Virus record (IMG/VR): IMGVR_UViG_3300040801_002535 | DNA length: 59,732 nucleotides | Source of the DNA: a virus | Strand: one strand, 5' to 3' | Shown here: positions 1 through 59,732 of the stretch, piece by piece | Position numbering within the stretch: the first letter of the stretch is position 1 | Layout of the letters: every line of letters begins with the position of its first letter | Made by a program: the position numbers and the translations under genes | The notes under the pieces: generated by a model | The model's input: the letters and a program-made list of their open reading frames with translations, nothing else | Databases searched by the model: none | Told to the model about the DNA's origin: nothing

Positions 1-117
1 GATTTCAAGAACATCGACGGCCAGCAACGCGAGCTGTATACACGCCAACTGTTCTACTACAGTCCATACACTACAACGCCAAGCGACAAAGAAGGGGACT
101 ATTCCAAACTATTAGTA
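1..117. repeat. Terminal direct repeat, left copy (identical to 59616-59732)
   Basis: The first 117 bases (gatttcaagaacatcgacgg...ctattagta) recur exactly as the last 117 bases. This is a circular-assembly overlap or a short terminal redundancy. Confidence 0.95.
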
Positions 118-834
118 AATCTGAATTTGACTGCGGAGGAGAACTGGGGCACCGTTGCTGAGAAACGTTTGTTTGATAAATGGGGAGCGAGCACTACCCT
201 CTTAGGCAGTGTAGCCCAGCAATGGCGGGACTGGTTCTCCAATCCTGCGATGATGCACGCCGTATCAAATGTTCCGATCCACTTGGCCCATGTACAACCA
301 GGCGATCTCGTAAATATCCAAGGAGCGGAGCGTCCTGCGGATCTCGCCACGTATCCCGGATATGCCGTTGATGTCAAGTGCTTGGTGATGAGCCGTAAAC
401 TGGACGTGATGCAAAGCAATATGGAATTGGTCCTCCTTGAGCTAGACGCCGACCCGTACGCTCCTCCGGGCGCTCCTCAGTTTATGGGTCCAGATTGGTG
501 GTCCATTTCAGCTGATAGTGGCCTAATCTGGGATGACACAACGAATACTTATAGGTACGCATCTGGGGAGACAAATTTCAGTGGTAAGCTCAATGCCGTC
601 GGTACTTGGGCAAGCGGTTACCGCCCAACACAATGCCGTGTCACGTTTACAACCCCGCTCGGTTTAAACTTCACGTTGCGGGTGTATGACGTGGCGGATG
701 CGCTCCTTCTATACAAGGAATCTTACACCAGCGAAGTGCTTGCGGACTTTTTCACGTACACAACGGATATACATGAGCTATGGGTAGGGCTTCCAGATCC
801 AGATTATGTTATCACCAAAATAGAATTCCTATAG
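1..834 (+). CDS. Tail tip / host-specificity (lambda J-like) protein, C-terminal part of the gene starting at 57930
   Basis: The frame is open from base 1 to TAG 832-834. It is the same frame as ATG 57930 once the 117-bp overlap is collapsed, giving 839 aa in total. It lies downstream of the tape measure and distal tail genes. Confidence 0.75.
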   Translation, partial: DFKNIDGQQRELYTRQLFYYSPYTTTPSDKEGDYSKLLVNLNLTAEENWGTVAEKRLFDKWGASTTLLGSVAQQWRDWFSNPAMMHAVSNVPIHLAHVQPGDLVNIQGAERPADLATYPGYAVDVKCLVMSRKLDVMQSNMELVLLELDADPYAPPGAPQFMGPDWWSISADSGLIWDDTTNTYRYASGETNFSGKLNAVGTWASGYRPTQCRVTFTTPLGLNFTLRVYDVADALLLYKESYTSEVLADFFTYTTDIHELWVGLPDPDYVITKIEFL

Positions 835-942
835 GGAAGGCGCCGTCCAGTCCCTAATATTTGGCGGTTGCCAAAGCGCAGGGATCTCATGGATATTAAA
901 GCAATCATATGAATATTGCATTGCTTTAGGAGGCTTTCGCTA

Positions 943-1434
943 ATGCGCTTTCTGTACGGGATCTCGTACCTAATACCACTGCTGGCTTTCTCCGTTACCG
1001 TCTGGGCGGCACCTGCTGGCGTTCCTGCCCCGCTGGATGGGATCGCTTACCTAACCCAGCAGCTCAAAGGCGCCGTAGCGCTTATCGGCATACTCATGAC
1101 CGCCATCGGGATCCTTCTCGTCGGCGTTCTTTGGTTTCTCAAACAAATCTACGACAATAATAAAACAGCCCACGAATCATTGAGGGAAGTCGACCTACAG
1201 CAATGGGATACCATAAACCATCTTGTGGCAAGTTTCGGGCACCTTTCCGGACAGCATGACGCCGCATTCAGTTTGAAGGGATGTGCATATGAGCCGAGGC
1301 GCCTTGAAGAAGCGGTTGAGAAGATCCTGCTCAAAGTCATGGCAAAGTCCAATAAGAACCTCACGCCATCCCGACAAGCAGACCAACCACCTTATACCCA
1401 AAAAGGTAGCGGAGCACTCGGAGGAGCAGACTAA
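943..1434 (+). CDS. Membrane protein (signal peptide plus one internal TM), unknown function
   Basis: ATG 943 lies 9 nt after AGGAGG (928-933). N-terminus is MRFLYGISYLIPLLAFSVTVWA; there is a hydrophobic stretch AVALIGILMTAIGILLVGVLWFL. It sits between the tail tip gene and the fibre gene. Confidence 0.6.
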   Translation: MRFLYGISYLIPLLAFSVTVWAAPAGVPAPLDGIAYLTQQLKGAVALIGILMTAIGILLVGVLWFLKQIYDNNKTAHESLREVDLQQWDTINHLVASFGHLSGQHDAAFSLKGCAYEPRRLEEAVEKILLKVMAKSNKNLTPSRQADQPPYTQKGSGALGGAD

Positions 1435-4400
1435 TGAGTAATGCCATTGCCGGATTAGGCGCTAGTTTCCACAGGTGGGACGGAACGGCTTTTGCTCCTT
1501 CAGCGGAAATCGTTTCCATGTCAGGGCCGAATGCGAGCAGGGACACCATTGATGTTACGAGCTTGGATAGCGTTGCCGGATACCGTGAATTCATAGCTGG
1601 TTTCCGCGATGGCGGTGAGTTGACTTTGGCAATGAATTATACCCGCACCGGATTCGATCTCGCCATAGAAGACTTCCAATCCGACGAGCCGGTTTACTAC
1701 CAGATTCGTCTTGCCGATAACAGGGCGATGACCCTTCTCGGCTTTGTAACGTCTCTTCCTTTGGGAATAGCATCCGATGATAAAATATCAATGACCGCCG
1801 TCTATAAAGTGACTGGCGCTATTATTATCGGTGATCCTGTTTATGAGACGTTTGCAGATAATACATTCTGGGAGAGTACAATACCCGCAGATTACGATTA
1901 TCAGCTTGGCTACTGGTCTCCAGCCGGTCCCTCAACCACTGTTGGAACTCTCACTCCTATTGGTGACTGGGCGACTGGTTTTACCCCGACAAGCGTGCGC
2001 ATTACAGCTCTCAATTTCGTCGGTAGCCGTGACTTGCAGATTTCAATCAAGGATGATAACGGCGCTTACCTTCTTGCTCCAGTAACCATTAATATGGCAG
2101 GGGACGAAGTCTCCCGCACTGTCGAATTTGATCTGGTTGCCTTTAGCGCAAACCAAATAGCAGAAATAGAATTCAAGGACCCGTCAGGGGTTACCACCAT
2201 TTCCTATAATATCGAAAATATTGAATTCGCCTCTACCCCGCTTCCGGACGTAATAATTCCAGACGAGCCTGTCATTCTTACGCCGGAACTATACGATAGT
2301 TTCATTCGTGTTGATGGGCGCCTTGGTGGAACTGTTGCTGATACGAATCAATTGTGGCAAGACGACCTTGGTTGGATATCCGTTTGGCAAGAACAATACG
2401 CAAGCATATCTGAATTGGAAGGACCTCTCTGGTATGCCGTTTCGACCGTCGATTATCTTTCAGCTGATTTTTATGCGAAGATGCAACATCTGACTGCTTA
2501 TGTCGGAATAGTTTTTAGGTTTGTCAATTCAACGAATTTTTGGTTTTGCTACGCGGCAAACAACTGGACGTATTTGATTAAAGTTGTCGATAACGTAGCG
2601 ACAACAGAATGGTCAGCGAGCATAACCGGTGCCAGTAATGAACTTTGGGTCTCCGCTCAAGGGGACGCTATTACGGTTCATCGAGGAGATCAAGACGTAA
2701 CTATTACCGATGCAACACATAATACAGGTACACGCGTTGGGGTTGGTGGTCGCCAGCTTATTGATGGTCTGATTGAGTCTTTATGGGTACGGGCAACACC
2801 AATTCCTTATTCAGACTTCGGTATTACCGCTACAGGGGCAGTAACAAGCACCTCCCCTGAGACTTCTCCGAACGGCGTTTGGATGTCTGAGGATGGTATT
2901 CATCTGGCGATCCTTGGAACAGCTGTAGATAGGGTTTACTTTTATACTCTTGGAACACCTTACGATGTAAGCACCAAAGGAACATCAACAGGGAATATCT
3001 ACGTTTTAGGCGCTGGTGCTACACCAAACGGCGGCGTTTCAATGTCGCAAGATGGAACGCGCATGTATGTTGGTTTTGCCTCTACGAATCCAAATCTCTT
3101 TCAGTGGGATCTCCCTACTCCATGGAGTTCCGTTGGCGCAACACAAACCAAGTCAAAATATATCTACGCTTGCCCTGATTTTAGTTTTAGCCTAGACGGC
3201 ATTTGGTTATTAAGGGTAAACAACGATTCTACTTATACATGCTGGAAACTATCAACTCCTTGGGAGATAGATACGGCAGTTCAAACATATGACATGACTG
3301 CCCGTGGCGCTGGAACGGCCAATGCTTGTACTTGGTTTAACGCTGGCTACGGGATAATGCAGGTTGACGTTATTAGCGATATGTATCATGAGTATCATTT
3401 GACTGAGGCTTATAATATTTCAACCGCTATTCTTGTTGGCTCGCAAGATTTAACTACTGGTATCTTTGCTGTTCCAAGGGCTATGTGTGCTGCTGGAGAT
3501 AATGTATATATAGCGTCTGATTCTTTCGATACGATCAATACTTACAATATCGATTTCCCGAACTTTACACCACTTGTTCCACCGGTTGAGCCACCAGTGA
3601 TCCCACTAACTGAATTGCTTATATGGGTTTGGAATAGCGCAGAATCTACTGCAGTATTCGGAAACTGGACTCAAGATTATCCTTCTGGTACTGCTATGGC
3701 TTGGACAGGAAATGCCGATACAAGTCTAGCAACCCAGATAGACGTGAGGAATCAAGGCGGAGCTCCAAATGACACGGCATATATCATCACCAGCATAGAA
3801 GGGCTTTTCGCAGGTGTTTGGGAAGACGTTGGGATAATGGCCGATTGGCAAAGAGCAGATGATAACATGTATATCAACGAGGCTTTGATGCTTCCGGGAA
3901 TTAGACCACAAAGCGCAGGGCGCCTAGATAATATAAACGGAACAGGCTGGGCTACCGACTATGATGCTCTTCGCTTCACTTATGTAGTAGACGAAGCCTA
4001 TCCAGCGTCCGAGCTTATTCTTCCTCCGGTAACGTTCTACCCTGTAACAACAGAAAACCACTGGAACTTATTCGATGAAAGCACTTGGTACAATTCCTCT
4101 GGCGATGGATCTTTTCAGGTCGGTCCGGCTGGTGGAATATTTATCTATGCCATAGGAGGGCTCGTAAATACCTCCTACACACCAGAGTGGCTTAAACTAA
4201 CCTTTACGGGTCCAATGTCTCAATTCAAATTAGAGGACAAAGATAATAATAACTTCGCCCTTGTTACCTCACCGGTATCTGGGCAGGCTTACCCATTAAC
4301 GGAACCAGTAGCAGGTGCTATACTAAACGAGTTGCGCTGTTCCGGAATGACGGAGAACAGCAGCCTACAGATTGAAATATGGCCGCAACCTCCGAACCTT

Positions 4401-4757
4401 GCTTGGATTCAGGTTTCAACAGATGCCTTCTGGACTCCGGGTACTCCGTTTAGTGGTACAGCATGGAACGGAACTTTATGGGCGTTGGGTGGCGGAGATG
4501 ATCGCCTCGATGCCATCGGAACTTGGGCAGACAACATACGTCCATCCTCAATCTTCATAACCGGTGAATCTCAAGGCGATGATCTTTACCTGAGCATAGG
4601 AACGGTGAACGGAGAAATCTGTACCAATGAACTTGTTTCTTGGAATAGTTCATTTGACCTGAGACCGTTTAATCAACAGAGTGATATCACTTATATTGAG
4701 CTGAGCGTCTTCTCCTTTGGGCAGAAAAACGTCACTGCCATTTACTTCATCGTATAA
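1434..4757 (+). CDS. Large multidomain tail fibre / receptor-binding protein with an N-terminal tail-tube-like domain
   Basis: 1107 aa with a TAATG overlap and a GGAGGAG RBS. Residues 1-133 align with the major tail protein (53448-53870), sharing e.g. RDTIDVTSLDS.GYREFI.GFRD. Downstream are a ConA/LamG-like region, five propeller-like repeats and four beta-sandwich-like modules. Confidence 0.85.
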   Translation: MSNAIAGLGASFHRWDGTAFAPSAEIVSMSGPNASRDTIDVTSLDSVAGYREFIAGFRDGGELTLAMNYTRTGFDLAIEDFQSDEPVYYQIRLADNRAMTLLGFVTSLPLGIASDDKISMTAVYKVTGAIIIGDPVYETFADNTFWESTIPADYDYQLGYWSPAGPSTTVGTLTPIGDWATGFTPTSVRITALNFVGSRDLQISIKDDNGAYLLAPVTINMAGDEVSRTVEFDLVAFSANQIAEIEFKDPSGVTTISYNIENIEFASTPLPDVIIPDEPVILTPELYDSFIRVDGRLGGTVADTNQLWQDDLGWISVWQEQYASISELEGPLWYAVSTVDYLSADFYAKMQHLTAYVGIVFRFVNSTNFWFCYAANNWTYLIKVVDNVATTEWSASITGASNELWVSAQGDAITVHRGDQDVTITDATHNTGTRVGVGGRQLIDGLIESLWVRATPIPYSDFGITATGAVTSTSPETSPNGVWMSEDGIHLAILGTAVDRVYFYTLGTPYDVSTKGTSTGNIYVLGAGATPNGGVSMSQDGTRMYVGFASTNPNLFQWDLPTPWSSVGATQTKSKYIYACPDFSFSLDGIWLLRVNNDSTYTCWKLSTPWEIDTAVQTYDMTARGAGTANACTWFNAGYGIMQVDVISDMYHEYHLTEAYNISTAILVGSQDLTTGIFAVPRAMCAAGDNVYIASDSFDTINTYNIDFPNFTPLVPPVEPPVIPLTELLIWVWNSAESTAVFGNWTQDYPSGTAMAWTGNADTSLATQIDVRNQGGAPNDTAYIITSIEGLFAGVWEDVGIMADWQRADDNMYINEALMLPGIRPQSAGRLDNINGTGWATDYDALRFTYVVDEAYPASELILPPVTFYPVTTENHWNLFDESTWYNSSGDGSFQVGPAGGIFIYAIGGLVNTSYTPEWLKLTFTGPMSQFKLEDKDNNNFALVTSPVSGQAYPLTEPVAGAILNELRCSGMTENSSLQIEIWPQPPNLAWIQVSTDAFWTPGTPFSGTAWNGTLWALGGGDDRLDAIGTWADNIRPSSIFITGESQGDDLYLSIGTVNGEICTNELVSWNSSFDLRPFNQQSDITYIELSVFSFGQKNVTAIYFIV

Positions 4758-4767
4758 GGATCTTACT

Positions 4768-5181
4768 GTGTATAAATGCGAGCATTTCGGAATACAGGAA
4801 CTTGTGGACAAAGCAACCTTCGACCGCTGGGGAGAGCAGGCATGGATGTTCTTTAATCCGGATGCCCTTCGGAGCATCGATGGGATACGGCGGTTTTTCA
4901 CCCGCCCAGTCACAATAAACAACTGGTCCATAGGAGGCCCATTTAGTCAGCGAGGTCTACGGGTAGCCACCTCGGTAGGGGCGGCGTTTAGCCTGCACAA
5001 GTTCGGCTGTGCTTTCGATATGGATATCGCCGAAGTAACCCCAGAAGATGCGAGGCAAGAGATCCTTGCCAATGCTGACGCTGAAGAATTGAAATTGATC
5101 AACTGCATTGAAATGGATGTAAACTGGCTACATATGGACTGCCGTAATATCGCGGACAGAATCCGTAAAGTGTACCCATAA
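4768..5181 (+). CDS. Endolysin, peptidase M15 (L-Ala-D-Glu / D-Ala-D-Ala peptidase family)
   Basis: Carries the Zn-ligand motifs SLHKFGCAFDMD and NWLHMDCR. The GTG 4768 start after AAGGA is uncertain; the track start at 4717 overlaps the fibre gene. Confidence 0.75.
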   Translation: MYKCEHFGIQELVDKATFDRWGEQAWMFFNPDALRSIDGIRRFFTRPVTINNWSIGGPFSQRGLRVATSVGAAFSLHKFGCAFDMDIAEVTPEDARQEILANADAEELKLINCIEMDVNWLHMDCRNIADRIRKVYP

Positions 5182-5200
5182 ACCAAAACAGGAGATAAGC

Positions 5201-5569
5201 ATGAGCAAGAAGTTATTCATTGGCCGCTGGAGTCCTTTTCACGCTGGCCACAAGTACATTGTCGACTCGTATGTTGCTAATGGACTTGAAGTTTGCATCG
5301 CCGTTCGGGATACCCCGCTAGATATCAAGAACCCGTACTCAGCCGATTTGCGTAAGCGAATGATCGAAGCGGTTTATGCCGGCAACGATCTTGTGAGCGT
5401 AATTGTGATCCCCGATATCGATACCGTTTGTGTTGGGCGCGGCGTTGGGTATGCCATCATGCAAGTCCCTGAGAACATCGAAAACATTAGCGCCACCGCT
5501 ATTCGTGCCGGTGAGTGTTTTGATTGGCCGGAAGAGGCGCAGGCAGTTCTTCGGGAGGCGGGAAAATGA
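5201..5569 (+). CDS. Minimal cytidylyltransferase-superfamily nucleotidyltransferase (HxGH), substrate unknown
   Basis: 122 aa. Contains GRWSPFHAGH (HxGH motif) and C-terminal ISATAIR (ISxTxxR motif), as in TagD, RfaE-II and archaeal NMNAT enzymes. AGGAG RBS. ATGA overlap with cysC. Confidence 0.7.
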   Translation: MSKKLFIGRWSPFHAGHKYIVDSYVANGLEVCIAVRDTPLDIKNPYSADLRKRMIEAVYAGNDLVSVIVIPDIDTVCVGRGVGYAIMQVPENIENISATAIRAGECFDWPEEAQAVLREAGK

Positions 5570-6276
5570 TCAAACCGCTTTTGTTCAAGGCTCTGGTCTA
5601 CCGGATACTGGCGAGCGGCGTCACCATGACAGCAGCCTATTTTATAACCGGATCCGTTGAGCTCGCTGGCACCATCGTGATTTTTGAATTCGTAGGTAAA
5701 ATAATGTTCTACGCTGGCTTCGATTATGTCTGGCGCTGGGGAAGAATATATCTACGCGGTCCGGGATCGGTAATCTGGCTGACCGGACTTCCCTGTTCTG
5801 GGAAGACGACTATTGCCAAGGCGCTTGGAGCATTGCTATCTGCTTCCGGAAAGCGGGTCGAGATCCTAGATGGTGATGAATTGCGTCATACGCTTTGCTC
5901 CGACCTAGGGTTTAGTGATGAAGACAGGGCCGAGAATCTGAGGCGGGTAAAACACCTCGCAAAGATGAAGGCCAAAGATGGTAGCGTTGTTATCTGCGCG
6001 TTTGTTTCCCCGAGCGGAAAAGAGCGGGAGAGCGTCCGTAACCACATGAGGGAGATTGCCTTCTACGAGGTTTTTGTTAAAGCACCAGCAGCAATCTGCG
6101 CCAAGCGGGATGTTAAAGGGATGTGGGATAAAGCATTCAAAGGTGAAATAAAAGGCTTCACGGGTTATGATGCCCCATATGAAATTCCGCTAAGCCCTGA
6201 AGTGACTTTGGATACCCTTAATTACCCACTGAAGGAATGCGTCCAGAAACTAGCCTCGGTAATCGCGAAGGGATAA
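5566..6276 (+). CDS. cysC: Adenylyl-sulfate (APS) kinase with N-terminal DUF2061-like two-TM domain
   Basis: GLPCSGKTT (P-loop), LDGDELRHTLCSDLGFSDEDRAENLRRV and FTGYDAPYE match CysC almost motif for motif. The N-terminal 60 aa are hydrophobic (MIKPLLFKALVYRILASGVTMTAAYFITG...). Confidence 0.9.
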   Translation: MIKPLLFKALVYRILASGVTMTAAYFITGSVELAGTIVIFEFVGKIMFYAGFDYVWRWGRIYLRGPGSVIWLTGLPCSGKTTIAKALGALLSASGKRVEILDGDELRHTLCSDLGFSDEDRAENLRRVKHLAKMKAKDGSVVICAFVSPSGKERESVRNHMREIAFYEVFVKAPAAICAKRDVKGMWDKAFKGEIKGFTGYDAPYEIPLSPEVTLDTLNYPLKECVQKLASVIAKG

Positions 6277-6279
6277 TCG

Positions 6280-6576
6280 ATGACCATCAACCAAGCGTGC
6301 TTCTTAATAGGGTTCCTTTTGCTCTGCCTTTTCCATGCCCGCATGTACCAGATGATAGCGGACCACGCAGACCTCAAAAAGAGGTATCAACGCTTCATGG
6401 CAACCATGATTAGCAAGAAGATTTTTGTTTGGTGGATCATTTCGGCTTTGTTTATTTATGACACTTATATCGAGGTCAACGGCCAATTCCAATACTACGA
6501 GTATCTTACATTTACTGCTGTTGTCTTCGGCCTCGATATTTCACAGAAGTTCGCTGGATTGAAAGGAGGCCGCTGA
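6280..6576 (+). CDS. Holin candidate (three hydrophobic segments)
   Basis: 98 aa with TM-like stretches CFLIGFLLLCLF, IFVWWIISALFIY and LTFTAVVFGL. Lies directly upstream of the spanin pair. Confidence 0.5.
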   Translation: MTINQACFLIGFLLLCLFHARMYQMIADHADLKKRYQRFMATMISKKIFVWWIISALFIYDTYIEVNGQFQYYEYLTFTAVVFGLDISQKFAGLKGGR

Positions 6577-6577
6577 T

Positions 6578-7021
6578 ATGAGTATTTTAGGGACTATAGC
6601 AATGAGTGCTCTAGGTCCAGTTGCTGCTGTTGGTTTGAAAGTTGTAAAATCTAAACATTTTGCCAAGGCGCTAATCGTCCTAGCATTGGTAGCGATAGTC
6701 TTTTTCGGCATTCGATCATACCGAGCAATGGCAGCTGAATTGGCAGTAACCCAAGCAGATTTGTCTGACACAGAAGAGGCGTGGGCGCAGACCCAGCAAG
6801 AAGTCGAAGATGCCAATGCCGAATCAGCTCGGGTGCACCTGCTCCTCGCTAACGTAATCACGGATAAAGCCATACTAAAAAAGCACCTTGGAGATCGCCT
6901 TCGTAAGATTCGCGACCTAGAAGATAGCTTAGGAGAGAAAGATGAAGCGTTTAAGCAGTGCCTTGATGTTAATATCCCTGCTGATTACCTTGACAGCTTG
7001 TTCAGCACCGAAACGAATTAA
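6578..7021 (+). CDS. i-spanin (Rz-like)
   Basis: N-terminal TM (ALIVLALVAIVFFGI) followed by a charged coiled-coil region. The o-spanin gene is embedded out of frame at its 3' end. Confidence 0.75.
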   Translation: MSILGTIAMSALGPVAAVGLKVVKSKHFAKALIVLALVAIVFFGIRSYRAMAAELAVTQADLSDTEEAWAQTQQEVEDANAESARVHLLLANVITDKAILKKHLGDRLRKIRDLEDSLGEKDEAFKQCLDVNIPADYLDSLFSTETN

Positions 7022-7229
7022 AGCAGAGGTTGGCGAGCGCTCACGGCCAACACCACCCATTGCTTTAATGCAAGACTGCCACGCACCGAATCGTCCTCTG
7101 GATAGAACAGTTAGGGCGCAACTTGAGTATATTCCGATTGTTCTTGAAGCGCTCGGAGCATGTAATGTGGATAAAGAGAAGCTGCGCGAATGGGCTACTG
7201 GCAGCACTCGCGTACAAGGTGACCAGTAA
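6942..7229 (+). CDS. o-spanin (Rz1-like lipoprotein)
   Basis: Signal peptide with lipobox LTLTAC, Pro-rich mature part. Overlaps the i-spanin 3' end in another frame. AGGAGAG RBS. Confidence 0.75.
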   Translation: MKRLSSALMLISLLITLTACSAPKRIKAEVGERSRPTPPIALMQDCHAPNRPLDRTVRAQLEYIPIVLEALGACNVDKEKLREWATGSTRVQGDQ

Positions 7230-7347
7230 GCCGCACTCCATGCCGGTTGCAGGTTGCTTGTGCCTCGCGGCGTTTAAATTCTGGGCTCCAATCGTTGGTT
7301 GCCATGCACGCGTATTTGATTAGTTGGCGTAATTCCATTGCGGTCAT
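7195..7347 (-). CDS. Small hypothetical protein (50 aa)
   Basis: Too short for the ORF track. GGAGGCTCAA-ATG at 7347; product MTAMELRQLIKYACMATNDWSPEFKRREAQ... Its 3' end overlaps the convergent o-spanin gene by 35 nt. Confidence 0.4.
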   Translation of the reverse strand: MTAMELRQLIKYACMATNDWSPEFKRREAQATCNRHGVRLTGHLVRECCQ

Positions 7348-7359
7348 TTGAGCCTCCTT

Positions 7360-7539
7360 TTAGTTAGATTGGACCCAGCGGCCGTCAATAAGTTTGTACT
7401 CATTGAAGATGCAAGTTGGGTAAATAATGGTGGCCGAAGTGGCCCCGTTATGAGCAACTTCTTGCTCAAGGGCGTATTTGATTTTAGGGATGTTATTTGA
7501 GGTGATGAATAATTTATTGTTGACATAGCCTCTGACCAT
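7360..7539 (-). CDS. Small hypothetical protein (59 aa)
   Basis: Too short for the ORF track. AAAGGAGATTCAAA-ATG at 7539, immediately downstream of promoter 7570-7598; product MVRGYVNNKLFITSNNIPKIKYALEQEV... Confidence 0.55.
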   Translation of the reverse strand: MVRGYVNNKLFITSNNIPKIKYALEQEVAHNGATSATIIYPTCIFNEYKLIDGRWVQSN

Positions 7540-7569
7540 TTTGAATCTCCTTTGGTTGCTGTTAAATAG

Positions 7570-7598
7570 ATAATACCAAAACCTATTCGACTAGTCAA
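7570..7598 (-). promoter_or_regulatory. sigma70-type promoter (TTGACT-17-TATTAT)
   Basis: Minus-strand -35 at 7593-7598 and -10 at 7570-7575. Member of the conserved promoter family. Confidence 0.7.
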
Positions 7599-7633
7599 CA
7601 GAAAAAGAGAGTAAAACATAAAAGTTTTTGTTG

Positions 7634-7685
7634 CCCCTACCGCACCGCCCTTGCTCGCGGATCTCCGGCGGTAGGGGATTTTTTC
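7634..7685 (+). terminator. Rho-independent terminator for the rightward (late/lysis) transcript
   Basis: 10-bp stem cccctaccgc / gcggtagggg followed by attttttcc on the plus strand. Lies between the convergent arms. Confidence 0.6.
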
Positions 7686-7686
7686 C

Positions 7687-9693
7687 CTACACAGCTATTG
7701 CTTCCACATGACCCCAGTCAGGTCCAATTTCCCCGTCCGCCTTGATTGGGATTTTCAGCGGCAAAGCGGTTTCCATTATGTGCTGCATCTCCCTGAACGC
7801 CTCGTCCTTGCCGCCCGGATCACTGAAGTCCAATTCATCGTGGACGGTTAAGCGCGGGACTCCAGTCACATCAAAGATGCCATCTTTCCAGCATCTATAC
7901 ATCGCAAGTTTCATCATATCGGCCGCTGAGCCTTGAAGCCTTCTGTTCAGCGCTTTATGGGTGTAAGCCCTTCTGATCTGTCCGTAGGATGTTATTGCCT
8001 GCTGTAGTGGCAGTGCTATTGAATCTGAATTCCATTGGGTTGGCTCCCATAAATCGAACCGCGACTTGCGACCCATGATGGTTTCAATGACTCCGGTATT
8101 CTTGGCAATCTCGGTATAGTAATCCATAGTGGCAGAGGCGAATGGCACCCCTCGATGATATTCTTTGACTAGCGCCTTGCCATCTTTCAAACTCAGGCCA
8201 ATGGCTGCGGCAAGGGCTGGGACACCCATCCCATAGATCAGGCCGAAGTTGATATTCTTTATTGGTTTCCGCTCTATAAAGATTCCGGTTTCCCGCTTAA
8301 TTAGAGCCTGAATAAAATCGTGATAATCAATCGTCGGGTCGGCGTTAAACATTGCCCGAACCTTTTCGCCTTCCATCCCAACCGCGTCATGAATAAGGCA
8401 GCGGTATTCTATCTGACTGTAGTCATATTTGCGCCATGCTTCATGCCCATAATCCGGTATGAATATTCCCCTGACCATTGGCGCCCAGATGTCGTCACGG
8501 GATGGCAGGTTCTGGAGGTTCGGCGTGCTAGAGGAAAACCGCCCGCTTCGCGTTCCGCCCTCGTCCCCGCGCATGTTGTGGAATTGGCCGTACACTTTCC
8601 CGTTGACATGGGAGTTGAGAATGTAGCTTTCTACGAAGGTTCCTTTCAGCTTTTCGCACTTCCTGATCTCCCGAATGATATCTCCAATCGGGTGAACAAG
8701 CCCTTCTAGAAATGCCTTGGTGAAACTTGGCTGGCCTTCTGGGTATGAAGCCGTTGGTTTAGTTCTCGTGTAGGGTATATTTAGTTGGTTGAATGCTTTT
8801 TCGAGTTGATCCTTCTTACCGATATCGATTTCCCAACCGATTGTCTTATTCAACTTGTCTTGGGCAACCAGCGCTTGAGCGGAAAGGCTATCCGCTAGCT
8901 TTTCGGCCTTCTCGATGTCCACAGAAACGCCAGCATATCGCATCGCATTAAGCAAGTAAATAAGTCCGCATTCCATTTCGAAGACTTCCAGAAGCCCTTC
9001 TTCTCCCATCTTTTGATATAAAATAGGGGCCAAGCGGAGAGGCAAGTCGACATCGCTTTCAGCGTAAGGACCGCAAAGCCGAGGAGGGGTGCGGTAGATA
9101 TGTTTTCTTTGCTTCTCGGTAGGGTTCCCGCCAAACCAATCAGCCAACCATTCGTACATGAGCTCGCTGGTCTTGCCAGTGTTCAAATACTTCACACCAA
9201 GAATATCCAGAGCTACTTTTGCCCGTTCATCCAGAAGTGCTTCTGCAAACTGGACATCTACAAGTGCCCCTTTTACATTAACTCCCTCGTGCTGAAGCCA
9301 GCCGACATCATAAGCAAGATTGGCGCCGACCTTGGCTTGGCGAGGATCTTCGAGGGTGTCTTTTAACCAGCGAATAACTTGTGCTGGGTCCATGTTGTCT
9401 TCTGGCTCTGTTTCATGGCGCATAGGGAAATACCAACGGTGCCCGCTTTCGACACCAATGGATACGCCAACCATGTGTCCAACGCCACGCGCCCATCCGG
9501 GACCATGTTCTAGAAGCTCGGGGTCCCAAGTCTCGACATCGATCGCAATAACACGCTCCCGAGAAAGGTCCGGAAAATCAGTTGGTGTTTTCCAACCGGT
9601 TTCTGGGATTGCCGGCATCGGCCTTTCAATAGCGGAGCGTTTACCAGTGGACGGTTTATCCTCCCAGAAAAGCCCTATAGAATCAGCCCTCAT
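7687..9693 (-). CDS. polA: Family A DNA polymerase with 3'-5' exonuclease domain
   Basis: Exo motifs IAIDVETWD and NLAYD. Pol motifs DYSQIEYR (A), RKPIKNINFGLIYGMG (B) and VHDELD (C), plus TRSGRFSSSTPNLQNLP. Confidence 0.92.
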   Translation of the reverse strand: MRADSIGLFWEDKPSTGKRSAIERPMPAIPETGWKTPTDFPDLSRERVIAIDVETWDPELLEHGPGWARGVGHMVGVSIGVESGHRWYFPMRHETEPEDNMDPAQVIRWLKDTLEDPRQAKVGANLAYDVGWLQHEGVNVKGALVDVQFAEALLDERAKVALDILGVKYLNTGKTSELMYEWLADWFGGNPTEKQRKHIYRTPPRLCGPYAESDVDLPLRLAPILYQKMGEEGLLEVFEMECGLIYLLNAMRYAGVSVDIEKAEKLADSLSAQALVAQDKLNKTIGWEIDIGKKDQLEKAFNQLNIPYTRTKPTASYPEGQPSFTKAFLEGLVHPIGDIIREIRKCEKLKGTFVESYILNSHVNGKVYGQFHNMRGDEGGTRSGRFSSSTPNLQNLPSRDDIWAPMVRGIFIPDYGHEAWRKYDYSQIEYRCLIHDAVGMEGEKVRAMFNADPTIDYHDFIQALIKRETGIFIERKPIKNINFGLIYGMGVPALAAAIGLSLKDGKALVKEYHRGVPFASATMDYYTEIAKNTGVIETIMGRKSRFDLWEPTQWNSDSIALPLQQAITSYGQIRRAYTHKALNRRLQGSAADMMKLAMYRCWKDGIFDVTGVPRLTVHDELDFSDPGGKDEAFREMQHIMETALPLKIPIKADGEIGPDWGHVEAIAV

Positions 9694-10640
9694 TCACGAA
9701 CTCCCATCATGACGCCTCGTATTTTATCCCCGAAGAAAGCGCAGGGTTTTGGATAGGCATCCATATCAAATGTTGTGGCAACACCTTTTAACAGGCAAAG
9801 AAATTGAGCGGAAAAGCAACCTTCTTCTGGCATCCCTGCGACCTCGACGATAGCGCCTTCTATGCCGCTCGGGGTAGTAGATATCTTATCACCAAGAAAA
9901 TAGAGCCTAGATATTTCATCCCCGAACTGGGAGAGGTCTTCAACCGCCTCATGGAAGCCTTCCGGTATTGGCGTTTGGTTGGATTCTTTGTTAAGAAGCG
10001 AGGCGATATCCGGCCACTCAGTATCTAGCATCTGGCAGCGCAGCCAGCGGTCGCCGGCAAAGTGGAAAGTCATATTCGATTCGGAAACTTGTATTGCCAC
10101 CGGTTCTTCCTTGATCCTGAGGATTTCAGCAATGGCCTTTTGAGGAATACATACCTCGAATGGAAAAGGTGATTCCAGCCAGTGCTCTACAAGGCACGCA
10201 TTATTCGTCGCAAATGCCGATTGCCCTCGAAATAGAATCCCGCAAGCCCACGGCCTTGAAGCATCGTCAGCTACAAATGGTGCCAGCTTTTTGAGGACGC
10301 CAAGCACCCCGCTCGGGATTTCAATGAGCTCTCCCTCTGGTTCGATGACTGGGAAAGCCTCTTCAGAGCAGTCAATAAAGGCTTTGAAGGACCCTGATTT
10401 TACCACAAGTTTGCCATTATTTCCTACATGTAAAGAGATTGTTTTCTTACAGGTGCGGATTGCCTTTACGAATGGCGTTGCTTTCGGGGTGACATTCAGG
10501 TCCAGTTCAATCGGCCCGCATAGCGCCATGGACCCGTTGAAGCCTTTGATTTTGTGATCTTCAATATGGAAGTGGGTAAGCTCGGGTGAGAAATCCTTTT
10601 TAGCGACTGCCCCTTGGACAAAACGAATTGAATCAAGCAT
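9690..10640 (-). CDS. Sliding-clamp-like protein (DnaN/beta-clamp-like)
   Basis: 316 aa with repeated beta-rich halves and N-terminus MLDSIRFVQGAVAKKD, typical of phage beta-clamp-like proteins. Its stop overlaps the polA start (ATGA) and its start overlaps the dpdA stop (TAATG). Call by resemblance only. Confidence 0.5.
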   Translation of the reverse strand: MLDSIRFVQGAVAKKDFSPELTHFHIEDHKIKGFNGSMALCGPIELDLNVTPKATPFVKAIRTCKKTISLHVGNNGKLVVKSGSFKAFIDCSEEAFPVIEPEGELIEIPSGVLGVLKKLAPFVADDASRPWACGILFRGQSAFATNNACLVEHWLESPFPFEVCIPQKAIAEILRIKEEPVAIQVSESNMTFHFAGDRWLRCQMLDTEWPDIASLLNKESNQTPIPEGFHEAVEDLSQFGDEISRLYFLGDKISTTPSGIEGAIVEVAGMPEEGCFSAQFLCLLKGVATTFDMDAYPKPCAFFGDKIRGVMMGVRE

Positions 10641-11545
10641 TAGAATAATCCCATCTGATCTTCGACATAGACCGGCGATTTGATTTTAGTGAGCTCAGCC
10701 CCGAGCAGGGTGAAGCTCATTAGGTTAAAAGTCCATCGAGCAATATAGTTGTTTTGCATGCGGTCTATATCGAAGCCTAAGTCTTCTATGATCTTAATAA
10801 CCGCTTGCTTCTGGTCTTCCGGTAAAGTGTTAAGATGCTGGTTGTCCTTTTTGGCCGATGGCGAATTGTTCGAAACGGACAGCGCCTTCCAATGCCAAGG
10901 TAAGAGAATGCTACCATTCGCCGCCTGCTGTACCCATGACGAGGAATCGACCGAATACCAAGGATAGCGCTTCATCAAGGAAATGGTCGTAAGACCAAAA
11001 CCATGAACACGTAATTTCGGGCGCCCTTGGTCGTCTGTTAGATGATCCTTCCAAATTCTGTCCAACCAGAGGCGAAGCTGTGGAGTGGAAATTGGAACCA
11101 TACCACCGAGGGTGATGTATTCATAATTCTCAACATACCAATCGAGGTACCTTTCATCTTCCCCGTAATGGAAACAAGGCAACGGATTTGTCCCGAGCTG
11201 CTCCATACGCTTCTGATTCTGCCAAGTAAGCAGCGGGTCGCCGATGCCGTCGAGCACCGAAGCGACTTCAATAATGTCGTGGTTCTTCCGGATGTAGGCG
11301 CAGTACTTTTCGATGTCTATGGTAGCGCCCAAAGAGAAGGCGGAGAATGCGCCAGAGTCAAGGAAAACCTTCTTCCCGTCCTTTCTGAGGCGCCGTACAA
11401 TATTCTCCTTATTGATATAATGATAAGACTCCAGATCGTTCTCCACCCCTAGGAGCGCAGCCTTTTCAGTTGGCTCCATCCTGTGGTAAATGTTCCCGTC
11501 TATGTGGAGGCTTGCCGAGTAAAGACCCGCCAAGAATAGTCTCAT
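10640..11545 (-). CDS. dpdA: DNA-guanine transglycosylase DpdA (TGT-like; inserts 7-deazaguanine into DNA)
   Basis: Motifs FLDSGAFS, ITLGGMVP, VHGFGLT and YSVDSSSW are characteristic of phage DpdA. Co-located with preQ0 synthesis genes. Confidence 0.85.
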   Translation of the reverse strand: MRLFLAGLYSASLHIDGNIYHRMEPTEKAALLGVENDLESYHYINKENIVRRLRKDGKKVFLDSGAFSAFSLGATIDIEKYCAYIRKNHDIIEVASVLDGIGDPLLTWQNQKRMEQLGTNPLPCFHYGEDERYLDWYVENYEYITLGGMVPISTPQLRLWLDRIWKDHLTDDQGRPKLRVHGFGLTTISLMKRYPWYSVDSSSWVQQAANGSILLPWHWKALSVSNNSPSAKKDNQHLNTLPEDQKQAVIKIIEDLGFDIDRMQNNYIARWTFNLMSFTLLGAELTKIKSPVYVEDQMGLF

Positions 11546-11733
11546 ACGAATTTAATCTCCCTATTTAATTTGCCAGAATGCCAACCCTTGACATTGAATT
11601 GAAATCTCCCTGCCCACGGGCGCGAAGGCTTACCGTTAACCGTAAACTCCTTTGAATGGGTAAGCTGGGTAACGGGGCCAGCAAGTTTTACGACACTAAA
11701 GCCCCACGAGCGCATAGTAGGTATCGAGGTCAT
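11542..11733 (-). CDS. Small hypothetical protein (63 aa)
   Basis: AAGGAGG RBS and ATG 11733. ATGA overlap with the upstream gene and with the dpdA start. Confidence 0.55.
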   Translation of the reverse strand: MTSIPTMRSWGFSVVKLAGPVTQLTHSKEFTVNGKPSRPWAGRFQFNVKGWHSGKLNREIKFV

Positions 11734-12065
11734 GCTACCTCCTTCTTTACAATTAATGATTTGGGTGGCAGGATTGTCCAGTCCCAGTAAGCAGGCTCTT
11801 CCCCGCAGCGCATCTCGCCAATGCAGAAGCAAATCCACTCTTCACAAAGGTAGCTGACATCAGAATAGTCATGGTCAAGGCCACCAGCGTCCACATAAAG
11901 GTTCCATTCTTGGCCGTAAACAGAAGGGATAACACATTCAATCGGCTCGATAATTCCATGCTCTGCTTGGTAGCGCACAGACTGGCCAGTCCATTGAATC
12001 CGTTGCTTTGTCCAGATTTGCTCTCCGCGCTTGCCAGTTTTAGGATCGAACTTGAATACCTTCAT
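11730..12065 (-). CDS. Hypothetical protein (111 aa, Cys-containing)
   Basis: AAAGGAGATTTAAA-ATG at 12065, downstream of promoter 12110-12138. First gene of the dpdA-clamp-polA transcription unit. Confidence 0.65.
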   Translation of the reverse strand: MKVFKFDPKTGKRGEQIWTKQRIQWTGQSVRYQAEHGIIEPIECVIPSVYGQEWNLYVDAGGLDHDYSDVSYLCEEWICFCIGEMRCGEEPAYWDWTILPPKSLIVKKEVA

Positions 12066-12109
12066 TTTAAATCTCCTTTATGAGTTGGTTCCGTTCCCCC
12101 TGATATAAA

Positions 12110-12138
12110 GATTATACCAAAACGGGGGAACGGAGTCA
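12110..12138 (-). promoter_or_regulatory. sigma70-type promoter (TTGACT-17-TATAAT) bracketed by a 10-bp inverted repeat
   Basis: -35 at 12133-12138, -10 at 12110-12115. ccgttccccc (12090-12099) and gggggaacgg (12123-12132) flank the -10. Confidence 0.7.
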
Positions 12139-12152
12139 ACTGAAAAAGAGAC

Positions 12153-12617
12153 TTAAACTTTATTTTTATTGATGAATGGCAGCACCAAGATACTAGAGAC
12201 AAACTTGATTACGCCCTGCCCTATGATTGCCGGCCAGTTCCAGCCGAATAGCAGAGGGACGAAAATGAGGCTGTCAATCGGGGTTCCAAATATATTGGAG
12301 ACCAGAACCCGCTTGCGGAACGAACCGCTCATTTTGGTGTAAACAATCCAGTCGATAACCTCAGATGCAAGGAACGCTGAAACTGAGGCGAAGGCAATGT
12401 CCCAGCTGAACAGCGCTGTCAGGATAGAAGCAGCGCCCATGAAGTACCAGCACTTCCATTTCCCGAAGCGCTTCTGCACGAAATCCCGTGCGGAGAAAGT
12501 GAGGCCGACAACAGCAGCCCCAGCAGGGAAAGCAATCGGCCCCAAGTGAATGATTCCGTATTGCATGACCAATAGGTTTGCCACAACGATGCTTGCTAGA
12601 TAAAAGAATGCGCTCAT
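12153..12617 (-). CDS. yhhQ: YhhQ/VUT-family queuosine-precursor (preQ0/preQ1) transporter, short form
   Basis: 154-aa polytopic membrane protein. Motifs FSARDFVQKRFGKW, ASEVIDWIVY and SNIFGTPIDSLIF resemble the YhhQ/DUF165 family. Confidence 0.7.
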   Translation of the reverse strand: MSAFFYLASIVVANLLVMQYGIIHLGPIAFPAGAAVVGLTFSARDFVQKRFGKWKCWYFMGAASILTALFSWDIAFASVSAFLASEVIDWIVYTKMSGSFRKRVLVSNIFGTPIDSLIFVPLLFGWNWPAIIGQGVIKFVSSILVLPFINKNKV

Positions 12618-12623
12618 AATATT

Positions 12624-13547
12624 TTAGCCCTTTCTGGCTAGGGCCAAAAACTCAGCCCGCGTAGATGGTTGGTCTTTGAAGACCCCGTGCATAGCTGAGG
12701 TAATTGTGGAAGAACCAATCTTCTCTATCCCCCTGCTTTCCATACAGAAATGACGCGCCCGAATAACGACCCCGCATCCGAGAGGTTGAAGATGCTCCCT
12801 TAAAGCATTCGCGACTTGATTTGTCAAGCGCTCTTGGACTTGCATTCGGCGGGCAAAGACATCTAGCAAACGAGGGATCTTTGATAGGCCGATTATTTTT
12901 CCGTTCGGGATATAGCCGATGGTGGCGGTCCCGAAAATTGGTGCCATGTGATGCTCACAATGGCTGAAGAAAGGGATGTCTTCTACAACCACCATTTCGT
13001 CGCAGCCCTCGGCGCCATCTTCAAATACCTTCAATACATCTTTCGGGTCTTGGTCGTAACCTCGGTACCAGTGCGCCATTGCTTTGGCGACCCGAGCAGG
13101 CGTCTCCTGCAAACCTTCGCGGGAAACATCTTCCCCGATAAACTCCATAATACGACGGATGTTATCCTCAATAGTTTCCGCTGGTCCTTCGAGGCTTTTC
13201 TCCCAAGGGAAAACAATCCATTTACCGATATAATCGAGATCGCTTTTCTTATCTATTAAGGTTACGAAAACGCGGTTTGGATAGCGGTCCGAAAAGGTCC
13301 GCATTGTCTCGCCAGAATCTAGCAAGTCATCAATGAAGAAGTTAGCACTTTCTGGGCTGTCGACAATTTTATACGCGCAGCGCAGGCGGGCAGCGATCGC
13401 GTACATGGCTGGGATGCCACCACGAGGAATCCCATAAAGATAGACATTTTTATCCCGCCTTCTGGAAACAATATGATCAATTTCAGCGGCGGCAGATGCT
13501 GCCAGATTACTAACATCTTGTTGAGTCAATAAACATTTTTCCGACAT
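12624..13547 (-). CDS. folE: Fusion protein: type I phosphoribosyltransferase domain plus GTP cyclohydrolase I
   Basis: N-terminal ~115 aa: YGIPRGGIPAMYAIAARL, PRPP loop FFIDDLLDSGETM, WIVFPWE. C-terminal part: FFSHCEHHMAPIFG, IGLSKIPRLLDVFARRMQVQERLT (FolE type I). Confidence 0.88.
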   Translation of the reverse strand: MSEKCLLTQQDVSNLAASAAAEIDHIVSRRRDKNVYLYGIPRGGIPAMYAIAARLRCAYKIVDSPESANFFIDDLLDSGETMRTFSDRYPNRVFVTLIDKKSDLDYIGKWIVFPWEKSLEGPAETIEDNIRRIMEFIGEDVSREGLQETPARVAKAMAHWYRGYDQDPKDVLKVFEDGAEGCDEMVVVEDIPFFSHCEHHMAPIFGTATIGYIPNGKIIGLSKIPRLLDVFARRMQVQERLTNQVANALREHLQPLGCGVVIRARHFCMESRGIEKIGSSTITSAMHGVFKDQPSTRAEFLALARKG

Positions 13548-13552
13548 AACAG

Positions 13553-14053
13553 TTAATCTCCCAATTCAAAGGCCGCTGAACACTTGGCCGTTTCTTCAAT
13601 GACTACTTTAATAAGTTGAGCTCGGCTATCCCGAAGCACCAGAGGGCCGACTTCCATGACCAAGTATTCCGCCATGTTTTCAGCAGTCGGATTAAAGGGG
13701 AGGTAAACAATGCCCGAAAGGAGGTCCATGGTTGCTTCACTATCCTGTGCCAAGTAACCTTCTGAGTGCGGGTCAGCGCAGCACACAGTTTTGAGCAAAG
13801 GGTCTTGATCCCATGCCAAGAACTTATGGTCCCACTCGAGCTCTAACCATTCGCACAGCTGGGATTTAATTACGCCGAAGTCGATAACACGGCCGACATC
13901 GTCGAGGGCACCGGTAGTTGCATTAGCCTTGGCAGCGACCGTAAAATGAACGCGGTAATTGTGGCCATGAAGGTGCTCGCATTTCCCGCCTTGACCTACT
14001 ACGCGATGCCCAGCGCAGAAGTCATGATAACGCGTAGCTGTAATCCGGCTCAT
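13553..14053 (-). CDS. queD: 6-carboxy-5,6,7,8-tetrahydropterin synthase
   Basis: HDFCAGHRV and CEHLHGHNY motifs. ATGA overlap with queC. Confidence 0.88.
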   Translation of the reverse strand: MSRITATRYHDFCAGHRVVGQGGKCEHLHGHNYRVHFTVAAKANATTGALDDVGRVIDFGVIKSQLCEWLELEWDHKFLAWDQDPLLKTVCCADPHSEGYLAQDSEATMDLLSGIVYLPFNPTAENMAEYLVMEVGPLVLRDSRAQLIKVVIEETAKCSAAFELGD

Positions 14054-14835
14054 AACTCGTCTCCAAAATCCATCGGCATAGTCTCACCGGCTTTGAGGTA
14101 GTTTAAGGATTTCGGCAGGTCCATGAGACCTTCCGAAACAGCGCGCAAGATCAACGGGTCAGGTAAGCCAGCTTCTAGGAATCCTTTTGCCCGTAGCAAG
14201 GTCGCATGGTCTTTTCCGATTGGAGGGTATGCGCCATCATAAGCGGTGTGTGTCCAAGCCATCGCCGCCCAGCAACGGGGACTGCCATGAGCCATATGAA
14301 CTGATTCAGCTTTAGTCAAATTCATCAACGGGGTGTGAATTTTCAGCTTCCGGAATTCATCGCTGTCATCATAACCCAGACCCTCGCGAATAGCATCTTG
14401 GGTCGCATTAATAAAGTCTTGCCGGCAATCTGGGTACCCGCCTGAATCCTCTTCGCATACTCCAGTAACAAGATTGGTTGAGCCAATGGAGTAAGCGTAG
14501 TTGGCCGCGAGGGTTAAGAATAAAAGATTCCGACCTGGAACAAAGGTCTTTTCCAGACCGCCCGGAAGTGAATATTCATCGGCGTATTGCTCTAATTCAT
14601 TCGAGCTTACGAGGGGTGAGGTGCTCCGCAAAATGGGACCGACCTCAATAACCACATGTTCTTCGACGCATCCTAGCATGGCAATCTTCCGTGCAGCATC
14701 AAGCTCAATAGCATGGCGCTGACCGTAATCGAAAGTAATTGCGTATACTTTTTCGAAGTGTTCCTTTGCCCAGAACAGACATGTAGTGGAATCTTGTCCG
14801 CCTGACAAGACTACGACTGCTGATTTCGCCTTCAT
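14050..14835 (-). CDS. queC: QueC-family 7-cyano-7-deazaguanine synthase homologue lacking the Zn-cysteine cluster
   Basis: VVLSGGQDSTTC (PP-loop), FDYGQRH, FVPGRNLLFLT and CEEDSGGYPDCR are all QueC-like. The Cys-x8-CxxCxxC region is replaced by HTAYDGAYPPIGKDHATLLRAKGF, and there is a ~35-aa C-terminal extension. Confidence 0.85.
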   Translation of the reverse strand: MKAKSAVVVLSGGQDSTTCLFWAKEHFEKVYAITFDYGQRHAIELDAARKIAMLGCVEEHVVIEVGPILRSTSPLVSSNELEQYADEYSLPGGLEKTFVPGRNLLFLTLAANYAYSIGSTNLVTGVCEEDSGGYPDCRQDFINATQDAIREGLGYDDSDEFRKLKIHTPLMNLTKAESVHMAHGSPRCWAAMAWTHTAYDGAYPPIGKDHATLLRAKGFLEAGLPDPLILRAVSEGLMDLPKSLNYLKAGETMPMDFGDEL

Positions 14836-14838
14836 TTT

Positions 14839-15528
14839 TTACTCCAAGTCTAGAAGTTTATGGAGCTGTAGGCATACTGTATACCCATGCTCCAGACAGC
14901 TTTCAACAACGGCTTCACGGGCCAAATCATTATGCAGCTGAACCCCGTGATCGATAGGCTGTAAATAAATGTTGCCATCGAAGTTTTCTGGTGGTCGCGC
15001 TGGAATATGATTATAGCCGAGAACTGTAATTGGCAGGCCGTCATCAATGGACAGCTGCTGGAAATCGCCGACATATTTATATGCCGTAATATGTTCCAGA
15101 AGCTCCTCTGCGATGACTGGGGTTTTCGGGCTGCAGACTACGATGACATCATTGTAATCTACAAGCGGGTCGTAGGTTGTTCCGTTAGTCTCAATCTGGA
15201 CAAGGAAACCTTCGCCCTGCAATGCTTCTATCAGCGGACCGATAGACTGTCGAAATGGTTCGCCACCAGTAATAACACAAACATAATTACGATGCGATGG
15301 CGGGACAAGCTGACGAGCTCTAAGCGCTAGACCGTCAGGGTGATGTGTGGCGACATGGCCGTACTTTGTGTCGCACTCTGGACAGGCTAGATTACATCCA
15401 GCCAAGCGAATGAAAACCGCTGGTACTCCCGCTAGCGGGCCTTCTCCCTGTATGGAATAGAAGACTTCGTTAACCGAAAGCTGGTACGGTTTGCCCCGTT
15501 CGATTTGACGGGCCATTTGTGTATTCAT
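14839..15528 (-). CDS. queE: 7-carboxy-7-deazaguanine synthase (radical SAM)
   Basis: FYSIQGEG and RLAGCNLACPECDTKY motifs. AAAGGAGG RBS. Confidence 0.9.
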   Translation of the reverse strand: MNTQMARQIERGKPYQLSVNEVFYSIQGEGPLAGVPAVFIRLAGCNLACPECDTKYGHVATHHPDGLALRARQLVPPSHRNYVCVITGGEPFRQSIGPLIEALQGEGFLVQIETNGTTYDPLVDYNDVIVVCSPKTPVIAEELLEHITAYKYVGDFQQLSIDDGLPITVLGYNHIPARPPENFDGNIYLQPIDHGVQLHNDLAREAVVESCLEHGYTVCLQLHKLLDLE

Positions 15529-15551
15529 ATTTCCTCCTTTAGGTTTAAGGC

Positions 15552-15580
15552 ATTATACAAAAGGTGAGTAGGTAAATCAA
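15552..15580 (-). promoter_or_regulatory. sigma70-type promoter (TTGATT-17-TATAAT) for the que operon
   Basis: -35 at 15575-15580, -10 at 15552-15557, just downstream of terminator 15604-15630. Confidence 0.65.
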
Positions 15581-15603
15581 GGAAAAAGTAGAACATAAGG
15601 CAT

Positions 15604-15630
15604 AAAAAAAGAGGGCACCGAAGCGCCCTC
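15604..15630 (-). terminator. Rho-independent terminator
   Basis: On the minus strand: gagggcgc-TTCG-gtgccctc followed by TTTTTTT. Confidence 0.8.
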
Positions 15631-15657
15631 TTTCTTTGCTGAAGAAGAATTTATTGA

Positions 15658-15978
15658 TTACGCTTCTGGCGCGTCCTCAAGGGTCTCTTCGACTGGTGCT
15701 TCGACAGGAGCATCGGCAGGAGTGTCAGTGCCTTTCAGGCCGTTGAATTTGCGCCAGCGGCCGTACTGGGTAGCGGCAGTAGCGGCATTGATGTCCTCAG
15801 CGAGGGCTGTATCGATAACGGCCTTGCGCTTGGCAGGTGCGCCAGCTTCTTCCGAAATGGCGTCAGCGATTTCAAAAACACGACCGGTTTTGGTGCCGAC
15901 CTTTGGGCGCGTGATTCCGTTTTGGACAATCTTTTCTGCCTTGGCTTCTTTGACTGGTGCTGCTTTTTCTTCGCTCAT
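15658..15978 (-). CDS. Paralogue C of a small family with a shared C-terminal ~45-aa domain
   Basis: 106 aa with AAAGGAGAC RBS and its own promoter. C-terminal TGRVFEIADAI...RKAVIDTALAEDINAATAATQYGRWRKFNG aligns with 16059-16652 and 16709-17140. Confidence 0.7.
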   Translation of the reverse strand: MSEEKAAPVKEAKAEKIVQNGITRPKVGTKTGRVFEIADAISEEAGAPAKRKAVIDTALAEDINAATAATQYGRWRKFNGLKGTDTPADAPVEAPVEETLEDAPEA

Positions 15979-16026
15979 AATCTGTGTCTCCTTTTTGGGG
16001 TGGTTGATTGTTAACTGAATAGGGAG

Positions 16027-16055
16027 ATAATACCTTATCCCCCTATTCAAGTCAA
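16027..16055 (-). promoter_or_regulatory. sigma70-type promoter (TTGACT-17-TATTAT)
   Basis: -35 at 16050-16055, -10 at 16027-16032. Overlaps the stop of the upstream paralogue. Confidence 0.7.
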
Positions 16056-16058
16056 GGG

Positions 16059-16652
16059 TTAAATAGATCCTTGCGCTTTTTTCCACTTGCCGAATTGGGT
16101 CGAGGCTGTCGCCTTATTAACGCCTTCTTCGACACACTTATCAATGACCAATTTGCGGTCTGGAATAACCCCGCCATTGGCAAGAGTCATCTCGTCGCAG
16201 ATATCCCAAACTGCGCCAGTGGCTGTTCCTTCTTTTGGCCGTGCTACTTCGCCGGTCTTTGCTGGCTTGGCAACCTTCGCCTTCGGAGTTACAGCCGCCT
16301 TGATTTCTTCAGCAGAGGAACCCGCTGGTGCGTCGTCGTAACCACTATTCTTGACGAGGGTTTCAAGCTCTTTTAAAGAGGATTCGTCTGGGGTAATCTC
16401 CAAGGCGATAGCAAGGCATTTCTGGACAAGCTCGCCGTAATCTTCTGGAGGTGGTGTCTGGGTATGATTCCAAACGATATATTGAAGCTGTTCCTTTTCG
16501 AGGCGGGTGAACGCCTTGGCATTGAGCTCTGGGCCAATGACGGTACGGCCAGCAACCTTCTGAAGTTTACTGAGCTCGATGATTTGGCGAAGCTCGGCGA
16601 CACGCGGCATGCAAGTTTGCTCAAGGTTTGTAATATCAATTAGTACATACAT
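16059..16652 (-). CDS. Paralogue B of the shared C-terminal domain family
   Basis: 197 aa with AAGGAG RBS. C-terminal TGAVWDICDEM...RKLVIDKCVEEGVNKATASTQFGKWKKAQG. Confidence 0.7.
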   Translation of the reverse strand: MYVLIDITNLEQTCMPRVAELRQIIELSKLQKVAGRTVIGPELNAKAFTRLEKEQLQYIVWNHTQTPPPEDYGELVQKCLAIALEITPDESSLKELETLVKNSGYDDAPAGSSAEEIKAAVTPKAKVAKPAKTGEVARPKEGTATGAVWDICDEMTLANGGVIPDRKLVIDKCVEEGVNKATASTQFGKWKKAQGSI

Positions 16653-16708
16653 AGCTTTTCTCCTTAATAGGGGGACCGAAGTCCCCCCTTAGAATTAGTG
16701 TCGAGGGC

Positions 16709-17140
16709 TTATTCAGCGTCAGTTGCTGGGGTGGCTTCGGTAGCCTTTTTCCACTGCTGATATTGGGTACGGGCGGTGTAAAAGGCGATGCCTGATTGGA
16801 CGCAGGCTTCGATTACATCCTTGCGGCGAGCGCCTACCATGGCGTCGCAGATGTTCCATACTTCCGAGCAAGGGCCGCTGATGTCGCTTTTGCGCTTGAT
16901 GATTTTAGCTGGCTTGGTTTCTGCCAAGTCTTTAACTTCTTCCTCAACGACTGGAAGCAAAGTTTCAATGACTTGGAAATCCTTGAGTTCGACTGGTGCT
17001 TCTTCGCCAGCGACGATTGTAATCTCGAGGGTGTAACCATCCGCGAATGGGGTAGCGAAGGCGGTCTCGACTACTTCGAATTTCTTGATGATGTTTTTTG
17101 CTGCGCGGTTTGCATTGGCTTTAGTGGTGTAAGTTTTCAT
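16709..17140 (-). CDS. Paralogue A of the shared C-terminal domain family
   Basis: 143 aa with AAAGGAGATTCACA-ATG at 17140. C-terminal CSEVWNICDAMVGARRKDVIEACVQSGIAFYTARTQYQQWKKA. Confidence 0.7.
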   Translation of the reverse strand: MKTYTTKANANRAAKNIIKKFEVVETAFATPFADGYTLEITIVAGEEAPVELKDFQVIETLLPVVEEEVKDLAETKPAKIIKRKSDISGPCSEVWNICDAMVGARRKDVIEACVQSGIAFYTARTQYQQWKKATEATPATDAE

Positions 17141-17188
17141 TGTGAATCTCCTTTGTTTTTCGGTTGGTGTTCTGTTCCTGTTAAATAG

Positions 17189-17217
17189 ATAATACCACTG
17201 GAGGAGAACCAATGCAA
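17189..17217 (-). promoter_or_regulatory. sigma70-type promoter (TTGCAT-17-TATTAT)
   Basis: -35 at 17212-17217, -10 at 17189-17194, followed by the conserved ctatttaacaggaac leader. Confidence 0.7.
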
Positions 17218-17264
17218 CTCTTTTTTTCGATTTTTATCATTTTTCTGCACTTTTATTTGATCCC

Positions 17265-17459
17265 TTAAAAAGGAATGAGGTCGTCCCACGCTGGGCACCC
17301 GCAGATAATAACTTCGAGCGGAGGCTTCTGCGTCGCCAGATTGCAGCCAAGAATATCGCGCTCGAAATAGGCGCAGGTTAAACATGTGGTCAATTCGCCC
17401 GCATCAATTAAGCGCTTGTGCAGCTCCGACCGCTCCGAAACTGGAACCTGTGAAATCAT
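17265..17459 (-). CDS. Small Cys-rich protein ending in an SSB-tip-like DDLIPF
   Basis: 64 aa. GGAGG lies 9 nt before ATG 17459. Cys pattern CLTC...C...CGC. C-terminus WDDLIPF-stop. Overlaps the helicase 3' end by 56 nt in another frame. Confidence 0.55.
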   Translation of the reverse strand: MISQVPVSERSELHKRLIDAGELTTCLTCAYFERDILGCNLATQKPPLEVIICGCPAWDDLIPF

Positions 17460-19086
17460 ATGCTTTTACCTCCGGATAAGGTTTCTTGAGCCAGACCCGA
17501 ATGTGGGTTGGTACTGCTACTCGGTCCATCCCTTTCAGGGCATCGGCTGTTGTTGAGGGTGGCTCCTCGGCGCTTCTTTCCCGCCACCATTCGCGAGCTT
17601 TTTTGCCGGCGAAGTTTTCATGCTCGAGGCATACCCACTCTTTGAATATACGCAATCCACAATAATAAGTCACCTGAATAGCGGGAGGGCGGTTCTGTTT
17701 TCTGTGCTCGGTATAAATGACCTTGGTCACCGGAAATGTTTCAATGACCGGCATTGAGGATTTCATCACTTCATCCGTATAGGCCGTGCCGTGAATCTTC
17801 AGTTCCCTTGGGAATTCAGCCCCGCACTCAATGCAGACCCTTGCGCTGGCATGATTATAAGTATTGCAAGCCTCGCAGATTCTGACTGGCGCCACCCCGC
17901 CACCCTTCGCCCCTTTTCGCTTTGGCAAGACTGGATCATTTATCGGGCCAAGCCTTCTGGTATTACCAGCGAAGTCTAGGACAAGGCAATTTTGCTTATG
18001 ACTAGCCGCCATCGCCTCGTGGCGCCCATTGATTGTCGACAGGTCAAAGCCATCCTCGAAAACAGGTCTGGTTCCCCTTCCCAGCATTTGCACCCATAAT
18101 CCCGGCGATGAAGTTGGGCGCAAAGCAGCAATTAAATCAATTCCGGGAAAGTCGAATCCTGTGGTCAGAACATTGTTATTCACAGCGGCCTGATACTTGC
18201 CTGCTTTATAGTCGATTAGCGCTTGGTCCCGTTCTTGGGCGGACATTTTCGAATGGATACTAACACAGGAAATATTGAACGTATCTAGCATTTCGCAAAT
18301 ATTATTGGCATGATCAATGCCGGCTGCGAATATCAGCCAATGCTTACGCTTGGAACCGTACTGAATTATTTCCTGAACAGCTTGGTAGGTCAGCTGCTCC
18401 TTGTCTACCGCTGCTTGCATCTGGGAGGTAACATATTCCCCGCCTTGAATCTTGACATCAGACATGTCGAATTCCATGTCCGTCCTTTTGGCGGTGAGCG
18501 GTGCCAAATAGGCTTCTGCAACCAATTTATTGAAGGCATCAATTCCGGTAATATCATAGCAGACATCATCGAATAAATCTCCGTCCGTAAGATGGCCAAG
18601 CCCTAGTCGGTAGGGTGTAGCCGTAAAACCGATGACCTTGAGATTTGGATTTATTTCTTTTAGCTCTTTAATAAATTTCCGATACATGGTAGATGCTTTT
18701 GGGCTCACCAGATGACATTCATCTATCAGAATTAAGTCTACCTTGCCGAACAGGTGGGCATTGCCAGATACAGAGCCAATGCCGCCAAAGGTGATTCGGC
18801 AATGGGTTTCCCTGCGCTTGAGTCCAGCTGAAAATATCCCAGCCGGAGCGGTTGGCCATAAGGTCACCAGCTTTTCGAAGTTCTGTTCAATGAGCTCTTT
18901 AACATGTGTAAGCATCATTATGCGCTGGTCATAAAAGGCCGTACAAGCGCCCTTTACGAAATCGCCAATGACCAAGCTCTTTCCGGTCCCAGTCGGCATT
19001 GCCACAATCGGGTTCCCAGTATTGCCATCGGCATAGTAATCATAGATACTTTTTACAGCATCATTCTGGTAATCACGTAATATCAA
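17404..19086 (-). CDS. SF2 DEAD/DEAH-box DNA helicase with C-terminal zinc ribbon
   Basis: MPTGTGKS (Walker A), DECH (motif II), FTATP, QMLGRGTR (motif VI), CEACNTYNHASARVCIECG. TTG start. Confidence 0.88.
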   Translation of the reverse strand: MILRDYQNDAVKSIYDYYADGNTGNPIVAMPTGTGKSLVIGDFVKGACTAFYDQRIMMLTHVKELIEQNFEKLVTLWPTAPAGIFSAGLKRRETHCRITFGGIGSVSGNAHLFGKVDLILIDECHLVSPKASTMYRKFIKELKEINPNLKVIGFTATPYRLGLGHLTDGDLFDDVCYDITGIDAFNKLVAEAYLAPLTAKRTDMEFDMSDVKIQGGEYVTSQMQAAVDKEQLTYQAVQEIIQYGSKRKHWLIFAAGIDHANNICEMLDTFNISCVSIHSKMSAQERDQALIDYKAGKYQAAVNNNVLTTGFDFPGIDLIAALRPTSSPGLWVQMLGRGTRPVFEDGFDLSTINGRHEAMAASHKQNCLVLDFAGNTRRLGPINDPVLPKRKGAKGGGVAPVRICEACNTYNHASARVCIECGAEFPRELKIHGTAYTDEVMKSSMPVIETFPVTKVIYTEHRKQNRPPAIQVTYYCGLRIFKEWVCLEHENFAGKKAREWWRERSAEEPPSTTADALKGMDRVAVPTHIRVWLKKPYPEVKAYDFTGSSFGAVGAAQALN

Positions 19087-19088
19087 TT

Positions 19089-20000
19089 TCAGACCTTATT
19101 ATGAAAGCACTTATCCGCGCAGTATAAACCGCATCCCGCCTCTTGATCATCCTTGCTTAGCAGCCTAGAATCCAAAGCGCAGATCCAACGGTTTTCGTGC
19201 TCGCTTGGACTTGACTGAAAACATGTCCGACAATTCTCTTCGACAGGTGCGCTGAAATGGCAGACCTGTTTGTAATCGCAAAAAGAACAGGCGAACCAGC
19301 TCGGGCTACTATTGATCTTTGGTGGCGGCTCGGTGGTGTAAATGATTTGAAAAGCACGCTGAATATATTGGTTTGCTACCCGCTCGTCGTATTCAATTAT
19401 CTCGGCGTAAAGATCATCGTCATTTTTATTTACGCACATATAAATAGCGTACAGCAGACCCATCTTTTGCATGTAGATTTGCATCTGAACAAAGTGCTCA
19501 TACTTACATTCTATTACGCCAGACTTAACGAGCTTTTTGAAGCCCTTTTCATTGCTGGTTTTATACTCAGTCAAGCAGGGGGTATTCGGTGGCAGGTCTG
19601 GGATGCCGATTGCAACTCCATCGATAGCGCTTCCGAAATGGCCGTTGTGATCTTGCATTCTAAATTGCCCGCCATCTTCGGTGACAGCAAATACTTGGCA
19701 ATCAATCATTTCCAGCATAGCAAGGAAGCGCGGCTCTTCGAGGTGACCTCGGTTAAACAAGCGAAGAATCCGTCCCTCGAAATGAGGCTTGACTGCCCAG
19801 TGAAAGTTATACCAAAGCTCCCGAGCGCAATCCCTGCCAATCATTGAAGCCCCGAGGTGGGACCGGAAAGAAGGTTCCCCCTGACGGAAGGGATCATCTG
19901 CCATCATCATATGCTTTTTGAGAAGCCCTCTGAAACTGGACCCTTGGTCGGCATCAATAGCAGAGTCAATCGCCGAGAGTGTTTTGGTTGCTAAGCGCAT
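19089..20000 (-). CDS. PD-(D/E)XK nuclease (Cas4/RecB-like recombination exonuclease) with C-terminal Cys cluster
   Basis: GSAIDGV ... LTEYKTS (D...E.K core), QMQIY, and C-terminal Cys residues (CSFCDYKQVC...CRTC). Lies in the recombination module. Confidence 0.7.
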   Translation of the reverse strand: MRLATKTLSAIDSAIDADQGSSFRGLLKKHMMMADDPFRQGEPSFRSHLGASMIGRDCARELWYNFHWAVKPHFEGRILRLFNRGHLEEPRFLAMLEMIDCQVFAVTEDGGQFRMQDHNGHFGSAIDGVAIGIPDLPPNTPCLTEYKTSNEKGFKKLVKSGVIECKYEHFVQMQIYMQKMGLLYAIYMCVNKNDDDLYAEIIEYDERVANQYIQRAFQIIYTTEPPPKINSSPSWFACSFCDYKQVCHFSAPVEENCRTCFQSSPSEHENRWICALDSRLLSKDDQEAGCGLYCADKCFHNKV

Positions 20001-20521
20001 GGATTTCTCCGAAGTCTATAATAGGTTGCAAGGAATTGCGCCTCAGCATATTTTGGGTTTCTGGGAACGAGAGTCATAGCGTGCGGCTGAAGATTGTGGA
20101 AAACAGGCGGCTCCATTTCAGGCATTAAATCCCGAATCTCGGTAAGCAGCGCGATGTTATCTGCCACATGGACGGAAGGATCAAATACCTCTGGCATATA
20201 GAATTTTCTTCGCATTGCGATTTCAAGCGTGTTTTCAATATCTCTATATTCAGGCATCATTCTTTTCAAAGGTCTGACCATGTCGCCTATAACCGCTTCG
20301 GACATATCATGGAGCAGCGCTTGCATCTGAAATTCTTCTGGGACCAAATCAGCGCAGAAAACAGAATGTTGTGCCACAGAATAGAATTCATCGCATTGCC
20401 CAGTGAACCGGCAAATCTTAGAAAGGGCAGAGGCTATAATCTCAATGCTAATTTCGCTGGCATCGAAGTTAAGTAGATCGACCGATTTCCCACCGGCAAG
20501 ACTAACTGTATAAGGGGACAT
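19991..20521 (-). CDS. HD-domain phosphohydrolase (YfbR-like 5'-deoxynucleotidase family)
   Basis: YSVAQHS and LLHDMSEAVIGD motifs. ATG 20521 lies 7 nt after AAAGG. Confidence 0.75.
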   Translation of the reverse strand: MSPYTVSLAGGKSVDLLNFDASEISIEIIASALSKICRFTGQCDEFYSVAQHSVFCADLVPEEFQMQALLHDMSEAVIGDMVRPLKRMMPEYRDIENTLEIAMRRKFYMPEVFDPSVHVADNIALLTEIRDLMPEMEPPVFHNLQPHAMTLVPRNPKYAEAQFLATYYRLRRNPCA

Positions 20522-20530
20522 GTGCAAACC

Positions 20531-20561
20531 TTTGAAAAGGAACCCCGCCGAAGCGGGGTTC
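20531..20561 (-). terminator. Weak terminator / attenuator hairpin
   Basis: On the minus strand: gaaccccgc-TTCG-gcggggttc followed by CTTTTC. Lies between the DUF669-like and HD genes. Confidence 0.45.
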
Positions 20562-20575
20562 GAGGAAAGAGAATC

Positions 20576-21271
<696 letters not shown>

Positions 21272-21274
21272 TTT

Positions 21275-21964
21275 TTAAACTCCTTGTTGTAATATCTTGT
21301 TAAAGATATAGGTGAGGTCGGGAGACTCGACGGCTTCCAAGGCTCCCGAACGGTCCTTGGCGTCATTTTGCATGTCGGGTTGGGTTTGGAGGAACCGGTA
21401 GTTTTGTTGTGTTTGTGGGTCGGTCCCAACCCCGAGGCGAAATACCTCGTCAAACATATATGGCAGTGCTGGTCCTAATTTAGTTCCCGGCATACTTGGT
21501 CCATTCATAACAACCCCGTTGCCGTCTTTGATTGCTTCTTGCTTAGCAGTCATGACCACATTGTACCCTTGCAAATCGCGAAAAGCCCGAATGGTCATCA
21601 TCATCTTTTCAATGAGTTCGCCGTAAGCCTGTCGCGGGTCTTTGACTAGTGTTTTGGCATTAGCTAGAACCACCTCAGCGATCTCCGAAATGGAATCGAT
21701 ATAAATGGTTTGATAGGTTCCCCGTGCTTGCTGGTCTGCACGAAGCCACGCTTCAGCTGCGGTTAAATCTTCAACAGTTTTAATCTCAATCATTGGGATT
21801 TGAAACTTGGCAAGCGACAGAACGCCAGCCTCCGCTGATAGGATTAACGGAGACGGCGCGGTTGCTGCCATCATCGTTTTCCCGTATCCAGCTTTCCCAT
21901 AAATCAAAGCCTTTATGCCTTGCTGATGGGCTGCTTGCTGGGTTGTTGTCAATGTCAGTGCCAA
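21275..21964 (-). CDS. Sak4-like RecA-fold ATPase (AAA_24-type recombination protein)
   Basis: Walker A IYGKAGYGKT and Walker B-like IYIDSISE. TTG start 5 nt after AGGAGG. Confidence 0.75.
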   Translation of the reverse strand: MALTLTTTQQAAHQQGIKALIYGKAGYGKTMMAATAPSPLILSAEAGVLSLAKFQIPMIEIKTVEDLTAAEAWLRADQQARGTYQTIYIDSISEIAEVVLANAKTLVKDPRQAYGELIEKMMMTIRAFRDLQGYNVVMTAKQEAIKDGNGVVMNGPSMPGTKLGPALPYMFDEVFRLGVGTDPQTQQNYRFLQTQPDMQNDAKDRSGALEAVESPDLTYIFNKILQQGV

Positions 21965-21994
21965 GGTAACCTCCTAATGTTAAAGTGAAAACCC

Positions 21995-22023
21995 ATTATC
22001 TATTGCCCAGCAAACAAATACAA
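21995..22023 (-). promoter_or_regulatory. Possible weaker sigma70-type promoter (TTGTAT-17-GATAAT)
   Basis: -35 at 22018-22023, -10 at 21995-22000, upstream of the Sak4-like gene. Confidence 0.4.
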
Positions 22024-22041
22024 GCATAAAATAGATCACGA

Positions 22042-22440
22042 TTACTTTTGGCCTTTTGGTGCCACCAGCTCAAGCGCCGGAGCGCCCGGTTTGGAAGTGA
22101 AAGCTGCTTCAGCAATTAACCTTCCCTGCTCGCCAAGCGACTTCAAACCTTTGGTAGACAACGAGAACTTCGGTACGAAAATGCTGTCAGGGCTAACCCC
22201 GATTTCAGCCAGTTGTTGCGATACGGCCGGCACCGATGCCTCGTCCAGATTGCGGTTGATTTTGTAGGTGCCTTTCAGCTTGCTGCCGTCCGGAAACTCG
22301 ACAGTATTGGCACCCTCGACTGGGTCCTTGAAGAAGTTCCCGAAGACCTTTTTACGTAGGTCCATTTCATATTTCGAGAGCTCTTTCAACTGTAGTGCCA
22401 CGCAGCCCCATTCAACCAGTTCTATTTCTTGCTCGGTCAT
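22042..22440 (-). CDS. Hypothetical protein (132 aa), recombination-module associated
   Basis: AAAGGAGC RBS and ATG 22440 (MTEQEIELVEWG...). The longer track ORF start lacks an RBS. Confidence 0.6.
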   Translation of the reverse strand: MTEQEIELVEWGCVALQLKELSKYEMDLRKKVFGNFFKDPVEGANTVEFPDGSKLKGTYKINRNLDEASVPAVSQQLAEIGVSPDSIFVPKFSLSTKGLKSLGEQGRLIAEAAFTSKPGAPALELVAPKGQK

Positions 22441-22453
22441 TCCCTTGCTCCTT

Positions 22454-22726
22454 TCACCATGTTCCTGCGATTGGTTTGTGGACGATTTCGCCCTCTTCGA
22501 TTTCCTCAATTTCAGACCCGAGGGTCGAAACCGTTTGCTCAGTCCCGCATAAATCAACCAAGTATTCAAAGCGCTTGGTGCGGGAACCATCCTCCTCCAC
22601 GATTGGTGGAAGCTGGCGGGATGCTTGGACTAAGCCGATTCGGCCATTGCCAACCCGAATCCCACCGGCAGTTATCTCGACTAGGAATATAACCTTGGTA
22701 GCTTTGCCAAATCTGTTTATAGCCAA
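22454..22726 (-). CDS. Hypothetical protein (90 aa)
   Basis: TTG start 6 nt after GAGGAGG. Overlaps the 3' end of the 3D-domain gene by 10 nt. Confidence 0.5.
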   Translation of the reverse strand: MAINRFGKATKVIFLVEITAGGIRVGNGRIGLVQASRQLPPIVEEDGSRTKRFEYLVDLCGTEQTVSTLGSEIEEIEEGEIVHKPIAGTW

Positions 22727-23220
22727 ATTAAGACCTCCTCTTTGATGCCAAATAGATTGGCAGCTTTGCGACTGGCCATGAGAACATCGACCCTGCGCTT
22801 AAATCGTTTATTCATAAGATCGCGGATTTCAAATACGCCGTAGTTCGGGAGCAATACGCGCTGCCCCATTTTCAAACCTACCTCATTTTGCAGGTCTCGG
22901 GATATAGCAATGATGCCAACCCGAGCCGGAGACATGTCAGCTGTGTACCAGAATTCGGCATTGGTTTCCTTGGCGTCTTGGGCGGAATAAGCCGTGACAG
23001 TTACCGGTATGGTGCAGGTTGGCATTCCCCTTTCAATTGGTTGGTTGAAGACGAGCTCGAGGGTATTTCGCATGCGGTCCAAATCCTGAAGAGCAAAACG
23101 ATGCTCCTCAAATTCTGTTGCCGATTTAGGTGGCGCTGGTTCACTCGAGAAACGTAGCGACAGCTCACCGCCAATAAAGAAGACGCTGACGAGTAGTCCG
23201 AAGAAGATAGCGTTTTTCAT
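22717..23220 (-). CDS. Secreted 3D-domain (MltA/RlpA-like double-psi beta-barrel) protein
   Basis: Signal peptide MKNAIFFGLLVSVFFIGG. Also VTVTAYSA, GIIAISRD, GQRVLLPNYGVFEIRD and RVDVLM, the pattern typical of 3D domains. Confidence 0.65.
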   Translation of the reverse strand: MKNAIFFGLLVSVFFIGGELSLRFSSEPAPPKSATEFEEHRFALQDLDRMRNTLELVFNQPIERGMPTCTIPVTVTAYSAQDAKETNAEFWYTADMSPARVGIIAISRDLQNEVGLKMGQRVLLPNYGVFEIRDLMNKRFKRRVDVLMASRKAANLFGIKEEVLIWL

Positions 23221-23459
23221 CTCTCCCCCTTGAAACTGGCTTTGCCGTCGACGAGGTGAAAATTCTTGATTAGGAAAACATCGTGATGAACCTTAAACCA
23301 TTCGCCGAGGCTGTTCTTCTTCTCAAGGCGGACGGTTATGGCCTGAAACTTAAAGCGGTATTCGTTCTTGTGGTAATGGCCCCAGCGGTCCTCTTTCCAA
23401 CCATTAGCGCTAAGATGTTCTTGTAATTCCGTGCGCTTCAGCTTGCTTTTTGTCGACAT
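23217..23459 (-). CDS. Hypothetical protein (80 aa)
   Basis: AAGGAGGAAATC-ATG at 23459, downstream of promoter 23480-23508. Confidence 0.65.
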   Translation of the reverse strand: MSTKSKLKRTELQEHLSANGWKEDRWGHYHKNEYRFKFQAITVRLEKKNSLGEWFKVHHDVFLIKNFHLVDGKASFKGER

Positions 23460-23479
23460 GATTTCCTCCTTGGTCCCCT

Positions 23480-23508
23480 AGTATAAGTAGGGGGCTGATT
23501 AAAGTCAA
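23480..23508 (-). promoter_or_regulatory. sigma70-type promoter (TTGACT-17-TATACT)
   Basis: -35 at 23503-23508, -10 at 23480-23485. Confidence 0.65.
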
Positions 23509-23520
23509 TTGATTTTTAGA

Positions 23521-23730
23521 TCAGTAAAGAGGGCTCGCATAAGAGCGGTTCAGCCGGTCTTTGCGGTCACTCCTGATGCTTGCCCTGACCGCATTGCCAA
23601 ACTGTTCGGCTGTATCGTCGGCGAGCAATTCATGCGCCCAGCACTCCATGATTTCAAGTTCTTCATTCTGGACAACGCCATGGCCGCGCTCTTCTAAACT
23701 AGCGATATTGTAATTGATTTTGAGTCCCAT
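23521..23730 (-). CDS. Hypothetical protein (69 aa)
   Basis: ATG 23730 (MGLKINYNIASLEE...), 1 nt after the stop of the upstream gene. GGAG RBS. Confidence 0.5.
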   Translation of the reverse strand: MGLKINYNIASLEERGHGVVQNEELEIMECWAHELLADDTAEQFGNAVRASIRSDRKDRLNRSYASPLY

Positions 23731-23731
23731 T

Positions 23732-23914
23732 TTATGCTCCAACTTTTTGAATGTTAACGGTATCAGAATCACGAAGGCCAACCCATTCGTCGCCATCAGC
23801 AAGGGCTACGATTAAGCGCTTTGGCGATTCGCCAACTACGGTGCCGGCAATGGTCATTCCGCTGAACGAAAAGGTGAGTTGAACTTTGTCGCCAGTCTTG
23901 ATGTGAGAAGCCAT
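23732..23914 (-). CDS. Hypothetical protein (60 aa, beta-rich)
   Basis: AAGGAGATTCAAA-ATG at 23914, downstream of promoter 23956-23984. Confidence 0.65.
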   Translation of the reverse strand: MASHIKTGDKVQLTFSFSGMTIAGTVVGESPKRLIVALADGDEWVGLRDSDTVNIQKVGA

Positions 23915-23955
23915 TTTGAATCTCCTTGGTTAGTATTTGTGTTCCTGTTAAATAG

Positions 23956-23984
23956 ATAATACCAAACCGCCGGAGTAGACGCAA
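23956..23984 (-). promoter_or_regulatory. sigma70-type promoter (TTGCGT-17-TATTAT)
   Basis: -35 at 23979-23984, -10 at 23956-23961, then the ctatttaacaggaac leader. Confidence 0.7.
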
Positions 23985-23997
23985 CAAGAAAATGCGA

Positions 23998-24525
23998 TTA
24001 ATTACCGATTTTCTTTAAGTCTTGGCGCATTGTTTTGCTGCGCAAACCGTCCATAAGTTTCATGATGGCAGCGAGCTCTTCAGGGTCAATCGGCTCGTCC
24101 AAATCGCGGTCGCGCTCGACGCCAGAAAACAGCCGGTGCTTCTGGATGAAGGCTGAAACCAGACGGGCTTGCTCCTTTTTCCATTCTTCCTTGTAATACT
24201 TGAAAAGCTCAGCAAAGTCCACATATTGCTCGGCAGTAAAAGCGAAGCCGATTGCGCGGTTGGCCTTCTTGTAAGTCGTATAGGTGACTTGGTCGCAGCG
24301 CATAATCTTCGCCCAGCACTGAAACATAATGTCGCGCTCGAACTTGCTGGTGAAGTAGAATTTATAGGTCTTGGTTTCATGCTCGGTAATATCCTCAAGG
24401 GTGAGCTCGTATTTAGCCAACATTCTATCAAGAGCCAGCTTGGCAGCTTCAGCCTCTCCGCGACAGCCTTGTTCAGCGAGCGCCCGAATCTTGCGCAGCT
24501 TATCTTTGATTGCAGAATCGCTCAT
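23998..24525 (-). CDS. DUF2786-like protein
   Basis: The N-terminus KLRKIRALAEQGCRGEAEAAKLALDRMLAKY matches the DUF2786 signature (KI.KLLALA...EAEAA). GAGGAG RBS. Confidence 0.6.
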   Translation of the reverse strand: MSDSAIKDKLRKIRALAEQGCRGEAEAAKLALDRMLAKYELTLEDITEHETKTYKFYFTSKFERDIMFQCWAKIMRCDQVTYTTYKKANRAIGFAFTAEQYVDFAELFKYYKEEWKKEQARLVSAFIQKHRLFSGVERDRDLDEPIDPEELAAIMKLMDGLRSKTMRQDLKKIGN

Positions 24526-24526
24526 T

Positions 24527-24796
24527 TTAAGACTCCTCTACGAACTGGCTATTAAGGGACTTGATTGCCATGCGCAGCTGGTCGTCAACTACTGCCAAAG
24601 ACTGGCGAGCATACTTCTCAGCGCGCTTCTGAAGGTAGATGCTTTTGCAAACCTGAAGGCTAGCAAGGCAAGCCACCCAGCAGAGGTCATCCTGCCGTAA
24701 GGCTGAACTGAGATGGCCCTTGTTTTTGGCGTCGCAGTTTTCAAACATGTTGTCGAGCGCAGCGATTATGATATAGGCTTTTTCCAGTTTATTCAT
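24527..24796 (-). CDS. Hypothetical protein (89 aa)
   Basis: ATG 24796 (MNKLEKAYIIIAALDN...). The longer track ORF overlaps the upstream gene. Confidence 0.5.
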   Translation of the reverse strand: MNKLEKAYIIIAALDNMFENCDAKNKGHLSSALRQDDLCWVACLASLQVCKSIYLQKRAEKYARQSLAVVDDQLRMAIKSLNSQFVEES

Positions 24797-24806
24797 TGTG
24801 GTCCCC

Positions 24807-25007
24807 TTATTTGCTGAAGATGACTTGGCCGCAATACTCGATGATTTTTGGAGCCGCTTTGTGAATGAGCGGGTCGTTGCCTGATTTTGCATCGCGGTCC
24901 CAGAAGGCGATAATCTCTTTATTGGTGTAGCCCTTGCCAGAAAAGTAATCGTAATCTGACTGGGTGAATTGTGAGTGATTTTGAATTTGTTTGGTTAGCT
25001 TTGCCAT
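24807..25007 (-). CDS. Hypothetical protein (66 aa)
   Basis: AAAGGAGATTAAA-ATG at 25007, downstream of promoter 25043-25071. Confidence 0.65.
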   Translation of the reverse strand: MAKLTKQIQNHSQFTQSDYDYFSGKGYTNKEIIAFWDRDAKSGNDPLIHKAAPKIIEYCGQVIFSK

Positions 25008-25042
25008 TTTAATCTCCTTTGTGTGTTCCCCATGTTAAATAT

Positions 25043-25071
25043 ATAATACCAAAACCAAGGAGTAGAGTCAA
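25043..25071 (-). promoter_or_regulatory. sigma70-type promoter (TTGACT-17-TATTAT)
   Basis: -35 at 25066-25071, -10 at 25043-25048. gtctctttt element upstream. Confidence 0.7.
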
Positions 25072-25091
25072 CGATAAAAGAGACTAAAAGT

Positions 25092-25120
25092 AAAAAAAAA
25101 AAGACCCGCCGAAGCGGGTC
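25092..25120 (-). terminator. Rho-independent terminator
   Basis: On the minus strand: gacccgc-TTCG-gcgggtc followed by an 11-T run. Confidence 0.85.
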
Positions 25121-25132
25121 GTTGGTTAAGGC

Positions 25133-25393
25133 TTAGTCTTCGTCGACGCTGGTGAGGTCTGCTAGGACCCAGATGCGCTCGTCAGATTCGGAAGCCATTT
25201 CGAAAGAATCTTTTCCGGTGGCAACATTGACGCCGACTTTGCCGGTACCGAAATACTCGGTGAGGCCAAGTGAGCTGTGCTCGTAAAGGACCGAAAAAAC
25301 TTGGCCGTTATTCACCTCGAAATTGGCAACGCTGCTACCAGCTTCGTTTCCGTTTGTGTCGATGCGCTTGACTGTAGTTTTTTGACGTTTCAT
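25133..25393 (-). CDS. Hypothetical protein (86 aa)
   Basis: AAAGGAGCTCAGC-ATG at 25393 (MKRQKTTVKRID...). Confidence 0.65.
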   Translation of the reverse strand: MKRQKTTVKRIDTNGNEAGSSVANFEVNNGQVFSVLYEHSSLGLTEYFGTGKVGVNVATGKDSFEMASESDERIWVLADLTSVDED

Positions 25394-25433
25394 GCTGAGC
25401 TCCTTTTTCTGAGTTTGTGTTCCTGTTAAAACC

Positions 25434-25462
25434 ATAATAGCACTAACCTAGAGTAGACGCAA
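25434..25462 (-). promoter_or_regulatory. sigma70-type promoter (TTGCGT-17-TATTAT)
   Basis: -35 at 25457-25462, -10 at 25434-25439. Confidence 0.7.
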
Positions 25463-25483
25463 CATAAAAGCGCACTAAATACT

Positions 25484-25508
25484 AAAAAAAAGCCCCTGTG
25501 AAGGGGCT
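25484..25508 (-). terminator. Rho-independent terminator
   Basis: On the minus strand: agcccct-tcaca-ggggct followed by TTTTTTT. Confidence 0.8.
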
Positions 25509-25513
25509 CAGCA

Positions 25514-25816
25514 TTAAAGAGTAATGTAGGTATCATACCAAACTTGCAGGTCATCATAGGCCGCGCCATACTCCCAAGGGAGCCGAGGGCGGAGCCATTC
25601 TTCGCCACTCGCAAACTCGAAAGTCATTTGGGTGGCGACCCAGCAAAGTTTTTCCATGGTCAGGTTCGGGTGCAATTCATCTGTGGTCGCTGCCCCGCCA
25701 TGCTCATATTCAACAAGGCATTCCCGAATGATTGAGGCGAAGCGAACGGCCTCCGGAATATCGGCGATTAGCGGCACCTCAATGCTCGCGTCGAATTTAT
25801 CTAATACGTCGGACAT
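25514..25816 (-). CDS. Hypothetical protein (100 aa)
   Basis: AAAGGGAATAAAG-ATG at 25816. Overlaps the upstream gene by 20 nt. Confidence 0.6.
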   Translation of the reverse strand: MSDVLDKFDASIEVPLIADIPEAVRFASIIRECLVEYEHGGAATTDELHPNLTMEKLCWVATQMTFEFASGEEWLRPRLPWEYGAAYDDLQVWYDTYITL

Positions 25817-26042
25817 CTTTATTCCCTTTCACTTCTTCAGCTGTATACCAAATATCAAGGGCCAACGCGCATGCTGCGGCGTCCATGAATTCCCCATCGG
25901 AGCGAGCATCGTGCATCATATCAATGAGGTCTTCGTGGCCGAGGGCATTCACGTCTTCCGAGTCTGCTTCCAAAGCTACCAAGTACTCATTGACACTTTT
26001 CTCCAATAGGTCTTGCATTCCTTTTGTGTAGATAAGTTTCAT
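25797..26042 (-). CDS. First leftward early gene: small acidic protein (81 aa)
   Basis: AAAGGAGAACAGC-ATG at 26042. 18 Asp/Glu against 9 Lys/Arg. Confidence 0.65.
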   Translation of the reverse strand: MKLIYTKGMQDLLEKSVNEYLVALEADSEDVNALGHEDLIDMMHDARSDGEFMDAAACALALDIWYTAEEVKGNKDVRRIR

Positions 26043-26081
26043 GCTGTTCTCCTTTGTTAGGGTTTCGTTCCTGATAAATAT

Positions 26082-26110
26082 AATATAGTATACTTCGCGT
26101 TCGAGATCAA
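26082..26110 (-). promoter_or_regulatory. Leftward early promoter (TTGATC-17-TATATT)
   Basis: -35 at 26105-26110, -10 at 26082-26087. gtctcttttt element upstream. Divergent from the promoter at 26246-26274. Confidence 0.6.
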
Positions 26111-26245
26111 CATAAAAAGAGACTAAAAGCAAAATAAATCGGCATCTATAGCGTGCCGAGGGCTCCAGTCCCATTATAGCGTACGTAGGCTAAAACATCA
26201 ACACCAAAGATCATTTTTTAGGTATTATTTTATATAAAAAACCAC

Positions 26246-26274
26246 TTGCATTTCCTATTTACTTATCCTATTAT
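26246..26274 (+). promoter_or_regulatory. Rightward early promoter (TTGCAT-17-TATTAT)
   Basis: -35 at 26246-26251, -10 at 26269-26274, 39 nt upstream of ATG 26313. Confidence 0.7.
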
Positions 26275-26312
26275 ACGGAAGTCTTATAAATAAATCGAAA
26301 GGAGGAAAATAC

Positions 26313-26528
26313 ATGGGCACAGAAGACTTTGACAAACCCGGCAAATTGCTCAGGGAAACCACTTTGCTGCTTCAGTCCGATAAAAGGACACTTATCCAGT
26401 TGCATATCGAAACCGGCCTCCCCTACTTTTGGCTGAAATCGCTTATCGATGAAAAGACCAAGAATCCGTCTGTTAATCGAATTGAATATTTGAATGCTAT
26501 ATTGAAGGAGCAGCAACTTGCGAAATAA
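26313..26528 (+). CDS. Small helix-turn-helix-like protein (71 aa)
   Basis: AAAGGAGGAAAATAC-ATG. The segment RTLIQLHIETGLPYFWLKSLID looks HTH-like. First rightward gene, overlapping the primase start. Confidence 0.6.
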   Translation: MGTEDFDKPGKLLRETTLLLQSDKRTLIQLHIETGLPYFWLKSLIDEKTKNPSVNRIEYLNAILKEQQLAK

Positions 26529-28800
26529 CATTCCACTTGAATTGCGCGAGCGAGACCAGTGGGTATGTGCCGGCCTTGATAAGAAACCTATCAATCCGCG
26601 CACTGGGCAAATGGCATCCCCGACAGATCCTGCCACTTGGGGAACCTTCGAAGAAGCCTGCCGAACCGGATACCCGAATGTTGGTTATGTCCTCGCATCA
26701 TGGGACCCCTACTCTATTATTGATTTAGATAATAAGCCGGAGAATCCTGCCACAGCTGAACAGCTTGCCCGCCATGACTCAATCATGGAAGCCTGCCAAA
26801 GTTATACCGAGCGCAGCACTTCAAAGACTGGGTATCATATTATTGTGCGAGGAGCTATCCCGTCCGGCGTTAATCGCGACCACATCGAAATGTATAGCAC
26901 TGGGCGCTATATGATTTGCACCGGCGATACGGTTCATCACCGGCCAATCAAGGACTGCCAAGAAATACTGACCGGAATGTACGGGCAGATGAAACCCGAG
27001 GTAACCGTCGAGCTCTCCGAACAGGATGGCGATGTCAGTGACATGGCTATTGTGGAGATGGCATCGGGCGCTGTGAATGGGGAAAAGTTTGATGCCCTCT
27101 GTTCAGGGGACATGTCTGAATACCCGAGCCAGTCAGAAGCCGATTTGGCGCTCCTGTCTATTATCGCTTTCTACACCCAATCCAATGAGCAGGTACGCCG
27201 CATCTTTAGAATGAGCGCACTTGGCAAAAGAGAGAAGGCCCAAAGAAATGATACCTACATCAACTTCGCCCTTGGCAAGATCAGGGCCAAGCAACCAGCG
27301 CCAGTCGACTTTGACGAACTTAAACTTAACGCGCAAGCGGCGATCGCTACTGCGACGGAAGATCGCCGAGAAGCAGAGAGGCCCGAAATACCCGCAACAA
27401 CTCAGCCCGCTCCAAGCCAGCATGAACAAGCGCCGATTTCTGAACCTGTGCCACTCCACGGCGTTGAACTTCCAATCGGGCTCGTGGGAGAGATGGCACA
27501 GTATATATACTCAAGTGCAATCAGACCCGTACCTGAAATCGCTCTTGCGGCGGCGCTAGCATTGGCAGCCGGCATTTGTGGTCGCAGCTATAATATCAGT
27601 GGCACCGGCCTGAATCAGTATCTTATCATTCTAGCCAAAACAGGCGCCGGCAAAGAAGGCGCTGCTACAGGCATTGATAAGTTGATGTCAGCGGCAAGGC
27701 CAACCATCCCGATGATTGACGAGTTCTCGGGTCCGGGATCTTTCGCCTCTGGACAGGCCATGATAAAGGTTCTAGATACTAAGCCATGCTTCGTTTCGAT
27801 TCTAGGCGAGGTTGGTTTAACCCTCCAGCAGCTCAGCTCTCCTCGCGCTAGCGGTTCTGAGATCATGCTGAAGAAAGTATTCCTTGACCTGTATTCAAAA
27901 TCCGGCTGGGACAAAATGCTCAAGTCAACCGCCTATTCCGATTCTGAGAAGAACACCAAAATAGTCCAAGCGCCGAATGTTACCCTGCTCGGCGAATCAA
28001 CCCCCGAGGCATTCTTCGATGGGATTGACGAGAGCCATATCGCCGAGGGCTTGATACCCCGATTCAGCATAATCGAATATAAAGGAAAACGCCCACCGCT
28101 CAACCATAATGCAGACCATGCACCGGACCAAAGGATGCTCGCGCGCTTTATCGAAATGGCAACCGTTTCCTTGACGATGATGAATAACGGCACTTGCGCT
28201 CCGGTCTCCATCGAGACGGAAGCGAATAACCTGCTACTGGCATTCAACAACGAAGCTGATTCCGTTATCAATAAGTCAAGCCAAGATGTTGAATGTCAAC
28301 TTTGGAATCGGGCCCACCTGAAAGCACTCAAGCTGGCAGGGCTGATAGCAGTCGGCACCGACCCGCATAACGCGGTAGTGACTCCGCAGATAGCGCAATG
28401 GGCAATCACCTTTGTGAAGAAGGATATCACGACCGTTGCCAAGCGGTTTGCATCCGGCGATGTTGGGCAGGGCAACGGAAAACAAATAGCCGATTTGAAA
28501 TCAGCTATCAACCATTTCTTAACTTCCAAACCCGGAGCGCTAAAGAGTTACGGTGTGCCAACCAATTTCCACAGTGACATGATAATTCCATACACTTACT
28601 TTCATCGGCGACTTGATAAGCGCGCCTCGTTTAGAAAAGATAGTGGCGGCTCAACCAGAGCAGTGCAATCCGCTATCCAAGTTCTAATCGACTCGGGAGA
28701 TTTGATTCAGATACCCCCGAAACAAATCACTGACAAGTATAAAAGCAGTTCGAAATGTTTCGCTGTTACAAATAGTTGGGATGGATCGTCTTATTTATAA
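26518..28800 (+). CDS. Bifunctional AEP primase-polymerase fused to a DUF3987/YfjI-like helicase-type domain
   Basis: Prim-pol motifs IIDLDNK, STSKTGYHIIV, EMYSTGRYMICTG. Central SQSEADLALLSIIAFYT (primase C-terminal-type helix bundle). C-terminal P-loop-like ILAKTGAGKEG. TTG start 7 nt after AAGGAG. Confidence 0.8.
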   Translation: MRNNIPLELRERDQWVCAGLDKKPINPRTGQMASPTDPATWGTFEEACRTGYPNVGYVLASWDPYSIIDLDNKPENPATAEQLARHDSIMEACQSYTERSTSKTGYHIIVRGAIPSGVNRDHIEMYSTGRYMICTGDTVHHRPIKDCQEILTGMYGQMKPEVTVELSEQDGDVSDMAIVEMASGAVNGEKFDALCSGDMSEYPSQSEADLALLSIIAFYTQSNEQVRRIFRMSALGKREKAQRNDTYINFALGKIRAKQPAPVDFDELKLNAQAAIATATEDRREAERPEIPATTQPAPSQHEQAPISEPVPLHGVELPIGLVGEMAQYIYSSAIRPVPEIALAAALALAAGICGRSYNISGTGLNQYLIILAKTGAGKEGAATGIDKLMSAARPTIPMIDEFSGPGSFASGQAMIKVLDTKPCFVSILGEVGLTLQQLSSPRASGSEIMLKKVFLDLYSKSGWDKMLKSTAYSDSEKNTKIVQAPNVTLLGESTPEAFFDGIDESHIAEGLIPRFSIIEYKGKRPPLNHNADHAPDQRMLARFIEMATVSLTMMNNGTCAPVSIETEANNLLLAFNNEADSVINKSSQDVECQLWNRAHLKALKLAGLIAVGTDPHNAVVTPQIAQWAITFVKKDITTVAKRFASGDVGQGNGKQIADLKSAINHFLTSKPGALKSYGVPTNFHSDMIIPYTYFHRRLDKRASFRKDSGGSTRAVQSAIQVLIDSGDLIQIPPKQITDKYKSSSKCFAVTNSWDGSSYL

Positions 28801-28915
28801 TATAGGGCATATTCCCCGCAAAGCTAGGAAGACGGTGGTGTTGCGGGTGAAATAATATAATAATAGGGGCCAAGGGTAAATAGGAAAAACAGGGAGTAGA
28901 TATTGTATCCCCCTA

Positions 28916-28972
28916 TAAGGGTTTTATCCTATATTATTATATTATTTATATTATTATTATATATAACCCTTA
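28916..28972. repeat. Inverted repeat TAAGGGTT / AACCCTTA enclosing a 41-bp almost pure A+T tract
   Basis: taagggtt (28916-28923) ... ttatcctatattattatattatttatattattattatatat ... aaccctta (28965-28972), inside the 248-nt non-coding gap after the primase-helicase gene. Confidence 0.9.
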
Positions 28973-29048
28973 GTGGCTGTAGCTTTACGGGTAATATGAT
29001 TATGTATTATTCTTTCTTAAACATATTATTAACTAAAAGGAGATGAAG

Positions 29049-29489
29049 ATGGGTGGTTTGTTTAGTCGTAACAAAGGTAAGCGAGGAGAGCGGGAAGTGG
29101 TGAAAGTACTTCAGCCGTCGATTGATTTGGTATATAATGAGTTCGGAGTAGAGCCGCCCCAGCTGTTGCGGAATCAGATGCAGAGTGCGGTAGGTGGATT
29201 TGATATTGTGGGCATAGAATGGATGGCACTGGAAGTTAAGTTTTGTGAGCAGCTTCAACTCTCGCAATGGTGGGTTCAGACGACTCGCCAAGCCAGCGCG
29301 GGTCAAACCCCAACTTTATTCTATCGAAAGAGTCATTGCAAATGGCGGGTTAAGTTCGAAGCGAAAGTGAATCATGGGAGGAAGATTGTGGTCATTCCTG
29401 TCGATGTCGAGATTGGCCATTTTATCCAGTTCTTTCAAATGCGATTGCGTCTAGAACTAGCAGAACGCTTCTCTGCCCCTCTAGTTTAG
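29049..29489 (+). CDS. PD-(D/E)XK endonuclease, Hjc-like Holliday junction resolvase candidate
   Basis: NKGKRGEREVVKVL ... GGFDIVG ... ALEVKF (E...D...E.K pattern). ATG 29049 lies 6 nt after AAGGAG; ATG 29043 is too close to the RBS. Confidence 0.6.
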   Translation: MGGLFSRNKGKRGEREVVKVLQPSIDLVYNEFGVEPPQLLRNQMQSAVGGFDIVGIEWMALEVKFCEQLQLSQWWVQTTRQASAGQTPTLFYRKSHCKWRVKFEAKVNHGRKIVVIPVDVEIGHFIQFFQMRLRLELAERFSAPLV

Positions 29490-29676
29490 ATCATATAATG
29501 GTCGAATACCACTCGAATAGACTCAATAGTGGGTGTATGCGAGGGTTATTTGGACATGTTGGGATTCTGGGAAGGCATTCGCCGAAAAATGGAGCCCATA
29601 TCGCCCGTATACGCTGCGATCTCGGAGGCATGCGGGTGGTACTATGTCCGGCAGAATTGAATAGCGTATCTGCCTA

Positions 29677-29874
29677 TGGTTCTAGAGGCTGTTTAGACAT
29701 GTCTATTTGAAGTTCTAGAACATGTTTAGCCACCTGTCAAACTAGTTCTAGAACCTGTCTTGCAGTGGTTCTAAAACTATCTAGAACCTGTTTTTGCTTG
29801 GTTCTGGAATCCAATAGAACTTCTTTTTTGGTGGTTCTGGGAGGTGCTAGAACCGATTTAAAAAGGATCTAAAT
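29677..29874 (+). repeat. Array of six direct repeats with exact 33-bp periodicity; core cTAGAACCTGTTT, combined with GGTTCT half-sites into GTTCTAGAAC palindromes
   Basis: TAGAAC (TAGAGG in unit 1) starts at 29683, 29716, 29749, 29782, 29815 and 29848. Perfect palindromes GTTCTAGAAC lie at 29712-29721 and 29745-29754. Split palindromes GGTTCTr-N8-TAGAACC lie at 29767-29788, 29800-29820 and 29833-29854. Confidence 0.9.
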
Positions 29875-29879
29875 ACGAG

Positions 29880-29908
29880 TTGAACCGAAAGCCCAGACAT
29901 CGTATATT
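29880..29908 (+). promoter_or_regulatory. sigma70-type promoter (TTGAAC-17-TATATT) immediately downstream of the 33-bp array
   Basis: -35 at 29880-29885, -10 at 29903-29908, 45 nt upstream of ATG 29954. Confidence 0.55.
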
Positions 29909-29953
29909 CTTTGCAGGGGATAAATAACGATTAATCAGAGAAGGGGTTTGCAT

Positions 29954-30256
29954 ATGATGACGGAAATAGAGCACATCCTAAAAAGATTAAGATATCGGGC
30001 AGAAGATGATAGACCAGATAACCTCACTAGTTTTGAGGTGACCGTTCTAGTTTCAGCCATTGAAGAAAACCAACGGCTGCGAGATGAAAAACTAATCTGG
30101 GCAAAATGGATAGTAGAGAAGACTCCGCCATTATTTAAAGACCACGCTTGTTTGCAATGCTGTCCAGATGATGATCCTGAATATCTTGAAGACGGTTTTG
30201 TTTGTGTTTATCATGAAGCACGGCAAGCCTTAGAAGGGGATTGGCGTGATGCTTAA
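29954..30256 (+). CDS. Hypothetical protein (100 aa)
   Basis: ATG 29954 lies 7 nt after GAAGGGG. Product MMTEIEHILKRLRYRAEDD...; Cys-containing C-terminal part. Confidence 0.6.
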   Translation: MMTEIEHILKRLRYRAEDDRPDNLTSFEVTVLVSAIEENQRLRDEKLIWAKWIVEKTPPLFKDHACLQCCPDDDPEYLEDGFVCVYHEARQALEGDWRDA

Positions 30257-30404
30257 ACGCTGGCTTGTCTTATTGACCAGTCCGATTTGGGCGCCAGTAG
30301 CAGTTGTTGGTTTAGTTGTAATGCACCTGTTGCTCTTCTTTATCGCATGGCCTCTTGTCTGGCTATTCACCGGCAAGGATGTTTACGAGGAGCTGGATAT
30401 ATGA
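30249..30404 (+). CDS. Small membrane protein (51 aa)
   Basis: Too short for the ORF track. MLKRWLVLLTSPIWAPVAVVGLVVMHLLLFFIAWPLVWLF... (two TM-like segments). Overlaps both neighbours (ATGA with the next gene). Confidence 0.5.
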   Translation: MLKRWLVLLTSPIWAPVAVVGLVVMHLLLFFIAWPLVWLFTGKDVYEELDI

Positions 30405-30568
30405 TTTTGTTTCTATCCGTACTGTGCGCCCTGCTATGGTTACTTGGTGGTTGTGCTTGGGTCGTCGCTGGAGAAGCCGCTGGTAATCAATACGCCAAAG
30501 ACCCGTTGAGCAGAGCAATCTGTTATGCGGTCTGGCCTTTTATGACATTGTTTGTAATCTTTAGCTAA
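30401..30568 (+). CDS. Small membrane protein (55 aa)
   Basis: MILFLSVLCALLWLLGGCAWVVAG... and C-terminal AICYAVWPFMTLFVIF. ATGA coupling to the upstream small ORF. The longer track ORF N-terminus is not protein-like. Confidence 0.5.
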   Translation: MILFLSVLCALLWLLGGCAWVVAGEAAGNQYAKDPLSRAICYAVWPFMTLFVIFS

Positions 30569-30581
30569 GAAGGAGTTGGAA

Positions 30582-31016
30582 ATGAAACGTTTGGTTGTAC
30601 TGCTACTTTTGACCGGAATGATAGCATCTTGTGGTGACGGAAACATTCAGGACCGGCTGATGGAGGACTTCACTGCTGGCACGCAGTTTGATATGCCATC
30701 GCCGGAGATACAGTTCGCCAGCGGGGTTAATTCCGACTTCGATGATACCATCATGGATAACCTTCCAGAAGACCAGCGCGTCTGGAATGAGAATATGATG
30801 ATCACCTTCAACTGGACCAGCCTCGAAGAGATCCAAGCCAAAGCAGCTCAGGCCGGCCAACCAAATAACGGTGCGGATATTTACGGGATGGCTTATCCTA
30901 TGGGCAACGTCTGTTACATCTATGCTCAAGTCCCACACGGCTATGACGATTACTTCCGGCTGTACATTATCGGCCACGAGCTGTTGCACTGCTGGGGATG
31001 GCCGGAACATGACTAA
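30582..31016 (+). CDS. Lipoprotein zinc metalloprotease (HExxH)
   Basis: Signal peptide plus lipobox LLLTGMIASC. C-terminal IIGHELLHCWGWPEH (HExxHxxGxxxH). AAGGAG RBS. Confidence 0.7.
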   Translation: MKRLVVLLLLTGMIASCGDGNIQDRLMEDFTAGTQFDMPSPEIQFASGVNSDFDDTIMDNLPEDQRVWNENMMITFNWTSLEEIQAKAAQAGQPNNGADIYGMAYPMGNVCYIYAQVPHGYDDYFRLYIIGHELLHCWGWPEHD

Positions 31017-31182
31017 CCTACCATCTCGAGGCCAGCTCTGTTATATCTGCGGTGGCACCTTAACCGCCGATACCAGAGGTAATCCGACCAATCAAATGGT
31101 TCTGGACCGGAAGAAACGGAAGGTCCATACTAAGTGTATGAAACGGTTTGAGAAGACCAAGCAGCAACTTAACCCAAATTGA
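31009..31182 (+). CDS. Small zinc-ribbon-like protein (57 aa)
   Basis: MTNLPSRGQLCYICGG...KVHTKCMKRF. Overlaps the protease gene stop by 8 nt. Weak RBS. Confidence 0.4.
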   Translation: MTNLPSRGQLCYICGGTLTADTRGNPTNQMVLDRKKRKVHTKCMKRFEKTKQQLNPN

Positions 31183-31194
31183 CAGGAGCTCCAA

Positions 31195-31719
31195 ATGGCA
31201 AAGCGCAACAAAGGTTTCAGAAGTAACAAACACAGCGTCTGCGTACTGCAGGGATGCCGCGAGATTAATCTCTACCGGCTGACTGCTGGGCGCTATGAAG
31301 AAGGCGGCATTCGCCCGACTTCCAAAATCACTCAGGTGTACGGCCGCGTGCCCTGTAACACCTCGGCTCAGCTTCCGTGGGAGCAGCCGCTCAATCCGAA
31401 CGCAATCGAAAATGTTGCCCGTGAGTGGGTTGCTGAGCAGTTCGTTATCAAGCAGGTCGAAGCGAATGACCAGCTTGAGTATCGTGTTACGTTTGACGAG
31501 CGGCACCGCATAAGCGCCAGCGATAAGTTGATCTGGTTTAAGGATGGCCGATATGTGGACGATGGCCGTGCCTACGAAATCCTCGATGACTACACCATCT
31601 CTCTTGGCCGCTATGATGGCGACTTTGATTACATCCTCGCACCAATGGTCTTGCTTGATAGCAGGTCCTTGGATATCCTTGAGCTGGGTGGGCAGTTATC
31701 TATCCACTGGGAAGACTAG
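31195..31719 (+). CDS. Hypothetical protein (174 aa)
   Basis: ACAGGAGCTCCAA-ATG. Followed by two TAGAAC copies and a terminator. Confidence 0.65.
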   Translation: MAKRNKGFRSNKHSVCVLQGCREINLYRLTAGRYEEGGIRPTSKITQVYGRVPCNTSAQLPWEQPLNPNAIENVAREWVAEQFVIKQVEANDQLEYRVTFDERHRISASDKLIWFKDGRYVDDGRAYEILDDYTISLGRYDGDFDYILAPMVLLDSRSLDILELGGQLSIHWED

Positions 31720-31740
31720 AACTTAGAACATAAAAAGAGC

Positions 31741-31772
31741 CTCTGGATTAGCCTCCAGAGGTTTCTTTTTTG
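31741..31772 (+). terminator. Rho-independent terminator
   Basis: cctctgga-ttagcc-tccagagg followed by tttctttttt. Confidence 0.85.
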
Positions 31773-31784
31773 GAACTGGATACC

Positions 31785-32096
31785 ATGTTTAAATATATCA
31801 TGCTCAGCGACGGCAATAGTGATTTCCCGATTATATTCCCGAAGATAATGGTGCATAGCGAAGTCGCTAGTGCTACCCGAAAGATTCTTCGACACACCCG
31901 CGGTAACAGCCTCGAGGTGGTATCAGCTGGTTTCGTTAGTATTAAACCGTCCGATAATATAATGGGTTTCTGGTTTGTTTGTCATGGGGAATCCGAAACC
32001 CTGCAATTGAAATCACGTCCGGAAGATAGCGCCATCGTAACCAATAATCCTTGGTGTCATGGGATAAAGGATAGTGCTCATATTATTTTCGAATAG
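31785..32096 (+). CDS. Hypothetical protein (103 aa)
   Basis: ATG 31785 (MFKYIMLSDGNSDFPIIFP...). Weak RBS. Starts 13 nt after the terminator T-run. Confidence 0.5.
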   Translation: MFKYIMLSDGNSDFPIIFPKIMVHSEVASATRKILRHTRGNSLEVVSAGFVSIKPSDNIMGFWFVCHGESETLQLKSRPEDSAIVTNNPWCHGIKDSAHIIFE

Positions 32097-32109
32097 TTCG
32101 CTTTTTTAG

Positions 32110-32138
32110 TTGACTCCGGAATGGGGTAGTGGTATTAT
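32110..32138 (+). promoter_or_regulatory. sigma70-type promoter (TTGACT-17-TATTAT)
   Basis: -35 at 32110-32115, -10 at 32133-32138, then the taatcaacagg leader. Confidence 0.7.
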
Positions 32139-32177
32139 TAATCAACAGGCACACCCACTCACCCAAAGGAGATCGCC

Positions 32178-32417
32178 ATGCTGAAACAATATCAAATCAC
32201 CCCAGTCAAAACCTACGCCAACAAAAAGAATGCCGAGCGCGCAGTTGCCAAGATGCTCGAAAAGAATCCCGGTCTGAATAAGCTACCCAACAATGCTCAA
32301 CTGGTTTGGTCAGTAATGTGGAACGAGCAAGGTCGTTGTTTTCCAGTCTTCTTCGGGATTACCGCTCTTGAAGCCGGTATCCACCACCTCGGTTTTAACT
32401 GCCTCGCATTCAGCTAA
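32178..32417 (+). CDS. Hypothetical protein (79 aa)
   Basis: AAAGGAGATCGCC-ATG. Confidence 0.65.
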   Translation: MLKQYQITPVKTYANKKNAERAVAKMLEKNPGLNKLPNNAQLVWSVMWNEQGRCFPVFFGITALEAGIHHLGFNCLAFS

Positions 32418-32457
32418 TCAATAGAGCGGGGCTTCGGCCCCGCAGAAGGAGCACATC

Positions 32458-32703
32458 ATGGCAATTCTCACTATCACAAATCAGGAAGAATTCGAAAGCG
32501 CCCAGCAAGAACTATTCGGGCTTGGTTTTGATTGGAAATACAGCGGCAGTAATTTTGTTATGACTCTTGATTTCACGGCCGGTCCAATCCTGCTGAACTG
32601 CAACCTCGACGATAAGACCCTGACTTGGGAACGCCATACGCCGAACGATGCTGTTCTTGCTTTCCTTCGCAGTGTACACGGCCTCACACCCAATAAGGAG
32701 TAA
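32458..32703 (+). CDS. Hypothetical protein (81 aa)
   Basis: GAAGGAGCACATC-ATG, preceded by the UUCG hairpin at 32426-32443. Confidence 0.65.
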   Translation: MAILTITNQEEFESAQQELFGLGFDWKYSGSNFVMTLDFTAGPILLNCNLDDKTLTWERHTPNDAVLAFLRSVHGLTPNKE

Positions 32704-32705
32704 CG

Positions 32706-32990
32706 ATGATTTCCAGAAGATTAGTCTTTGAGCAGCTTAGAGAGCGCATGGAGAAGGTGCCGGTTAAATACGACCAGCTCAACTCTATGCGCCGCGTAAA
32801 GCATCAGCGCGTAAAACTGGTTGGTGTTCAGCACCCGCAGCCGGTCGTCCAATGGGCGGCGGTTGAGTTTCATCTTAACTGCCTCGGCTATGCTGATATC
32901 AAGGTTAGCCTTCAGCGCGAAGTCCAGCCTGACTTGTCGGTTCGTTCGTCTATTGTTTTTCTATTCCCTCTTTCCCGCTATGAGCGATAG
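32706..32990 (+). CDS. Hypothetical protein (94 aa)
   Basis: TAAGGAGTAACG-ATG. Confidence 0.55.
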   Translation: MISRRLVFEQLRERMEKVPVKYDQLNSMRRVKHQRVKLVGVQHPQPVVQWAAVEFHLNCLGYADIKVSLQREVQPDLSVRSSIVFLFPLSRYER

Positions 32991-32999
32991 GAGCAGTCC

Positions 33000-33410
33000 A
33001 TGCCAAAACACGCATTGATAAGTGTTCGCGAAGATACCCACCCGAGTTCTGTTTGCGCGAGTTGCGAGAATGATTGGCATCTTGTGGAAATCAGGATAGG
33101 CAATGTAATCTACGATGTTTGCCGCGACTGCTTCAGCGAGCTAACCCGAATGGTTGACCCGCAAACGGAAGTCGAAAAGAAGCTGGCCGATATGACTCGG
33201 CAGGCGAAGATGTGGGAAGAGCTGTACCGGTGTTTATACATGTCTAGCGAAAAAGGCGAAGACATGCAATCGACAGTTGGCGCCCTGTCTGGAATCTGGA
33301 CGCTACTCAACGTCGAAGACCAGACAGCTGCAATCGGAAAAATCAAACGGTTACTCGAGAGGGAAGATATGGCAAGCCGTCTCAAATACCATGATACGAC
33401 TGGGCAGTGA
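33000..33410 (+). CDS. Hypothetical protein (136 aa) with N-terminal CxxC...CxxC
   Basis: TAGGAGCAGTCC-ATG. VCASCENDW...DVCRDCF. Confidence 0.6.
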   Translation: MPKHALISVREDTHPSSVCASCENDWHLVEIRIGNVIYDVCRDCFSELTRMVDPQTEVEKKLADMTRQAKMWEELYRCLYMSSEKGEDMQSTVGALSGIWTLLNVEDQTAAIGKIKRLLEREDMASRLKYHDTTGQ

Positions 33411-33411
33411 T

Positions 33412-33678
33412 ATGAATATCCAAGGAACCCGTACTGGGCGGTTCAGCTGTTCCGCCTCAAACATAGAAGACGTTCCAAGAAACGTCTCGAATACCCCAAA
33501 GGAGAATACGATGGTTGAAGGCACTTTCAAACTGGCGAAGGCAGCGGCCAAGTCTGGCGGCGACAAGTATGAGGGTAAGCTCGACGGCTCCGACCTGCAG
33601 ATTTATCTGCCGCAGTCTGTGACCCGCGTCGACGGCAAACCTGTGGCGGAATTGGTCCTCACAATAAATGTAAAATAA
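33412..33678 (+). CDS. Hypothetical protein (88 aa; alternative start 33511 gives 55 aa)
   Basis: ATG 33412 has a weak RBS. ATG 33511 follows AAAGGAG at a 7-nt spacing. The N-terminal extension carries a PolA-like TGRFSCSASNIEDVP segment. Confidence 0.5.
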   Translation: MNIQGTRTGRFSCSASNIEDVPRNVSNTPKENTMVEGTFKLAKAAAKSGGDKYEGKLDGSDLQIYLPQSVTRVDGKPVAELVLTINVK

Positions 33679-33691
33679 ATCACTTTTCCTG

Positions 33692-33720
33692 TTGAGTCTA
33701 CTTCTGATTGGTGGTATTAT
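33692..33720 (+). promoter_or_regulatory. sigma70-type promoter (TTGAGT-17-TATTAT)
   Basis: -35 at 33692-33697, -10 at 33715-33720, then the taatcaatcagg leader. Confidence 0.65.
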
Positions 33721-33740
33721 TAATCAATCAGGAGGAACTC

Positions 33741-33962
33741 ATGGAATTAGCAGAAACCATCGAAAACTTAATTGCAGACGCAGCAGGGCGCCCACTCACG
33801 CATCAACTTCAGTGGGCAATCACCTTCATGCCAGAAGGCGTTACCTGCAAAGAGTTTGTTGCTATTGCTGAAGAGCTCGGGTTTGGTGTTAATACCGCCA
33901 AGATTCAATACTACAAAACGATGAAAGAGAATCGCGACATTGAAGCTCTTTGTGCCGCTTAG
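33741..33962 (+). CDS. Fourth member of the shared C-terminal domain family (73 aa)
   Basis: CAGGAGGAACTC-ATG. CKEFVAIAEELGFGVNTAKIQYYKTMKE aligns with the C-termini of genes 15658-17140. Confidence 0.65.
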   Translation: MELAETIENLIADAAGRPLTHQLQWAITFMPEGVTCKEFVAIAEELGFGVNTAKIQYYKTMKENRDIEALCAA

Positions 33963-33968
33963 TTTCAT

Positions 33969-34041
33969 GCTCGGGTAGTACAATGGACTAGTACAGCTGC
34001 CAATAGGTTAGTCGATGCGGGTTCGAGCCCCGTCCCGAGCC
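33969..34041 (+). tRNA. tRNA-like gene with canonical acceptor, D and T arms but a non-canonical anticodon arm
   Basis: Acceptor gctcggg/cccgagc (7 bp). D stem gtac/gtac. T arm gcggg-TTCGAGC-cccgt. The anticodon region gctgccaataggttagt has no 5-bp stem plus 7-nt loop with U33. No encoded CCA. Confidence 0.5.
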
Positions 34042-34210
34042 CTACTTAAACCCGCTCCTCGGAGGTGATATATGAATAGCTGATTCAGAGTACGGCAGGT
34101 ACTGCCTGTCCATTTGGTTTATCGCAGGGAATAACTCTTGAGCGGAGCGTATTAATTCAACCCCGTGATAAACCTTTGGGAGAGTCGTTAACCCGCATTG
34201 AAAGGAAATC

Positions 34211-34444
34211 ATGTTTATTATTCCGTTGCACTCCCTAGAAGGGGTCGAGATTATCATCAAGGCGTTAGAGGAGCGAGCAGCCGAAAAGGGTTGTGTGGCA
34301 TCCGGAGACCTAGCGCTTGGCGTTGCAAAGAAGCTGCACTTCCTCGACGAGAAAGGAAAGCTCGTCCCGTGCGCCTTTGAAAAGTTCGAGGAGCCAGTCG
34401 ACCCAGAGCCGAAGAAACCGAACCATTTGAAATTGGTCAACTAA
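34211..34444 (+). CDS. Hypothetical protein (77 aa)
   Basis: GAAAGGAAATC-ATG. Confidence 0.6.
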   Translation: MFIIPLHSLEGVEIIIKALEERAAEKGCVASGDLALGVAKKLHFLDEKGKLVPCAFEKFEEPVDPEPKKPNHLKLVN

Positions 34445-34457
34445 CAGGAGATACGTT

Positions 34458-34766
34458 ATGGAGCAAGAAGAACCGAAGCAGCAAGCATCCCCGCTACCGC
34501 CGAGAGGCACCAAAGAGTATGACCGCATGCGTTCTGACGGGAAGATTGTTTTCAAGCCACGCCAGATTGAAATGGAGCATACCGACCCCGAGACCGGAGA
34601 AGTAACAAAGACCGGTCAAGTCTGCATTCGGACTCAGGACCAGAAGATGTACGAAGTCGGAAAAGGCGGGCAGCTTCGCAATCTGCAGAAGCCTCCCCGC
34701 ATGTCGAAAAAGCAGCGTCGGAAATGGCGTCAGGAGCAGTTCGCCCTGCACGGCCAACCATTTTAA
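34458..34766 (+). CDS. Hypothetical basic protein (102 aa)
   Basis: ACAGGAGATACGTT-ATG. Lys/Arg-rich C-terminus (PRMSKKQRRKWRQEQ). Confidence 0.6.
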   Translation: MEQEEPKQQASPLPPRGTKEYDRMRSDGKIVFKPRQIEMEHTDPETGEVTKTGQVCIRTQDQKMYEVGKGGQLRNLQKPPRMSKKQRRKWRQEQFALHGQPF

Positions 34767-34913
34767 AACTAACAGCGCCACCTACTAAAGATGTGAGCTA
34801 CTGACATTAGCGGCACTAAGTGCTGTCTGGTATTCGGATTACTATGGTGAGGGCCGGAAGAATCAGGAGTCAGACCGCTGTTGGATTTAATTTGAAAATA
34901 GTCTCTTTTTTAG

Positions 34914-34942
34914 TTGCACTCTTGCCTGATTCGAGGTATTAT
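34914..34942 (+). promoter_or_regulatory. sigma70-type promoter (TTGCAC-17-TATTAT)
   Basis: -35 at 34914-34919, -10 at 34937-34942. gtctcttttttag upstream and taatcatcaggaac downstream. Confidence 0.7.
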
Positions 34943-34983
34943 TAATCATCAGGAACAGGAACCCAACTAATAAGGAGCACGCC

Positions 34984-35214
34984 ATGCTGAAACCAACCAC
35001 CGAAGCAATCGCAAACGCCGAAGCAGTAGTTACCGTCCTTACCGCTAACTTCAAAGGCATCACCCCGCATCGGGACGCGCTGCTGGTTGGCTGCGAGAAG
35101 CAAGCACGCGTTCTTGGCTGCTACCGCGACATCGCTTACATCAAGCGCTTCGCTGAAAGCAAAATCGTTCACTACATCGAAACAGGGCGCCGTCCAGCTC
35201 ACCTGAGAAACTAA
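34984..35214 (+). CDS. Hypothetical protein (76 aa)
   Basis: TAAGGAGCACGCC-ATG. Confidence 0.65.
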   Translation: MLKPTTEAIANAEAVVTVLTANFKGITPHRDALLVGCEKQARVLGCYRDIAYIKRFAESKIVHYIETGRRPAHLRN

Positions 35215-35244
35215 TCTTTTTCTCGGCAGGCAGTCACTTTTATC

Positions 35245-35273
35245 GTGACTACCTGCTCGGGAGATGGGATTAT
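35245..35273 (+). promoter_or_regulatory. Degenerate family promoter (GTGACT-17-GATTAT) overlapped by a 13-bp hairpin
   Basis: -35 at 35245-35250, -10 at 35268-35273. Inverted repeat ggcaggcagtcac / gtgactacctgct (35225-35257). Confidence 0.45.
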
Positions 35274-35313
35274 TACTCATCAGGTACACGAACCCTAAAC
35301 GATGGAGTCAGCC

Positions 35314-35634
35314 ATGCAAACAATCACAATCAATGCTGAAAACTGGGTAGACGGCGAAATTCAACTGAATCTGGATTCCGAGGCCAAGACCTTTTCCATT
35401 CACGATTATGAGTTCATCCTCGTTGAAAGCCAGATGGAAGACGATTTTGAAAGCTACGATATCTTCCATGTTGAGAATGGCAAGCAATCCGAATTCCGCA
35501 CCGGTTGGGTCTGCCGCGAAAACTTTCTCGGCAAAGGGTTCGGGGACTGGGAAGCAATCCAAGACGAAATGATGTCCCGAAGAGGCGAGACCGCTATTAT
35601 TGCGGCGGCTAAACTTGTGGCAAACTTATATTAG
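35314..35634 (+). CDS. Hypothetical acidic protein (106 aa)
   Basis: ATG 35314 lies 7 nt after GGAG (MQTITINAENW...). Confidence 0.6.
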   Translation: MQTITINAENWVDGEIQLNLDSEAKTFSIHDYEFILVESQMEDDFESYDIFHVENGKQSEFRTGWVCRENFLGKGFGDWEAIQDEMMSRRGETAIIAAAKLVANLY

Positions 35635-35642
35635 GAGACGCC

Positions 35643-36017
35643 ATGTTAGGTGACAAAGAGGCGCGCGCCCTGCTGGGCGCCATCGAACTTAATTCTGATT
35701 ATCGGTATGCCGAGCTGACTTCCGATGGCGTTGTTCGCCACCTGATTAGCCATATCGAAATCCCTCGGACTCAGATTCCATACGTGCCACAAGAAGCAGG
35801 CTACTATCGCCTTGGCGAGAATACCTGTAGCGGCACTTGTAAGATTGGTCAGCCAGCGAAGGCTTGTCTGGAAAAGGGTGGCATGTACACCCCCACCAAA
35901 TGCGCGGTCTATACTCTTTGGCCGGCGAATCAGGGCTCTATTCCGATGGACCAGTTGCGCCCGATTCTTGATGCCTATATTAATTTACTCGCGAAGGAGA
36001 ATTCCGATGGGAAGTGA
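35643..36017 (+). CDS. Hypothetical protein (124 aa)
   Basis: TTAGGAGACGCC-ATG. Confidence 0.6.
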   Translation: MLGDKEARALLGAIELNSDYRYAELTSDGVVRHLISHIEIPRTQIPYVPQEAGYYRLGENTCSGTCKIGQPAKACLEKGGMYTPTKCAVYTLWPANQGSIPMDQLRPILDAYINLLAKENSDGK

Positions 36018-36186
36018 ACGCTGCGGCCAGATTTACCGGCTCCATAAAAAGAAACCTAATTATCGTTGTCCCGTATGCAGTTTCCTTTTGGTGCGAGAGA
36101 AGCTGCGCGGCGTTTCGACGCTCTTTTGTGGGCACTGCCGGCCGGACCTAACCCAGCAAGTAATTGCTGAGCACCCGACCTCTTAA
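36007..36186 (+). CDS. Small zinc-ribbon protein (59 aa)
   Basis: AAGGAGAATTCCG-ATG at 36007. YRCPVCSF...LFCGHCRP. Confidence 0.55.
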   Translation: MGSERCGQIYRLHKKKPNYRCPVCSFLLVREKLRGVSTLFCGHCRPDLTQQVIAEHPTS

Positions 36187-36192
36187 AGTGGG

Positions 36193-36221
36193 TTGCCAAT
36201 GGTTGCCAAGTAACCTACAAT
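36193..36221 (+). promoter_or_regulatory. Possible promoter (TTGCCA-17-TACAAT)
   Basis: -35 at 36193-36198 (within the direct repeat ggttgccaa x2), -10 at 36216-36221. It would give a ~140-nt leader containing the hairpin gagcttcg/cgaagctc. Confidence 0.4.
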
Positions 36222-36364
36222 GAAATCTATATCGTACTGACACTCCTTATTGGAAGGCGTGTTCCTGTAGCGGTTTAACGACTGCCCTGAGAGCTTCGAA
36301 ACCCCCTCCCGAAGCTCGATGGGGAGCAGTTTAAATCCACCAATCATTTTAAAAGGAGTCACCT

Positions 36365-36889
36365 ATGAGTGTCGCTAGAACAGTTAGAATTGATCAGCAC
36401 GTAAAACGGCAGCACGGTTGGAATGCCCGAGGTAATATCATCTACCCAGGAATGCTTTTGGCATCCAGCGATGTACATCTAACACAGGGCGTCCGCGCTG
36501 AGCCTTTGCGGTCTGGCGACTTCGTCAACAATGATCCGTGTCCAATGGGTTATTTTGTTGCACTCGAAAACGAGCTCGAAGGGGCTGGAATCAACGACCC
36601 GATTGGAGACGGACTCACAACTACTATCATCCCGCTTCAGGTCATGCCTATGATTATCGGGGACAAATTTCTCGGCATCGTTAAGCAAAACTCATCACTG
36701 AATATGGGCTCCCAAGTTGTAGTTTGTTCCGAAATAGCAGACGCCGGAATGGTTTGCCGGACAACTGATCTACCTACCGGAGCATCTGAAGTCCATGTTG
36801 GAATCGCAATGTCAGACCCAGAAGATGCTACCAGCGCTGATATCAGTAAGCGCCGCATCGAGATCATGATCAACCCGACTTCCGGCTGA
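36365..36889 (+). CDS. Paralogue of the head decoration-like protein (174 aa)
   Basis: AAAAGGAGTCACCT-ATG. FVALENELEGAGINDP...VHVGIA aligns with LIAVENDLYGKGVSDS... of 45248-45691. Confidence 0.65.
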   Translation: MSVARTVRIDQHVKRQHGWNARGNIIYPGMLLASSDVHLTQGVRAEPLRSGDFVNNDPCPMGYFVALENELEGAGINDPIGDGLTTTIIPLQVMPMIIGDKFLGIVKQNSSLNMGSQVVVCSEIADAGMVCRTTDLPTGASEVHVGIAMSDPEDATSADISKRRIEIMINPTSG

Positions 36890-36918
36890 TCAGCTTAAAC
36901 CGCCATAGCCCAGAAGAA

Positions 36919-36950
36919 AGCCTCGAATTCGTTCGGGGCTTTTTTTTTTT
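36919..36950 (+). terminator. Rho-independent terminator
   Basis: agcctcgaa-TTCG-ttcggggct followed by a 10-T run. Confidence 0.85.
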
Positions 36951-36964
36951 GTTCTCTTTTTTCC

Positions 36965-36993
36965 TTGATTCGTAATCGCTCCTTTGGTATACT
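36965..36993 (+). promoter_or_regulatory. sigma70-type promoter (TTGATT-17-TATACT)
   Basis: -35 at 36965-36970, -10 at 36988-36993. Confidence 0.65.
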
Positions 36994-37025
36994 CTTTATA
37001 TCGAAAGCAACCAAGGAGATTACAA

Positions 37026-37217
37026 ATGCCAAAACAAACTATCACTTCTTTAAAACCGGGATTCATCTTCATTCCTTTCGGGGCTTATGCCATTCAAGAT
37101 TTGCCTGCTGCTTACGAAGTCCATTTTCGGGGCGGGGAAGGGGTCATCTATCAACTCACTACAAAAGATCCAAACGGCGCATGCCCAATCTCTTTCGAGG
37201 ATTATCAGTCTTATTAA
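37026..37217 (+). CDS. Hypothetical protein (63 aa)
   Basis: CAAGGAGATTACAA-ATG at 37026. Bracketed by a promoter and a terminator, so it forms a monocistronic unit. Confidence 0.65.
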   Translation: MPKQTITSLKPGFIFIPFGAYAIQDLPAAYEVHFRGGEGVIYQLTTKDPNGACPISFEDYQSY

Positions 37218-37224
37218 CCAGTTG

Positions 37225-37265
37225 CCCCGACCTCAGCTACCCTCTTATGGGGTCGGGGATTTTTT
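37225..37265 (+). terminator. Rho-independent terminator
   Basis: ccccgacc ... ggtcgggg (8-bp stem, 18-nt loop) followed by atttttt. Confidence 0.7.
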
Positions 37266-37278
37266 AAAAGGAGTAAAT

Positions 37279-37803
37279 ATGTCTTACGGTGGGCGCATAC
37301 ACAAACAGCTATTGAAATCGTTTAACTATGGTGAGGCATCCGGTCTTTATATCTGCCGTCACTGCCATGGTGGCATTGACGCTAAGACTGCCAACCCGTC
37401 AAGAATCATGGCCGATATTCCTCACTCACGGAATTGCCCGTACAGCCTAGCTCTTGAACTAATGGAAGCCGAGTTTATTGTTCCACTCGAAGGTATCATG
37501 CACGAGCTCGAACAGGCAGACGGCAAACATGGCCCGATGCTGGACCCAGTCGAAGGGTTGTACACCTTGCAGTGCGAAGTCATGGAACTGGCACGCGAGG
37601 TGCATCGGAAGCATAAAGATCCGGCTGCAGCGCTGAACGAGGCGCGGCAAGTTGTGGTCATGGGTATCAAATTCCTCCGTGACTGTATCCCGCAAATGCT
37701 CGATACTACAACTAACGATGTAACTGTTACTATTGAATCTGATGTTATTGAGCCAGAAGAATTTGTCAAGAAATTACGCGTTTTCTTGGGGGCGCCGAAA
37801 TAG
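37279..37803 (+). CDS. Hypothetical protein (174 aa), N-terminal Cys/His cluster and helical C-terminal part
   Basis: AAAAGGAGTAAAT-ATG at 37279. ICRHCHGG...HSRNCP. A MazG-like helical region is possible but was not verified. Confidence 0.6.
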   Translation: MSYGGRIHKQLLKSFNYGEASGLYICRHCHGGIDAKTANPSRIMADIPHSRNCPYSLALELMEAEFIVPLEGIMHELEQADGKHGPMLDPVEGLYTLQCEVMELAREVHRKHKDPAAALNEARQVVVMGIKFLRDCIPQMLDTTTNDVTVTIESDVIEPEEFVKKLRVFLGAPK

Positions 37804-38105
37804 TGCCGAAGGTATCCTTTGACAGCATCCATACCGTAACCGCGAAGGCTTGGCTGATTAAGTACAACCACCACCTTTGCTGGTTGCCGCGTTCTCGGGT
37901 AAGGCTGCTGGAAAAAGAAAAGAAGTTCGATGTTCCGCAGTGGTTGTTTGAAAAGCTGGATTGGTTTGAGGACGAGCATGATATTGATTTTGTTATGTCA
38001 AAAGAGGAATACATGACGCGCTTGGAACCCCTCGAGGAAACCATTTTCCGGTTGGCAGGCGGTTTGAAGAACCGGAAGATTCCACTCCCACCGAAAGGTT
38101 TGTGA
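37803..38105 (+). CDS. Hypothetical protein (100 aa)
   Basis: GTG start overlapping the upstream stop (TAGTG). Continuous coding with its neighbours. Confidence 0.5.
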   Translation: MPKVSFDSIHTVTAKAWLIKYNHHLCWLPRSRVRLLEKEKKFDVPQWLFEKLDWFEDEHDIDFVMSKEEYMTRLEPLEETIFRLAGGLKNRKIPLPPKGL

Positions 38106-38608
38106 TGGACCACGAAGAAGATGCAATGGAGCGCTATATGAATGGCGAAGAATCTGAAGGCGAATTCCAAGCAAGGCAAATGCAAGAAGGTAGACGGCAT
38201 TGTGGCAGCGTCCAGCTACCCTCCCCCGAGCCCTACCCATTTGGCGCCTGTCATTATTGTGGCGGGCAAGTACGGGCAGGTCATAGCTCAGAAATACACC
38301 CAGCTCGCCAACCCGCTATTGTCCACATATGCGAACACTGCGGTGCCTATGTTGGTTGCCATCCCGGAACAGGAAAGGCACTCGGGACCGTCGCTGATAA
38401 GGATCTTCGCTCGTGGCGGAATCTCGCGCATCTGGCTGTCGACGTTTATTGGGAGAATGACCAGCTTAGTCGTAGCGATATGTATCGCGCTTTGGCTGTT
38501 CATCTTGGCGTCAATAAAAAATGGTGCCATATAGCAATGTTTGATATATCTTTGTGTAAGCGGGTGGTCTTAGTCCGCTTTCCTTTTATGGAAGGGTGGA
38601 TGAAATGA
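38105..38608 (+). CDS. DUF3268-like zinc-finger protein
   Basis: CHYCGG...ICEHCGAYVGCHPGTGKALGTVADKDLRSWRNLAH matches the pattern I recall for phage DUF3268 proteins. Confidence 0.55.
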   Translation: MDHEEDAMERYMNGEESEGEFQARQMQEGRRHCGSVQLPSPEPYPFGACHYCGGQVRAGHSSEIHPARQPAIVHICEHCGAYVGCHPGTGKALGTVADKDLRSWRNLAHLAVDVYWENDQLSRSDMYRALAVHLGVNKKWCHIAMFDISLCKRVVLVRFPFMEGWMK

Positions 38609-38814
38609 GTGCTATGATGGTTGGCGATTGGTTTATTGATAGCAGTATTAAGTATGCTATTCAGGAATACACCGGCGAAGGTCTTCCGGTCCATGTCGCT
38701 ATGGTCAATGTCGGCTACGGTGTTTCAGAAGAGAAGGGCTTGGCAAACGCAACTGAAATAGTCAAAGCGCATAATGCCAAGAATCGGTTTATTAGCAATG
38801 ACTCAAAAGAATAG
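38605..38814 (+). CDS. Hypothetical protein (69 aa)
   Basis: ATGA overlap with the upstream stop. MSAMMVGDWFIDSSIKY... Confidence 0.5.
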   Translation: MSAMMVGDWFIDSSIKYAIQEYTGEGLPVHVAMVNVGYGVSEEKGLANATEIVKAHNAKNRFISNDSKE

Positions 38815-39013
38815 CTGGAAATACGTACTTTGGACCCTTTTGGTTTTGGCCCTTGCTGGTGTTATCAACCAAATGGAGATCCCAGAATCATGGCTCGAAT
38901 ACGGGGAGGCGGTCCCGACTTATACGGTTAAAGACGGGCGCATAGTCCCGCTTACGGTACCAGAAGGATCAGACGGCAACACTAATTGTGAGGAATGTCA
39001 TGCAGACAGGTAG
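38798..39013 (+). CDS. Small membrane protein (71 aa)
   Basis: MTQKNSWKYVLWTLLVLALAGVI... (one TM). Overlaps the upstream gene by 17 nt. Confidence 0.5.
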   Translation: MTQKNSWKYVLWTLLVLALAGVINQMEIPESWLEYGEAVPTYTVKDGRIVPLTVPEGSDGNTNCEECHADR

Positions 39014-39020
39014 GCGGTTA

Positions 39021-39167
39021 ATGGTTTTGGCAAAGACGAAAGAGGCAGCAGCATCTTTTATTCGTAGGCGGGAAATCGTTCAAACTGGTTATGGCCTTCG
39101 CCCTTGCGGTGAAGGGGTAGCCGTAACCAATAGCTTTGGAGGCTACAATGTCGATTGCAGAAATTGA
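39021..39167 (+). CDS. Possible small protein (48 aa)
   Basis: Too short for the ORF track. MVLAKTKEAAASFIRRREIVQTGYGLRPCGEG... It fills an otherwise empty 135-nt gap. Weak RBS. Confidence 0.3.
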   Translation: MVLAKTKEAAASFIRRREIVQTGYGLRPCGEGVAVTNSFGGYNVDCRN

Positions 39168-39369
39168 GGCACTAGATTCAGCGGCGAATAGAAGTAAGGA
39201 TGCCATGTATGCTGCTTATGCGAGTCTGCAACTCGGCGATGTCGAGACGGCTAAAACCATGCTACGCACCGGATTGCTCGGAGGGCGGGTAACCGAACCA
39301 CAGGAAGTTAAGCATTGCCAAGCCGAATGGAATATCCGTGTGGCAAGTAAGGTTCCGCGCACGGCCTAA
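39148..39369 (+). CDS. Hypothetical protein (73 aa)
   Basis: GGAGGCTACA-ATG at 39148. Confidence 0.55.
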   Translation: MSIAEIEALDSAANRSKDAMYAAYASLQLGDVETAKTMLRTGLLGGRVTEPQEVKHCQAEWNIRVASKVPRTA

Positions 39370-39423
39370 AATAAAATAAAGAAAGTCCGTGCTTACCAAA
39401 GAGATTTCTGGTAATTTCTTATC

Positions 39424-39951
39424 ATGGATGAAAAAACAATACCACCTTGGGAACGGAAAAAGGTTGTAGCCTCTGAAGAGGCTGCTCCGGAGCGCTCTAA
39501 ACATGCGCCCATTAACCCAGTTCCCGGTGTCACTAATCTAAAGACTTCCGAGCATAATCTTGCCCGTCGTAAGACACAAGCGGAAGCCCTCGAGCTTCGC
39601 ATGACTGGAATGAGTTTCCCGAAGATTGCAGCTGAGCTCGGTATTACATCGCAGTATGCGCATAAGCTAGTCACCAAAGCGCTTCAGGAAGTCACCCAAG
39701 AGCCAGCAGAGGAGCTCTTGGTTCTGGAAACTGAAAGACTAGATGCCCTTATGAATGCCGCCTATAAAAGAGCAATTCTCAATGGCGGTTCCTACGATAT
39801 AAATTCTTGCCTCAAGATCATGGAGCGCCGTGCTAAGCTGCTCGGCCTCGATGGTGCCATTAAAGTCGAAGACGTTACCCAGACGGAAAGCCCTCTCGGT
39901 CGCTTGAGAACAATGTTCGGGCTATCTGCGGAAGTGCAGAATGCTACCTGA
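39424..39951 (+). CDS. terS: Terminase small subunit
   Basis: HTH segment LRMTGMSFPKIAAELGITSQYAHKLV followed by a helical oligomerisation-like region. Lies directly upstream of terL. Confidence 0.7.
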   Translation: MDEKTIPPWERKKVVASEEAAPERSKHAPINPVPGVTNLKTSEHNLARRKTQAEALELRMTGMSFPKIAAELGITSQYAHKLVTKALQEVTQEPAEELLVLETERLDALMNAAYKRAILNGGSYDINSCLKIMERRAKLLGLDGAIKVEDVTQTESPLGRLRTMFGLSAEVQNAT

Positions 39952-41239
39952 TAACAGGAGCATGGCGGATAAGCTGAAAGAGGACCCAGCGCTAGCCGCT
40001 GCCTTCTTCGCCAGCATGACCGAAAAGGAGGCTGAAGCTCTCCTTTACGACTGGGACTTCTGGGCGCGCCCAAATCAGAAGGCGCCAACAGAACGCGATT
40101 GGGTTTACTGGCTGATCAAAGCAGGGCGGGGATTTGGCAAGACGCGTACTGGTGGGGAGACTGTTCGCGAGGCAGTCTGTCTTGGCGGCTACAAACGCAT
40201 TGCCTTGATCGGGCGTACCGCTGCTGACGTCCGCGACACCATGATCGAAGGTGAATCCGGCCTGCTTAATTGTTTCCCGAAGAATATAAGACCAAACTAC
40301 GAACCTTCTAAGCGGCGAGTCACTTTCCATAACGGTGCGATCGCAACAACCTATTCCGGCGAGGAACCAGACCAGCTTCGTGGCCCGCAGCACGATTTCG
40401 GTTGGTGCGACGAGCTTGCCGCTTGGAAGTATGCTGATGCTTGGGATCAATTCCTTTTTGGCCTACGTCTTGGTGATGATCCAAAAGCAGTCATAACAAC
40501 CACCCCTAGACCAACCAAATTAATTCGTGAGCTCATAGACGATCCTGATACTTTTGTCACTAACGGCAGCACGTTCGATAACAAGGGCAATCTGGCAGCA
40601 GCATTCCTACGTAAGATTGTGGCAAAGTTCGAAGGCACCCGTCTTGGGAAACAGGAGCTGTACGCCGAGGTTCTGGATGATAATCCATACGCCCTCTGGC
40701 AGCTTAACCTTATCTCTGACGCACGGGTCAAGGCAGTGCCTACCCATGTTTCGCTTGTCAGGATAGTTGTCGGCGTCGACCCAGCCGTCACCTCCTCCGA
40801 GACCGCCGATGATACTGGAATCGTAGTTGCCGGCCTCGGTTCTGATGGACATTTCTACGTTCTAGCCGATATGACTGTTCACGGCACGCCCGCTCAATGG
40901 GGTAGCCAGTCGGTTCGTGCCTATAAGAATTATGACGCAGATCGGGTTATCGGCGAAGTCAATAATGGCGGCGAACTTGTGGAAGCATTGTTACGCTCCA
41001 TTGATTCGAATATCTCATATAAATCGGTGACCGCCTCGCGCGGGAAAAAACTTAGGGCCGAACCGATTGCTGCCTTGTACGAGCAGGGCCGTGTTCACCA
41101 TGTTGGCTTCTATCCAGAGCTCGAGGATGAAATGTGCGATTGGTCGCCACAGGATAAGGAAAGTCCCGACAGGATGGATGCCCTAGTTTGGGCACTCACC
41201 GAATTGAGCGGCATGCAGAAGGATGCCGGCGTCTGGTAA
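39941..41239 (+). CDS. terL: Terminase large subunit
   Basis: Walker A KAGRGFGKT, Walker B-like ALIGRTAAD/CDELA, and a C-terminal RNase H-like nuclease region (VGVDPA...IGEVNNGG...DRMDALVWA). Confidence 0.88.
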   Translation: MLPDNRSMADKLKEDPALAAAFFASMTEKEAEALLYDWDFWARPNQKAPTERDWVYWLIKAGRGFGKTRTGGETVREAVCLGGYKRIALIGRTAADVRDTMIEGESGLLNCFPKNIRPNYEPSKRRVTFHNGAIATTYSGEEPDQLRGPQHDFGWCDELAAWKYADAWDQFLFGLRLGDDPKAVITTTPRPTKLIRELIDDPDTFVTNGSTFDNKGNLAAAFLRKIVAKFEGTRLGKQELYAEVLDDNPYALWQLNLISDARVKAVPTHVSLVRIVVGVDPAVTSSETADDTGIVVAGLGSDGHFYVLADMTVHGTPAQWGSQSVRAYKNYDADRVIGEVNNGGELVEALLRSIDSNISYKSVTASRGKKLRAEPIAALYEQGRVHHVGFYPELEDEMCDWSPQDKESPDRMDALVWALTELSGMQKDAGVW

Positions 41240-41302
41240 TTACGGGTGCCAAGCTATTAACCATACGGTATACTGCTTTTAGTTTATTTCAAGGAGGCAC
41301 AT

Positions 41303-42745
41303 ATGTCTGAGACCAATGACGAGGGCCGGTCGCTACCGCAAACCCTTTTGAATACAATCGCGTCCCGCCTTCCACTCCTACGCCGCCTTGGACAGCAGTA
41401 TGGTGGAAGCCGTGATCTTTACGAAGCACTCGGCTATAAGAACACTATTGAGATTGCTGATTACTTCGCTCTTTACCGCAGAGGCGATATTGCCAAGCGG
41501 ATTGTAGATGCGCCAGTCGATGCTACATGGCGCGGAGAAGTGGAAATCACCACCAAAGATTCCACTCAAGCTGAAGACCGCGATCTTGAAGAAGATAAAA
41601 TGCATAAGGCATTTGTCGAATTGGACAAGCGCCTATCTCTGACCAATCGTTTTTCCCGCGCTGATCGCTTGGCTAGCATAGGGCATTTCTCAATCCTGTT
41701 TCTTGGCTTCAGCGATGCCATGAACGAGAGCGACCTGAAAAATGCGGTCGATAAATCTAGGTCTCTGGAGCTTAAATTCGTTTTTCCTTACAGCCAGACG
41801 AATGCCACCATCCACACTTATGATACGGACGCCACCAGCGAGACATTCGGCCTCCCACTCCTATATAAAATAGTAACCTCAAAAGGGGACAACAGCTCGA
41901 AAACAATTACCGTCCACCGTAGTCGGGTTATTCATATTGTTGAGGATAAGCTGGAAAGTGAGGTTCTTGGCATCCCGCGCTTAGAGGCGGTTTACAATCG
42001 CTTTGATGATTTGGCTAAACTGGCAGGAGGCTCCGCTGAGATGTTCTGGCGTGGAGCTCGTCCGGGATATGCCGCCATCCTCGATAAAGATGCTACCATG
42101 GACCAGCCTGCAAAGGATGCCATGAAAGAGCAGCTTGACGAATACGACCACGGCCTTCGTCGTTTCCTCCGCCTGTCCGGTATGGATATCAAAAGTATGG
42201 ACATGCAGATTGCCGACCCAGAAAACCACGTCAAAGTCCAGTTACAATTGATTTCTGGTACGACCGGAATTCCGATGCGCATCCTGACCGGTTCCGAGCG
42301 CGGCGAATTGGCGAGCTCCCAAGACGAGAAGAACTGGTTGGTTACTGTCTCCGACCGCCGGACTGAGTTTGCTGAGCCGGAAATCGTCCGCCAATTTATT
42401 GACCGGATGCAAGAGTTCGGACTTATTGACGAAGGTGAATATGTCGTCAAATGGCCGGACCTCTTTGCCAAAGGCGAAAAGGATCAAGCCGAAATTGCCA
42501 AGGCGATGACCGAGGCTATTTCGAAGTACGCTTCATCTCCTGGCGCTGATATGCTAATCCCACCCGCTGTCTTTCTCAAGGAAGTCATGGGTTTTGAGCA
42601 GGACGTTATCGATACCATCCTAGCCACCATTGAGGCGGCATTCGGTGATGACATCGATCCTGAAGACGACCCAGCTGATGAAATCGAAGATCCAGAAGAA
42701 GTAGCGGAAGAAGAAGCAAACCCAGAAGACGAAACGGATGCCTGA
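41303..42745 (+). CDS. Portal protein (DUF1073-type)
   Basis: 480 aa. Position after terL, acidic C-terminal tail, N-terminal region typical of DUF1073 portals. AAGGAGG RBS. Confidence 0.8.
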   Translation: MSETNDEGRSLPQTLLNTIASRLPLLRRLGQQYGGSRDLYEALGYKNTIEIADYFALYRRGDIAKRIVDAPVDATWRGEVEITTKDSTQAEDRDLEEDKMHKAFVELDKRLSLTNRFSRADRLASIGHFSILFLGFSDAMNESDLKNAVDKSRSLELKFVFPYSQTNATIHTYDTDATSETFGLPLLYKIVTSKGDNSSKTITVHRSRVIHIVEDKLESEVLGIPRLEAVYNRFDDLAKLAGGSAEMFWRGARPGYAAILDKDATMDQPAKDAMKEQLDEYDHGLRRFLRLSGMDIKSMDMQIADPENHVKVQLQLISGTTGIPMRILTGSERGELASSQDEKNWLVTVSDRRTEFAEPEIVRQFIDRMQEFGLIDEGEYVVKWPDLFAKGEKDQAEIAKAMTEAISKYASSPGADMLIPPAVFLKEVMGFEQDVIDTILATIEAAFGDDIDPEDDPADEIEDPEEVAEEEANPEDETDA

Positions 42746-43734
42746 TGGATTGCACTTGTGGACACCTTGTAATTAACGGCGCCGATCCAACGCGCACGTT
42801 AATGCTTAGACGTCAGTTCTTGACCGATATTAATCGGCGTTTCAATGCCTTGAAAAAAAGCATCAAGGAAGTCGTCGTGGATCAGGACTCTTTCGGCCTA
42901 TCCGGTGACCCACAATCCATCCCCCGCATTGTTTCCAACCTCCAATTCGACTTCGCGACCACCACCGAGAAAGTCGCTGCTTTCAATTCATGGTTGAGGG
43001 AGCAGCAGGGGCTTGGTGTCCTTGAAGTCGTTACCCGACCCAATTCCCGCTTCGGCACCCAGATCCAGCAGCCTTGGACAAACGCCTATATAAATACCGC
43101 TTACCGGAGAGGTCTCGCGAGAGCACGTACTGAATTAAAGAAACGGGGTTATGAAATCCCTGAAGCCGCTATTCCCGGAGCAGCACTTGCTGGGGGTTCT
43201 GTCGCAGCACTAGGTGCTACCCTCGGTGGCCCTGTCCACATTGATCGGGTGGGTATGCTTTATACTCGCACCTTTTCTGACTTAGAGGGAATCACAGCTG
43301 CAATGGATGCCCAGATTAGCCGCATCTTAGCGCAGGGGTTGGCTGACGGGATCAACGCTCGGGAGCTCGGTAATCAACTAGGCGATCGGGTTGACAAGAT
43401 TGGCCGGACCCGAGGACGCACTCTAGCTCGGACGGAAATAGTTAGAGCACATCACCAAGCAATGATTGAAGAATACCGTGCCATAGGGGTCGGGGATGTT
43501 GTAATATCTGCTGAGTGGGGAACAGCCCTCGATGGTAGGGTTTGCGAGCAATGTGCTCCTCTCCATGGTCGGGTCTTTACCTTAGATGAAATCCAACGCC
43601 GTATCCCGCTGCATCCGAATTGCCGGTGCGTGGCATTACCTTTTGATCCTAGTGATCGGCGTCAGATTGCTGATGCCAAAAAAGAGCGTAAATTCGCTCG
43701 CGGTTTTTATGCCGATAGGGAGGCAACCACATGA
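42745..43734 (+). CDS. Head morphogenesis protein (SPP1 gp7 / Mu F family)
   Basis: RTLARTEIVRAHHQA ... DGRVCEQCAPLHGRVF ... PLHPNCRCVALP. Confidence 0.85.
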   Translation: MDCTCGHLVINGADPTRTLMLRRQFLTDINRRFNALKKSIKEVVVDQDSFGLSGDPQSIPRIVSNLQFDFATTTEKVAAFNSWLREQQGLGVLEVVTRPNSRFGTQIQQPWTNAYINTAYRRGLARARTELKKRGYEIPEAAIPGAALAGGSVAALGATLGGPVHIDRVGMLYTRTFSDLEGITAAMDAQISRILAQGLADGINARELGNQLGDRVDKIGRTRGRTLARTEIVRAHHQAMIEEYRAIGVGDVVISAEWGTALDGRVCEQCAPLHGRVFTLDEIQRRIPLHPNCRCVALPFDPSDRRQIADAKKERKFARGFYADREATT

Positions 43735-45212
43735 CTGGTTCTTTTGTGCACAATGATTTCCTGATTGATAACTATAGCGCCCGTCTCCACGTTTGGCAAG
43801 ACCAAGACCATTTAATAGCACCGGTCGTTTTAATGGTTCCCGGAGTTCATCATGGAAGCGGTGGGCCACTCCTTTATGAAGCAGAAGAATTGGCAGCATT
43901 CGCAATGGCATGGAATGGCGTGCCTGTCCCTGTCGGCCACCCGATGACGAATGACGGGGAACCACTAAGCGCCAATGATCCTTCCGTTCTTGACGCTTGG
44001 AATGTTGGACGCCTGTTCAATGTCTTCTGGGATGAAGAAGCTCAGAAGCTGCGCGGAGAAGTTTGGGTTAACATCGAAGATGCCCAACGCATTAACCCAG
44101 CCGTTCTGACCTACCTTCGCACCGGCCGAGCTTTGGAAGTCAGCACTGGTTTATTTAGCGAGCATGATATGACCGCTGGCACTTATAACGGCGAAGAATA
44201 TTCCGGACGTGTTCATGGAGTTCGCCCAGACCATTTAGCCTTACTTCCCGGAGCAATCGGAGCTTGCAGTGTTGCAGACGGTTGTGGCATCCGGCTCAAT
44301 ATCAAGAATTCGGAGGAACCAATGGAAAAGAATCTCGATCATGTCCGTAACGAACTAGGTAAAGGTAGCCTTTTAGCGCGCCTGCTGAAGACCAACGAAA
44401 ACAGCTTTCGCGAGATCATGTACGCTCTCCAGCGCACCCTTGATCAGCTCGATGGCCAGAACGGAACTCACTATCTAGAGGCAGTCTACCCAGAAAGGCT
44501 AATTTACAGGGTTGAAAAAGATGGCGCGACCCGTTATTATGAAGGCACCTACGGAATTGATGATGAAGGCCAAGTTTCAATCAGCGAAGATAATACGCTG
44601 GTGGAACCGGACTTTGTCCCAGTTCAAACGACAAATAAGGCTGATGAAGCCACCACTCTTAATCAGGAGGAAGAAATGAAACAGAATCGTCAAACCGTGG
44701 TGGCGACACTGCGTACCAATGGTAAGATCGCCATTGATGATGCTGCCGCCGAAGCGCTGACCAATCTGGACAGCTGCGATGAATTCGCAACCCAGATCGG
44801 CGAGCTTATCGCCAGCCACGCCGTTGCCTCAGTCGAGCCAGTTGATGCTGCTATTCCAGAAACCGTTGAGGCCGTTATTGATAATGCGCCTGAAGGCTTC
44901 CAAGCTGATCTTCGCAAGGGCCAAGAACTTCTGGCAAACGCTAAGACCGCCGAAGAGACAGAGCGCGCCGACACTGTGGCAACAATCACCAGCAATGCTG
45001 CCAACACCTTTACCGCTGAGCAGCTCGAAGCAATGGATACCAATGCTTTGAAAAGCATCGCGGCACTTTGTAATACCGCTCAAGCAGCACAACCAGCAAC
45101 CAATCTTGGCGCCGCCGGTGTTGAGACTGAAGTCCATATCAATTCTGATGACGCCCCTGCCGTGATGGAAGAGCCGTCAATTAACCGTTTTGCTTCGGAT
45201 GCCAAAAAGTAG
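43731..45212 (+). CDS. DUF2213-like prohead scaffold/protease-type protein
   Basis: N-terminal NGVPVPVGHP region resembles DUF2213. The C-terminal half is helical and acidic (scaffold-like). Lies between the portal/MuF genes and the capsid genes. Confidence 0.6.
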   Translation: MTGSFVHNDFLIDNYSARLHVWQDQDHLIAPVVLMVPGVHHGSGGPLLYEAEELAAFAMAWNGVPVPVGHPMTNDGEPLSANDPSVLDAWNVGRLFNVFWDEEAQKLRGEVWVNIEDAQRINPAVLTYLRTGRALEVSTGLFSEHDMTAGTYNGEEYSGRVHGVRPDHLALLPGAIGACSVADGCGIRLNIKNSEEPMEKNLDHVRNELGKGSLLARLLKTNENSFREIMYALQRTLDQLDGQNGTHYLEAVYPERLIYRVEKDGATRYYEGTYGIDDEGQVSISEDNTLVEPDFVPVQTTNKADEATTLNQEEEMKQNRQTVVATLRTNGKIAIDDAAAEALTNLDSCDEFATQIGELIASHAVASVEPVDAAIPETVEAVIDNAPEGFQADLRKGQELLANAKTAEETERADTVATITSNAANTFTAEQLEAMDTNALKSIAALCNTAQAAQPATNLGAAGVETEVHINSDDAPAVMEEPSINRFASDAKK

Positions 45213-45247
45213 CAAAATAAATCATCCTTTTGAAAGAGGAGGTAGTC

Positions 45248-45691
45248 ATGGCAGGCAACACAATTTTACTTACCAAATTCCAACCGATTCGCCGTGAGGC
45301 AATCAATGTCCAAGAGGCCACGCCAATCTTGCCGGGAAATATCGTAAAGATTACGAACACTGGCGGAGTTGATCTTGCTGGGCCTGTCGCAGTCGGCACC
45401 CCGCTGCTTATCGCAGTCGAGAATGATCTTTACGGTAAAGGCGTTTCTGATAGCTACGCCCTGAATGATTTGATCCAAATGGAGCATCTCCAGTCTGGGG
45501 ACGTTGTTCAGGTCATGGCCGTTGCCGGTGCCGGCTTCAGTGCTGCAGTTGGCACTCCTCTTTATCTTGACGCTTCGGGTACTGTATCAACAGCCAAAGG
45601 AGTCAACACGCTGGCGTCTTTTGTTGCCCTGCAAGCTCTTACTATTGCGACTGGTGGCAATAACACCTTAATTGATGCTCTCGTTTGCTAA
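45248..45691 (+). CDS. Head decoration / DUF2190-like protein
   Basis: AGAGGAGGTAGTC-ATG. Gly/Ala/Val-rich beta protein immediately upstream of the major capsid gene. Confidence 0.6.
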   Translation: MAGNTILLTKFQPIRREAINVQEATPILPGNIVKITNTGGVDLAGPVAVGTPLLIAVENDLYGKGVSDSYALNDLIQMEHLQSGDVVQVMAVAGAGFSAAVGTPLYLDASGTVSTAKGVNTLASFVALQALTIATGGNNTLIDALVC

Positions 45692-45732
45692 TTTCTGGTA
45701 ACCATCCATAACACCCTTGAAGGAGGAACCAA

Positions 45733-46767
45733 ATGGATATTCTTAACACTAATGGATTGGCTACTGGATCAGTAGCCCAAAAGCTGGCAGCGCTTGGTAT
45801 GCGAACCAACGCTCTGCGCCCGTACGTCGATGCCAACGGCAACGCCTACATCAGCGTGAATGGTAAAGCCGTTCAGGTCTCAAACGCTACTCTCCGCAAG
45901 GACGAGTGGGAATTTTATGATGACGTCTTGGTTCGCACCGCTCGCGAACGCATGATTGGTACGCAAGACCTTATTGATCGCGGCCTTACCTTTTCAACTC
46001 CCGGATTGTCGAAGACCGTCCTCGAGACCGAAAATGTTGGCGAATTCACCCCTGCTGAGTTGAGCATGGATGGAATTTCCCGCTCTAAAGGTGATCGTCC
46101 GAACTTCGAGCCTGTTTACCTGCCCTTGCCGATTATCCACAAGGACTTTGCACTAAATGCACGGACTCTTGCGGCTTCTCGTCAAACTGGCGAGGCACTC
46201 GATGCTACTGGCGTTGAGCTTGCTACCCGTCAGGCCATCGAGAAATCAGAAGACTTACTCTTCACTGGTTCCGGCCAGTACTCCTTCGGTGGTGGCACCA
46301 TCTACGGTTACTCGGATTTCCCAAGCCGTAACACTGGATTCCTGTCCGCTGACTGGGCAACAGCCACCGGCGAGCAAATCCTGACCGATGTCTTGGCCAT
46401 GAAAGCATCCCTGAATGCCGACGGCTTCTACGGTCCTTTCGTCCTCTATGTCCCAACCACTGCAGAAGCAGGGCTGGACAAAGACTTCAAGGCTGCTTCC
46501 GATAAATCGGTTCGTCAGCGCCTTCTGGAAATCAACATGATCGACGACATCAAAGTCGCCGACAAGCTGGCAGCACAATCCGCCATCTTGGTTCAGATGA
46601 CCAGTGACGTTGTTCGCCTCGTAAGCGGTATGCCTTGGCAGGTTGTTGAGTGGAGTGTCGAAGGTGGCATGGCATTCAACTACAAGGTCATGGGTATCCA
46701 AGTTCCTCAGCTTCGTGCCGATCAGGCTGGCAAGTGCGGGATCGCCCATTACACCGTCAATCTTTAA
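45733..46767 (+). CDS. Major capsid protein (HK97 fold, encapsulin-like family)
   Basis: 344 aa with GAAGGAGG RBS, followed by a strong terminator. The sequence resembles encapsulin/linocin-like phage capsid proteins. Confidence 0.85.
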   Translation: MDILNTNGLATGSVAQKLAALGMRTNALRPYVDANGNAYISVNGKAVQVSNATLRKDEWEFYDDVLVRTARERMIGTQDLIDRGLTFSTPGLSKTVLETENVGEFTPAELSMDGISRSKGDRPNFEPVYLPLPIIHKDFALNARTLAASRQTGEALDATGVELATRQAIEKSEDLLFTGSGQYSFGGGTIYGYSDFPSRNTGFLSADWATATGEQILTDVLAMKASLNADGFYGPFVLYVPTTAEAGLDKDFKAASDKSVRQRLLEINMIDDIKVADKLAAQSAILVQMTSDVVRLVSGMPWQVVEWSVEGGMAFNYKVMGIQVPQLRADQAGKCGIAHYTVNL

Positions 46768-46788
46768 TCTTTTAAATTGACACCCACG

Positions 46789-46816
46789 CCCGGACCCTTC
46801 GCTGGGTCCGGGTTTT
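46789..46816 (+). terminator. Rho-independent terminator after the capsid gene
   Basis: cccggaccc-ttcgct-gggtccggg followed by tttt. Confidence 0.75.
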
Positions 46817-46839
46817 CCATTTAATAAAGGAGAACAGTG

Positions 46840-47331
46840 ATGGCCGCTAAAAAACATGAGTACATTGTACAGGCCGGCAAGCATCGCAACGAAGACGGAA
46901 CCTACTCTCGAAAAGGGGAAAAGGTTCTTCTGACTACGGAGCAAGCAGAAGCATTCAAAGGCAAGTTTTCTGTAGCGCCTGATGCCGATGCGCCAAAGGA
47001 ACCAACCCAAGCCGAGATCGACGAAAAATCCCGTCTTGAAAAGATTGCCGCCGAGGAGCAGGAAAAGGCCGATAAAGAAAAGGCCGAAGAAGATGCTGCT
47101 CAGGATCTTCTGGACAAAGAAAAGAAAGAAGCGGACGAGGCTCAGGAAAAAGCAGATGCCGCTAAAGAGAAAGCGGACGAAGCGACAGCAGCCGGCGAAT
47201 CTGTGGCAACAAGCGTAAAGATGATCCGTCCGGGTCAATACAACGTTCTTGACCAAAACGAAAAGGTCATGAATACTGAGCCCTTGAAGAAGGCCGCTGC
47301 TGATGCGCTAGTCGCCAAAGCTACGGTTTAA
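46840..47331 (+). CDS. Lys/Glu-rich coiled-coil protein (163 aa)
   Basis: AAGGAGAACAGTG-ATG. Central EKADKEKAEEDAAQDLLDKEKKEADEAQEKADAAKEKADE. Confidence 0.65.
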   Translation: MAAKKHEYIVQAGKHRNEDGTYSRKGEKVLLTTEQAEAFKGKFSVAPDADAPKEPTQAEIDEKSRLEKIAAEEQEKADKEKAEEDAAQDLLDKEKKEADEAQEKADAAKEKADEATAAGESVATSVKMIRPGQYNVLDQNEKVMNTEPLKKAAADALVAKATV

Positions 47332-47334
47332 ACT

Positions 47335-48021
47335 ATGTCCATTATCCCCGCCTCAGAGGTCAAACCAATCTGGCAGGGTGAACGTGTTTTTATTATAGGC
47401 GGAGGCCCATCTCTTAATCGAATGGACCTCCGCCCTATTTATGATCAAAACGTAATCGGCGTAAACAATGCTTTTGAGCTTGGCGACTGGGTGGATGTTT
47501 TATGGGCACTCGATGACCGCTGGGTAGAATGGAATTGGGATGCCCTTCTCAATTTCAAAGGAATCCAATATTACGGCACAACCCCGCACTGCAAACTCCC
47601 AGACGGAGCCAAGCGGATTGAGCGCTGGAACGTTGACAATAACACGCAAAACCATACCGGCCTGATAACAGACAGGCGTGATCAAATCAAAGCAAACTTC
47701 AGCAGCGGAGCGTCCGCTATTAATCTAGCAATTCATCTTGGAGCGGCTGAGATCATCCTTCTTGGCTTCGATATGAAAGTTGTGGCTGGTAGCCACAACT
47801 GGCATGGAAGTCATCAGCACCGCCCAAAAGACACAATATATGTTGACAGATTTATAAAAGCATTTTATCCTATAAGCAAAGATTTAGACCGGATTGGCGT
47901 TACCTGTTTAAATGCTACTCCCGATAGCGCCTTGGATATGTTTGACCATGTTGTCTTGGAGGATTTATTTTGCACGAACCAATCTTCATCACTGGCTGCG
48001 CCCGCTCAGGCACCTCTTTAG
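47335..48021 (+). CDS. Sialyltransferase-fold (GT42 / DUF115 Maf-like) glycosyltransferase candidate
   Basis: ERVFIIGGGPSLN near the N-terminus, IGVNNA, SGASAINLAIHLGAAEIILLGFDM and a His cluster SHNWHGSHQH. These parallel the Cst-II/Maf motifs VIIAGNGPSL, TSGVYMCAVAIALGYKEIYLSGIDF and the catalytic His region. Confidence 0.55.
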   Translation: MSIIPASEVKPIWQGERVFIIGGGPSLNRMDLRPIYDQNVIGVNNAFELGDWVDVLWALDDRWVEWNWDALLNFKGIQYYGTTPHCKLPDGAKRIERWNVDNNTQNHTGLITDRRDQIKANFSSGASAINLAIHLGAAEIILLGFDMKVVAGSHNWHGSHQHRPKDTIYVDRFIKAFYPISKDLDRIGVTCLNATPDSALDMFDHVVLEDLFCTNQSSSLAAPAQAPL

Positions 48022-48638
48022 TAGCCCGCTGTGTTAAAGCGTCCGGTGCTGCTGGCGGTACCCTTATTCTTGGCGATAGCAATAATCCTCACGGCTTCTT
48101 CGAGAATGCTGCCATTCGAGAGAAGTTGATAAAGCCAGCACTCATCGCGAATGGCTGCGACCCTCTCGGTCAAGATCCACTCCCAGATCCAGAGGACCCA
48201 ATAACCACTATACCAGACCTACGTAAAAAGGTCCAGTCTATTCTTCAAGCAGAAGGCGTTGACCTAGCCAAGCCTTGGTTTTACAAGTGTGCGAAGATCC
48301 ACTTGATGTGGAGGGCTTGGCATGGGGAATTCCCAGACGCGAAATATATTATCGTACGCCGGTCGGAAGCCATGATTGTGGATAGCTGTCTGCGCACCGG
48401 TTTTATGCAGAGGCACCTCAATGCTACAGGATGGTTCGGCTGGGTCCGCTATCAGCTTGCCCGCTTCGCCGAAATGCGTGATTCTGGGCTTAACGTTAAA
48501 GAGGTTTGGTCGGATAAATTAATTGCTGGCGATTATTCGGAATTGAAAGATGCCCTCGAGTGGGCTGGCCTAACGTTCGATCCCGAGATTATAAAATCTT
48601 GCATTGATCCAGCTATCTGGACAAGGGGCATAAAATGA
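47970..48638 (+). CDS. PAPS-dependent sulfotransferase family protein
   Basis: 5'-PSB-type loop PIFITGCARSGTSLV and 3'-PB-type YIIVRRSEAMIVDSCLR. TTG start 6 nt after GGAGGA. Overlaps the upstream gene by 52 nt. Confidence 0.7.
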   Translation: MHEPIFITGCARSGTSLVARCVKASGAAGGTLILGDSNNPHGFFENAAIREKLIKPALIANGCDPLGQDPLPDPEDPITTIPDLRKKVQSILQAEGVDLAKPWFYKCAKIHLMWRAWHGEFPDAKYIIVRRSEAMIVDSCLRTGFMQRHLNATGWFGWVRYQLARFAEMRDSGLNVKEVWSDKLIAGDYSELKDALEWAGLTFDPEIIKSCIDPAIWTRGIK

Positions 48639-48988
48639 AAATAATACCTGTTAATTTACAGGCGGCAATGGGATCAGCATTCAACCAGCGAATCCTTGTG
48701 TATAGGGATAAGGCGCGCTCTCTCGGTTATGACTTCGAAGAAGGGGTCGGGACCGCTGCCGTCTTTTCTGAGTTTGGCGATGCTTCCCCAGCGCTGACTT
48801 TGGAGGTTACCCTTGTGACCGGCATAAATGAAAGTGCCATAGTGCTGAGAGCCCCACTAGCCGACATGTCAGCGTCCGGCCTTGTTGCCGGATCCTATGT
48901 ATGGAACTGTAAAATAACACCGGACCTCGGCCAAGAACCAGAAGAGTGGTTGCGCGGGTCTTTTGAAATCCTGCCACAAGGAGTTTGA
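48635..48988 (+). CDS. Hypothetical structural-module protein (117 aa)
   Basis: ATGA coupling to the sulfotransferase gene. Beta-rich. Confidence 0.55.
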   Translation: MKIIPVNLQAAMGSAFNQRILVYRDKARSLGYDFEEGVGTAAVFSEFGDASPALTLEVTLVTGINESAIVLRAPLADMSASGLVAGSYVWNCKITPDLGQEPEEWLRGSFEILPQGV

Positions 48989-48989
48989 G

Positions 48990-51266
48990 ATGCCCGAAGA
49001 TATTTACATTGTCGTGGATAATCCAGTAGCTGTTATCGAGGTCTGCAAGGGCTCGACTACTGAAGGTAGTGGCGATATTGGAACCCAAGATAAGATTCAA
49101 TTCAATCCCGTATTGGGAGCCAACCCAGCGCACTCGGAAGGGCTCGTCTTCTATGACCCAGACAAACACGCACTAAGTTATTATAACGAGTATTCTGGTA
49201 TCACCTTGAATATTGGGCAGGAGGTGCTTTTCCGCGGCCTGAATAATACCGGCGCGACAATCTGGAATGGCTCCGTAGTGACTCCCGGCGCTGGTACCGT
49301 TACGTTGGCCGATGCCTACATAACGGATAAATCCCGTCTGTTGGCAATGGCTACCCATGATATCCCGAACGGCCAGTTTGGTTACTTCACGCGTCTTGGT
49401 CAAGTAGGCGGACTGGAAACAGAAGAGTTCCCTGTCAATACTCTGCTTTATCTTGGGCGGGATGGCGCATTTGTCGCCGAGCAGCCAACCCTCGGCGGCT
49501 ATTCCAATCTTCTCGGAGTCGTAAATATCTCCGATGGAGGAAATGGTGTTATAGCTTTTAACCCCCAAATTTCCACTTTAACGGTAGAGGCAACTGACAC
49601 GAACGGCTTTCCACCAGAGCAGCGGAATAACACCGGGATTGCGGTCAACGCTGGTACACTAGAACTGACCGTAGATGCGGCAGGCTATCCATTCCACTTT
49701 TATGAGAATGGGAATAAGTTCGAAAGACCCGCGCCAGACACAGTGGCCTTTACTAACACCGAAGGGGAATGGTGGTTCTACTATCAAGACGGCGTATTGA
49801 TTTCGGAATACAATCCGAGCGGTGCGCAGCGCGAGCATATCATTCTGAATCACGCATTCGTGAGCAGCTTTTATTGGAATGCCACTGATGGTGTTGTTGT
49901 TCTCGATCATACCGACGAGCGCCATGGCATCAGCATGAGCCCAGCGGTCCACCTTAATCTGCACAAGACAAGAGGAGCTCAATACATTAGCGGGTTTAGT
50001 GTTGGGAACGTCAACGCAGATGCTAACGGCAGTCTGGATCAGCATGCTCAATTCAGTGTAACCTCAGGTACCTACCTCGACGAGGACCTTGAGCATAGTA
50101 GCAATTTCTTTTCAGCAGGCGGAACATACCCCGTGATTTATAACTTGGGTTTGAATGCGAACCTGCGCGAAGGGAGTCAAGCTGGATTTGCTTTCTTGAA
50201 TGCGCCAGCAGGACGGCCCTACTATAATGAGCTAGATGACGGCCAGTGGTTCTTGACCGAGGTACCAAATAACGATTTCGTACTGATTCACCTCTTTAGC
50301 TTCAATGGCGTGAATAAAAATCTAACTGCCGTCATGGGTCAAGCCTTCTATGCTAATCGCAGTGCTGCCCGCGACGGTGCCAACACCGAGATTAGTAATA
50401 TCCTAACCCAGTTACCGCTTGCCGAGATGATCCCGATCGCGACAATAATCTTAGAGTGCCGAGATGTCTATAGTAATAGCGTTAACGCGCGTATTCGTTC
50501 CACCGACGAAGGTGATGACTATGTCGATTGGCGGACAACAGCTTTGTCCACAGGTAATCCTGCAAACAGCCACCTCAATCTGACCGATCTGAAGAAGGCC
50601 GCGTCTGGCGAGGCATGGGGTCATGTGGACAACAGCCTTCCATTGCAGCTCCCTCAGCTTACTACGGCAGAGCGTGATCTGATCATTCCGAACGAGGGGA
50701 TGATAATCAGAAACACGACCACCGCTGAAATTGAAGAATATGCAGCCGGTGCTTGGACGGCTCTTGGCGGTGCTCCTGCTGGTGGCGGAGGCGGCTGGAC
50801 AAAAGTTGGTTCTTATACCTTGGTGGGTGGAGAAACATCTATTCTATTCGACGAGCTGTCTGGTGCCCCTTTGTTTAAGGTGCTTATCAACGGCAACCTA
50901 TTCACGGCGACAACCGATATCGAGGTTATGCCGAACCTACAACTAACCTCAACCGATTATGCTACCTTCAGAGCTATTAATTACGGCAACCCAGGACTAT
51001 TATCTGGATACTGCATCTGCGGATCGCAATCGGCAGTCGGCACCCAGATAAATAATGTAGAGGTAGACGTGCACTCTACTCCTCAAGGTATGATGATGAT
51101 AGGGACTTCGAACGCTGCTCAGGTTGGAGGTGGTTATGTCCATTATGATAATGTTGTAATCAACGAAGATACAACCCAAGCAATCACATCACTTACTGTG
51201 CGCGGTAGGAATTTGCCATCCATGATTCCGGGCGCTACAATTACTGTTTGGGAAGGAGACGTATAA
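48990..51266 (+). CDS. Large fibre/spike-like protein (758 aa) between the capsid and connector genes
   Basis: AAGGAGTTTGAG-ATG at 48990. Beta-rich with a Gly-rich linker (GGAPAGGGGGW) and a C-terminal beta-sandwich-like domain. No enzyme motif recognised. Confidence 0.65.
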   Translation: MPEDIYIVVDNPVAVIEVCKGSTTEGSGDIGTQDKIQFNPVLGANPAHSEGLVFYDPDKHALSYYNEYSGITLNIGQEVLFRGLNNTGATIWNGSVVTPGAGTVTLADAYITDKSRLLAMATHDIPNGQFGYFTRLGQVGGLETEEFPVNTLLYLGRDGAFVAEQPTLGGYSNLLGVVNISDGGNGVIAFNPQISTLTVEATDTNGFPPEQRNNTGIAVNAGTLELTVDAAGYPFHFYENGNKFERPAPDTVAFTNTEGEWWFYYQDGVLISEYNPSGAQREHIILNHAFVSSFYWNATDGVVVLDHTDERHGISMSPAVHLNLHKTRGAQYISGFSVGNVNADANGSLDQHAQFSVTSGTYLDEDLEHSSNFFSAGGTYPVIYNLGLNANLREGSQAGFAFLNAPAGRPYYNELDDGQWFLTEVPNNDFVLIHLFSFNGVNKNLTAVMGQAFYANRSAARDGANTEISNILTQLPLAEMIPIATIILECRDVYSNSVNARIRSTDEGDDYVDWRTTALSTGNPANSHLNLTDLKKAASGEAWGHVDNSLPLQLPQLTTAERDLIIPNEGMIIRNTTTAEIEEYAAGAWTALGGAPAGGGGGWTKVGSYTLVGGETSILFDELSGAPLFKVLINGNLFTATTDIEVMPNLQLTSTDYATFRAINYGNPGLLSGYCICGSQSAVGTQINNVEVDVHSTPQGMMMIGTSNAAQVGGGYVHYDNVVINEDTTQAITSLTVRGRNLPSMIPGATITVWEGDV

Positions 51267-51267
51267 G

Positions 51268-51648
51268 ATGAGGGTAACTGTTACCAATAACAAAGTGACT
51301 GCCACCGAGGAGGAAACATTCAGCCTTACACCAGAGCAGCAGCAGGCAGAGGCTTTTCGTGCCCTTAAAGAGGTTGGAGAGGTGCTCGTAACCAACCTAA
51401 TTCAGCAACGGGTCGACACGTACAATGCTGCTCATGGGCTCGTTTTCGAAAGCGCTCATTCATGCTCAAACTATAGGGACATTGCTGGTTACACCCATCG
51501 CCAATTCTGCGATGACATTTGGTTATGGAATGTCGCCGTTTGGGAAGCGGCTCGAGCGATCATGTACGCCGTAGTGATTGGTGCCAGAACAGCCCCTAGC
51601 GAAGCAGAGCTATTAGCAGAGCTTCCAGCATACGAAGGGGTAGAATAA
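51268..51648 (+). CDS. Hypothetical protein (126 aa), possible fibre accessory/chaperone
   Basis: AAGGAGACGTATAAG-ATG, immediately after the fibre-like gene. Confidence 0.5.
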   Translation: MRVTVTNNKVTATEEETFSLTPEQQQAEAFRALKEVGEVLVTNLIQQRVDTYNAAHGLVFESAHSCSNYRDIAGYTHRQFCDDIWLWNVAVWEAARAIMYAVVIGARTAPSEAELLAELPAYEGVE

Positions 51649-51926
51649 TGCGCTTTATAAAGAACTTCTTTTACTGGATTGACCAAGGCGCTAACCTTCT
51701 TGGCGGAAATATATGGAATTGGTTTTATGGCCATGAGCCTACATGGTTTGGATATCGGGACGAAACATTAAGCAGTGCTATGGGTAAGGCAATGCGTTAT
51801 CATGTAAAACACAACCAACCAGCAAAGCACCACTATTTTATTGTTGCTTGCATCTGGTTCCTTGAGAAGGTCGATCCCGGTCATATATCAAGGTCTATTG
51901 AAGACGACGAAGGGAGACAGGTCTAA
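51648..51926 (+). CDS. Hypothetical protein (92 aa)
   Basis: TAATG coupling on both sides. Confidence 0.5.
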   Translation: MRFIKNFFYWIDQGANLLGGNIWNWFYGHEPTWFGYRDETLSSAMGKAMRYHVKHNQPAKHHYFIVACIWFLEKVDPGHISRSIEDDEGRQV

Positions 51927-52291
51927 TGCCAATCATATCCTCAACGGAGGTTAAGGCAATCATCACAACGAAGTATGATGATGTCGCTCCATTTATTAAG
52001 GTTGCTGAAGTATTCTTGGCAGACAAGTTTTCCGGCGTCTCGATTGGGACTGCGCTTAATAAAGAAATTCATCGTTGGACTGCCGCGCATTTCATCTCGA
52101 TCTCCGATCCAAGACTCACCGAAAAAGAAGTTGGTGAGGCCACCGAGAAATTCAATAACAAACTGACTGGCAATACCGAGGGTCTCAAAGCTACTATGTA
52201 CGGCAGGCAAGCCATCGCCCTTGACCCGACCGGCCTGTTGGCGAAAGCTACCAACCGCGCTGCTACTTTTGAGGCGATAGGCCAATGCTAG
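51926..52291 (+). CDS. Head-tail adaptor (DUF4054-like)
   Basis: Position and size fit. The WTAAHFISI segment is typical of DUF4054 adaptors. Confidence 0.6.
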   Translation: MPIISSTEVKAIITTKYDDVAPFIKVAEVFLADKFSGVSIGTALNKEIHRWTAAHFISISDPRLTEKEVGEATEKFNNKLTGNTEGLKATMYGRQAIALDPTGLLAKATNRAATFEAIGQC

Positions 52292-52656
52292 GTCAAGGCG
52301 CTAACGTCCCAATGGTTTGGTGGAAGCAATCTGCTGTCCGAACCGGCGATGGGCAGATAACATTCGAGGCGCCGATTGAGCTGCGCTGCCACTGGGAAGA
52401 TCGCCGCGAGGAGGTCCGAGTCAATACCGGTGCACAATCCATTTCTACGGCTACCGTTTTTATTCCAGCGGAATGTTTTTCCGACCCGACCAACGTCGTC
52501 AAAGAAGGGGATTTTATCGATCAGCTGGCGCTCGAGGATTTGGACGCTTCCCAGAAAGCTAATCCACTTTCTAATCAAAACGCCCAAGCGGTTTTAGTCG
52601 CCAGTAAGAACAGAGACCTCAATGGCGCTATTATGTTTTGGAAGGTCCAACTATGA
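52285..52656 (+). CDS. Head closure / head-tail joining protein
   Basis: Position between the adaptor and the gp10-like gene. Small beta protein of 123 aa. Confidence 0.5.
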   Translation: MLGQGANVPMVWWKQSAVRTGDGQITFEAPIELRCHWEDRREEVRVNTGAQSISTATVFIPAECFSDPTNVVKEGDFIDQLALEDLDASQKANPLSNQNAQAVLVASKNRDLNGAIMFWKVQL

Positions 52657-53036
52657 GCAGGGTCAGCGGCTTAGATAATGTCCTCCGAAATCTCAATAAG
52701 GAGATCGGGAAGATTGAAAATAGAGGCGCTATTGGTCTTGGCAAAGCTGCGCTCTTTATTGAGCGCGAAGGCATTAAACAAACCCCTGTGGATACCGGCA
52801 CCCTTGTCCACAGTTGGTATGTTGCTACCCTTCTTCGCACTTCGGTTCGGACTACTGTTGAGATTGGCTTGACTGCCGCTTATGCTCCAATCCTACATGA
52901 GCGGACTCATTCCGTGAATGGAAAGCGTATTAGATTTAAAAAAGCAGGTGCCAAACCAAAGTTTTTGGAGGATCCTATCAAACATAACACGGCAAGGATT
53001 CTGGACATCATAAGGAGCAATGCGACTATCCGATGA
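52653..53036 (+). CDS. HK97 gp10-family neck/tail completion protein
   Basis: KQTPVDTGTLVHSW and YAPILHE motifs. ATGA overlap. Confidence 0.7.
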   Translation: MSRVSGLDNVLRNLNKEIGKIENRGAIGLGKAALFIEREGIKQTPVDTGTLVHSWYVATLLRTSVRTTVEIGLTAAYAPILHERTHSVNGKRIRFKKAGAKPKFLEDPIKHNTARILDIIRSNATIR

Positions 53037-53425
53037 ATGCGCCTAGTAAAGACATTGCAGAGCTTTTATCCCAGACCGGATTCGGAGCGCTTGGCACCGT
53101 TGGCGTAGACCTATTTTATGCCTATGAGCCAGCAGAGCCAGCGCAAGTAATCTCCGTGATTGATACTGGCGGCTTTGATGCCGATGCCAATAAAAGCTAT
53201 GACCGTCCAACAGTCCAAATACTGACGCGTGCTACTTCCTATGACGCCGCTTATGCTTTGGCGGAAACTGCCAAGCTCAATCTAAACGGCACGCAGGAAA
53301 TAACAATCAACGGAGCTCGATATATTGGGATTTGGTCCCAAGGCGATATCATCTCCCTCGGCAAAGATGCCAACAGTTGGCATGGATTTAGTTTAAACTT
53401 CAGGCTGCATCGAACAGCTATCTAA
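53033..53425 (+). CDS. Tail terminator / tail completion protein (DUF3168-like)
   Basis: Position immediately upstream of the major tail protein. 130 aa. Confidence 0.55.
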   Translation: MNAPSKDIAELLSQTGFGALGTVGVDLFYAYEPAEPAQVISVIDTGGFDADANKSYDRPTVQILTRATSYDAAYALAETAKLNLNGTQEITINGARYIGIWSQGDIISLGKDANSWHGFSLNFRLHRTAI

Positions 53426-53447
53426 CAACAGGCAATAGGAGGAACTT

Positions 53448-53870
53448 ATGCCAAGCTCAGCAATCAGTGGAGTCGGTGCGGTTTTCAATCGTAGCGATTT
53501 AGCGACAGCCCCGGTCTTTACCGCGCTGGCTGAGGTCAACAGCATTACCGGCCCCAGCATGTCCCGCGAGACCATCGACGTTACGAGCCTTGATTCAACT
53601 GGCGGTTATCGCGAGTTCATTCCGGGATTCCGTGATGCTGGCGATGTCCAGCTCAACATGAATTACAGCAAAGCAGGTTACGACCTGATGAAAGCAGACT
53701 TCGAAAGCAATGTCCTCGGCCAATATCAGATTGTTCTCCCAGACGCTGATACCACCACGTTAGCGTTCAGCGCCCTCGTTACCGAGCTGCCGTTGGAGAT
53801 CCCGACAGATGATAAAGTCACCATGAATGTGACTCTGAAAATCACTGGTCAGGTAACCGTTACCCCGTAA
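53448..53870 (+). CDS. Major tail (tube) protein
   Basis: ATAGGAGGAACTT-ATG. 140 aa. Located upstream of the G/GT chaperones and the tape measure gene. Confidence 0.85.
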   Translation: MPSSAISGVGAVFNRSDLATAPVFTALAEVNSITGPSMSRETIDVTSLDSTGGYREFIPGFRDAGDVQLNMNYSKAGYDLMKADFESNVLGQYQIVLPDADTTTLAFSALVTELPLEIPTDDKVTMNVTLKITGQVTVTP

Positions 53871-53932
53871 CATTTGAGTTGTAATCTAAAGGGGCGGTGC
53901 AATGGTACCGCCCCACATTCAAGGAGATGATC

Positions 53933-54319
53933 ATGGCAAAGCCAAAAGTAGCAAAAAGAGTTTTTATCGGAAAAGATGCAATCCTCAATTCGGCCCTCGT
54001 AACGGAAGTCGTTGACGTCCCTGAGTTTGGCGCAGATGCCGCGGTGCTCGTTAAAGCATTGAACGGTCAGGAACGCGACCTCTTTGAGGTAACTCTTTTC
54101 GTCGGAGAAGGCAAAGACCGCAAGGCGAACATGGTTAACGCTCGCGCCCGGCTTTGCAGCCTAGCAATTGTGGACGAAGAGGGTAATAACATGTTTACCT
54201 TTGAAGAGGCAGAAGCGCTCGGCAAGAAGAATGCTGCCGCTCTGGATCGCATCTATGAAGTAGCTAGTGAGCTGTGCGGCTTTTCTGAGTCAGCTAGAAA
54301 GCAGCTACAAAAAAACTAG
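53933..54319 (+). CDS. Tail assembly chaperone (gpG-like)
   Basis: CAAGGAGATGATC-ATG at 53933. Ends with the slippery A_AAA_AAC just before TAG. Confidence 0.8.
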   Translation: MAKPKVAKRVFIGKDAILNSALVTEVVDVPEFGADAAVLVKALNGQERDLFEVTLFVGEGKDRKANMVNARARLCSLAIVDEEGNNMFTFEEAEALGKKNAAALDRIYEVASELCGFSESARKQLQKN

Positions 54320-54657
54320 TAGCCCGTCCAGAGCGCAGGTTTCAATTCCGCCTCGCTCTGGCGTTGGGCCGAACAGTTGACGAGCTCCTTTCCAGCATAA
54401 GCAGCGAGGAGCTCGTAGAATGGGAATTGTATTACGAGATGGAACCATGGGGCGTTGAGCAAGCATGGCATAGAGCTGGTATGATCACCAGCATGCTCTA
54501 TAACATAGCGAGCAAGAAAGGAACCACCGTAAAAAGCAGCGCCGATTTCGTCCCGGATTACATGGCAAAGTTTACTCAGCCTGTCAAGCAGACGGTAGAG
54601 CAGATGAAAGAGGCTTTTGGCATAATAGCAAAAGCATTCAATAAAAACAAGGAGTAA
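53933..54657 (+). CDS. Tail assembly chaperone G-T fusion made by -1 programmed frameshift at 54310-54316
   Basis: The -1 frame from AAAAAAC reads KKLVARPERRFQFRLALALGRTVDELL..., joining ORF 54364-54657. Frame arithmetic checked: start phases are 2 and 1. Confidence 0.75.
54310..54359 (+). promoter_or_regulatory. -1 ribosomal frameshift signal: slippery heptamer plus downstream stem-loop
   Basis: A_AAA_AAC (54310-54316) in the zero frame, then a 9-nt spacer, then the stem ccagagcg/cgctctgg (54326-54359). Confidence 0.75.
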
Positions 54658-54660
54658 ACA

Positions 54661-56616
54661 ATGGCCGCAAGTATAGGAACCTTAATAGCGCATCTCGGCT
54701 TAGATAGTACGCAAATGGAAGTCGGCATGCGGCGCGGCGATAACGCCATGCGTAAGTTCGAAGGCAAGATGTCTCGTTCAACAAAGCGGATTAGCAATAG
54801 CTTTTCCACAATGGGTTCCTTGATCGGCGGTGCTGTTGTCGTTGGCATCACTAAGAATATCGGTAATGCGGCACTAGCTGTCGAGCGTTTTGAGGCTCGG
54901 GTTAGTGCCGCTGCTGGTAGCTCCAAAGCCGCTGCCATCGAACTAACTTTTGTCCGCAATGAAGTCAAACGCCTCGGTCTGGATCTTATGGCAGCAGGCG
55001 ATGGCTTCTCCCAGATAGCAGCTGCAGCAAAAGGGACCGAACTTGCTGGGGCTGGTGTCCGCGATATCTTCACCTCCGTATCTGAAGCCAGTGCCGTTAT
55101 GAAGCTGAGCGCTGATGATACCAAAGGTGCCTTCCGTGCAATCAGTCAGATCATGTCAAAAGGAACGGTTCAGGCCGAAGAGCTTAGAGGCCAATTAGGC
55201 GAGCGCGTTCCGGGCGCCTTCCAAATCGCTGCCCGCGCTATGGGTAAGACGACACAAGAGCTTGGCAAGATGTTGGAGATGGGTCAGGTTACTGCAGTTG
55301 ACTTCCTGCCAAAGTTCGCCGAAGAACTGAAGCGCACCTTCAATGACGGTCTCCCAGAAGCAGTTCGAAGCTCCCAAGCACAAATCAATCGCTTTGGTAA
55401 CATGATGGTCGAGCTCAAAAACCGCATAGCGCAAAGCGGTCTCTTCGATGCCTTTTTAACCGGACTCAAATTCGTTAGCGACGGTATTGTGGCATTAGAG
55501 TTTGTCTTCTGGCAATTTGCTGCTGCTGGTGAACGCATTGGAATTACTATGCGGGATCGCTTCCGCACCCAATGGGTGCAGATTGGAGCGGACTTCGAAC
55601 GCCTATGGGTAGGCGCAAAAAAGATGCTAAGTGATTTTATTGGTTTCGGCTTAGAGCGTATTGCTGACCTCGCTAGCGGAGTCGGCAAACTTCTATCCAT
55701 GATCCCAACAGCCGCCGCCGCAGCCGGAGCCAAGGCTGCTGCCCAGAGTGCCACTAATCTAAGAATGCAAGCAGACGCTCTTAATGATTACGGCGCCGCT
55801 TTCGCAGCGATCACTGCCAACGAAAAAGCAGCATACGCTGAGATTGCTGGTGATACTGAAAATCTAATGAACTTCGTCGAAGAGCGTTTCCAGTCCCGAA
55901 TTGCTCCGCTCATGGGACCAGAAGCAACTCAGGCTTCCATTGTCGATAATACAGATACTGGAGCAACCACCGGCGGCTTGTCCGCTGCTGATGAAGCTGA
56001 GATTGCTGCCAATGAACAAATGACTATGCTCCGTGATGGTTGGCGTATGCAGGAAATAGCCAAGCAGATGGATCTTCAAGAAGCACTTCTTGCAATGGAA
56101 GAAGAGACCATAAAAAAGAAGAAGGCTTACTGGGATATGACCCTTGGCGGATTTACCAATTTTACTGCTGGCCTTGTCGGGATCGCCGGGAAGAACAACA
56201 AGAAGATGGCAGCGGTTAATAAAGCATTCGCGGCAATCGAAGCAGTTCGAAATATGTGGTTAGGCGTTTCTGCTGGTGTTGCTTTGGGCTGGCCGAAAGG
56301 AATCCCGGCGGTTGCTTGGGCAATCGGAACAGGGATGAAAGCCATATCCGCAATCGGAGGCGGTGGGGGCGGTGGGGTTGCCAGTGCTAGCGGATCTCCA
56401 GCCGCTGCTACGTTGCCGTCCCCTGTAGTAAACACAGGCGTTGACACTGGCGCCACGAATCTTCAAGGACCTCAAGAAGTTCACGTGCAACTATCTGCGA
56501 CAGGCGATATAATAGACCTTGATCAGTGGATGGCTGATAAGGGTGCGCCGGCGATAGCGAAGCTGCTAAGAATGGGCACTGACTTTGGAATCAATCAAGA
56601 CGCGATAACCACCTAA
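54661..56616 (+). CDS. Tape measure protein
   Basis: 651 aa with the TP901-type core AFRAISQIMSKGTVQAEELRGQLGERVPGAFQIAARAMG. Gly-rich C-terminal region. Confidence 0.9.
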   Translation: MAASIGTLIAHLGLDSTQMEVGMRRGDNAMRKFEGKMSRSTKRISNSFSTMGSLIGGAVVVGITKNIGNAALAVERFEARVSAAAGSSKAAAIELTFVRNEVKRLGLDLMAAGDGFSQIAAAAKGTELAGAGVRDIFTSVSEASAVMKLSADDTKGAFRAISQIMSKGTVQAEELRGQLGERVPGAFQIAARAMGKTTQELGKMLEMGQVTAVDFLPKFAEELKRTFNDGLPEAVRSSQAQINRFGNMMVELKNRIAQSGLFDAFLTGLKFVSDGIVALEFVFWQFAAAGERIGITMRDRFRTQWVQIGADFERLWVGAKKMLSDFIGFGLERIADLASGVGKLLSMIPTAAAAAGAKAAAQSATNLRMQADALNDYGAAFAAITANEKAAYAEIAGDTENLMNFVEERFQSRIAPLMGPEATQASIVDNTDTGATTGGLSAADEAEIAANEQMTMLRDGWRMQEIAKQMDLQEALLAMEEETIKKKKAYWDMTLGGFTNFTAGLVGIAGKNNKKMAAVNKAFAAIEAVRNMWLGVSAGVALGWPKGIPAVAWAIGTGMKAISAIGGGGGGGVASASGSPAAATLPSPVVNTGVDTGATNLQGPQEVHVQLSATGDIIDLDQWMADKGAPAIAKLLRMGTDFGINQDAITT

Positions 56617-56628
56617 GGAGAACGGGAC

Positions 56629-57933
56629 ATGTCCGCACCATATTACGTAGTGAGCAATAACGGACCGAACGCTTCGATATCAGTTGCGGATACAGCGTCT
56701 GGGTATGATGCAGACAACCTACTGCTTTTGGAGGAGTCGTTGCGCTGGAAAGCCGCTACTGGCGGAATCGTGGAGATAAACCTATTTGTGGACCAATATG
56801 ACAGTTTTGAAGGCATGTGGTTTTTAGGAGATCGGGATGGCCTTTGGGGACGCTTGGCTGAAATCACTTTGGGAGACGCTCCTCCAGTACCGCAAGCAGA
56901 TTTGCTTTCTGGATGGACCCTGAGTGGAGCTTCTGCCACCCGCACAGCATGGCCATCCGTGACTGGACCAGATGGCGTTTCTATCCCGTGGAAACTTGAG
57001 GACGCCAATGCCAGCGAACACCATACGCTAGAATGGACGCAAGCCATAGCAGCAGACACCGCCACGCACTCAGTAGAGCATTGGCTCAAGCGCGGCAGTC
57101 TGTCTGAAACCATGGTCCAGTTGGTGGAGACAGGCGGAACCCTGTTGCTCATGAACGCTACTCTTGACTGGAATGGAAATGACCAAAATCCAGCAAAGCC
57201 ATCATGGCCAACATTCGATATCACGCCGGCACCCGGATATTCAGCAGAGGTCATTGATTTCGACCACAACACTGGTTGGGCTAGGGTTCGTTTGGAAATG
57301 CAGAACAATGGAACAAACACCACTTTGACCACGCGTATCTATCCGGGCGGATCTAATGCTGCCAGTGTTGGCTATGTTTATGCTTGGGGCGGTTATGTAG
57401 ATGCCACTGCCGACCTTATCTATGATTACGTTTTCGCAGGAGCTTTGTACCAAAACAACGATGTTGGGTTCGCCCCATTTAAAGCTCCGTCCAGTAAGCC
57501 ATACGCATTGATCAGGCTCACTAATTGGGACCGTGCGTATGAGCTGGCGAATATCACCATGGCAGAGCGAAAACCGTTGCCGTCATTATTGGAGGAGACC
57601 TTTAGCAATATGGAGACCACCGGAACACAACAAGTCTCCTCTGCCGGTTACTACGTCGGAAGCACCAAAAAGAAGTCGCTACGAAAACACATCTTAAAAT
57701 GGCCACCCATAGATCAACAGTCAGATAAGCATGGGTGGTTGATTGATTTACGTAATGATCTAATCAGGGATATGAAGCCAATGTATTTCATGTCGGACGG
57801 AGACGATCATCGCGGCTATTTCTGTTGGGGAGAAGATAATCCAAAATTCAGCGTAACGCGACGCAACCAGAACGCCGGAGCATATGAAGTTGGTCAAGTC
57901 ATTCTATATAGCAGAGAAACGGAGATCAGATGA
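56629..57933 (+). CDS. Distal tail protein-like (Dit position) with extra domains
   Basis: First gene after the tape measure gene. 434 aa. Called from position only. Confidence 0.5.
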   Translation: MSAPYYVVSNNGPNASISVADTASGYDADNLLLLEESLRWKAATGGIVEINLFVDQYDSFEGMWFLGDRDGLWGRLAEITLGDAPPVPQADLLSGWTLSGASATRTAWPSVTGPDGVSIPWKLEDANASEHHTLEWTQAIAADTATHSVEHWLKRGSLSETMVQLVETGGTLLLMNATLDWNGNDQNPAKPSWPTFDITPAPGYSAEVIDFDHNTGWARVRLEMQNNGTNTTLTTRIYPGGSNAASVGYVYAWGGYVDATADLIYDYVFAGALYQNNDVGFAPFKAPSSKPYALIRLTNWDRAYELANITMAERKPLPSLLEETFSNMETTGTQQVSSAGYYVGSTKKKSLRKHILKWPPIDQQSDKHGWLIDLRNDLIRDMKPMYFMSDGDDHRGYFCWGEDNPKFSVTRRNQNAGAYEVGQVILYSRETEIR

Positions 57934-59732
57934 GCCTCGCATTGAGTTCTAGCTTTTTAACCGAAGCGAAGAAACCCGGCAAGAAGCCACAGCTGTTGAT
58001 GCAGATAGAAACTCCGGATGCTCTTAGCGCCATTCTGGATACGAAAGCGCAATGGGACAACAGCTCCACCTTGCTGCGGGTAGACACTTCTATTGAAGAC
58101 GGAAGCGTAACGCTCGCCGATAAAAAGCCTGTTCTAAATGGGTTTGGCGCAGCCATCGTAAACTTCCCGCTTGGACCGTCCTCACAGATGGGCTACGACG
58201 CCGTCAGCGCTGAGGTTGAACATAATGAATTCGTTTGGGGCGTTCAGGATGTCCTGCAGATACGGATCGGTAAACAAGGTGATAGCAGCAAACCGTGGGT
58301 GTTTGGTCAAGACTACGGGACTGGAGAGGCCACTGGTACTGTTAGGTTGAATGTTCGGGATTCAAAAGGCGGAACGCTGTTACATTATTTCGATTTTGAT
58401 GTGACGCTCCCTATAGTGTATACCACAAGCATGACGGTCTCCAACTATTATTGTGTTTGGGGTGCTTCCATCGCGCTCCCCGTTGACGATTTCCGCGTCG
58501 ATCCACCAATTTTACTTAGCGCAGGAACGCGGTGCTGGCTCGATCTTCAGATTCTTAGCATGAATGCTCCATCATACTATCCCGGAACTTTATATCCGTC
58601 GCTGCTTTATAGTGGCACCAATATGACCTTCACACCAACTTCTGGCCGTATGTTGACCGCCAATCTGGATCTTTTGGAGACGCCGTCTGAGCCTAGCAAG
58701 ATATTGATTGATGATAATTCTCCAGCCGATACCAATCTATCGTACATAGCATTCGCGGACGATTTCACGCCACCGACTACACTTAGGGGTTCCGTAGTCG
58801 ATGGGAGTCTCGTTGGTACTTCTGGATTCCGTTATGTACGAATACAAGCGGATTTCGCAAGCTCATACGGAGCGCGTCCTGTGGTCAGGTCAATTGCGCT
58901 TGCCGGAGGCAATGATGCTTATGTGTTCCTTAGTAATACCCCAAATTCTGGTGGTGTTCGGTGTCTCCCCTTACTGATAGAAAAAAGTGCTGGAGTGCTC
59001 AAGTCCCAGATCAATCGGGATAAGGTTACGACGCTTTCCGAAGTTGCTCCGGGATCTGTGTTCGAGAAAAGCATGAGCAATCTTCTTGCTACCGGATATT
59101 TGAAGAACAAGCCAGTGACTTTGTCCGTTGGCTATGAGGGTCTTGCCCTTAGTGCATTCGCTCCTATATTCACCGGATCATGGTATGATTATCGCGTTAA
59201 TCAGGTTTCAAAAACAACGGATATTCAGCTCCGCGATATTCTGACGCCTTTCATCAAAATCAAACTGCCACGGGAAACGTCAGACGCAAGTGGCAACATC
59301 ACCACTGCTTCTTTGATTTGGACGGATGAGAATGCCATCCAAATTCTATTGGATATATGGGACGCGATGGGTCTGGCTGACCGATTCATAGCAGTAGCCG
59401 AATGGGAGGCGTTGCGCGACGGGGATTATAGCGGAGCAGAGTACAATCTGACGCGAACTCTTTTCGCCGGAAAACCCGTGGAGGCATTCAAGCTCCTTAG
59501 TGAACTTACGGTCTTATTGAGGATCTTCGCGGTCCCATATAGCAATGGAAAATTATACCCAGCACCCTACAACACGGCAGCAACACCAGCAGCGGACATT
59601 GATGCTCGGTTCTGCGATTTCAAGAACATCGACGGCCAGCAACGCGAGCTGTATACACGCCAACTGTTCTACTACAGTCCATACACTACAACGCCAAGCG
59701 ACAAAGAAGGGGACTATTCCAAACTATTAGTA
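57930..59732 (+). CDS. Tail tip / host-specificity (J-like) protein, N-terminal part (continues at 1-834)
   Basis: ATGA overlap with the Dit-like gene. I translated the frame by eye to the window end and found no stop. It is missing from the ORF track because its stop lies beyond the junction. Confidence 0.75.
   Translation, partial: MSLALSSSFLTEAKKPGKKPQLLMQIETPDALSAILDTKAQWDNSSTLLRVDTSIEDGSVTLADKKPVLNGFGAAIVNFPLGPSSQMGYDAVSAEVEHNEFVWGVQDVLQIRIGKQGDSSKPWVFGQDYGTGEATGTVRLNVRDSKGGTLLHYFDFDVTLPIVYTTSMTVSNYYCVWGASIALPVDDFRVDPPILLSAGTRCWLDLQILSMNAPSYYPGTLYPSLLYSGTNMTFTPTSGRMLTANLDLLETPSEPSKILIDDNSPADTNLSYIAFADDFTPPTTLRGSVVDGSLVGTSGFRYVRIQADFASSYGARPVVRSIALAGGNDAYVFLSNTPNSGGVRCLPLLIEKSAGVLKSQINRDKVTTLSEVAPGSVFEKSMSNLLATGYLKNKPVTLSVGYEGLALSAFAPIFTGSWYDYRVNQVSKTTDIQLRDILTPFIKIKLPRETSDASGNITTASLIWTDENAIQILLDIWDAMGLADRFIAVAEWEALRDGDYSGAEYNLTRTLFAGKPVEAFKLLSELTVLLRIFAVPYSNGKLYPAPYNTAATPAADIDARFCDFKNIDGQQRELYTRQLFYYSPYTTTPSDKEGDYSKLLV
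59616..59732. repeat. Terminal direct repeat, right copy (identical to 1-117)
   Basis: Exact 117-bp match to the window start. Confidence 0.95.

Follow-up and report, generated by a model that had tools for sequence, protein, structure and literature searches.

In the window, by which we mean the entire 59,732-nucleotide stretch of viral DNA analyzed here (IMG/VR record IMGVR_UViG_3300040801_002535), profile matches placed FolE, QueD, QueE, QueC, and a DpdA transglycosylase all on the minus strand between positions 10640 and 15528 (Table 1). The gene order of the cluster, QueE-QueC-QueD-[PRT-FolE]-YhhQ-DpdA, was identical to that of Queuovirinae clusters (PMC10484667), and its YhhQ/Vut_1-like membrane protein is a putative queuosine-precursor transporter. 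A megablast search with positions 7000-27000 of the window found no near relative among GenBank phages. The initial annotation had described a phosphoribosyltransferase (PRT) domain fused to FolE within one ORF, and this architecture proved to be real: the ORF list gives a single, uninterrupted frame of 307 amino acids, the sequence motifs quoted for it were all present at verified coordinates, and 120 of the 120 best database matches listed had the same fused architecture (288-319 aa, 88-100% query coverage). An assembly or frameshift artifact was ruled out, given the continuous frame and the equal length and architecture of the best listed homologues. The stop codon of queD precedes the ATG of the fusion by 5 nt, and a GGAG is located a few nt 5' of that ATG, within the end of queD. 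A protein identical to the fusion is present in a public collection, where its name is only "GTP cyclohydrolase I". A Pfam scan of 18 window ORFs found no guanylate kinase, PRPP synthetase, or other nucleotide-salvage gene, the sole exception besides the PRT being a YfbR-like deoxynucleotidase.

Table 1. Features of the PRT-FolE fusion and of the neighboring deazaguanine genes, in window coordinates.
Feature	Position	Strand	Basis
DpdA-type DNA guanine transglycosylase	10640..11545	-	phrog_887 2.5e-74; weak NCBIfam DpdA match
Short YhhQ/Vut_1-like membrane protein, immediately downstream of the fusion	12153..12617	-	PF02592 1.5e-11; TIGR00697 8.9e-9; phrog_4899 6.5e-30
Whole PRT-FolE fusion ORF, including stop codon	12624..13547	-	ORF list; full-length AlphaFold model
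FolE (GTP cyclohydrolase I), residues 126-307, with C197-E-H-H200 (CEHH) at 12948-12959	12627..13172	-	Profiles
Linker L119-EGPAET-125 between the domains	13173..13193	-	pLDDT dip to ~85
Mini type I PRT domain, XGPRT-like, residues 1-118	13194..13547	-	Profiles, AlphaFold, Foldseek
Loop IV/hood remnant W110-I-V-F-P-W-E116 (WIVFPWE) = Gpt W134-IEQPW-D140	13200..13220	-	Gpt alignment
K100, end of strand VFVTLIDK	13248..13250	-	= Gpt K115, HGPRT Lys157
PRPP-binding motif NFFIDDLLDSGET / loop III, N69-FFIDDLLDSGET-81	13305..13343	-	Alignments; loop roles per PMC2228302
Loop I, pyrophosphate-binding, P41-R42-G43-G44 = Gpt R37-G38-G39	13416..13427	-	Alignment with E. coli Gpt
QueD (CPH4 synthase), immediately upstream of the fusion	13553..14053	-	PF01242 3.8e-25
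QueC (preQ0 synthase)	14050..14835	-	PF06508 1.8e-54; TIGR00364 above cutoff
QueE (CDG synthase, radical SAM)	14839..15528	-	QueE NCBIfam 1e-22 to 1e-23, below cutoffs

Sequence comparison identified the C-terminal domain as an ordinary zinc-dependent, GTP-using FolE of the kind that starts preQ0 synthesis. Residues 126-304 matched Pfam at 4.4e-71 and exceeded the cutoffs of two NCBIfam models (TIGR00063, 231.9 bits versus 181.6; NF006825, 240.8 versus 174), and the C-terminal 182 residues aligned end to end with the canonical enzymes of E. coli (1FBX) and T. thermophilus (1WM9). Aligned to 1FBX at an offset of -87, the domain showed zero net length difference, and from this alignment we take C197, H200, and C268 to be the zinc ligands C110, H113, and C181 of E. 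coli, and R152, K155, S222, K223, R226, and R272 presumably to be residues of the triphosphate pocket. We considered a FolE adapted to GMP, in which case the two domains would act consecutively, and rejected it because there was no net length difference and all basic residues of the triphosphate pocket were kept. Canonical bacterial and phage FolE proteins are 189-221 aa long and, unlike the fusion, have no PRT domain. The segment linking the two domains differs in length among homologues, and the full-length AlphaFold model reached a pLDDT of 95.8 and a pTM of 0.85.

Profiles and structure prediction together identified the N-terminal 118 residues as a minimal XGPRT-like type I PRT. The match to PF00156 (23.9 bits) fell under the Pfam gathering cutoff of 26.3, which some homologues passed (P0005, P0134, and P0140), and that to the Gpt model NF006613 had an E value of 1.8e-5 at 24.3 bits versus an equivalog cutoff of 138; the same Gpt model was the best NCBIfam match of every family member tested, with all relatives far below its cutoff. 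The domain also matched phrog_8995 (1.5e-7 within the full ORF, 7.9e-7 alone), and a nine-member family profile matched XGPRT structures at 2.4e-5. Its AlphaFold model (pLDDT 93) has the type I PRT fold, in which helices flank the central parallel beta-sheet of an alpha/beta core: strands E35-39, E70-76, and E93-99 form the parallel core, accompanied by short strands E4-6, E59-61, and E110-112 and by three helices. The top Foldseek match of the model was E. coli XGPRT (probability 1.00, E 2.8e-6, TM ~0.6), and of 96 PDB fold matches at E<=0.001, the best 50 were all purine PRTs or PRT-fold proteins. A ComF-type or a pyrimidine or adenine PRT was ruled out, as the significant profile and fold matches were all XGPRT or HGPRT, and PRPP synthetase and others appeared only near E ~1. 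The initial annotation had left the choice between an XGPRT/HGPRT type and a ComF-like domain to profile and structure searches, and these settled it in favor of the former.

The substrate-binding residues that the initial annotation expected were likewise borne out, every recognizable PRPP- and purine-binding residue being conserved across the family. Twelve residues are identical to those of E. coli Gpt (R42, G43, G44, D73, D74, D77, G79, T81, K100, W110, P114, and W115), and these vary little or not at all in 100 fusions and in the viral, Dehalococcoidia, and cyanobacterial groups. The loop I residues, invariant relative to E. coli Gpt, were kept in 76-80 of 80 viral, 24 of 24 Dehalococcoidia, and 13 of 13 cyanobacterial loci. 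Within the PRPP motif (F70-F-I-D-D-L-L-D-S-G-E-T81), D73, D74, G79, and T81 are invariant, and D77, which we take to be the counterpart of the N7 general base of HGPRT and XGPRT, is kept in 79 of 80 viral loci and is Glu in the Prochlorococcus members. Loops I, III, and IV and a lysine contacting O6/N7 have been described for HGPRT (PMC2228302), and by analogy with those loops D73 and D74 are predicted to serve ribose and Mg, and S78-G79-x-T81 the 5'-phosphate. The HGPRT lysine, Lys157, lies at the end of the fifth strand and binds purine O6/N7 (PMC2228302); its equivalent K100 was invariant in two family alignments and present in 71 of 80 viral, 24 of 24 Dehalococcoidia, and 13 of 13 cyanobacterial members. 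The segment W110-I111...E116, aligned with Gpt W134-I135...D140, follows the loop IV pattern of aromatic stacking, backbone hydrogen-bonding, and an acidic residue, with W110 and P114 found in all 80 viral loci.

Missing from the domain is the flexible loop II beta-hairpin, where Gpt has ~17-23 extra alignment columns and the AlphaFold model only the short strand 59-61; ~10 hood residues of Gpt are also missing. Loop II has been linked to transition-state formation in HGPRTs (PMC2228302). With this loop gone, PRT activity cannot be assumed, and the domain might be a ligand sensor or assembly module with little or no catalytic activity that binds PRPP, guanine, GMP, or (p)ppGpp and tunes the activity or oligomerization of FolE. 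PRT-fold regulators such as PurR and PyrR provide precedent for such a role. The exclusive partnership with FolE among the fusions found, the fixed domain arrangement suggested by the pTM of the full-length model, and the presence of a PRT-like protein with bound ppGpp (5vog) among the fold matches all agree with it. So does the biochemistry: GMP becomes GTP by way of a guanylate kinase and a nucleoside diphosphate kinase, and these two kinase steps separate the PRT reaction from that of FolE. We nevertheless consider a sensor unlikely, as free-standing PRTs exist without a nearby FolE and the catalytic-type residues, including D73-D74 and D77, are all invariant, although this invariance would also be compatible with ligand binding alone.

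The mini-PRT family comprises 1604 representatives at E<=1e-10 and is not represented by a dedicated model in Pfam, NCBIfam, or PHROGs. FolE was the sole fusion partner found: the longer members examined (247-583 aa) that had a Pfam match were all PRT-FolE, some of them carrying inteins or HNH insertions or ending at a contig edge, while two further long members (P0251 and P0267) had no Pfam match. The fusion occurs in at least 34 GenBank phages, all labeled only "GTP cyclohydrolase", and in hundreds of metagenomic viruses. Among the best 80 IMG/VR loci, 77 were fused, 78 carried Que or DpdA genes, and 64 had a detectable DpdA. A survey of deazaguanine phages, as the initial annotation had proposed, thus found the fusion to be common and its viral tie to deazaguanine/DpdA clusters overwhelming. 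One carrier, Quinobequin P09, has had its nucleoside composition measured, and a 2'-deoxyarchaeosine gene cluster is ascribed to it (PMC6884629 supplement). Phages NP1 and PaMx25 also encode the fusion. Our literature search found no published mention of the PRT-FolE fusion or of the PRT domain; though common in deazaguanine phages, the fusion seems to have gone undiscussed. It is not universal, however. Vibrio phage vB_VpaS_ALK, a close relative with the same cluster order, encodes a plain FolE without the PRT domain, and none of 41 Escherichia phage records reached 80% coverage, so the domain must be dispensable.

In other phages the PRT is a separate gene of the que cluster, in most cases adjacent to FolE. 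In Flavobacterium phage immuto_2-6A, whose DNA carries fdPreQ1 (PMC10516641), the separate PRT gp211 lies directly upstream of FolE; a separate PRT adjoins FolE at loci L007 and L173 and lies near FolE in the same cluster at L175, L176, and L178. At L179 the PRT stands between QueE and DpdA and FolE is absent, which indicates that the PRT is not merely an appendage of FolE. Genome contigs were scanned with a profile of family alignment A5. The same PRT-FolE fusion was encoded by 24 Dehalococcoidia chromosomes in a housekeeping neighborhood (Ada, peptidase MA, cyclophilin, and enoyl-CoA hydratase); genes for Que proteins or DpdA were absent from the surrounding 10 kb. This arrangement, which would also fit a FolE-centered regulatory role, means that DpdA-released guanine cannot be why the fusion exists in general. 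At some free-standing PRT loci of phages and Prochlorococcus, no que genes were detected: the Prochlorococcus gene overlaps a gene of the nucleoside 2-deoxyribosyltransferase family, and on phage contigs the PRT shares a module with members of that family and a YfbR-like deoxynucleotidase. Taken across these contexts, the PRT family resembles a "base catcher" found in the company of enzymes that release or exchange purine bases. One free-standing PRT adjoins an Acb2/Tad1-like sponge gene. A role in counter-defense or the like, by which the protein would consume or sequester a nucleotide-derived signal or protect against defenses that manipulate PRPP or purines, could draw on this neighborhood, but it is a single anecdotal case and leaves the near-exclusive partnership with FolE unexplained, and we regard such a role as highly improbable.

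The Dehalococcoidia chromosomes, with their housekeeping synteny, and the free-standing genes in phage replication and nucleotide-metabolism modules and in Prochlorococcus would also suit a generic supply function, in which the same 6-oxopurine and PRPP chemistry enlarges the guanine-nucleotide pool of FolE from host nucleic-acid turnover with no special role for DpdA. This seems rather unlikely, as the viral PRT domain is almost always found inside DpdA clusters and L179 retains the PRT next to DpdA after the loss of FolE. The two are nonetheless hard to separate, since the GTP demand of a phage FolE exists only through DpdA-dependent modification.

Guanine salvage feeding FolE is, in our view, the best reading of the fusion and probably makes the recycling of guanine a part of the pathway. 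We give a probability of roughly 45% to the proposal that the protein is bifunctional, its PRT domain salvaging guanine, of which DpdA would be the main free source in the phage, and the resulting GMP returning as GTP to the fused FolE. In this scheme the domain would bind PRPP-Mg through its PRGG and DDxxDSGxT loops and a 6-oxopurine through K100, W110-I111, and E116, and would convert guanine and PRPP to GMP, perhaps accepting hypoxanthine or xanthine too. Host guanylate kinase and nucleoside diphosphate kinase would then carry GMP to GTP, the substrate of the fused FolE; because these two host steps lie between, the fusion does not channel substrate, and what it ensures is equal and co-timed expression of both activities. 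DpdA expels one guanine for each preQ0 inserted and would be the main new source of free guanine in the phage; the PRT domain would both recover this purine and clear away a competitor of preQ0 for DpdA. With 29,355 G:C pairs in the genome, partial replacement multiplied by burst size would imply substantial guanine release. To our knowledge, the known hosts already possess guanine PRTs of their own, which counts against salvage. The closed salvage loop that had been proposed from the sequence stands in part: a 6-oxopurine-type PRT is indeed encoded in DpdA clusters, but its link is not specific to DpdA and the steps are not consecutive. A closed loop specific to DpdA is a plausible and reasonable hypothesis, not a finding.

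An alternative substrate is suggested by TubE, which is homologous to purine PRTs, shares its gene cluster with FolE, QueD, and QueE homologues, and is specific for CDG and PRPP (PMC6112128). By analogy with TubE and ToyH, the phage domain might convert preQ0 or CDG with PRPP to a ribonucleotide, opening a kinase, ribonucleotide reductase, and polymerase route parallel to DpdA. Both bases share the 6-oxo/2-amino face of guanine that K100 and loop IV would recognize; in Cellulophaga phage phiST, a dNMP-kinase-like gene and ribonucleotide reductase come after the gene of the related PRT gp064; and the QueD-QueE-PRT set of L179, with no QueC detected, resembles the make-up of a CDG pathway. Yet D77, the counterpart of a residue acting on N7, is kept even though a 7-deaza base has no N7, and Prochlorococcus members lacking a deazapurine context have the same base-contacting residues. 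DpdA, a user of free bases, is present in the window and most loci, no GMP-reductase-like or other tailoring enzyme was found among the scanned window ORFs, and insertion has been concluded to be post-replicative in all known cases (PMC10516641). A deazaguanine PRT thus appears distinctly unlikely, and we hold as similarly doubtful the broader idea that fused and free-standing phage PRTs phosphoribosylate preQ0 or CDG and that some DpdA phages also make deazaguanine nucleotides. Were it true, such nucleotides could be incorporated as DNA is replicated or have some other use at the nucleotide level, in contradiction to the current view of purely post-replicative deazaguanine insertion.

Five proteins, FolE, QueD, QueE, QueC, and DpdA, are regarded as making up the system for 7-deazaguanine modification of phage DNA. 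The PRT domain adds a sixth, overlooked component, hidden in genes labeled "GTP cyclohydrolase". If the domain does salvage guanine, it addresses a bookkeeping matter not raised so far, namely where the guanine released by DpdA goes and how the GTP spent on modification is covered, which weighs most in phages that replace every G. Apart from function, these analyses define a large family of minimal XGPRT-like proteins without a loop regarded as catalytically important, which bears on PRT enzymology and annotation.

Among known systems, the best profile and fold matches were E. coli Gpt/XGPRT (1NUL, 1A95-1A98, and 4JLS) and Yersinia pestis XGPRT (5XTK and 6KP5), with which the domain has in common the RGG loop, the DDxxD[ST]GxT PRPP loop, the W-I-x-x-P-W-[DE] base-binding loop, and the lysine that follows strand five. 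Identity is only ~20-25%, and the domain differs from Gpt in its size (~118 residues versus 152), in its fusion to FolE, and in lacking the loop II hairpin and part of the hood. The tubercidin and toyocamycin clusters, likened here by gene cluster only, place a purine-type PRT (TubE/ToyH) beside genes for GTP cyclohydrolase I and for CPH4 and CDG synthases (PMC6112128). TubE is a free-standing protein of 194 aa from an actinomycete secondary-metabolite cluster with downstream enzymes of the reductase, decarboxylase, and Nudix kinds and no transglycosylase, and it has been experimentally proven to phosphoribosylate 7-carboxy-7-deazaguanine, not guanine (PMC6112128); the window PRT, in contrast, forms a 118-aa domain within the FolE fusion and is encoded beside DpdA. 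Another accessory domain on a core preQ0 enzyme in Queuovirinae is found in the Gat-QueC of phage 9g-like clusters, a well-described combination of a glutamine amidotransferase with QueC that gives dG+ instead of dPreQ0 (PMC6884629, PMC10484667); the same two papers do not mention the PRT-FolE fusion. Also comparable are gp211 of immuto_2-6A and gp064 of phiST, XGPRT-like PRTs of phages with experimentally shown deazaguanine DNA (PMC10516641). Both are unfused, and gp064, which adjoins nucleotide-metabolism genes and not FolE, is a near full-length Gpt-like protein of 142 aa that scores above the PF00156 cutoff and aligns with 138 of the 159 positions in the Gpt model.

Every motif by which the initial annotation had recognized a phosphoribosyltransferase (PRT) domain fused to GTP cyclohydrolase I (FolE) was found, with coordinates checked by translation. 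The ATG of the fusion gene lies 5 bases 3' of the queD stop, with a GGAG a few nucleotides before it. The FolE domain (residues 126 to 304) was full length (Pfam PF01227, 4.4e-71; TIGR00063, 231.9 bits, above the 181.6 cutoff) and its alignment with E. coli FolE (1FBX) spanned 177 residues, with a net length difference of 0 and an offset of -87. Matching at that offset were C197, H200, and C268, which we take to be the zinc ligands, and R152, K155, S222, K223, R226, and R272, presumably the basic triphosphate pocket (roles as in the E. coli enzyme); since both sets are kept, the FolE half is an ordinary one, with GTP as its substrate. The protein is already in a public collection, labelled only "GTP cyclohydrolase I".

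Taken alone, the N-terminal domain scored as a borderline PRT (PF00156, 23.9 bits, under the 26.3 cutoff; Gpt model NF006613, 1.8e-5; XGPRT structures, E of 0.012). A profile of nine family members reached structures of XGPRT (Gpt in E. coli) at 2.4e-5, followed by purine PRTs to an E of ~0.2, and an AlphaFold model built from 121 sequences (pLDDT 93) had E. coli XGPRT as its best Foldseek match (probability 1.00, E of 2.8e-6, TM ~0.6), with further 6-oxopurine PRTs ranking after it. With family profile, model, and structure search all leading to XGPRT, the PRT assignment made from sequence is firm: this is a real PRT, nearest to XGPRT. No model in Pfam, NCBIfam, or PHROG covered the mini-PRT family, and every member tested had as its best match either the Gpt model (far under cutoff) or phrog_8995.

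Features of the PRT-FolE fusion, its active-site residues, and its gene neighborhood
Feature	Position	Strand	Remarks
PRT-FolE fusion ORF	12624-13547	-	single uninterrupted reading frame, 307 aa
PRT loop I	R42-G43-G44		Gpt R37-G38-G39 (alignment with E. coli Gpt)
PRT loop III, PRPP motif	D73, D74, D77, G79, T81		Gpt D88, D89, D92, G94, T96
PRT lysine	K100		Gpt K115
PRT aromatic/proline positions	W110, P114, W115		Gpt W134, P138, W139
QueE	14839-15528	-	
QueC	14050-14835	-	
QueD	13553-14053	-	directly upstream of fusion
YhhQ/Vut_1-like short membrane protein	12153-12617	-	154 aa; between FolE and DpdA
111-aa ORF	11730-12065	-	between YhhQ-like gene and DpdA
DpdA	10640-11545	-	
Three consecutive paralogous ORFs	15658-16086, 16059-16652, 16709-17212	-	just upstream of QueE
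YfbR-like HD-domain 5'-deoxynucleotidase	19991-20527	-	PF12917 6.5e-6, barely over cutoff

In an alignment that included E. coli Gpt, 12 positions were identical in all sequences; E116 of the PRT domain corresponds to Gpt D140. In HGPRT, loops I and III hold both phosphate ends of PRPP, the lysine bonds purine O6/N7, and loop IV stacks on and hydrogen-bonds the purine (PMC2228302). The PRPP- and purine-binding residues, on which the guanine PRT activity proposed in the initial annotation depends, were conserved: they were invariant or nearly so across 100 fusion proteins and were also kept in viral, Dehalococcoidia, and picocyanobacterial members. Those retained are exactly the residues that define a 6-oxopurine PRT. 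Whereas Gpt has a beta-hairpin with the flexible loop II, the PRT domain does not: Gpt has 17 to 23 extra alignment columns there, the AlphaFold model has only a short strand at the site, and ~10 hood residues are also missing relative to Gpt. Loop II is thought to aid transition-state formation (PMC2228302), and that it is missing is, structurally, the chief reason not to take full catalytic competence for granted.

The fusion lies inside a complete deazaguanine DNA-modification cluster, all on the minus strand, with a sliding-clamp-like protein and then a family A polymerase beyond DpdA; compared with related phages, the gene order is that of the Queuovirinae module (PMC10484667). The match of the YhhQ-like protein to queuosine-precursor transporter models is confined to their C-terminal half to two-thirds, and it also matches phrog_4899; yhhQ is already known from phage CAjan (PMC10484667), and the window phage, which makes preQ0, may import it too. 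Pfam and PHROG searches gave no match for the 111-aa ORF, at whose site phage NP1 has a homing endonuclease and Vibrio phage 033B and MMDA13 have a gene-free FolE-DpdA gap. The three paralogous ORFs share their C-terminal ~50 to 80 aa (BLASTP 1e-6 to 1e-16), a Pfam search with one of them found no family, and in related phages the corresponding site holds two to four hypothetical genes. Positions 1-117 and 59616-59732 are identical over 117 bp, so the window is a circularly closed phage genome of ~59.6 kb, either complete or terminally redundant; megablast of 7000-27000 against GenBank phages found no near relative.

A survey for the fusion in other phages, as the initial annotation had proposed, found 392 GenBank phage records that matched FolE, of which 34 covered at least 80% of the fusion; all annotated records among the 34 were labelled only "GTP cyclohydrolase". 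Carriers included Pseudomonas Nipunavirus phages (NP1, PaMx25, JG012, JG054, and Quinobequin P09), Vibrio phages (VpKK5, 033B, and 1.207.B), and phages of Stenotrophomonas, Xanthomonas, Sphingomonas, and Variovorax. For Quinobequin P09, virion DNA nucleosides were previously analyzed by HPLC/MS and a 2'-deoxyarchaeosine gene cluster was described (PMC6884629 supplement). The best 120 homologues of the fusion were all of fused length (288 to 319 aa), and an exhaustive profile search (E<=1e-10) placed 1604 cluster representatives in the PRT family. All longer members examined that had a Pfam hit were PRT-FolE, some intein-interrupted, and FolE was the sole fusion partner seen among them. Inteins with HNH domains break the FolE half in some fusions (proteins P0241, P0260, and P0317; locus L017), making this gene a target of selfish elements.

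The 80 IMG/VR loci with the closest similarity to the PRT domain are a sample biased to relatives of the fused query; PRT and FolE shared an ORF in 77 of them, one or more Que or DpdA genes were present in 78, and a DpdA was detectable in 64. Ten free-standing PRTs on long contigs were also analyzed, six of them in que clusters, mostly beside or near FolE. In L176, a NUMOD4 homing endonuclease gene (7477-8034) lies between separate PRT and FolE genes, which suggests one way in which the fusion gets split; in L179, the PRT is flanked by QueE and DpdA, and the 12 kb examined contained neither FolE nor QueC. Four of the 10 lay outside que clusters. One sits between a helicase and a DnaB-like gene; those of L174 and L180 belong to replication modules with a nucleoside 2-deoxyribosyltransferase-family protein and a YfbR-like deoxynucleotidase, the latter of the same family as the one in the window. 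On the phage contig L009 (7291-8426), the mini-PRT lies ~340 bp downstream of an Acb2/Tad1 hairpin-domain gene, of the anti-CBASS/anti-Thoeris sponge family, with no que genes within 8 kb; a counter-defense role would draw on this single neighborhood.

XGPRT-like genes also stand alone in two phages with characterized deazaguanine DNA. Flavobacterium phage immuto_2-6A (fdPreQ1) has gp211 directly upstream of FolE. In Cellulophaga phage phiST (7-deazaguanine; L092, 8743-12839), PRT gp064 is followed by the weakly dNMP-kinase-like gp065, then a gene with no assigned function, and then the large subunit of ribonucleotide reductase, an order that would suit a base-to-dNTP route.

In cells, scanned at one genome per species, 24 assemblies of Dehalococcoidia, many being complete chromosomes, carried the fusion (L098-L136, L155; match near 10001-10900). 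Its synteny there is conserved and comprises Ada, an MA-family peptidase, cyclophilin, and enoyl-CoA hydratase. This neighborhood looks like housekeeping, and no Que or DpdA gene was found within 10 kb. Free-standing mini-PRTs occurred in Prochlorococcus and Cyanobium. One in Prochlorococcus (L113, 9872-10767) overlaps a PF05014 nucleoside 2-deoxyribosyltransferase-family gene by 4 bp, with a uridine-kinase/dNK-like gene 1 kb downstream, and looks like part of a small base/nucleoside salvage operon that appears uncharacterized.

Because the PRT domain persists without FolE in L179, Prochlorococcus, and several phages, it is more than a FolE appendage, and because the Dehalococcoidia fusion has no DpdA nearby, it is not DpdA-specific. 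The free-standing members without FolE also argue against a general function as a ligand sensor or assembly module, a role that the missing loop II, the exclusive partnership with FolE, and a confident inter-domain model (pTM 0.85) would allow. The partners that recur are the GTP consumer FolE and the base-releasing or -exchanging enzymes DpdA and the PF05014 family; together with the conserved 6-oxopurine PRT residues, they make conversion of guanine (or another 6-oxopurine) and PRPP to GMP the best-supported mechanism. The GMP would refill the GTP pool drained by FolE. In the phage, guanine expelled by DpdA would be the obvious substrate, and its removal would also lower competition with preQ0 at DpdA. 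Even partial replacement of the 29,355 G:C pairs of this genome over a burst would represent a substantial purine flux. Since conversion of GMP to GTP takes both guanylate kinase and nucleoside diphosphate kinase, enforced co-expression is a likelier effect of the fusion than channelling. The identity of the domain, the conservation of its residues, and the genomic associations are shown directly; catalysis, the substrate, and the use of DpdA-derived guanine are inferred. We give guanine salvage feeding FolE, with DpdA-expelled guanine as the phage substrate, a probability of roughly 0.45; a version in which the chemistry is shared but DpdA plays no particular part seems rather unlikely.

A different product could be envisaged by analogy with the tubercidin pathway. 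Its TubE, homologous to purine PRTs and encoded alongside homologues of FolE, QueD, and QueE, is experimentally specific for 7-carboxy-7-deazaguanine (CDG) and PRPP (PMC6112128); nucleotides of preQ0 or CDG could likewise be what the phage domain produces. Hints of this come from the order of genes in phiST and from the CDG-type cluster of L179, but the aspartate directed at N7 has been retained, members outside a deazapurine context have identical base-binding residues, the DpdA present uses the free base, and the field has concluded that insertion is post-replicative (PMC10516641).

The initial annotation had regarded such a salvage loop as undescribed. In line with this, "phosphoribosyl" is absent from the main texts of three central phage deazaguanine papers (PMC6884629, PMC10516641, and PMC10484667) and from the searched supplements of PMC6884629, and nothing relevant came from searches that paired phosphoribosyltransferase with DpdA, deazaguanine, or preQ0, a passing mention elsewhere, as in subscription papers, being possible. 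Although the phage pathway is well studied, this widespread accessory of it has been overlooked, and guanine salvage offers a simple, testable hypothesis on purine bookkeeping in DNA base exchange. What is new is a minimal XGPRT-like family without loop II, together with the fusion that joins it to FolE; the activity proposed for it is conventional chemistry.

Follow-up and report, generated by a model that had tools for sequence, protein, structure and literature searches.

The phage genome analyzed here, a window of 59,732 nucleotides from the IMG/VR record IMGVR_UViG_3300040801_002535, contained a statistically robust array of dyad-symmetric sites at 33-bp spacing that was unique in the genome and that ran into the -35 hexamer of a predicted promoter. 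We favour, at a probability a little short of even, the reading of this array as an operator or DNA-wrapping site, helically phased and specific to the lineage, that governs the leading operon of an ORFan gene block of 10 kb. This reading is preferred because the only promoter-like site before that operon has a -35 hexamer into which the array extends. A first-pass annotation, made from the sequence alone, had offered three functions for the array. Among them the cooperative operator is favoured, the iteron-type origin is disfavoured and a partition or packaging-type site found no support. If the favoured reading is true, the array would be a compact natural case of cooperative regulation in which the spacing is exactly three turns and the half-sites come in two geometries. 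Moreover, the phage belongs to a lineage without a cultured relative and carries a 10-kb block of unknown genes, and an operator at this place would give a handle for finding out what the regulator is and what the block does.

The hexamer TAGAAC started at positions 29716, 29749, 29782, 29815 and 29848 and its degenerate form TAGAGG at 29683, with a step of exactly 33 bp throughout, as the first-pass annotation had stated. When the genome was scanned at periods of 12–60 bp, no other run of five identical hexamers with constant spacing was found. Among 200 Markov-1 random genomes, 171 had no chain of at least three hexamers, the longest chain was three and none (0/200) had a chain of four or more. 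The left half-sites (GGTTCT or AGTTCT) of units 1–3 started at 29678, 29711 and 29744 and abutted the right half to form GTTCTAGAAC. The closed dyads were GGTTCTAGAGGC of unit 1 (29678–29689), whose right half is degenerate, AGTTCTAGAACA of unit 2 (29711–29722), which contains a perfect 10-bp palindrome at 29712–29721, and AGTTCTAGAACC of unit 3 (29744–29755), with a perfect palindrome at 29745–29754; the coordinates of both palindromes agreed with those annotated before. The left half-sites of units 4–6 had been described as displaced upstream, and the displacement was measured here as exactly 10 bp, with starts at 29767, 29800 and 29833. The open geometry GGTTCT-N10-AGAACC was found in unit 4 (29767–29788) and unit 6 (29833–29854), and with one mismatch, GGTTCT-N10-AGAACT, in unit 5 (29800–29821). 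Unit 6 also kept a residual closed dyad, GGTGCTAGAACC, at 29843–29854. A shift of exactly 10 bp keeps the partner half-site on the same side of the helix. The spacer of unit 1 contained a 12-bp palindrome, TAGACATGTCTA, which had been reported earlier at 29693–29704; the palindrome exists and its correct position is 29694–29705.

The in-register consensus of the six units was.gttCTAGAACcTgTTT.....tG.tTct...A. Conservation across the units was gathered in a single contiguous 13-bp core, CTAGAACcTgTTT (unit positions 5–17), whose six phased copies occupied 29682–29859 on the plus strand, and only 3 of 20,000 column permutations matched this concentration. The T-tract of the core recurred in phase every 33 bp. 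Beyond the 13-bp core and the 6-bp partner, the sequence of the spacer was free and its length was fixed. The exact phasing, the clustering of conserved positions in the core and the one-turn displacement of the partner thus back the earlier suggestion that bound proteins would line up on one DNA face. TRF did not report the array, given that its units are only about 50% identical overall. No full dyads were found elsewhere in the genome, and this single cluster suggests that the binding protein would have one dedicated target. CTAG was two-fold under-represented genome-wide, yet densest at the array. The AT content of the array was only 56–64%, and its units ran in one direction with no AT-rich centre.

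In addition to the six annotated units, a seventh, degenerate open dyad, GGATCT-N10-TGAACC, was identified at 29865–29886 with two mismatches and an offset of 32 bp. The dyad spacings over seven units were therefore 33, 33, 33, 33, 33, and 32 bp. The calculated chance of finding two or fewer mismatches at the phased position ±1 was about 1e-4. The right half of unit 7 is the -35 hexamer of the predicted sigma-70-like promoter TTGAAC-17-TATATT (29880–29908, plus strand), which was assigned from its position and from which transcription would start near 29915. The scan of the genome yielded 21 promoter-like matches against 19 expected, which is not above chance, and 29880–29908 was the sole match ahead of the downstream operon. 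This predicted promoter lacked an extended -10 and was weaker than the other early promoters (TTGAnT-17-TG-TATTAT). Relative to the predicted start, the centres of the open dyads were at about -40 (unit 7), -71.5, -104.5, and -137.5 and those of the closed dyads at about -165.5, -198.5, and -231.5. Taken together, these features of the array and the promoter lead us to favour cooperative binding of a dimeric protein along one face of the DNA, possibly with wrapping.

The downstream operon opens with a ribosome-binding site and ATG (GAAGGGG-N7-ATG, 29940–29956, plus strand, with the ATG at 29954), and the array was 46–280 bp upstream of them. The gene-free gap that holds it (29490–29953) was 464 bp in length, compared with no more than 270 bp elsewhere, and is the longest non-coding stretch of the genome, as noted before. 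The first operon of the ORFan block (29954–31719) begins with a gene at 29954–30256 on the plus strand, and its products are a 100-aa acidic protein, two small membrane proteins, an HExxH lipoprotein and a 174-aa ORFan. No homologs of the first downstream protein were found. The two membrane proteins, of only 51 and 55 aa, are encoded at 30249–31016 together with the lipoprotein, whose HExxH metalloprotease-like motif is HELLHCWGWPEHD. These products suggest an envelope-directed function, such as superinfection exclusion.

If the array is an operator, its seven dyads, spaced by 33 bp or three turns at 11 bp per turn, would be the sites of a dimeric DNA-binding protein, for which a phage dimer or a host factor is possible. 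Dimers bound on a single DNA face could polymerize or could wrap the DNA around an oligomer. The site nearest to the promoter includes bases of its -35 hexamer; how much of the array is occupied would determine how active the promoter at 29880–29908 is, and with it how strongly the operon is expressed. We infer that the direction of this regulation might be either repression by occlusion or roadblock or activation of the class-II/III type. To accommodate half-sites that either abut or lie one turn apart, the dimer would have to be flexible or to bind that face in two modes. A phased operator comprises at least three dyads at integral helical turns, and seven were found here. Several observations stand against an operator. 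Six or seven sites over 210 bp exceed the needs of most operators; the array is within 0.9 kb of the likely origin; no regulator candidate was found among the neighbouring small proteins; and the promoter match is not enriched over chance. The neighbouring small proteins, which are the candidates for the binder, had no match in Pfam, PHROG, NCBIfam, PADLOC, or PDB. Moreover, a four-member family of small HTH-like proteins, which had been put forward as possible binders, was not reproduced in the searches, and no paralogous small-protein family was found in the genome.

The array resembles several characterized systems to different extents. An oligomeric regulator with an operator array is found in E. 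coli, whose Lrp acts at pap and ilvIH. Lrp-type arrays comprise three to six sites at about 30–33 bp centre to centre, and the DNA wraps an oligomer of dimers. Similar to the array described here, the operators of Lrp/AsnC (FFRP) proteins, such as BarR, consist of semi-palindromes evenly spaced on one face across the promoter region, and octameric Lrp-type regulators contact 3–5 such sites and wrap the promoter DNA (PMC10201364). However, the phage genome yielded no Lrp-like gene, the half-sites GGTTCT/AGAACC occur in two geometries (0 or 10 bp apart) instead of a single 15-bp box, and seven units exceed the need of a single octamer. Class II and class III activator-dependent promoters have 22-bp dyad sites near -41.5 and -72. 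The array is similar to them in that its 22-bp dyads are centred about -40 and -71.5 from the predicted start and the -35 hexamer is sub-optimal. Different from these promoters, it has five further upstream sites, and the start from which the distances were counted is inferred. The iteron plasmids pPS10, F, P1, and RK2 also possess direct repeats at integral helical turns, and a related inverted repeat serves as the operator at the promoter (PMC4980987). Their repeats are, however, spaced by 22 bp rather than 33 bp, and the array is not accompanied by a Rep gene, an adjacent AT-rich unwinding element or DnaA boxes.

The genome is a complete circular assembly of 59.7 kb with an exact 117-bp terminal overlap (1–117 = 59616–59732). 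No relative at the DNA level was found among 50,697 phage records, and a DNA similarity search with the region 29000–30300 against the same records gave no match. A minus-strand module at 7.3–25.6 kb encodes PolA, a clamp-like factor, a 7-deazaguanine cluster, a helicase, a Cas4-type exonuclease, SSB, and Sak4. The plus-strand early region starts at 26.3 kb with a 71-aa putative HTH protein, followed by a primase-helicase of 760 aa (26518–28800, plus strand), a PDDEXK_15/RusA-like nuclease (29043–29489, plus strand) and the block of small ORFan genes, which extends over about 10 kb to TerS (39424–39951). TerL is encoded at 39941–41239, and the structural genes are beyond the terminase. The genome yielded neither an integrase nor a repressor that would point to a plasmid-prophage lifestyle, and the phage appears lytic.

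For comparison, 80 IMG/VR loci with primase-helicase homologs (40–63% identity) were assembled. Homologs of the HTH protein (46 loci), the primase (80 loci) and the PDDEXK nuclease (34 loci), as well as of the helicase and the Cas4 exonuclease, were identified in these loci, and homologs of the genes from 29954 to 33410 were found in none of them. In the 40-kb relatives, the terminase is within about 3 kb of the primase. Since the downstream genes are missing in relatives in which the terminase follows the primase closely, the array marks the left edge of an accessory insertion of 10 kb. The first-pass annotation had proposed to look for conservation of the spacing in related phages; an equivalent array was absent from all 80 loci, and a 62-kb relative, Shewanella phage S0112, had no comparable array either. 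The sole other copy, which was found by exact-protein look-ups, came from another sequencing run (L002) and was 99.98% identical. It is the same phage, so that selection is not demonstrable by comparison.

The comparison also pointed to a different place for the replication origin. The N-terminus of the primase-helicase matched an NrS-1-type prim-pol (Foldseek E about 1e-12) and its middle domain is AAA+/MCM-like; the structure model predicted with confidence a C-terminal domain of helices and a beta-hairpin (residues 653–750). Directly 3' of the primase of the relatives, before the PDDEXK_15 gene, is an intergenic region of about 300 bp with an AT content of 57% versus 49%. In 33% of the usable loci, against 7.8% of the control windows, a hexamer occurred at least five times in the 350 bp that follow the primase. 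The repeats were lineage-specific 6-8-mers at 8–11-bp spacing, in opposed sets around an AT-rich centre; for instance, such iteron regions were found at 9224–9548 of L122, 9772–10044 of L153, and 4403–4636 of L156 (among loci L122–L201). The centre of the iteron region contained a conserved GAGTAGATA(A/T) ... TATATCCCCTTAAA box, often with flanking AACCTATTGAAGTCATT repeats.

In the window, the homolog of the iteron and AT-rich region of the relatives was found at 28801–29042, where it abuts the 3' end of the primase gene. It aligned with the relatives via the boxes ATAGGGG, GGAGTAGATAT, TATCCCCCTAT/TTAAA, and TATATATAACCC. This segment was locally the most AT-rich (66–80% over most of its length) and possessed nested dyad symmetry (28808–28826 with 28980–28998, and 28845–28865 with 28949–28969). 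Its repeats, ATAGGG/CCCTAT and ATAATA, had no motif in common with the array. The cumulative GC skew had its global minimum at 28730. Given its homology to the iteron regions of the relatives and the GC-skew minimum, the origin is probably at 28801–29042, about 0.9 kb upstream of the array, rather than at the array itself. A 47-aa ORF at 28903–29046 within this probable origin is probably spurious.

The P4 alpha ori/crr system and the SaPI Rep/PriRep origins similarly have an array of short repeats near the primase-helicase gene. These origins are directly 3' of the initiator gene with iterons of 5–8 bp at 8–11-bp spacing, a layout that fits 28801–29042 and the intergenic regions of the relatives and is unlike the array. 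The iterons of SaPI Rep/PriRep are directly downstream of the rep ORF in opposed orientation around an AT-rich centre and are recognized by a C-terminal winged helix (PMC9371898). The comparison looks like a family-wide SaPI-like origin architecture among phages with this primase-helicase. A SaPI-like iteron region 3' of the initiator across dozens of phages would correct the origin assignment for this genome, and it provides a testable origin prediction for the whole group of phages with an NrS-1-type prim-pol/helicase, a more transferable result than the array. An origin at the array, by comparison, would have neither two opposed sets of iterons that flank an AT-rich centre nor iterons that abut the initiator gene, given that the array begins 877 bp past the primase stop codon, beyond the PDDEXK gene; nor was its position conserved among the 80 loci with homologous initiators. 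No DnaA box with one mismatch or fewer was found from 26036 to 38318, and no initiator of the Rep_3, RepA or phage O family among the neighbouring proteins.

These results also bear on whether the array serves replication in an auxiliary role, as a second iteron-type origin, a replication enhancer like P4 crr or a protein-DNA fork barrier that aids the neighbouring origin. We consider this unlikely. Its phased sites are 0.9 kb from the primase-helicase gene and the GC-skew minimum, and its direct 13-bp cores with inverted half-sites recall the Rep plasmids, in which direct iterons are found together with an inverted-repeat operator. Self-loading primase-helicases are also known to work on arrays of short repeats (PMC9371898). 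However, the array has a motif unlike the repeats of 28801–29042, is missing from every related locus, lacks an AT-rich centre between opposed repeat sets and, as stated above, is accompanied by neither DnaA boxes nor a Rep_3/RepA/O-type initiator gene. A role as a partition centromere or as a pac/cos packaging site is extremely doubtful. The centromeres sopC of F (12 x 43 bp, with a 16-bp dyad in each) and parC of R1 (10 x 11 bp around a promoter) are likewise composed of tandem dyad-bearing units that abut or overlap a promoter, and dyad-repeat arrays upstream of or overlapping a promoter are typical of this type of centromere. Neither ParA/ParM/TubZ-like partition NTPase genes nor ParB/ParR-like genes for a centromere-binding protein were found in the phage, however, and the products of the downstream operon had no NTPase matches; the phage shows no sign of a plasmid-prophage and appears lytic. 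Packaging sites of the pac/cos type are in or beside the TerS gene, whereas TerS and TerL (39.4–41.2 kb) are 10 kb from the array.

Transcription termination offers a different account of the open dyads, which would form RNA hairpins followed by U-tracts; placed where the HTH-primase-PDDEXK operon ends, they would act as a series of weak intrinsic terminators or as an insulator. No other terminator was found between the PDDEXK gene and the next promoter, and units 4, 5, and 6 had predicted hairpins of -8.4, -6.2, and -12.5 kcal/mol, respectively, of which the first two were trailed by UGUUUUUG and UCUUUUUU, respectively. Against this, the hairpin of unit 6 had no U-tract, units 1–3 formed no hairpin despite sharing the core and the phase, the stems were short and AU-rich compared with the canonical GC-rich terminators of the phage, and the hairpin of unit 5 was no better than shuffled sequence (z = -0.44). 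Termination, moreover, needs neither 33-bp phasing nor a unit inside a -35 hexamer, and we consider this explanation quite improbable. Still less probable is a functionless remnant of an old, decaying 33-bp tandem duplication. It would be in agreement with the comparison, in which the only other copy is that of the same phage and gives no evidence of selection, and with the location of the array at the border of a recently acquired accessory block. Neutral decay would, however, scatter the conserved columns, and the contiguous core argues against a uniformly decaying duplication, as do the phase unbroken by indels over six units, the shift of the partner half-sites by exactly one helical turn and the avoidance of CTAG elsewhere in the genome. 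More speculatively, and with little probability, the array might be an undescribed nucleoprotein switch, in which an unknown dimer, ORFan-encoded or from the host, would engage its half-sites in either of two registers that differ by one helical turn, closed at the distal units and open at the proximal ones, with about 210 bp of DNA wrapped. Through such a switch, expression of the accessory block would be tied to firing of the neighbouring primase-helicase origin or to transcripts that read through from the replication operon, perhaps on DNA in which the G of GA contexts is modified to 7-deazaguanine by the phage DpdA/Que proteins.

The operator motifs and element ends of other known systems did not fit the array in spacing or sequence. 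They included the operators of alphaproteobacterial LexA (GTTC-N7-GTTC), the Gram-positive Cheo box (GAAC-N4-GTTC), CodY, parS, KorA/KorB and the sigma-54 promoter. The ends of Tn7/Mu-type transposons also misfit, and no matching inverted array was found at the other border of the accessory block. A scan of IMG/VR for three TAGAAC at 33 bp gave more than 119 matches, none of which was related to the phage. A metagenome scan for two GTTCTAGAAC at 33 bp gave 15 matches, all unrelated: satellites, coding repeats in an FtsK-like gene and 11-bp TAGAACTGTTY tandems. Two scans of genome collections for the array motif gave 0 and 9 matches, respectively, which is about chance level, and these were taxonomically scattered. 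Rfam gave nothing at the gathering threshold and only a chance-level match at E ≤1, and a literature search for the motif returned only eukaryotic heat-shock elements and cloning primers. Dense non-coding arrays of a similar motif, TAGAACTGTT(T/C) or GTTCTAGAAC at 11-bp spacing, were found in unrelated metagenomic contigs (110–220 of L213, 1180–1260 of L211, and 1540–1800 of L203).

As the first-pass annotation had listed, TAGAAC-type sites were also present outside the array. The half-sites TCTAGAAC/CAGAAC were found at 29449–29466, at the 3' end of the PDDEXK gene, where the TAGAAC at 29452 is exactly 7 x 33 bp upstream of unit 1; its in-phase place may be due to chance (about 1 in 33). A doublet of TAGAAC with copies 7 bp apart was found on the plus strand at 31717–31729, at the end of the first operon, and is a possible candidate for a distal site for looping to the array. 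A bidirectional terminator at 31737–31764 directly follows the doublet. The plus strand of 29490–29677, just upstream of the array, was predicted to adopt a multi-stem RNA fold of -69.1 kcal/mol (z = -3.0), and none of 200 shuffles was as stable; the minus strand was weaker. Candidate roles for this segment, which had no Rfam match, are those of a structured 3' UTR, of a small RNA or of a signal for single-strand initiation.

Several other features of the genome were also observed. A long ORF (frame +2, 599 codons without a stop) spans the circular junction from about 57.9 kb to 834. The ORF lists miss this junction-crossing ORF, and 57.9–59.7 kb is thus only seemingly ORF-free. ARAGORN called a tRNA at 33969–34042 with the unusual anticodon ATA (Tyr), which could be a mis-call or a decoding oddity of the phage. 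The 7-deazaguanine DNA-modification cluster (10640–15528, minus strand) was complete, with DpdA/Tgt-like, FolE, QueD, QueC, and QueE. Hypermodification of the phage DNA is probable and could alter how proteins recognize G-containing sites, TAGAAC among them. Finally, the SSB gene contained coding tandem repeats at 20606–20821 (AGCAGG x7, plus 15- and 30-bp units), and the SSB genes of the relatives had similar repeats at the same position.

Follow-up and report, generated by a model that had tools for sequence, protein, structure and literature searches.

Two overlapping genes in the head-gene block of a marine-type phage raise a simple question: what do a putative sugar-transferring enzyme and a putative sulfotransferase modify there, a protein of the virion or a surface glycan of the host? 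We addressed it in the window (i.e. the whole stretch of 59,732 nucleotides of viral DNA that was analysed), whose source is a complete siphovirus genome of ~59.6 kb with both genes, hereafter ORF1 and ORF2, inside the late operon. The sequence-only reading from which we started had considered both targets.

Organisation of the locus

The features of the late operon discussed below are the following:

45230-45691: decoration protein, a capsid gene upstream of the pair
45733-46767, + strand: major capsid protein (MCP; DUF6260/HK97-like; Pfam DUF6260 at 84.6 bits, phrog_771)
46788-46813, + strand: GC-rich hairpin and T-rich tract, directly 3' of the MCP stop
46837-47331, + strand: small K/E-rich protein of 164 aa, between the MCP and MptE-like genes
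47335-48021, + strand: ORF1, MptE-like/DUF115-superfamily enzyme (phrog_4603, fold)
47970-48638, + strand: ORF2, PAPS-type sulfotransferase (Pfam Sulfotransfer_3, motifs, fold)
48635-51926, + strand: lineage-specific insert of 3.3 kb, between the sulfotransferase and adaptor genes
48963/48990-51266: ORF of 767/758 aa ('fibre-like'), downstream of ORF2
51926-52291, + strand: head-tail adaptor/connector gene, the downstream boundary of the island in relatives

Both genes were found exactly at the positions first proposed, downstream of the capsid genes. ORF1 (228 aa) begins with ATG, 4 nt after the upstream stop codon. ORF2 (222 aa) begins with TTG, 5 nt downstream of a GGAGGA ribosome-binding site, overlaps ORF1 by 52 nt and ends in a stop codon that overlaps the next start. 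The two genes are translationally coupled within the late structural operon, and both products are soluble, as no transmembrane segment was found in either.

The MCP gene forms the upstream anchor of the island, and its product is a candidate acceptor. The hairpin that follows it (10-pair stem with 8 GC pairs) is, judging from its sequence, likely to be an attenuator, so that the enzyme genes behind it would be expressed at a lower level than the MCP gene. The 164-aa protein is possibly an acceptor or a head accessory protein. On the other side of the pair, the insert encodes products of 117 aa, 767/758 aa, 126 aa and 92 aa, with no Pfam, NCBIfam or strong PHROG match. While the earlier placement of the capsid genes was accurate, its label 'fibre-like' for the 767-aa ORF is backed by no profile match. 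Megablast of the 45-52 kb region against 50,697 phage records returned no match, so the phage has no close cultured relative among them.

ORF1 is an MptE-like enzyme

ORF1 contains ERVFIIGGGPSLN, SGASAINLAIHLGAAEIILLGFDM and a HNWHGSHQH cluster, which had been taken for the motif layout of GT42 (Cst-type) sialyltransferases and of DUF115/Maf transferases. As single-sequence searches of the PDB with ORF1 and ORF2 gave marginal or spurious matches only, profiles and predicted structures were needed; NCBIfam returned nothing for either protein. ORF1 matched phrog_4603 (E 2.8e-37), and reached 29.1 bits against Pfam PF01973, under the 34.6 cut-off and over residues 104-148 only. Despite this score, we consider ORF1 a peripheral, superfamily-level member because of the phrog_4603 match and of the precomputed PF01973 matches present in roughly half of its listed homologues (464 homologues in the protein collection).

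The AF2 model (pLDDT 92.4) shows a modified GT-A fold of the Rossmann-like type, in which GxGPS forms a loop near the N-terminus and SG...LxGxD a central motif; in the homologue alignment, G22-S26, S124, G125, G144 and D146 show either no variation or a conservation of at least 90 %. Using Foldseek, the best PDB match was MptE (8sd5, E 5.8e-4), and GT29 sialyltransferases were found at E 0.008-0.1, the matches to solved structures being weak (TM about 0.4). Matches in BFVD were named MptE-like or DUF115. Its modelled structure places ORF1 among the enzymes of the MptE-like/DUF115 superfamily, with a modified GT-A fold that resembles that of sialyltransferases. This part of the first assignment stands; GT42 membership was rejected. 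The ORF1 family profile aligned to Cst-II over both motifs at an E value of 0.07-0.13 only, and the phosphate-binding tyrosines of Cst-II are not conserved, Tyr156 and Tyr162 facing non-aromatic profile positions. His188 of Cst-II falls outside the aligned stretch, H157, which is conserved in ORF1, aligns elsewhere, and no Cst chain was present among the top 50 Foldseek matches. Likewise, no solved Maf structure appeared among the 50 best Foldseek matches or among profile matches at E up to 10, and ORF1 is a bare domain of ~200-228 aa lacking Maf-type flanking domains. We propose that ORF1 is the initiating transferase of a CMP-activated, ulosonic-acid-type sugar.

A counterpoint is that MptE, the best solved match, is a pterin pyrophosphokinase, i.e. 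a kinase and not a transferase. It favours a reading in which the pair acts on neither virion nor envelope, its target being DNA, nucleotides or a small molecule (e.g. glycan hypermodified DNA bases, or a pterin/7-deazaguanine-related pyrophosphokinase step), or in which the APS kinase and the sulfotransferase are ordinary sulfur-metabolism auxiliary genes. The FolE/QueC/radical-SAM 7-deazaguanine cluster carried by the phage would fit such a role, and viral DNA-hypermodifying glycosyltransferases are known (Pyle 2024, as cited in PMC12619734). The pair is nevertheless located in the head module, away from the replication and DNA-modification genes, which occupy the opposite strand at 7.7-29 kb, and its synteny with the MCP gene is kept in some 50 relatives, as well as in a prophage that is not related to them. 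We also know of no sulfotransferase that acts on DNA, and hence regard a target of this kind as very improbable. For ORF1 itself, the role of pterin pyrophosphokinase, considered in view of MptE and of the phage FolE/QueC, was judged unlikely given the conserved head-module synteny with glycosyltransferases.

ORF2 is a Sulfotransfer_3 enzyme

The sulfotransferase assignment of ORF2, first made from ITGCARSGTSLV and IIVRRSEAMIVDS, was borne out by Pfam score, both PAPS motifs and fold. ORF2 scored 30.8 bits against Sulfotransfer_3 (PF13469; cut-off 27 bits), residues 4-204 covering profile positions 1-215 of 216, and a precomputed PF13469 match exists for most of its homologues. These amount to 91 in the protein collection, with at least 563 relatives in IMG/VR; for ORF1 and ORF2 alike, the similarities lie well beyond chance. 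With ORF2, tblastn against phage records gave no match, and the known family members come from metagenomes and a small number of genomes only.

Foldseek searches with the AF2 model (pLDDT 95.2) gave a probability of 1.00 to TPST2, Stf1, Stf9, the olefin-synthase sulfotransferase domain and SULTs (TMq 0.45-0.61), with TPST2 at E 2.7e-5 (TMq 0.56-0.59) and Stf1 at TMq 0.61. The ORF2 profile matched TPST1 (E 2e-5) with both the 5'-PSB (RSGT) and the 3'-PB (R131...S139) aligned. In 75 homologues, conservation reaches at least 90 % over TGCARSGTS (residues 8-16), which aligns to TPST GVPRSGTTL, and also at S139, while R131 does not vary; the segment with R131 and S139 aligns to TPST 'LLMVRDGRASVHS'. 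R12, S13, T15, E45, K106, R131 and S139 are (near-)invariant in the same set; R12 and K106 align to the catalytic Arg and Lys of TPST (TPST2 R78 and K158), and E45, invariant in the family, would correspond to TPST2 E99. Taken together, ORF2 is a soluble Sulfotransfer_3 enzyme, predicted to be PAPS-dependent, with TPSTs and mycobacterial Stf1/Stf9 as nearest relatives.

With TPST1/TPST2 the nearest solved relatives by both profile and fold, and R12, K106, R131 and S139 aligned to TPST catalytic or PAPS residues, ORF2 might sulfate tyrosines of a head protein directly, giving sulfotyrosine in place of sulfated glycan on the capsid, while ORF1 would be a separate and independent modification enzyme. 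The sequence-only reading had left this option out of account. Such a division is conceivable, as the two genes can function apart: one relative (L147) carries just the sulfotransferase, and seven carry just the MptE-like gene. Bacterial TPR-sulfotransferase fusions also hint at protein substrates. Yet Sulfotransfer_3 includes carbohydrate and lipid sulfotransferases, Stf1/Stf9 score equally well, and the 222-aa ORF2 is devoid of the C-terminal part of TPST bearing S285 (TPST2 numbering). The enzyme furthermore sits among glycosyltransferases in most of the islands described below, and its Halioxenophilus homologue belongs to an island for flagellin glycosylation. Direct tyrosine O-sulfation is thus an unlikely reading in our view. 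A conserved tyrosine of the small-ORF family was sought as a TPST site and ruled out, the sole conserved aromatic position of this family varying between Y, F and W.

The pair brackets a variable island in a capsid lineage

Single-protein scans of viral contigs had a low yield (1 locus with the APS kinase, 4 loci with the MCP) and were replaced by local searches and an alignment-based scan. Among the 50 MCP-anchored loci with complete coverage, an ORF1 homologue was present in 49 and an ORF2 homologue in 43: 42 loci had both genes, 7 ORF1 only and 1 ORF2 only, and none lacked both. When loci were anchored on the sulfotransferase and had at least 7.5 kb upstream (n = 33), the MptE-like gene was found in 32 and the MCP gene in 31, in constant order.

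In all related loci, MCPs of 40-58 % identity precede the ORF1 homologue, which always comes first after the MCP gene and one small ORF, the distance from MCP end to MptE-like start being 284-957 nt in all loci. The small ORF is itself recurrent, since 27 of the 31 unique intergenic ORFs cluster with the 164-aa protein in a family sharing the C-terminal motif GGGWYNV..GKVMNE..L. The ORF2 homologue closes the island, and for 40 of 43 relatives the adaptor gene is its immediate neighbour. Between them, the two genes bracket a variable island of 0-9 kb, the studied phage having the minimal two-gene form. The pair is therefore the core of a capsid lineage and no stray insertion; what is new here is that it is conserved and brackets a variable island in this lineage, a large group of aquatic siphoviruses.

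For the insert at 48635-51926, fibre block included, about 210 related loci yielded no homologue, and it is outside the conserved module. The 767-aa protein, put forward earlier as the adjacent acceptor, was consequently rejected as a general one, the sulfotransferase abutting the adaptor gene in nearly all relatives. An analogous insert with a Peptidase_S74 fibre was observed in one relative (L004).

Island genes encode glycosyltransferases, methyltransferases, extra sulfotransferases and sugar-modifying enzymes, including GT2 and GT9-like domains, SDR/ADH/TPP enzymes and radical-SAM enzymes. Islands also encode a transferase of GT8-like type with a DXD motif, nearest to Skp1 alpha-GalT and glycogenin, which are cytoplasmic protein glycosyltransferases. 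This gene content bears on the possibility that the enzymes remodel the host envelope, modifying a surface glycan at the cytoplasmic membrane face late in infection, with LPS/LOS core, capsule precursors and flagellin as candidate targets. The GT8, GT9 and Cst-II-like families are well known from the synthesis of LPS/LOS core, and lipid A-core of the host is a conceivable substrate of the island. Receptors would then be masked by the added acidic sugar and sulfate, so that progeny would not be lost to debris or superinfection would be blocked. Some relatives are prophages, in which surface conversion is common, and sulfotransferases are found in variable O-chain clusters of marine bacteria. 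Known phage seroconversion genes, however, usually encode membrane proteins and occupy moron positions with their own promoters, whereas ORF1 and ORF2 are soluble, coupled within the head genes and kept with the MCP gene at the frequencies given above. Expression from the late operon only would moreover leave little time to export modified LPS.

Other genomic contexts

In the prophage of Euryhalocaulis caribicus JL2009, which has an unrelated MCP family, the MptE-like/sulfotransferase pair lies between the Mu-F and scaffold/MCP genes, i.e. again in a head module, which argues against envelope remodelling. In a D3-like Pseudomonas phage, the ORF1 homologue is right behind the MCP gene, with GT-B and methyltransferase genes among the connector genes, and P7 hdmB lies within a 'head morphogenesis' operon. 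CcrColossus provides an example on the envelope side, its ORF1 homologue accompanying GT9 and NDP-sugar transferase genes just upstream of the lysis cassette. Overall, we hold envelope remodelling to be rather unlikely.

In two Halioxenophilus genomes, the ORF2 homologue is inside a flagellin glycosylation island whose genes run FlgK, FlgL, sulfotransferase, DegT, HMW1C-like GT, FkbM. This context was found in Halioxenophilus only, other cellular loci being heterogeneous, and as it concerns one genus we use it as supporting evidence only.

PAPS supply

Elsewhere in the genome, two further genes are relevant to the sulfate donor:

5201-5569, + strand: HxGH adenylyltransferase-like protein of 122 aa (CTP_transf_like, nearest archaeal NMNAT)
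5566-6276, + strand: APS kinase (CysC; TIGR00455), extended at its N-terminus by a hydrophobic, DUF2061-like stretch

The APS kinase announced at 5566-6276 scored 201.5 bits against TIGR00455, well above the 138.7 cut-off, and contains the P-loop and DGD motifs (GLPCSGKTT and LDGDELR). Its N-terminal 65 aa resemble the DUF2061 genes of locus L216 (E 8e-9), and this membrane-type N-terminus is a further point in favour of an envelope target.

The stop codon of the 122-aa gene overlaps the ATG of the APS kinase gene (translational coupling). The 122-aa protein scored 22.6 bits against PF01467 (cut-off 21 bits) and matched the NMNAT structure 2qjt (E 1.7e-7), every NCBIfam match, NMNAT models included, being far under cut-off. 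Only PF01467/NMNAT-like matches were obtained, and the protein belongs to no ATP sulfurylase family (PF01747, CysD/CysN). A domain of this type is, however, fused to a mini APS kinase adjoining the sulfotransferase in L075 and to APS_kinase in P0220, and in L216, L217 and L218 a gene of this type is directly followed by an APS_kinase gene. It is this fusion and adjacency with the APS kinase that makes the 122-aa protein a candidate non-canonical ATP sulfurylase.

Many relatives have truncated kinases of 120-140 aa, and in 16 of the 80 related loci the sulfotransferase has such a mini APS kinase as its direct neighbour. Together with the fusion of kinase and adenylyltransferase, this supports the link between APS kinase and sulfotransferase that had been suspected from the sequence, and we propose that the kinase at 5566-6276 supplies PAPS for ORF2. 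Viral cysC is conventionally taken as an assimilatory-sulfate auxiliary gene, which would suit a role in sulfur metabolism, but the neighbours of the mini kinases are sulfotransferase genes and not cysH/cysD/cysN-type genes.

Comparison with known systems

A close parallel is provided by Maf, whose catalytic domain is PF01973/DUF115 with a modified GT-A fold related to GT42, i.e. the superfamily of ORF1. Maf glycosylates flagellin Ser/Thr in the cytoplasm, can use CMP-Kdo, and modifies a self-assembling surface protein before export or assembly (PMC4065374). Like the phage islands, Maf islands are hypervariable, with methyltransferases, aminotransferases and other decorating enzymes. Besides the flanking domains, ORF1 differs from Maf in its sub-cut-off PF01973 score, in its top structural matches, none of them a solved Maf, and in its presumed acceptor, a phage head protein instead of flagellin. 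We are not aware of sulfation having been described for Maf systems.

GT42 Cst-I/Cst-II and GT29 share with ORF1 the GxGPS nucleotide-binding motif, the central SG...G...LxGxD and the fold class, while the GT42 profile E value, the TM value and the non-aromatic positions facing Tyr156/Tyr162 set ORF1 apart; the acceptor of GT42 enzymes is LOS glycan. TPST1/2 and Stf1/Stf9, the best fold matches of ORF2, share with it the Pfam family, the 5'-PSB (xRSGT), the 3'-PB (R...S, 8 residues apart) and the Lys, at an identity of only 15-19 %. ORF2 is shorter (~220 aa, without the TPST C-terminal region) and is a soluble, predicted cytoplasmic protein, TPST being a Golgi membrane protein.

PAPS synthases combine ATP sulfurylase and APS kinase, and the phage similarly couples, or in relatives fuses, an adenylyl-transfer domain to APS kinase; the phage adenylyltransferase (~120 aa) is NMNAT-like, in contrast to canonical ATP sulfurylase (PF01747) or CysDN. 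As with viral cysC auxiliary genes, the gene at 5566-6276 encodes a bona fide CysC, but the phage PAPS-type genes are tied to a sulfotransferase in a virion gene block and not to assimilatory sulfate reduction.

Virion glycosylation by phage enzymes has been described for the mycobacteriophage Che8 and relatives (Freeman 2023, cited in PMC11256854). According to PMC11256854, cytoplasmic phage glycosyltransferases and methyltransferases covalently decorate capsid proteins there, forming a glycan shield; enzyme families and hosts are different, and nothing is reported there of a sulfotransferase or of genes for PAPS supply. For the present phage, such a decoration is predicted from the genomic association with head genes. 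The mycobacteriophage genes lie near the genome 3' end, unlike ORF1 and ORF2 beside the capsid gene, so that capsid-gene adjacency is no established hallmark of virion glycosyltransferases. The sequence-only reading was aware of no phage system of the present kind, and our literature search agreed with it, yielding no description of a phage sulfotransferase-capsid, DUF115-phage, sialyltransferase-MCP or phage tyrosine-sulfation system.

Proposed function and significance

Between virion and host glycan, the evidence leans towards the virion. In the most likely reading, which we advance with moderate confidence, ORF1 and ORF2 glycosylate and sulfate a head protein in the cytoplasm, their island being part of the head-gene block. 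Late in infection, read-through past the post-MCP hairpin would give low-level cytoplasmic expression of both enzymes. ORF1 would then take an acidic sugar from its nucleotide-activated form and link it directly to a head protein (MCP, decoration protein or the small protein at 46837-47331), before or during assembly. The donor would most plausibly be a host CMP-ulosonic acid, e.g. CMP-Kdo or a nonulosonic acid. It speaks against this reading that no sugar-nucleotide synthesis gene was recognisable in the parts of the genome scanned. ORF2 would next move sulfate from PAPS onto the sugar added by ORF1 or onto a protein hydroxyl. The PAPS would be made by the phage APS kinase, probably helped by the 122-aa protein, which possibly makes APS; we propose that its own PAPS would render the phage independent of hosts assimilating sulfate without PAPS. 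In the end, the capsid would bear a sulfated coat with a negative charge.

A broader reading, which we put forward only tentatively, is that phages of this widespread aquatic lineage coat their capsids with sulfated glycans or sulfotyrosine by means of a DUF115-type capsid O-glycosyltransferase and a self-contained phage route from a hitherto unrecognised mini ATP sulfurylase (NMNAT-like, ~120 aa) through a full or miniature APS kinase, sometimes DUF2061-anchored, to a TPST-like enzyme. Many viral 'cysC auxiliary metabolic genes' would, on the same tentative footing, serve virion decoration and not host sulfur assimilation.

If true, it would provide the first example of a bacterial virus whose particles are modified by sulfation, and phage virion glycosylation would reach well past mycobacteriophages, into a lineage of hundreds of environmental contigs. 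A sulfated polyanionic capsid could alter adsorption to marine polysaccharides and particles, and could change colloidal stability and decay rates as well as grazing and recognition by host or metazoan immunity, which is relevant to phage ecology and phage therapy. In viromics, viral cysC and sulfotransferase genes, now counted as sulfur-cycle auxiliary genes, would have to be reread. For biochemistry, the lineage would offer two compact enzymes, i.e. APS kinases of 120-140 aa and a candidate ATP sulfurylase of ~120 aa, and the hypervariable island between two fixed genes would represent a natural library of protein-glycan tailoring enzymes.

Genome layout and the two enzyme genes

Bases 1-118 of the window recur at 59615-59732, and this terminal direct repeat of ~118 bp indicates a complete ~59.6-kb genome, circularly closed or terminally redundant. 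The virus is a siphovirus, and no close relative was found at the DNA level among cultured phages (megablast of 45-52 kb against 50,697 phage records). Its late operon, on the + strand, encodes terminase, portal, Mu-F, scaffold, decoration and major capsid protein (MCP), then tail terminator, tube protein and tape measure, and reaches past the contig ends as far as the gene of a 1107-aa tail protein. A combined replication and 7-deazaguanine module is on the - strand. Its replication part (26518-28800 and 7687-9693) encodes a primase-polymerase/DUF3987 protein of NrS-1-like type, together with a DNA polymerase of family A that carries a 3'-5' exonuclease domain. The 7-deazaguanine (preQ0-type) pathway cluster (12624-15528) implies a modified guanine in the phage DNA and includes:

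12624-13547, - strand, GTP cyclohydrolase I with an N-terminal phosphoribosyltransferase-like extension
14050-14835, - strand, QueC
14839-15528, - strand, radical-SAM QueE-like gene

Within the late operon, both genes proposed by the sequence-only reading were confirmed, together with every motif quoted for them:

47335-48021, + strand, ORF1, 228 aa, MptE-like gene
47970-48638, + strand, ORF2, 222 aa, sulfotransferase gene

They are preceded by a scaffold/protease-like gene, a head-decoration gene (phrog_766) and the MCP gene (DUF6260, phrog_771), and followed by a 117-aa and then a 767-aa ORF, for which profile searches gave nothing informative. Only 4 nt separate the stop of the upstream ORF from the ORF1 start; ORF1 and ORF2 overlap by 52 nt, ORF2 starts at a TTG codon preceded by GGAGGA, and the gene after it begins in overlap with the ORF2 stop. 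No membrane segment was found in either protein. Directly 3' of the MCP gene lies a strong hairpin, rich in GC and followed by T-rich sequence (46788-46813), probably an attenuator setting the ratio of capsid protein to downstream product.

Identity of the encoded proteins

ORF2 passed the Pfam Sulfotransfer_3 cut-off across its full length, and in its family alignment (75 sequences) T8-G9-x-A11-R12-S13-G14-T15-S16, E45, K106, R130/R131 and S139 were invariant or near-invariant. Foldseek searches of the PDB with its AF2 model (pLDDT 95.2) gave a probability of 1.0 for human TPST2 and TPST1, Mycobacterium Stf1 and Stf9 and other PAPS sulfotransferases. With the family profile, the top PDB sequence was TPST1 (E 2e-5), aligned through the 5'-phosphosulfate loop, the Lys and the 3'-phosphate Arg/Ser motif. 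On the basis of the Pfam match, conserved residues, fold and TPST1 alignment, ORF2 is a PAPS-type sulfotransferase of putative activity; the earlier assignment thus holds, with Sulfotransfer_3, both PAPS motifs and the Foldseek matches in agreement. The sequence does not show whether the acceptor is a protein Tyr or a carbohydrate. Direct sulfation of tyrosine by a TPST-like ORF2, with ORF1 working independently, is in our view quite unlikely.

ORF1 matched phrog_4603, labelled 'alpha-2,3-sialyltransferase' (E 2.8e-37), and scored 29.1 bits with Pfam MptE-like/DUF115, below the 34.6 cut-off. For its AF2 model (pLDDT 92.4), the best solved structure in Foldseek was the archaeal pterin pyrophosphokinase MptE (E 5.8e-4), with GT29 sialyltransferases next and all matches at TM about 0.4. 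Many uncultured phages in the viral structure library have this fold, under the names MptE-like or DUF115, and viral GT29 enzymes match it less well. The phrog_4603 match, the MptE/GT29 fold matches and the viral library support a sialyltransferase-like fold of the DUF115 superfamily, and this part of the sequence-only reading stands. Its assignment to GT42 was rejected: the ORF1 family profile matched Cst-II weakly (E about 0.1), over the GxGPS and SG...LxGxD motifs, the phosphate-binding tyrosines of Cst-II were not conserved in that alignment, and His188 fell outside the aligned part. Sialic-acid specificity is not supported.

Conserved position beside the capsid gene

On long metagenomic contigs, ORF2 homologues occupy the same place, after the DUF6260 MCP gene and before the adaptor, terminator and tail-tube genes. 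We examined 80 of at least 563 IMG/VR relatives anchored on the sulfotransferase; among the 33 loci with enough upstream sequence, the MptE-like gene was present in 32 and the MCP gene in 31. In this sample, 284-957 nt separated the MCP end from the MptE-like start, and the distance from the MptE-like end to the sulfotransferase start was between -36 nt, the adjacent arrangement also seen in the window, and 9.4 kb. A second sample, anchored on the MCP and chosen blind to the enzymes (80 examined of at least 571 relatives), included 50 loci spanning the whole MCP-to-tail interval.

Table. Enzyme genes between the MCP and tail genes in MCP-anchored loci
MptE-like and sulfotransferase: 42/50
MptE-like only: 7/50
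Sulfotransferase only: 1/50
Neither gene: 0/50

Given this split, ORF1 and ORF2 are core head-module genes of this capsid lineage, flanking a hypervariable island. In local searches, the ORF1 homologue was always the first enzyme gene past the MCP gene and one small ORF (46837-47331 in the window), which belongs to a conserved family of its own, and the ORF2 homologue was always the last gene before the head-tail adaptor gene; the two directly abut in 40 of 43 relatives. The minimal two-gene island is found in the window and six other loci.

The main rival to a head-protein target is that the pair remodels structures of the host (LPS core, capsule or flagellin); this is somewhat unlikely, since both enzymes are soluble, translationally coupled inside the head genes and near-universally co-inherited with the capsid gene.

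Between the sulfotransferase and adaptor genes, the window carries a 3.3-kb block (48635-51926; 117 aa, 767 aa 'fibre-like', 126 aa and 92 aa). It had no homologue in about 210 related loci, profile searches were also empty, and it is an idiosyncratic insertion. A head fibre is one candidate product and a displaced receptor-binding protein another; an analogous insert in one relative (L004) encodes a Peptidase_S74 fibre.

Island contents in relatives

The islands comprise 72 protein clusters. A GT8-like DXD glycosyltransferase, its profile nearest Skp1 alpha-galactosyltransferase and glycogenin, is present in 38 loci. Other products include GT2 domains, ~800-aa fusions of a methyltransferase with a GT9-like domain, methyltransferases (Methyltransf_22, Methyltransf_24), extra sulfotransferases (Sulfotransfer_2 and Sulfotransfer_3), and ADH, SDR, TPP-dependent, B12-radical-SAM and SPASM enzymes. 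Together they make up the repertoire of a locus that assembles and tailors glycans. Two points favour host remodelling: GT8, GT9 and Cst-like enzymes belong to families of the LPS core, and some of the relatives are prophages.

Zn-ADH, a split TPP-dependent E1/transketolase-like enzyme and an SDR form a sub-cassette that recurs within the islands (L004:5399-8343, L006:3788-8356, L017, L052, L075) and is similar to pathways for two-carbon branched sugars, or perhaps to those of phosphonate type. In one cluster (L046:5762-7774 and L049), an island SPASM/radical-SAM gene appears to contain an intein with a LAGLIDADG homing-endonuclease domain.

Proposed supply of the sulfate donor

The APS kinase of the window (5566-6276) is authentic. 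The sulfotransferase gene has a mini APS-kinase-like gene (120-140 aa) as its direct neighbour in 16 of 80 related loci (among them L055:1680-2102, L069:8088-8453, L014, L033, L039, L060, L061, L070, L071, L073, L074, L077, L087 and L089). These putative kinases retain the P-loop, LDGD, FSDEGR and YExP motifs (TIGR00455, 53-75 bits) and are shorter than canonical CysC by about 50 residues at the C-terminus. In L075, the gene directly ahead of the sulfotransferase joins such a kinase with a domain that shares 46% identity with a 122-aa protein of the window (5201-5569). The latter is an HxGH nucleotidyltransferase, nearest archaeal NMN adenylyltransferases at scores far below any family cut-off, and the stop of its gene overlaps the APS kinase start codon. 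One more APS_kinase fusion occurs among its 40 metagenomic relatives, and on three independent contigs a relative is followed directly by an APS_kinase gene, with a DUF2061 mini-gene adjoining in two. From fusion and adjacency only, we hypothesise a role as a compact ATP sulfurylase for the 122-aa protein. The window kinase itself starts with a ~65-aa hydrophobic DUF2061-like extension (5566-5760); DUF2061 stands as a separate mini-gene beside the kinase at L216:6889-7080 and L217:6348-6548.

Because APS-kinase genes adjoin the sulfotransferase or are fused near it in relatives, the phage would make its own PAPS, a proposal of the sequence-only reading that gene neighbourhood supports well. 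Viral cysC has been read in viromics papers as an assimilatory-sulfate auxiliary gene; a DNA, small-molecule or plain sulfur-metabolism role is very unlikely here.

Other head-module and glycosylation contexts

ORF1 homologues were present in 77 phage records. In the D3-like Pseudomonas phage PP9W2 the homologue directly follows the MCP gene, and the connector genes include a GT-B glycosyltransferase and a methyltransferase; in P7 it is hdmB, within the 'head morphogenesis' operon; in CcrColossus it follows the tail genes, beside an NDP-sugar transferase and a GT9 gene. A Euryhalocaulis caribicus prophage carries adjacent MptE-like and sulfotransferase genes between a Mu-F-like gene and scaffold/MCP genes, its MCP being of an unrelated family (PF09950). 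Here the pair is embedded in a head module for a second time and independently, a further argument against host remodelling. The portal of the same prophage (L200:6433-8331) has a C-terminal Acb1 anti-CBASS phosphodiesterase domain (PF23474, E 2e-34), which suggests an anti-defence enzyme carried in as a virion part.

Two Halioxenophilus chromosomes (L196:8607-15135 and L181) encode a full-length ORF2 homologue (38-41% identity) in a flagellar cluster, in the order FlgK, flagellin-family gene, sulfotransferase (Sulfotransfer_3), DegT aminotransferase, HMW1C-like protein glycosyltransferase and FkbM methyltransferase. This cluster is a flagellin glycosylation island and suggests sulfated flagellin glycans in the genus; the remaining cellular contexts of ORF2 homologues were heterogeneous. 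The catalytic domain of Maf is PF01973/DUF115, with a GT42-related fold; ORF1 is placed in the DUF115 superfamily. In the cytoplasm, Maf enzymes attach O-glycans to Ser/Thr of flagellin, and CMP-Kdo or CMP-Neu5Ac can serve as their donor (PMC4065374). This biochemistry supports the flagellar analogy for the context of ORF1 and ORF2.

Proposed function

The best-supported reading, to which we give about an even chance, is that a head protein is modified in the cytoplasm. ORF1 would place a nucleotide-activated acidic sugar on it and ORF2 would sulfate the added sugar with PAPS made by the phage; in relatives, the variable island enzymes would build the glycan up further.

The sequence-only reading knew of no described phage system of this kind, and our literature searches likewise found no description of a capsid-gene-linked sulfotransferase in phages, of a phage module supplying such an enzyme with PAPS, or of DUF115-type enzymes as core head-module genes. 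One paper reports Sulfotransfer_3 genes in marine phage genomes and calls their function unclear. Flagellin glycosylation islands are well known, and virion glycosylation by phage-encoded enzymes is known in mycobacteriophages (as cited in PMC11256854). The proposed system is thus known in kind, from phage and flagellar-type protein glycosylation islands; what is new is its putative sulfation arm, which may include new mini-enzymes.
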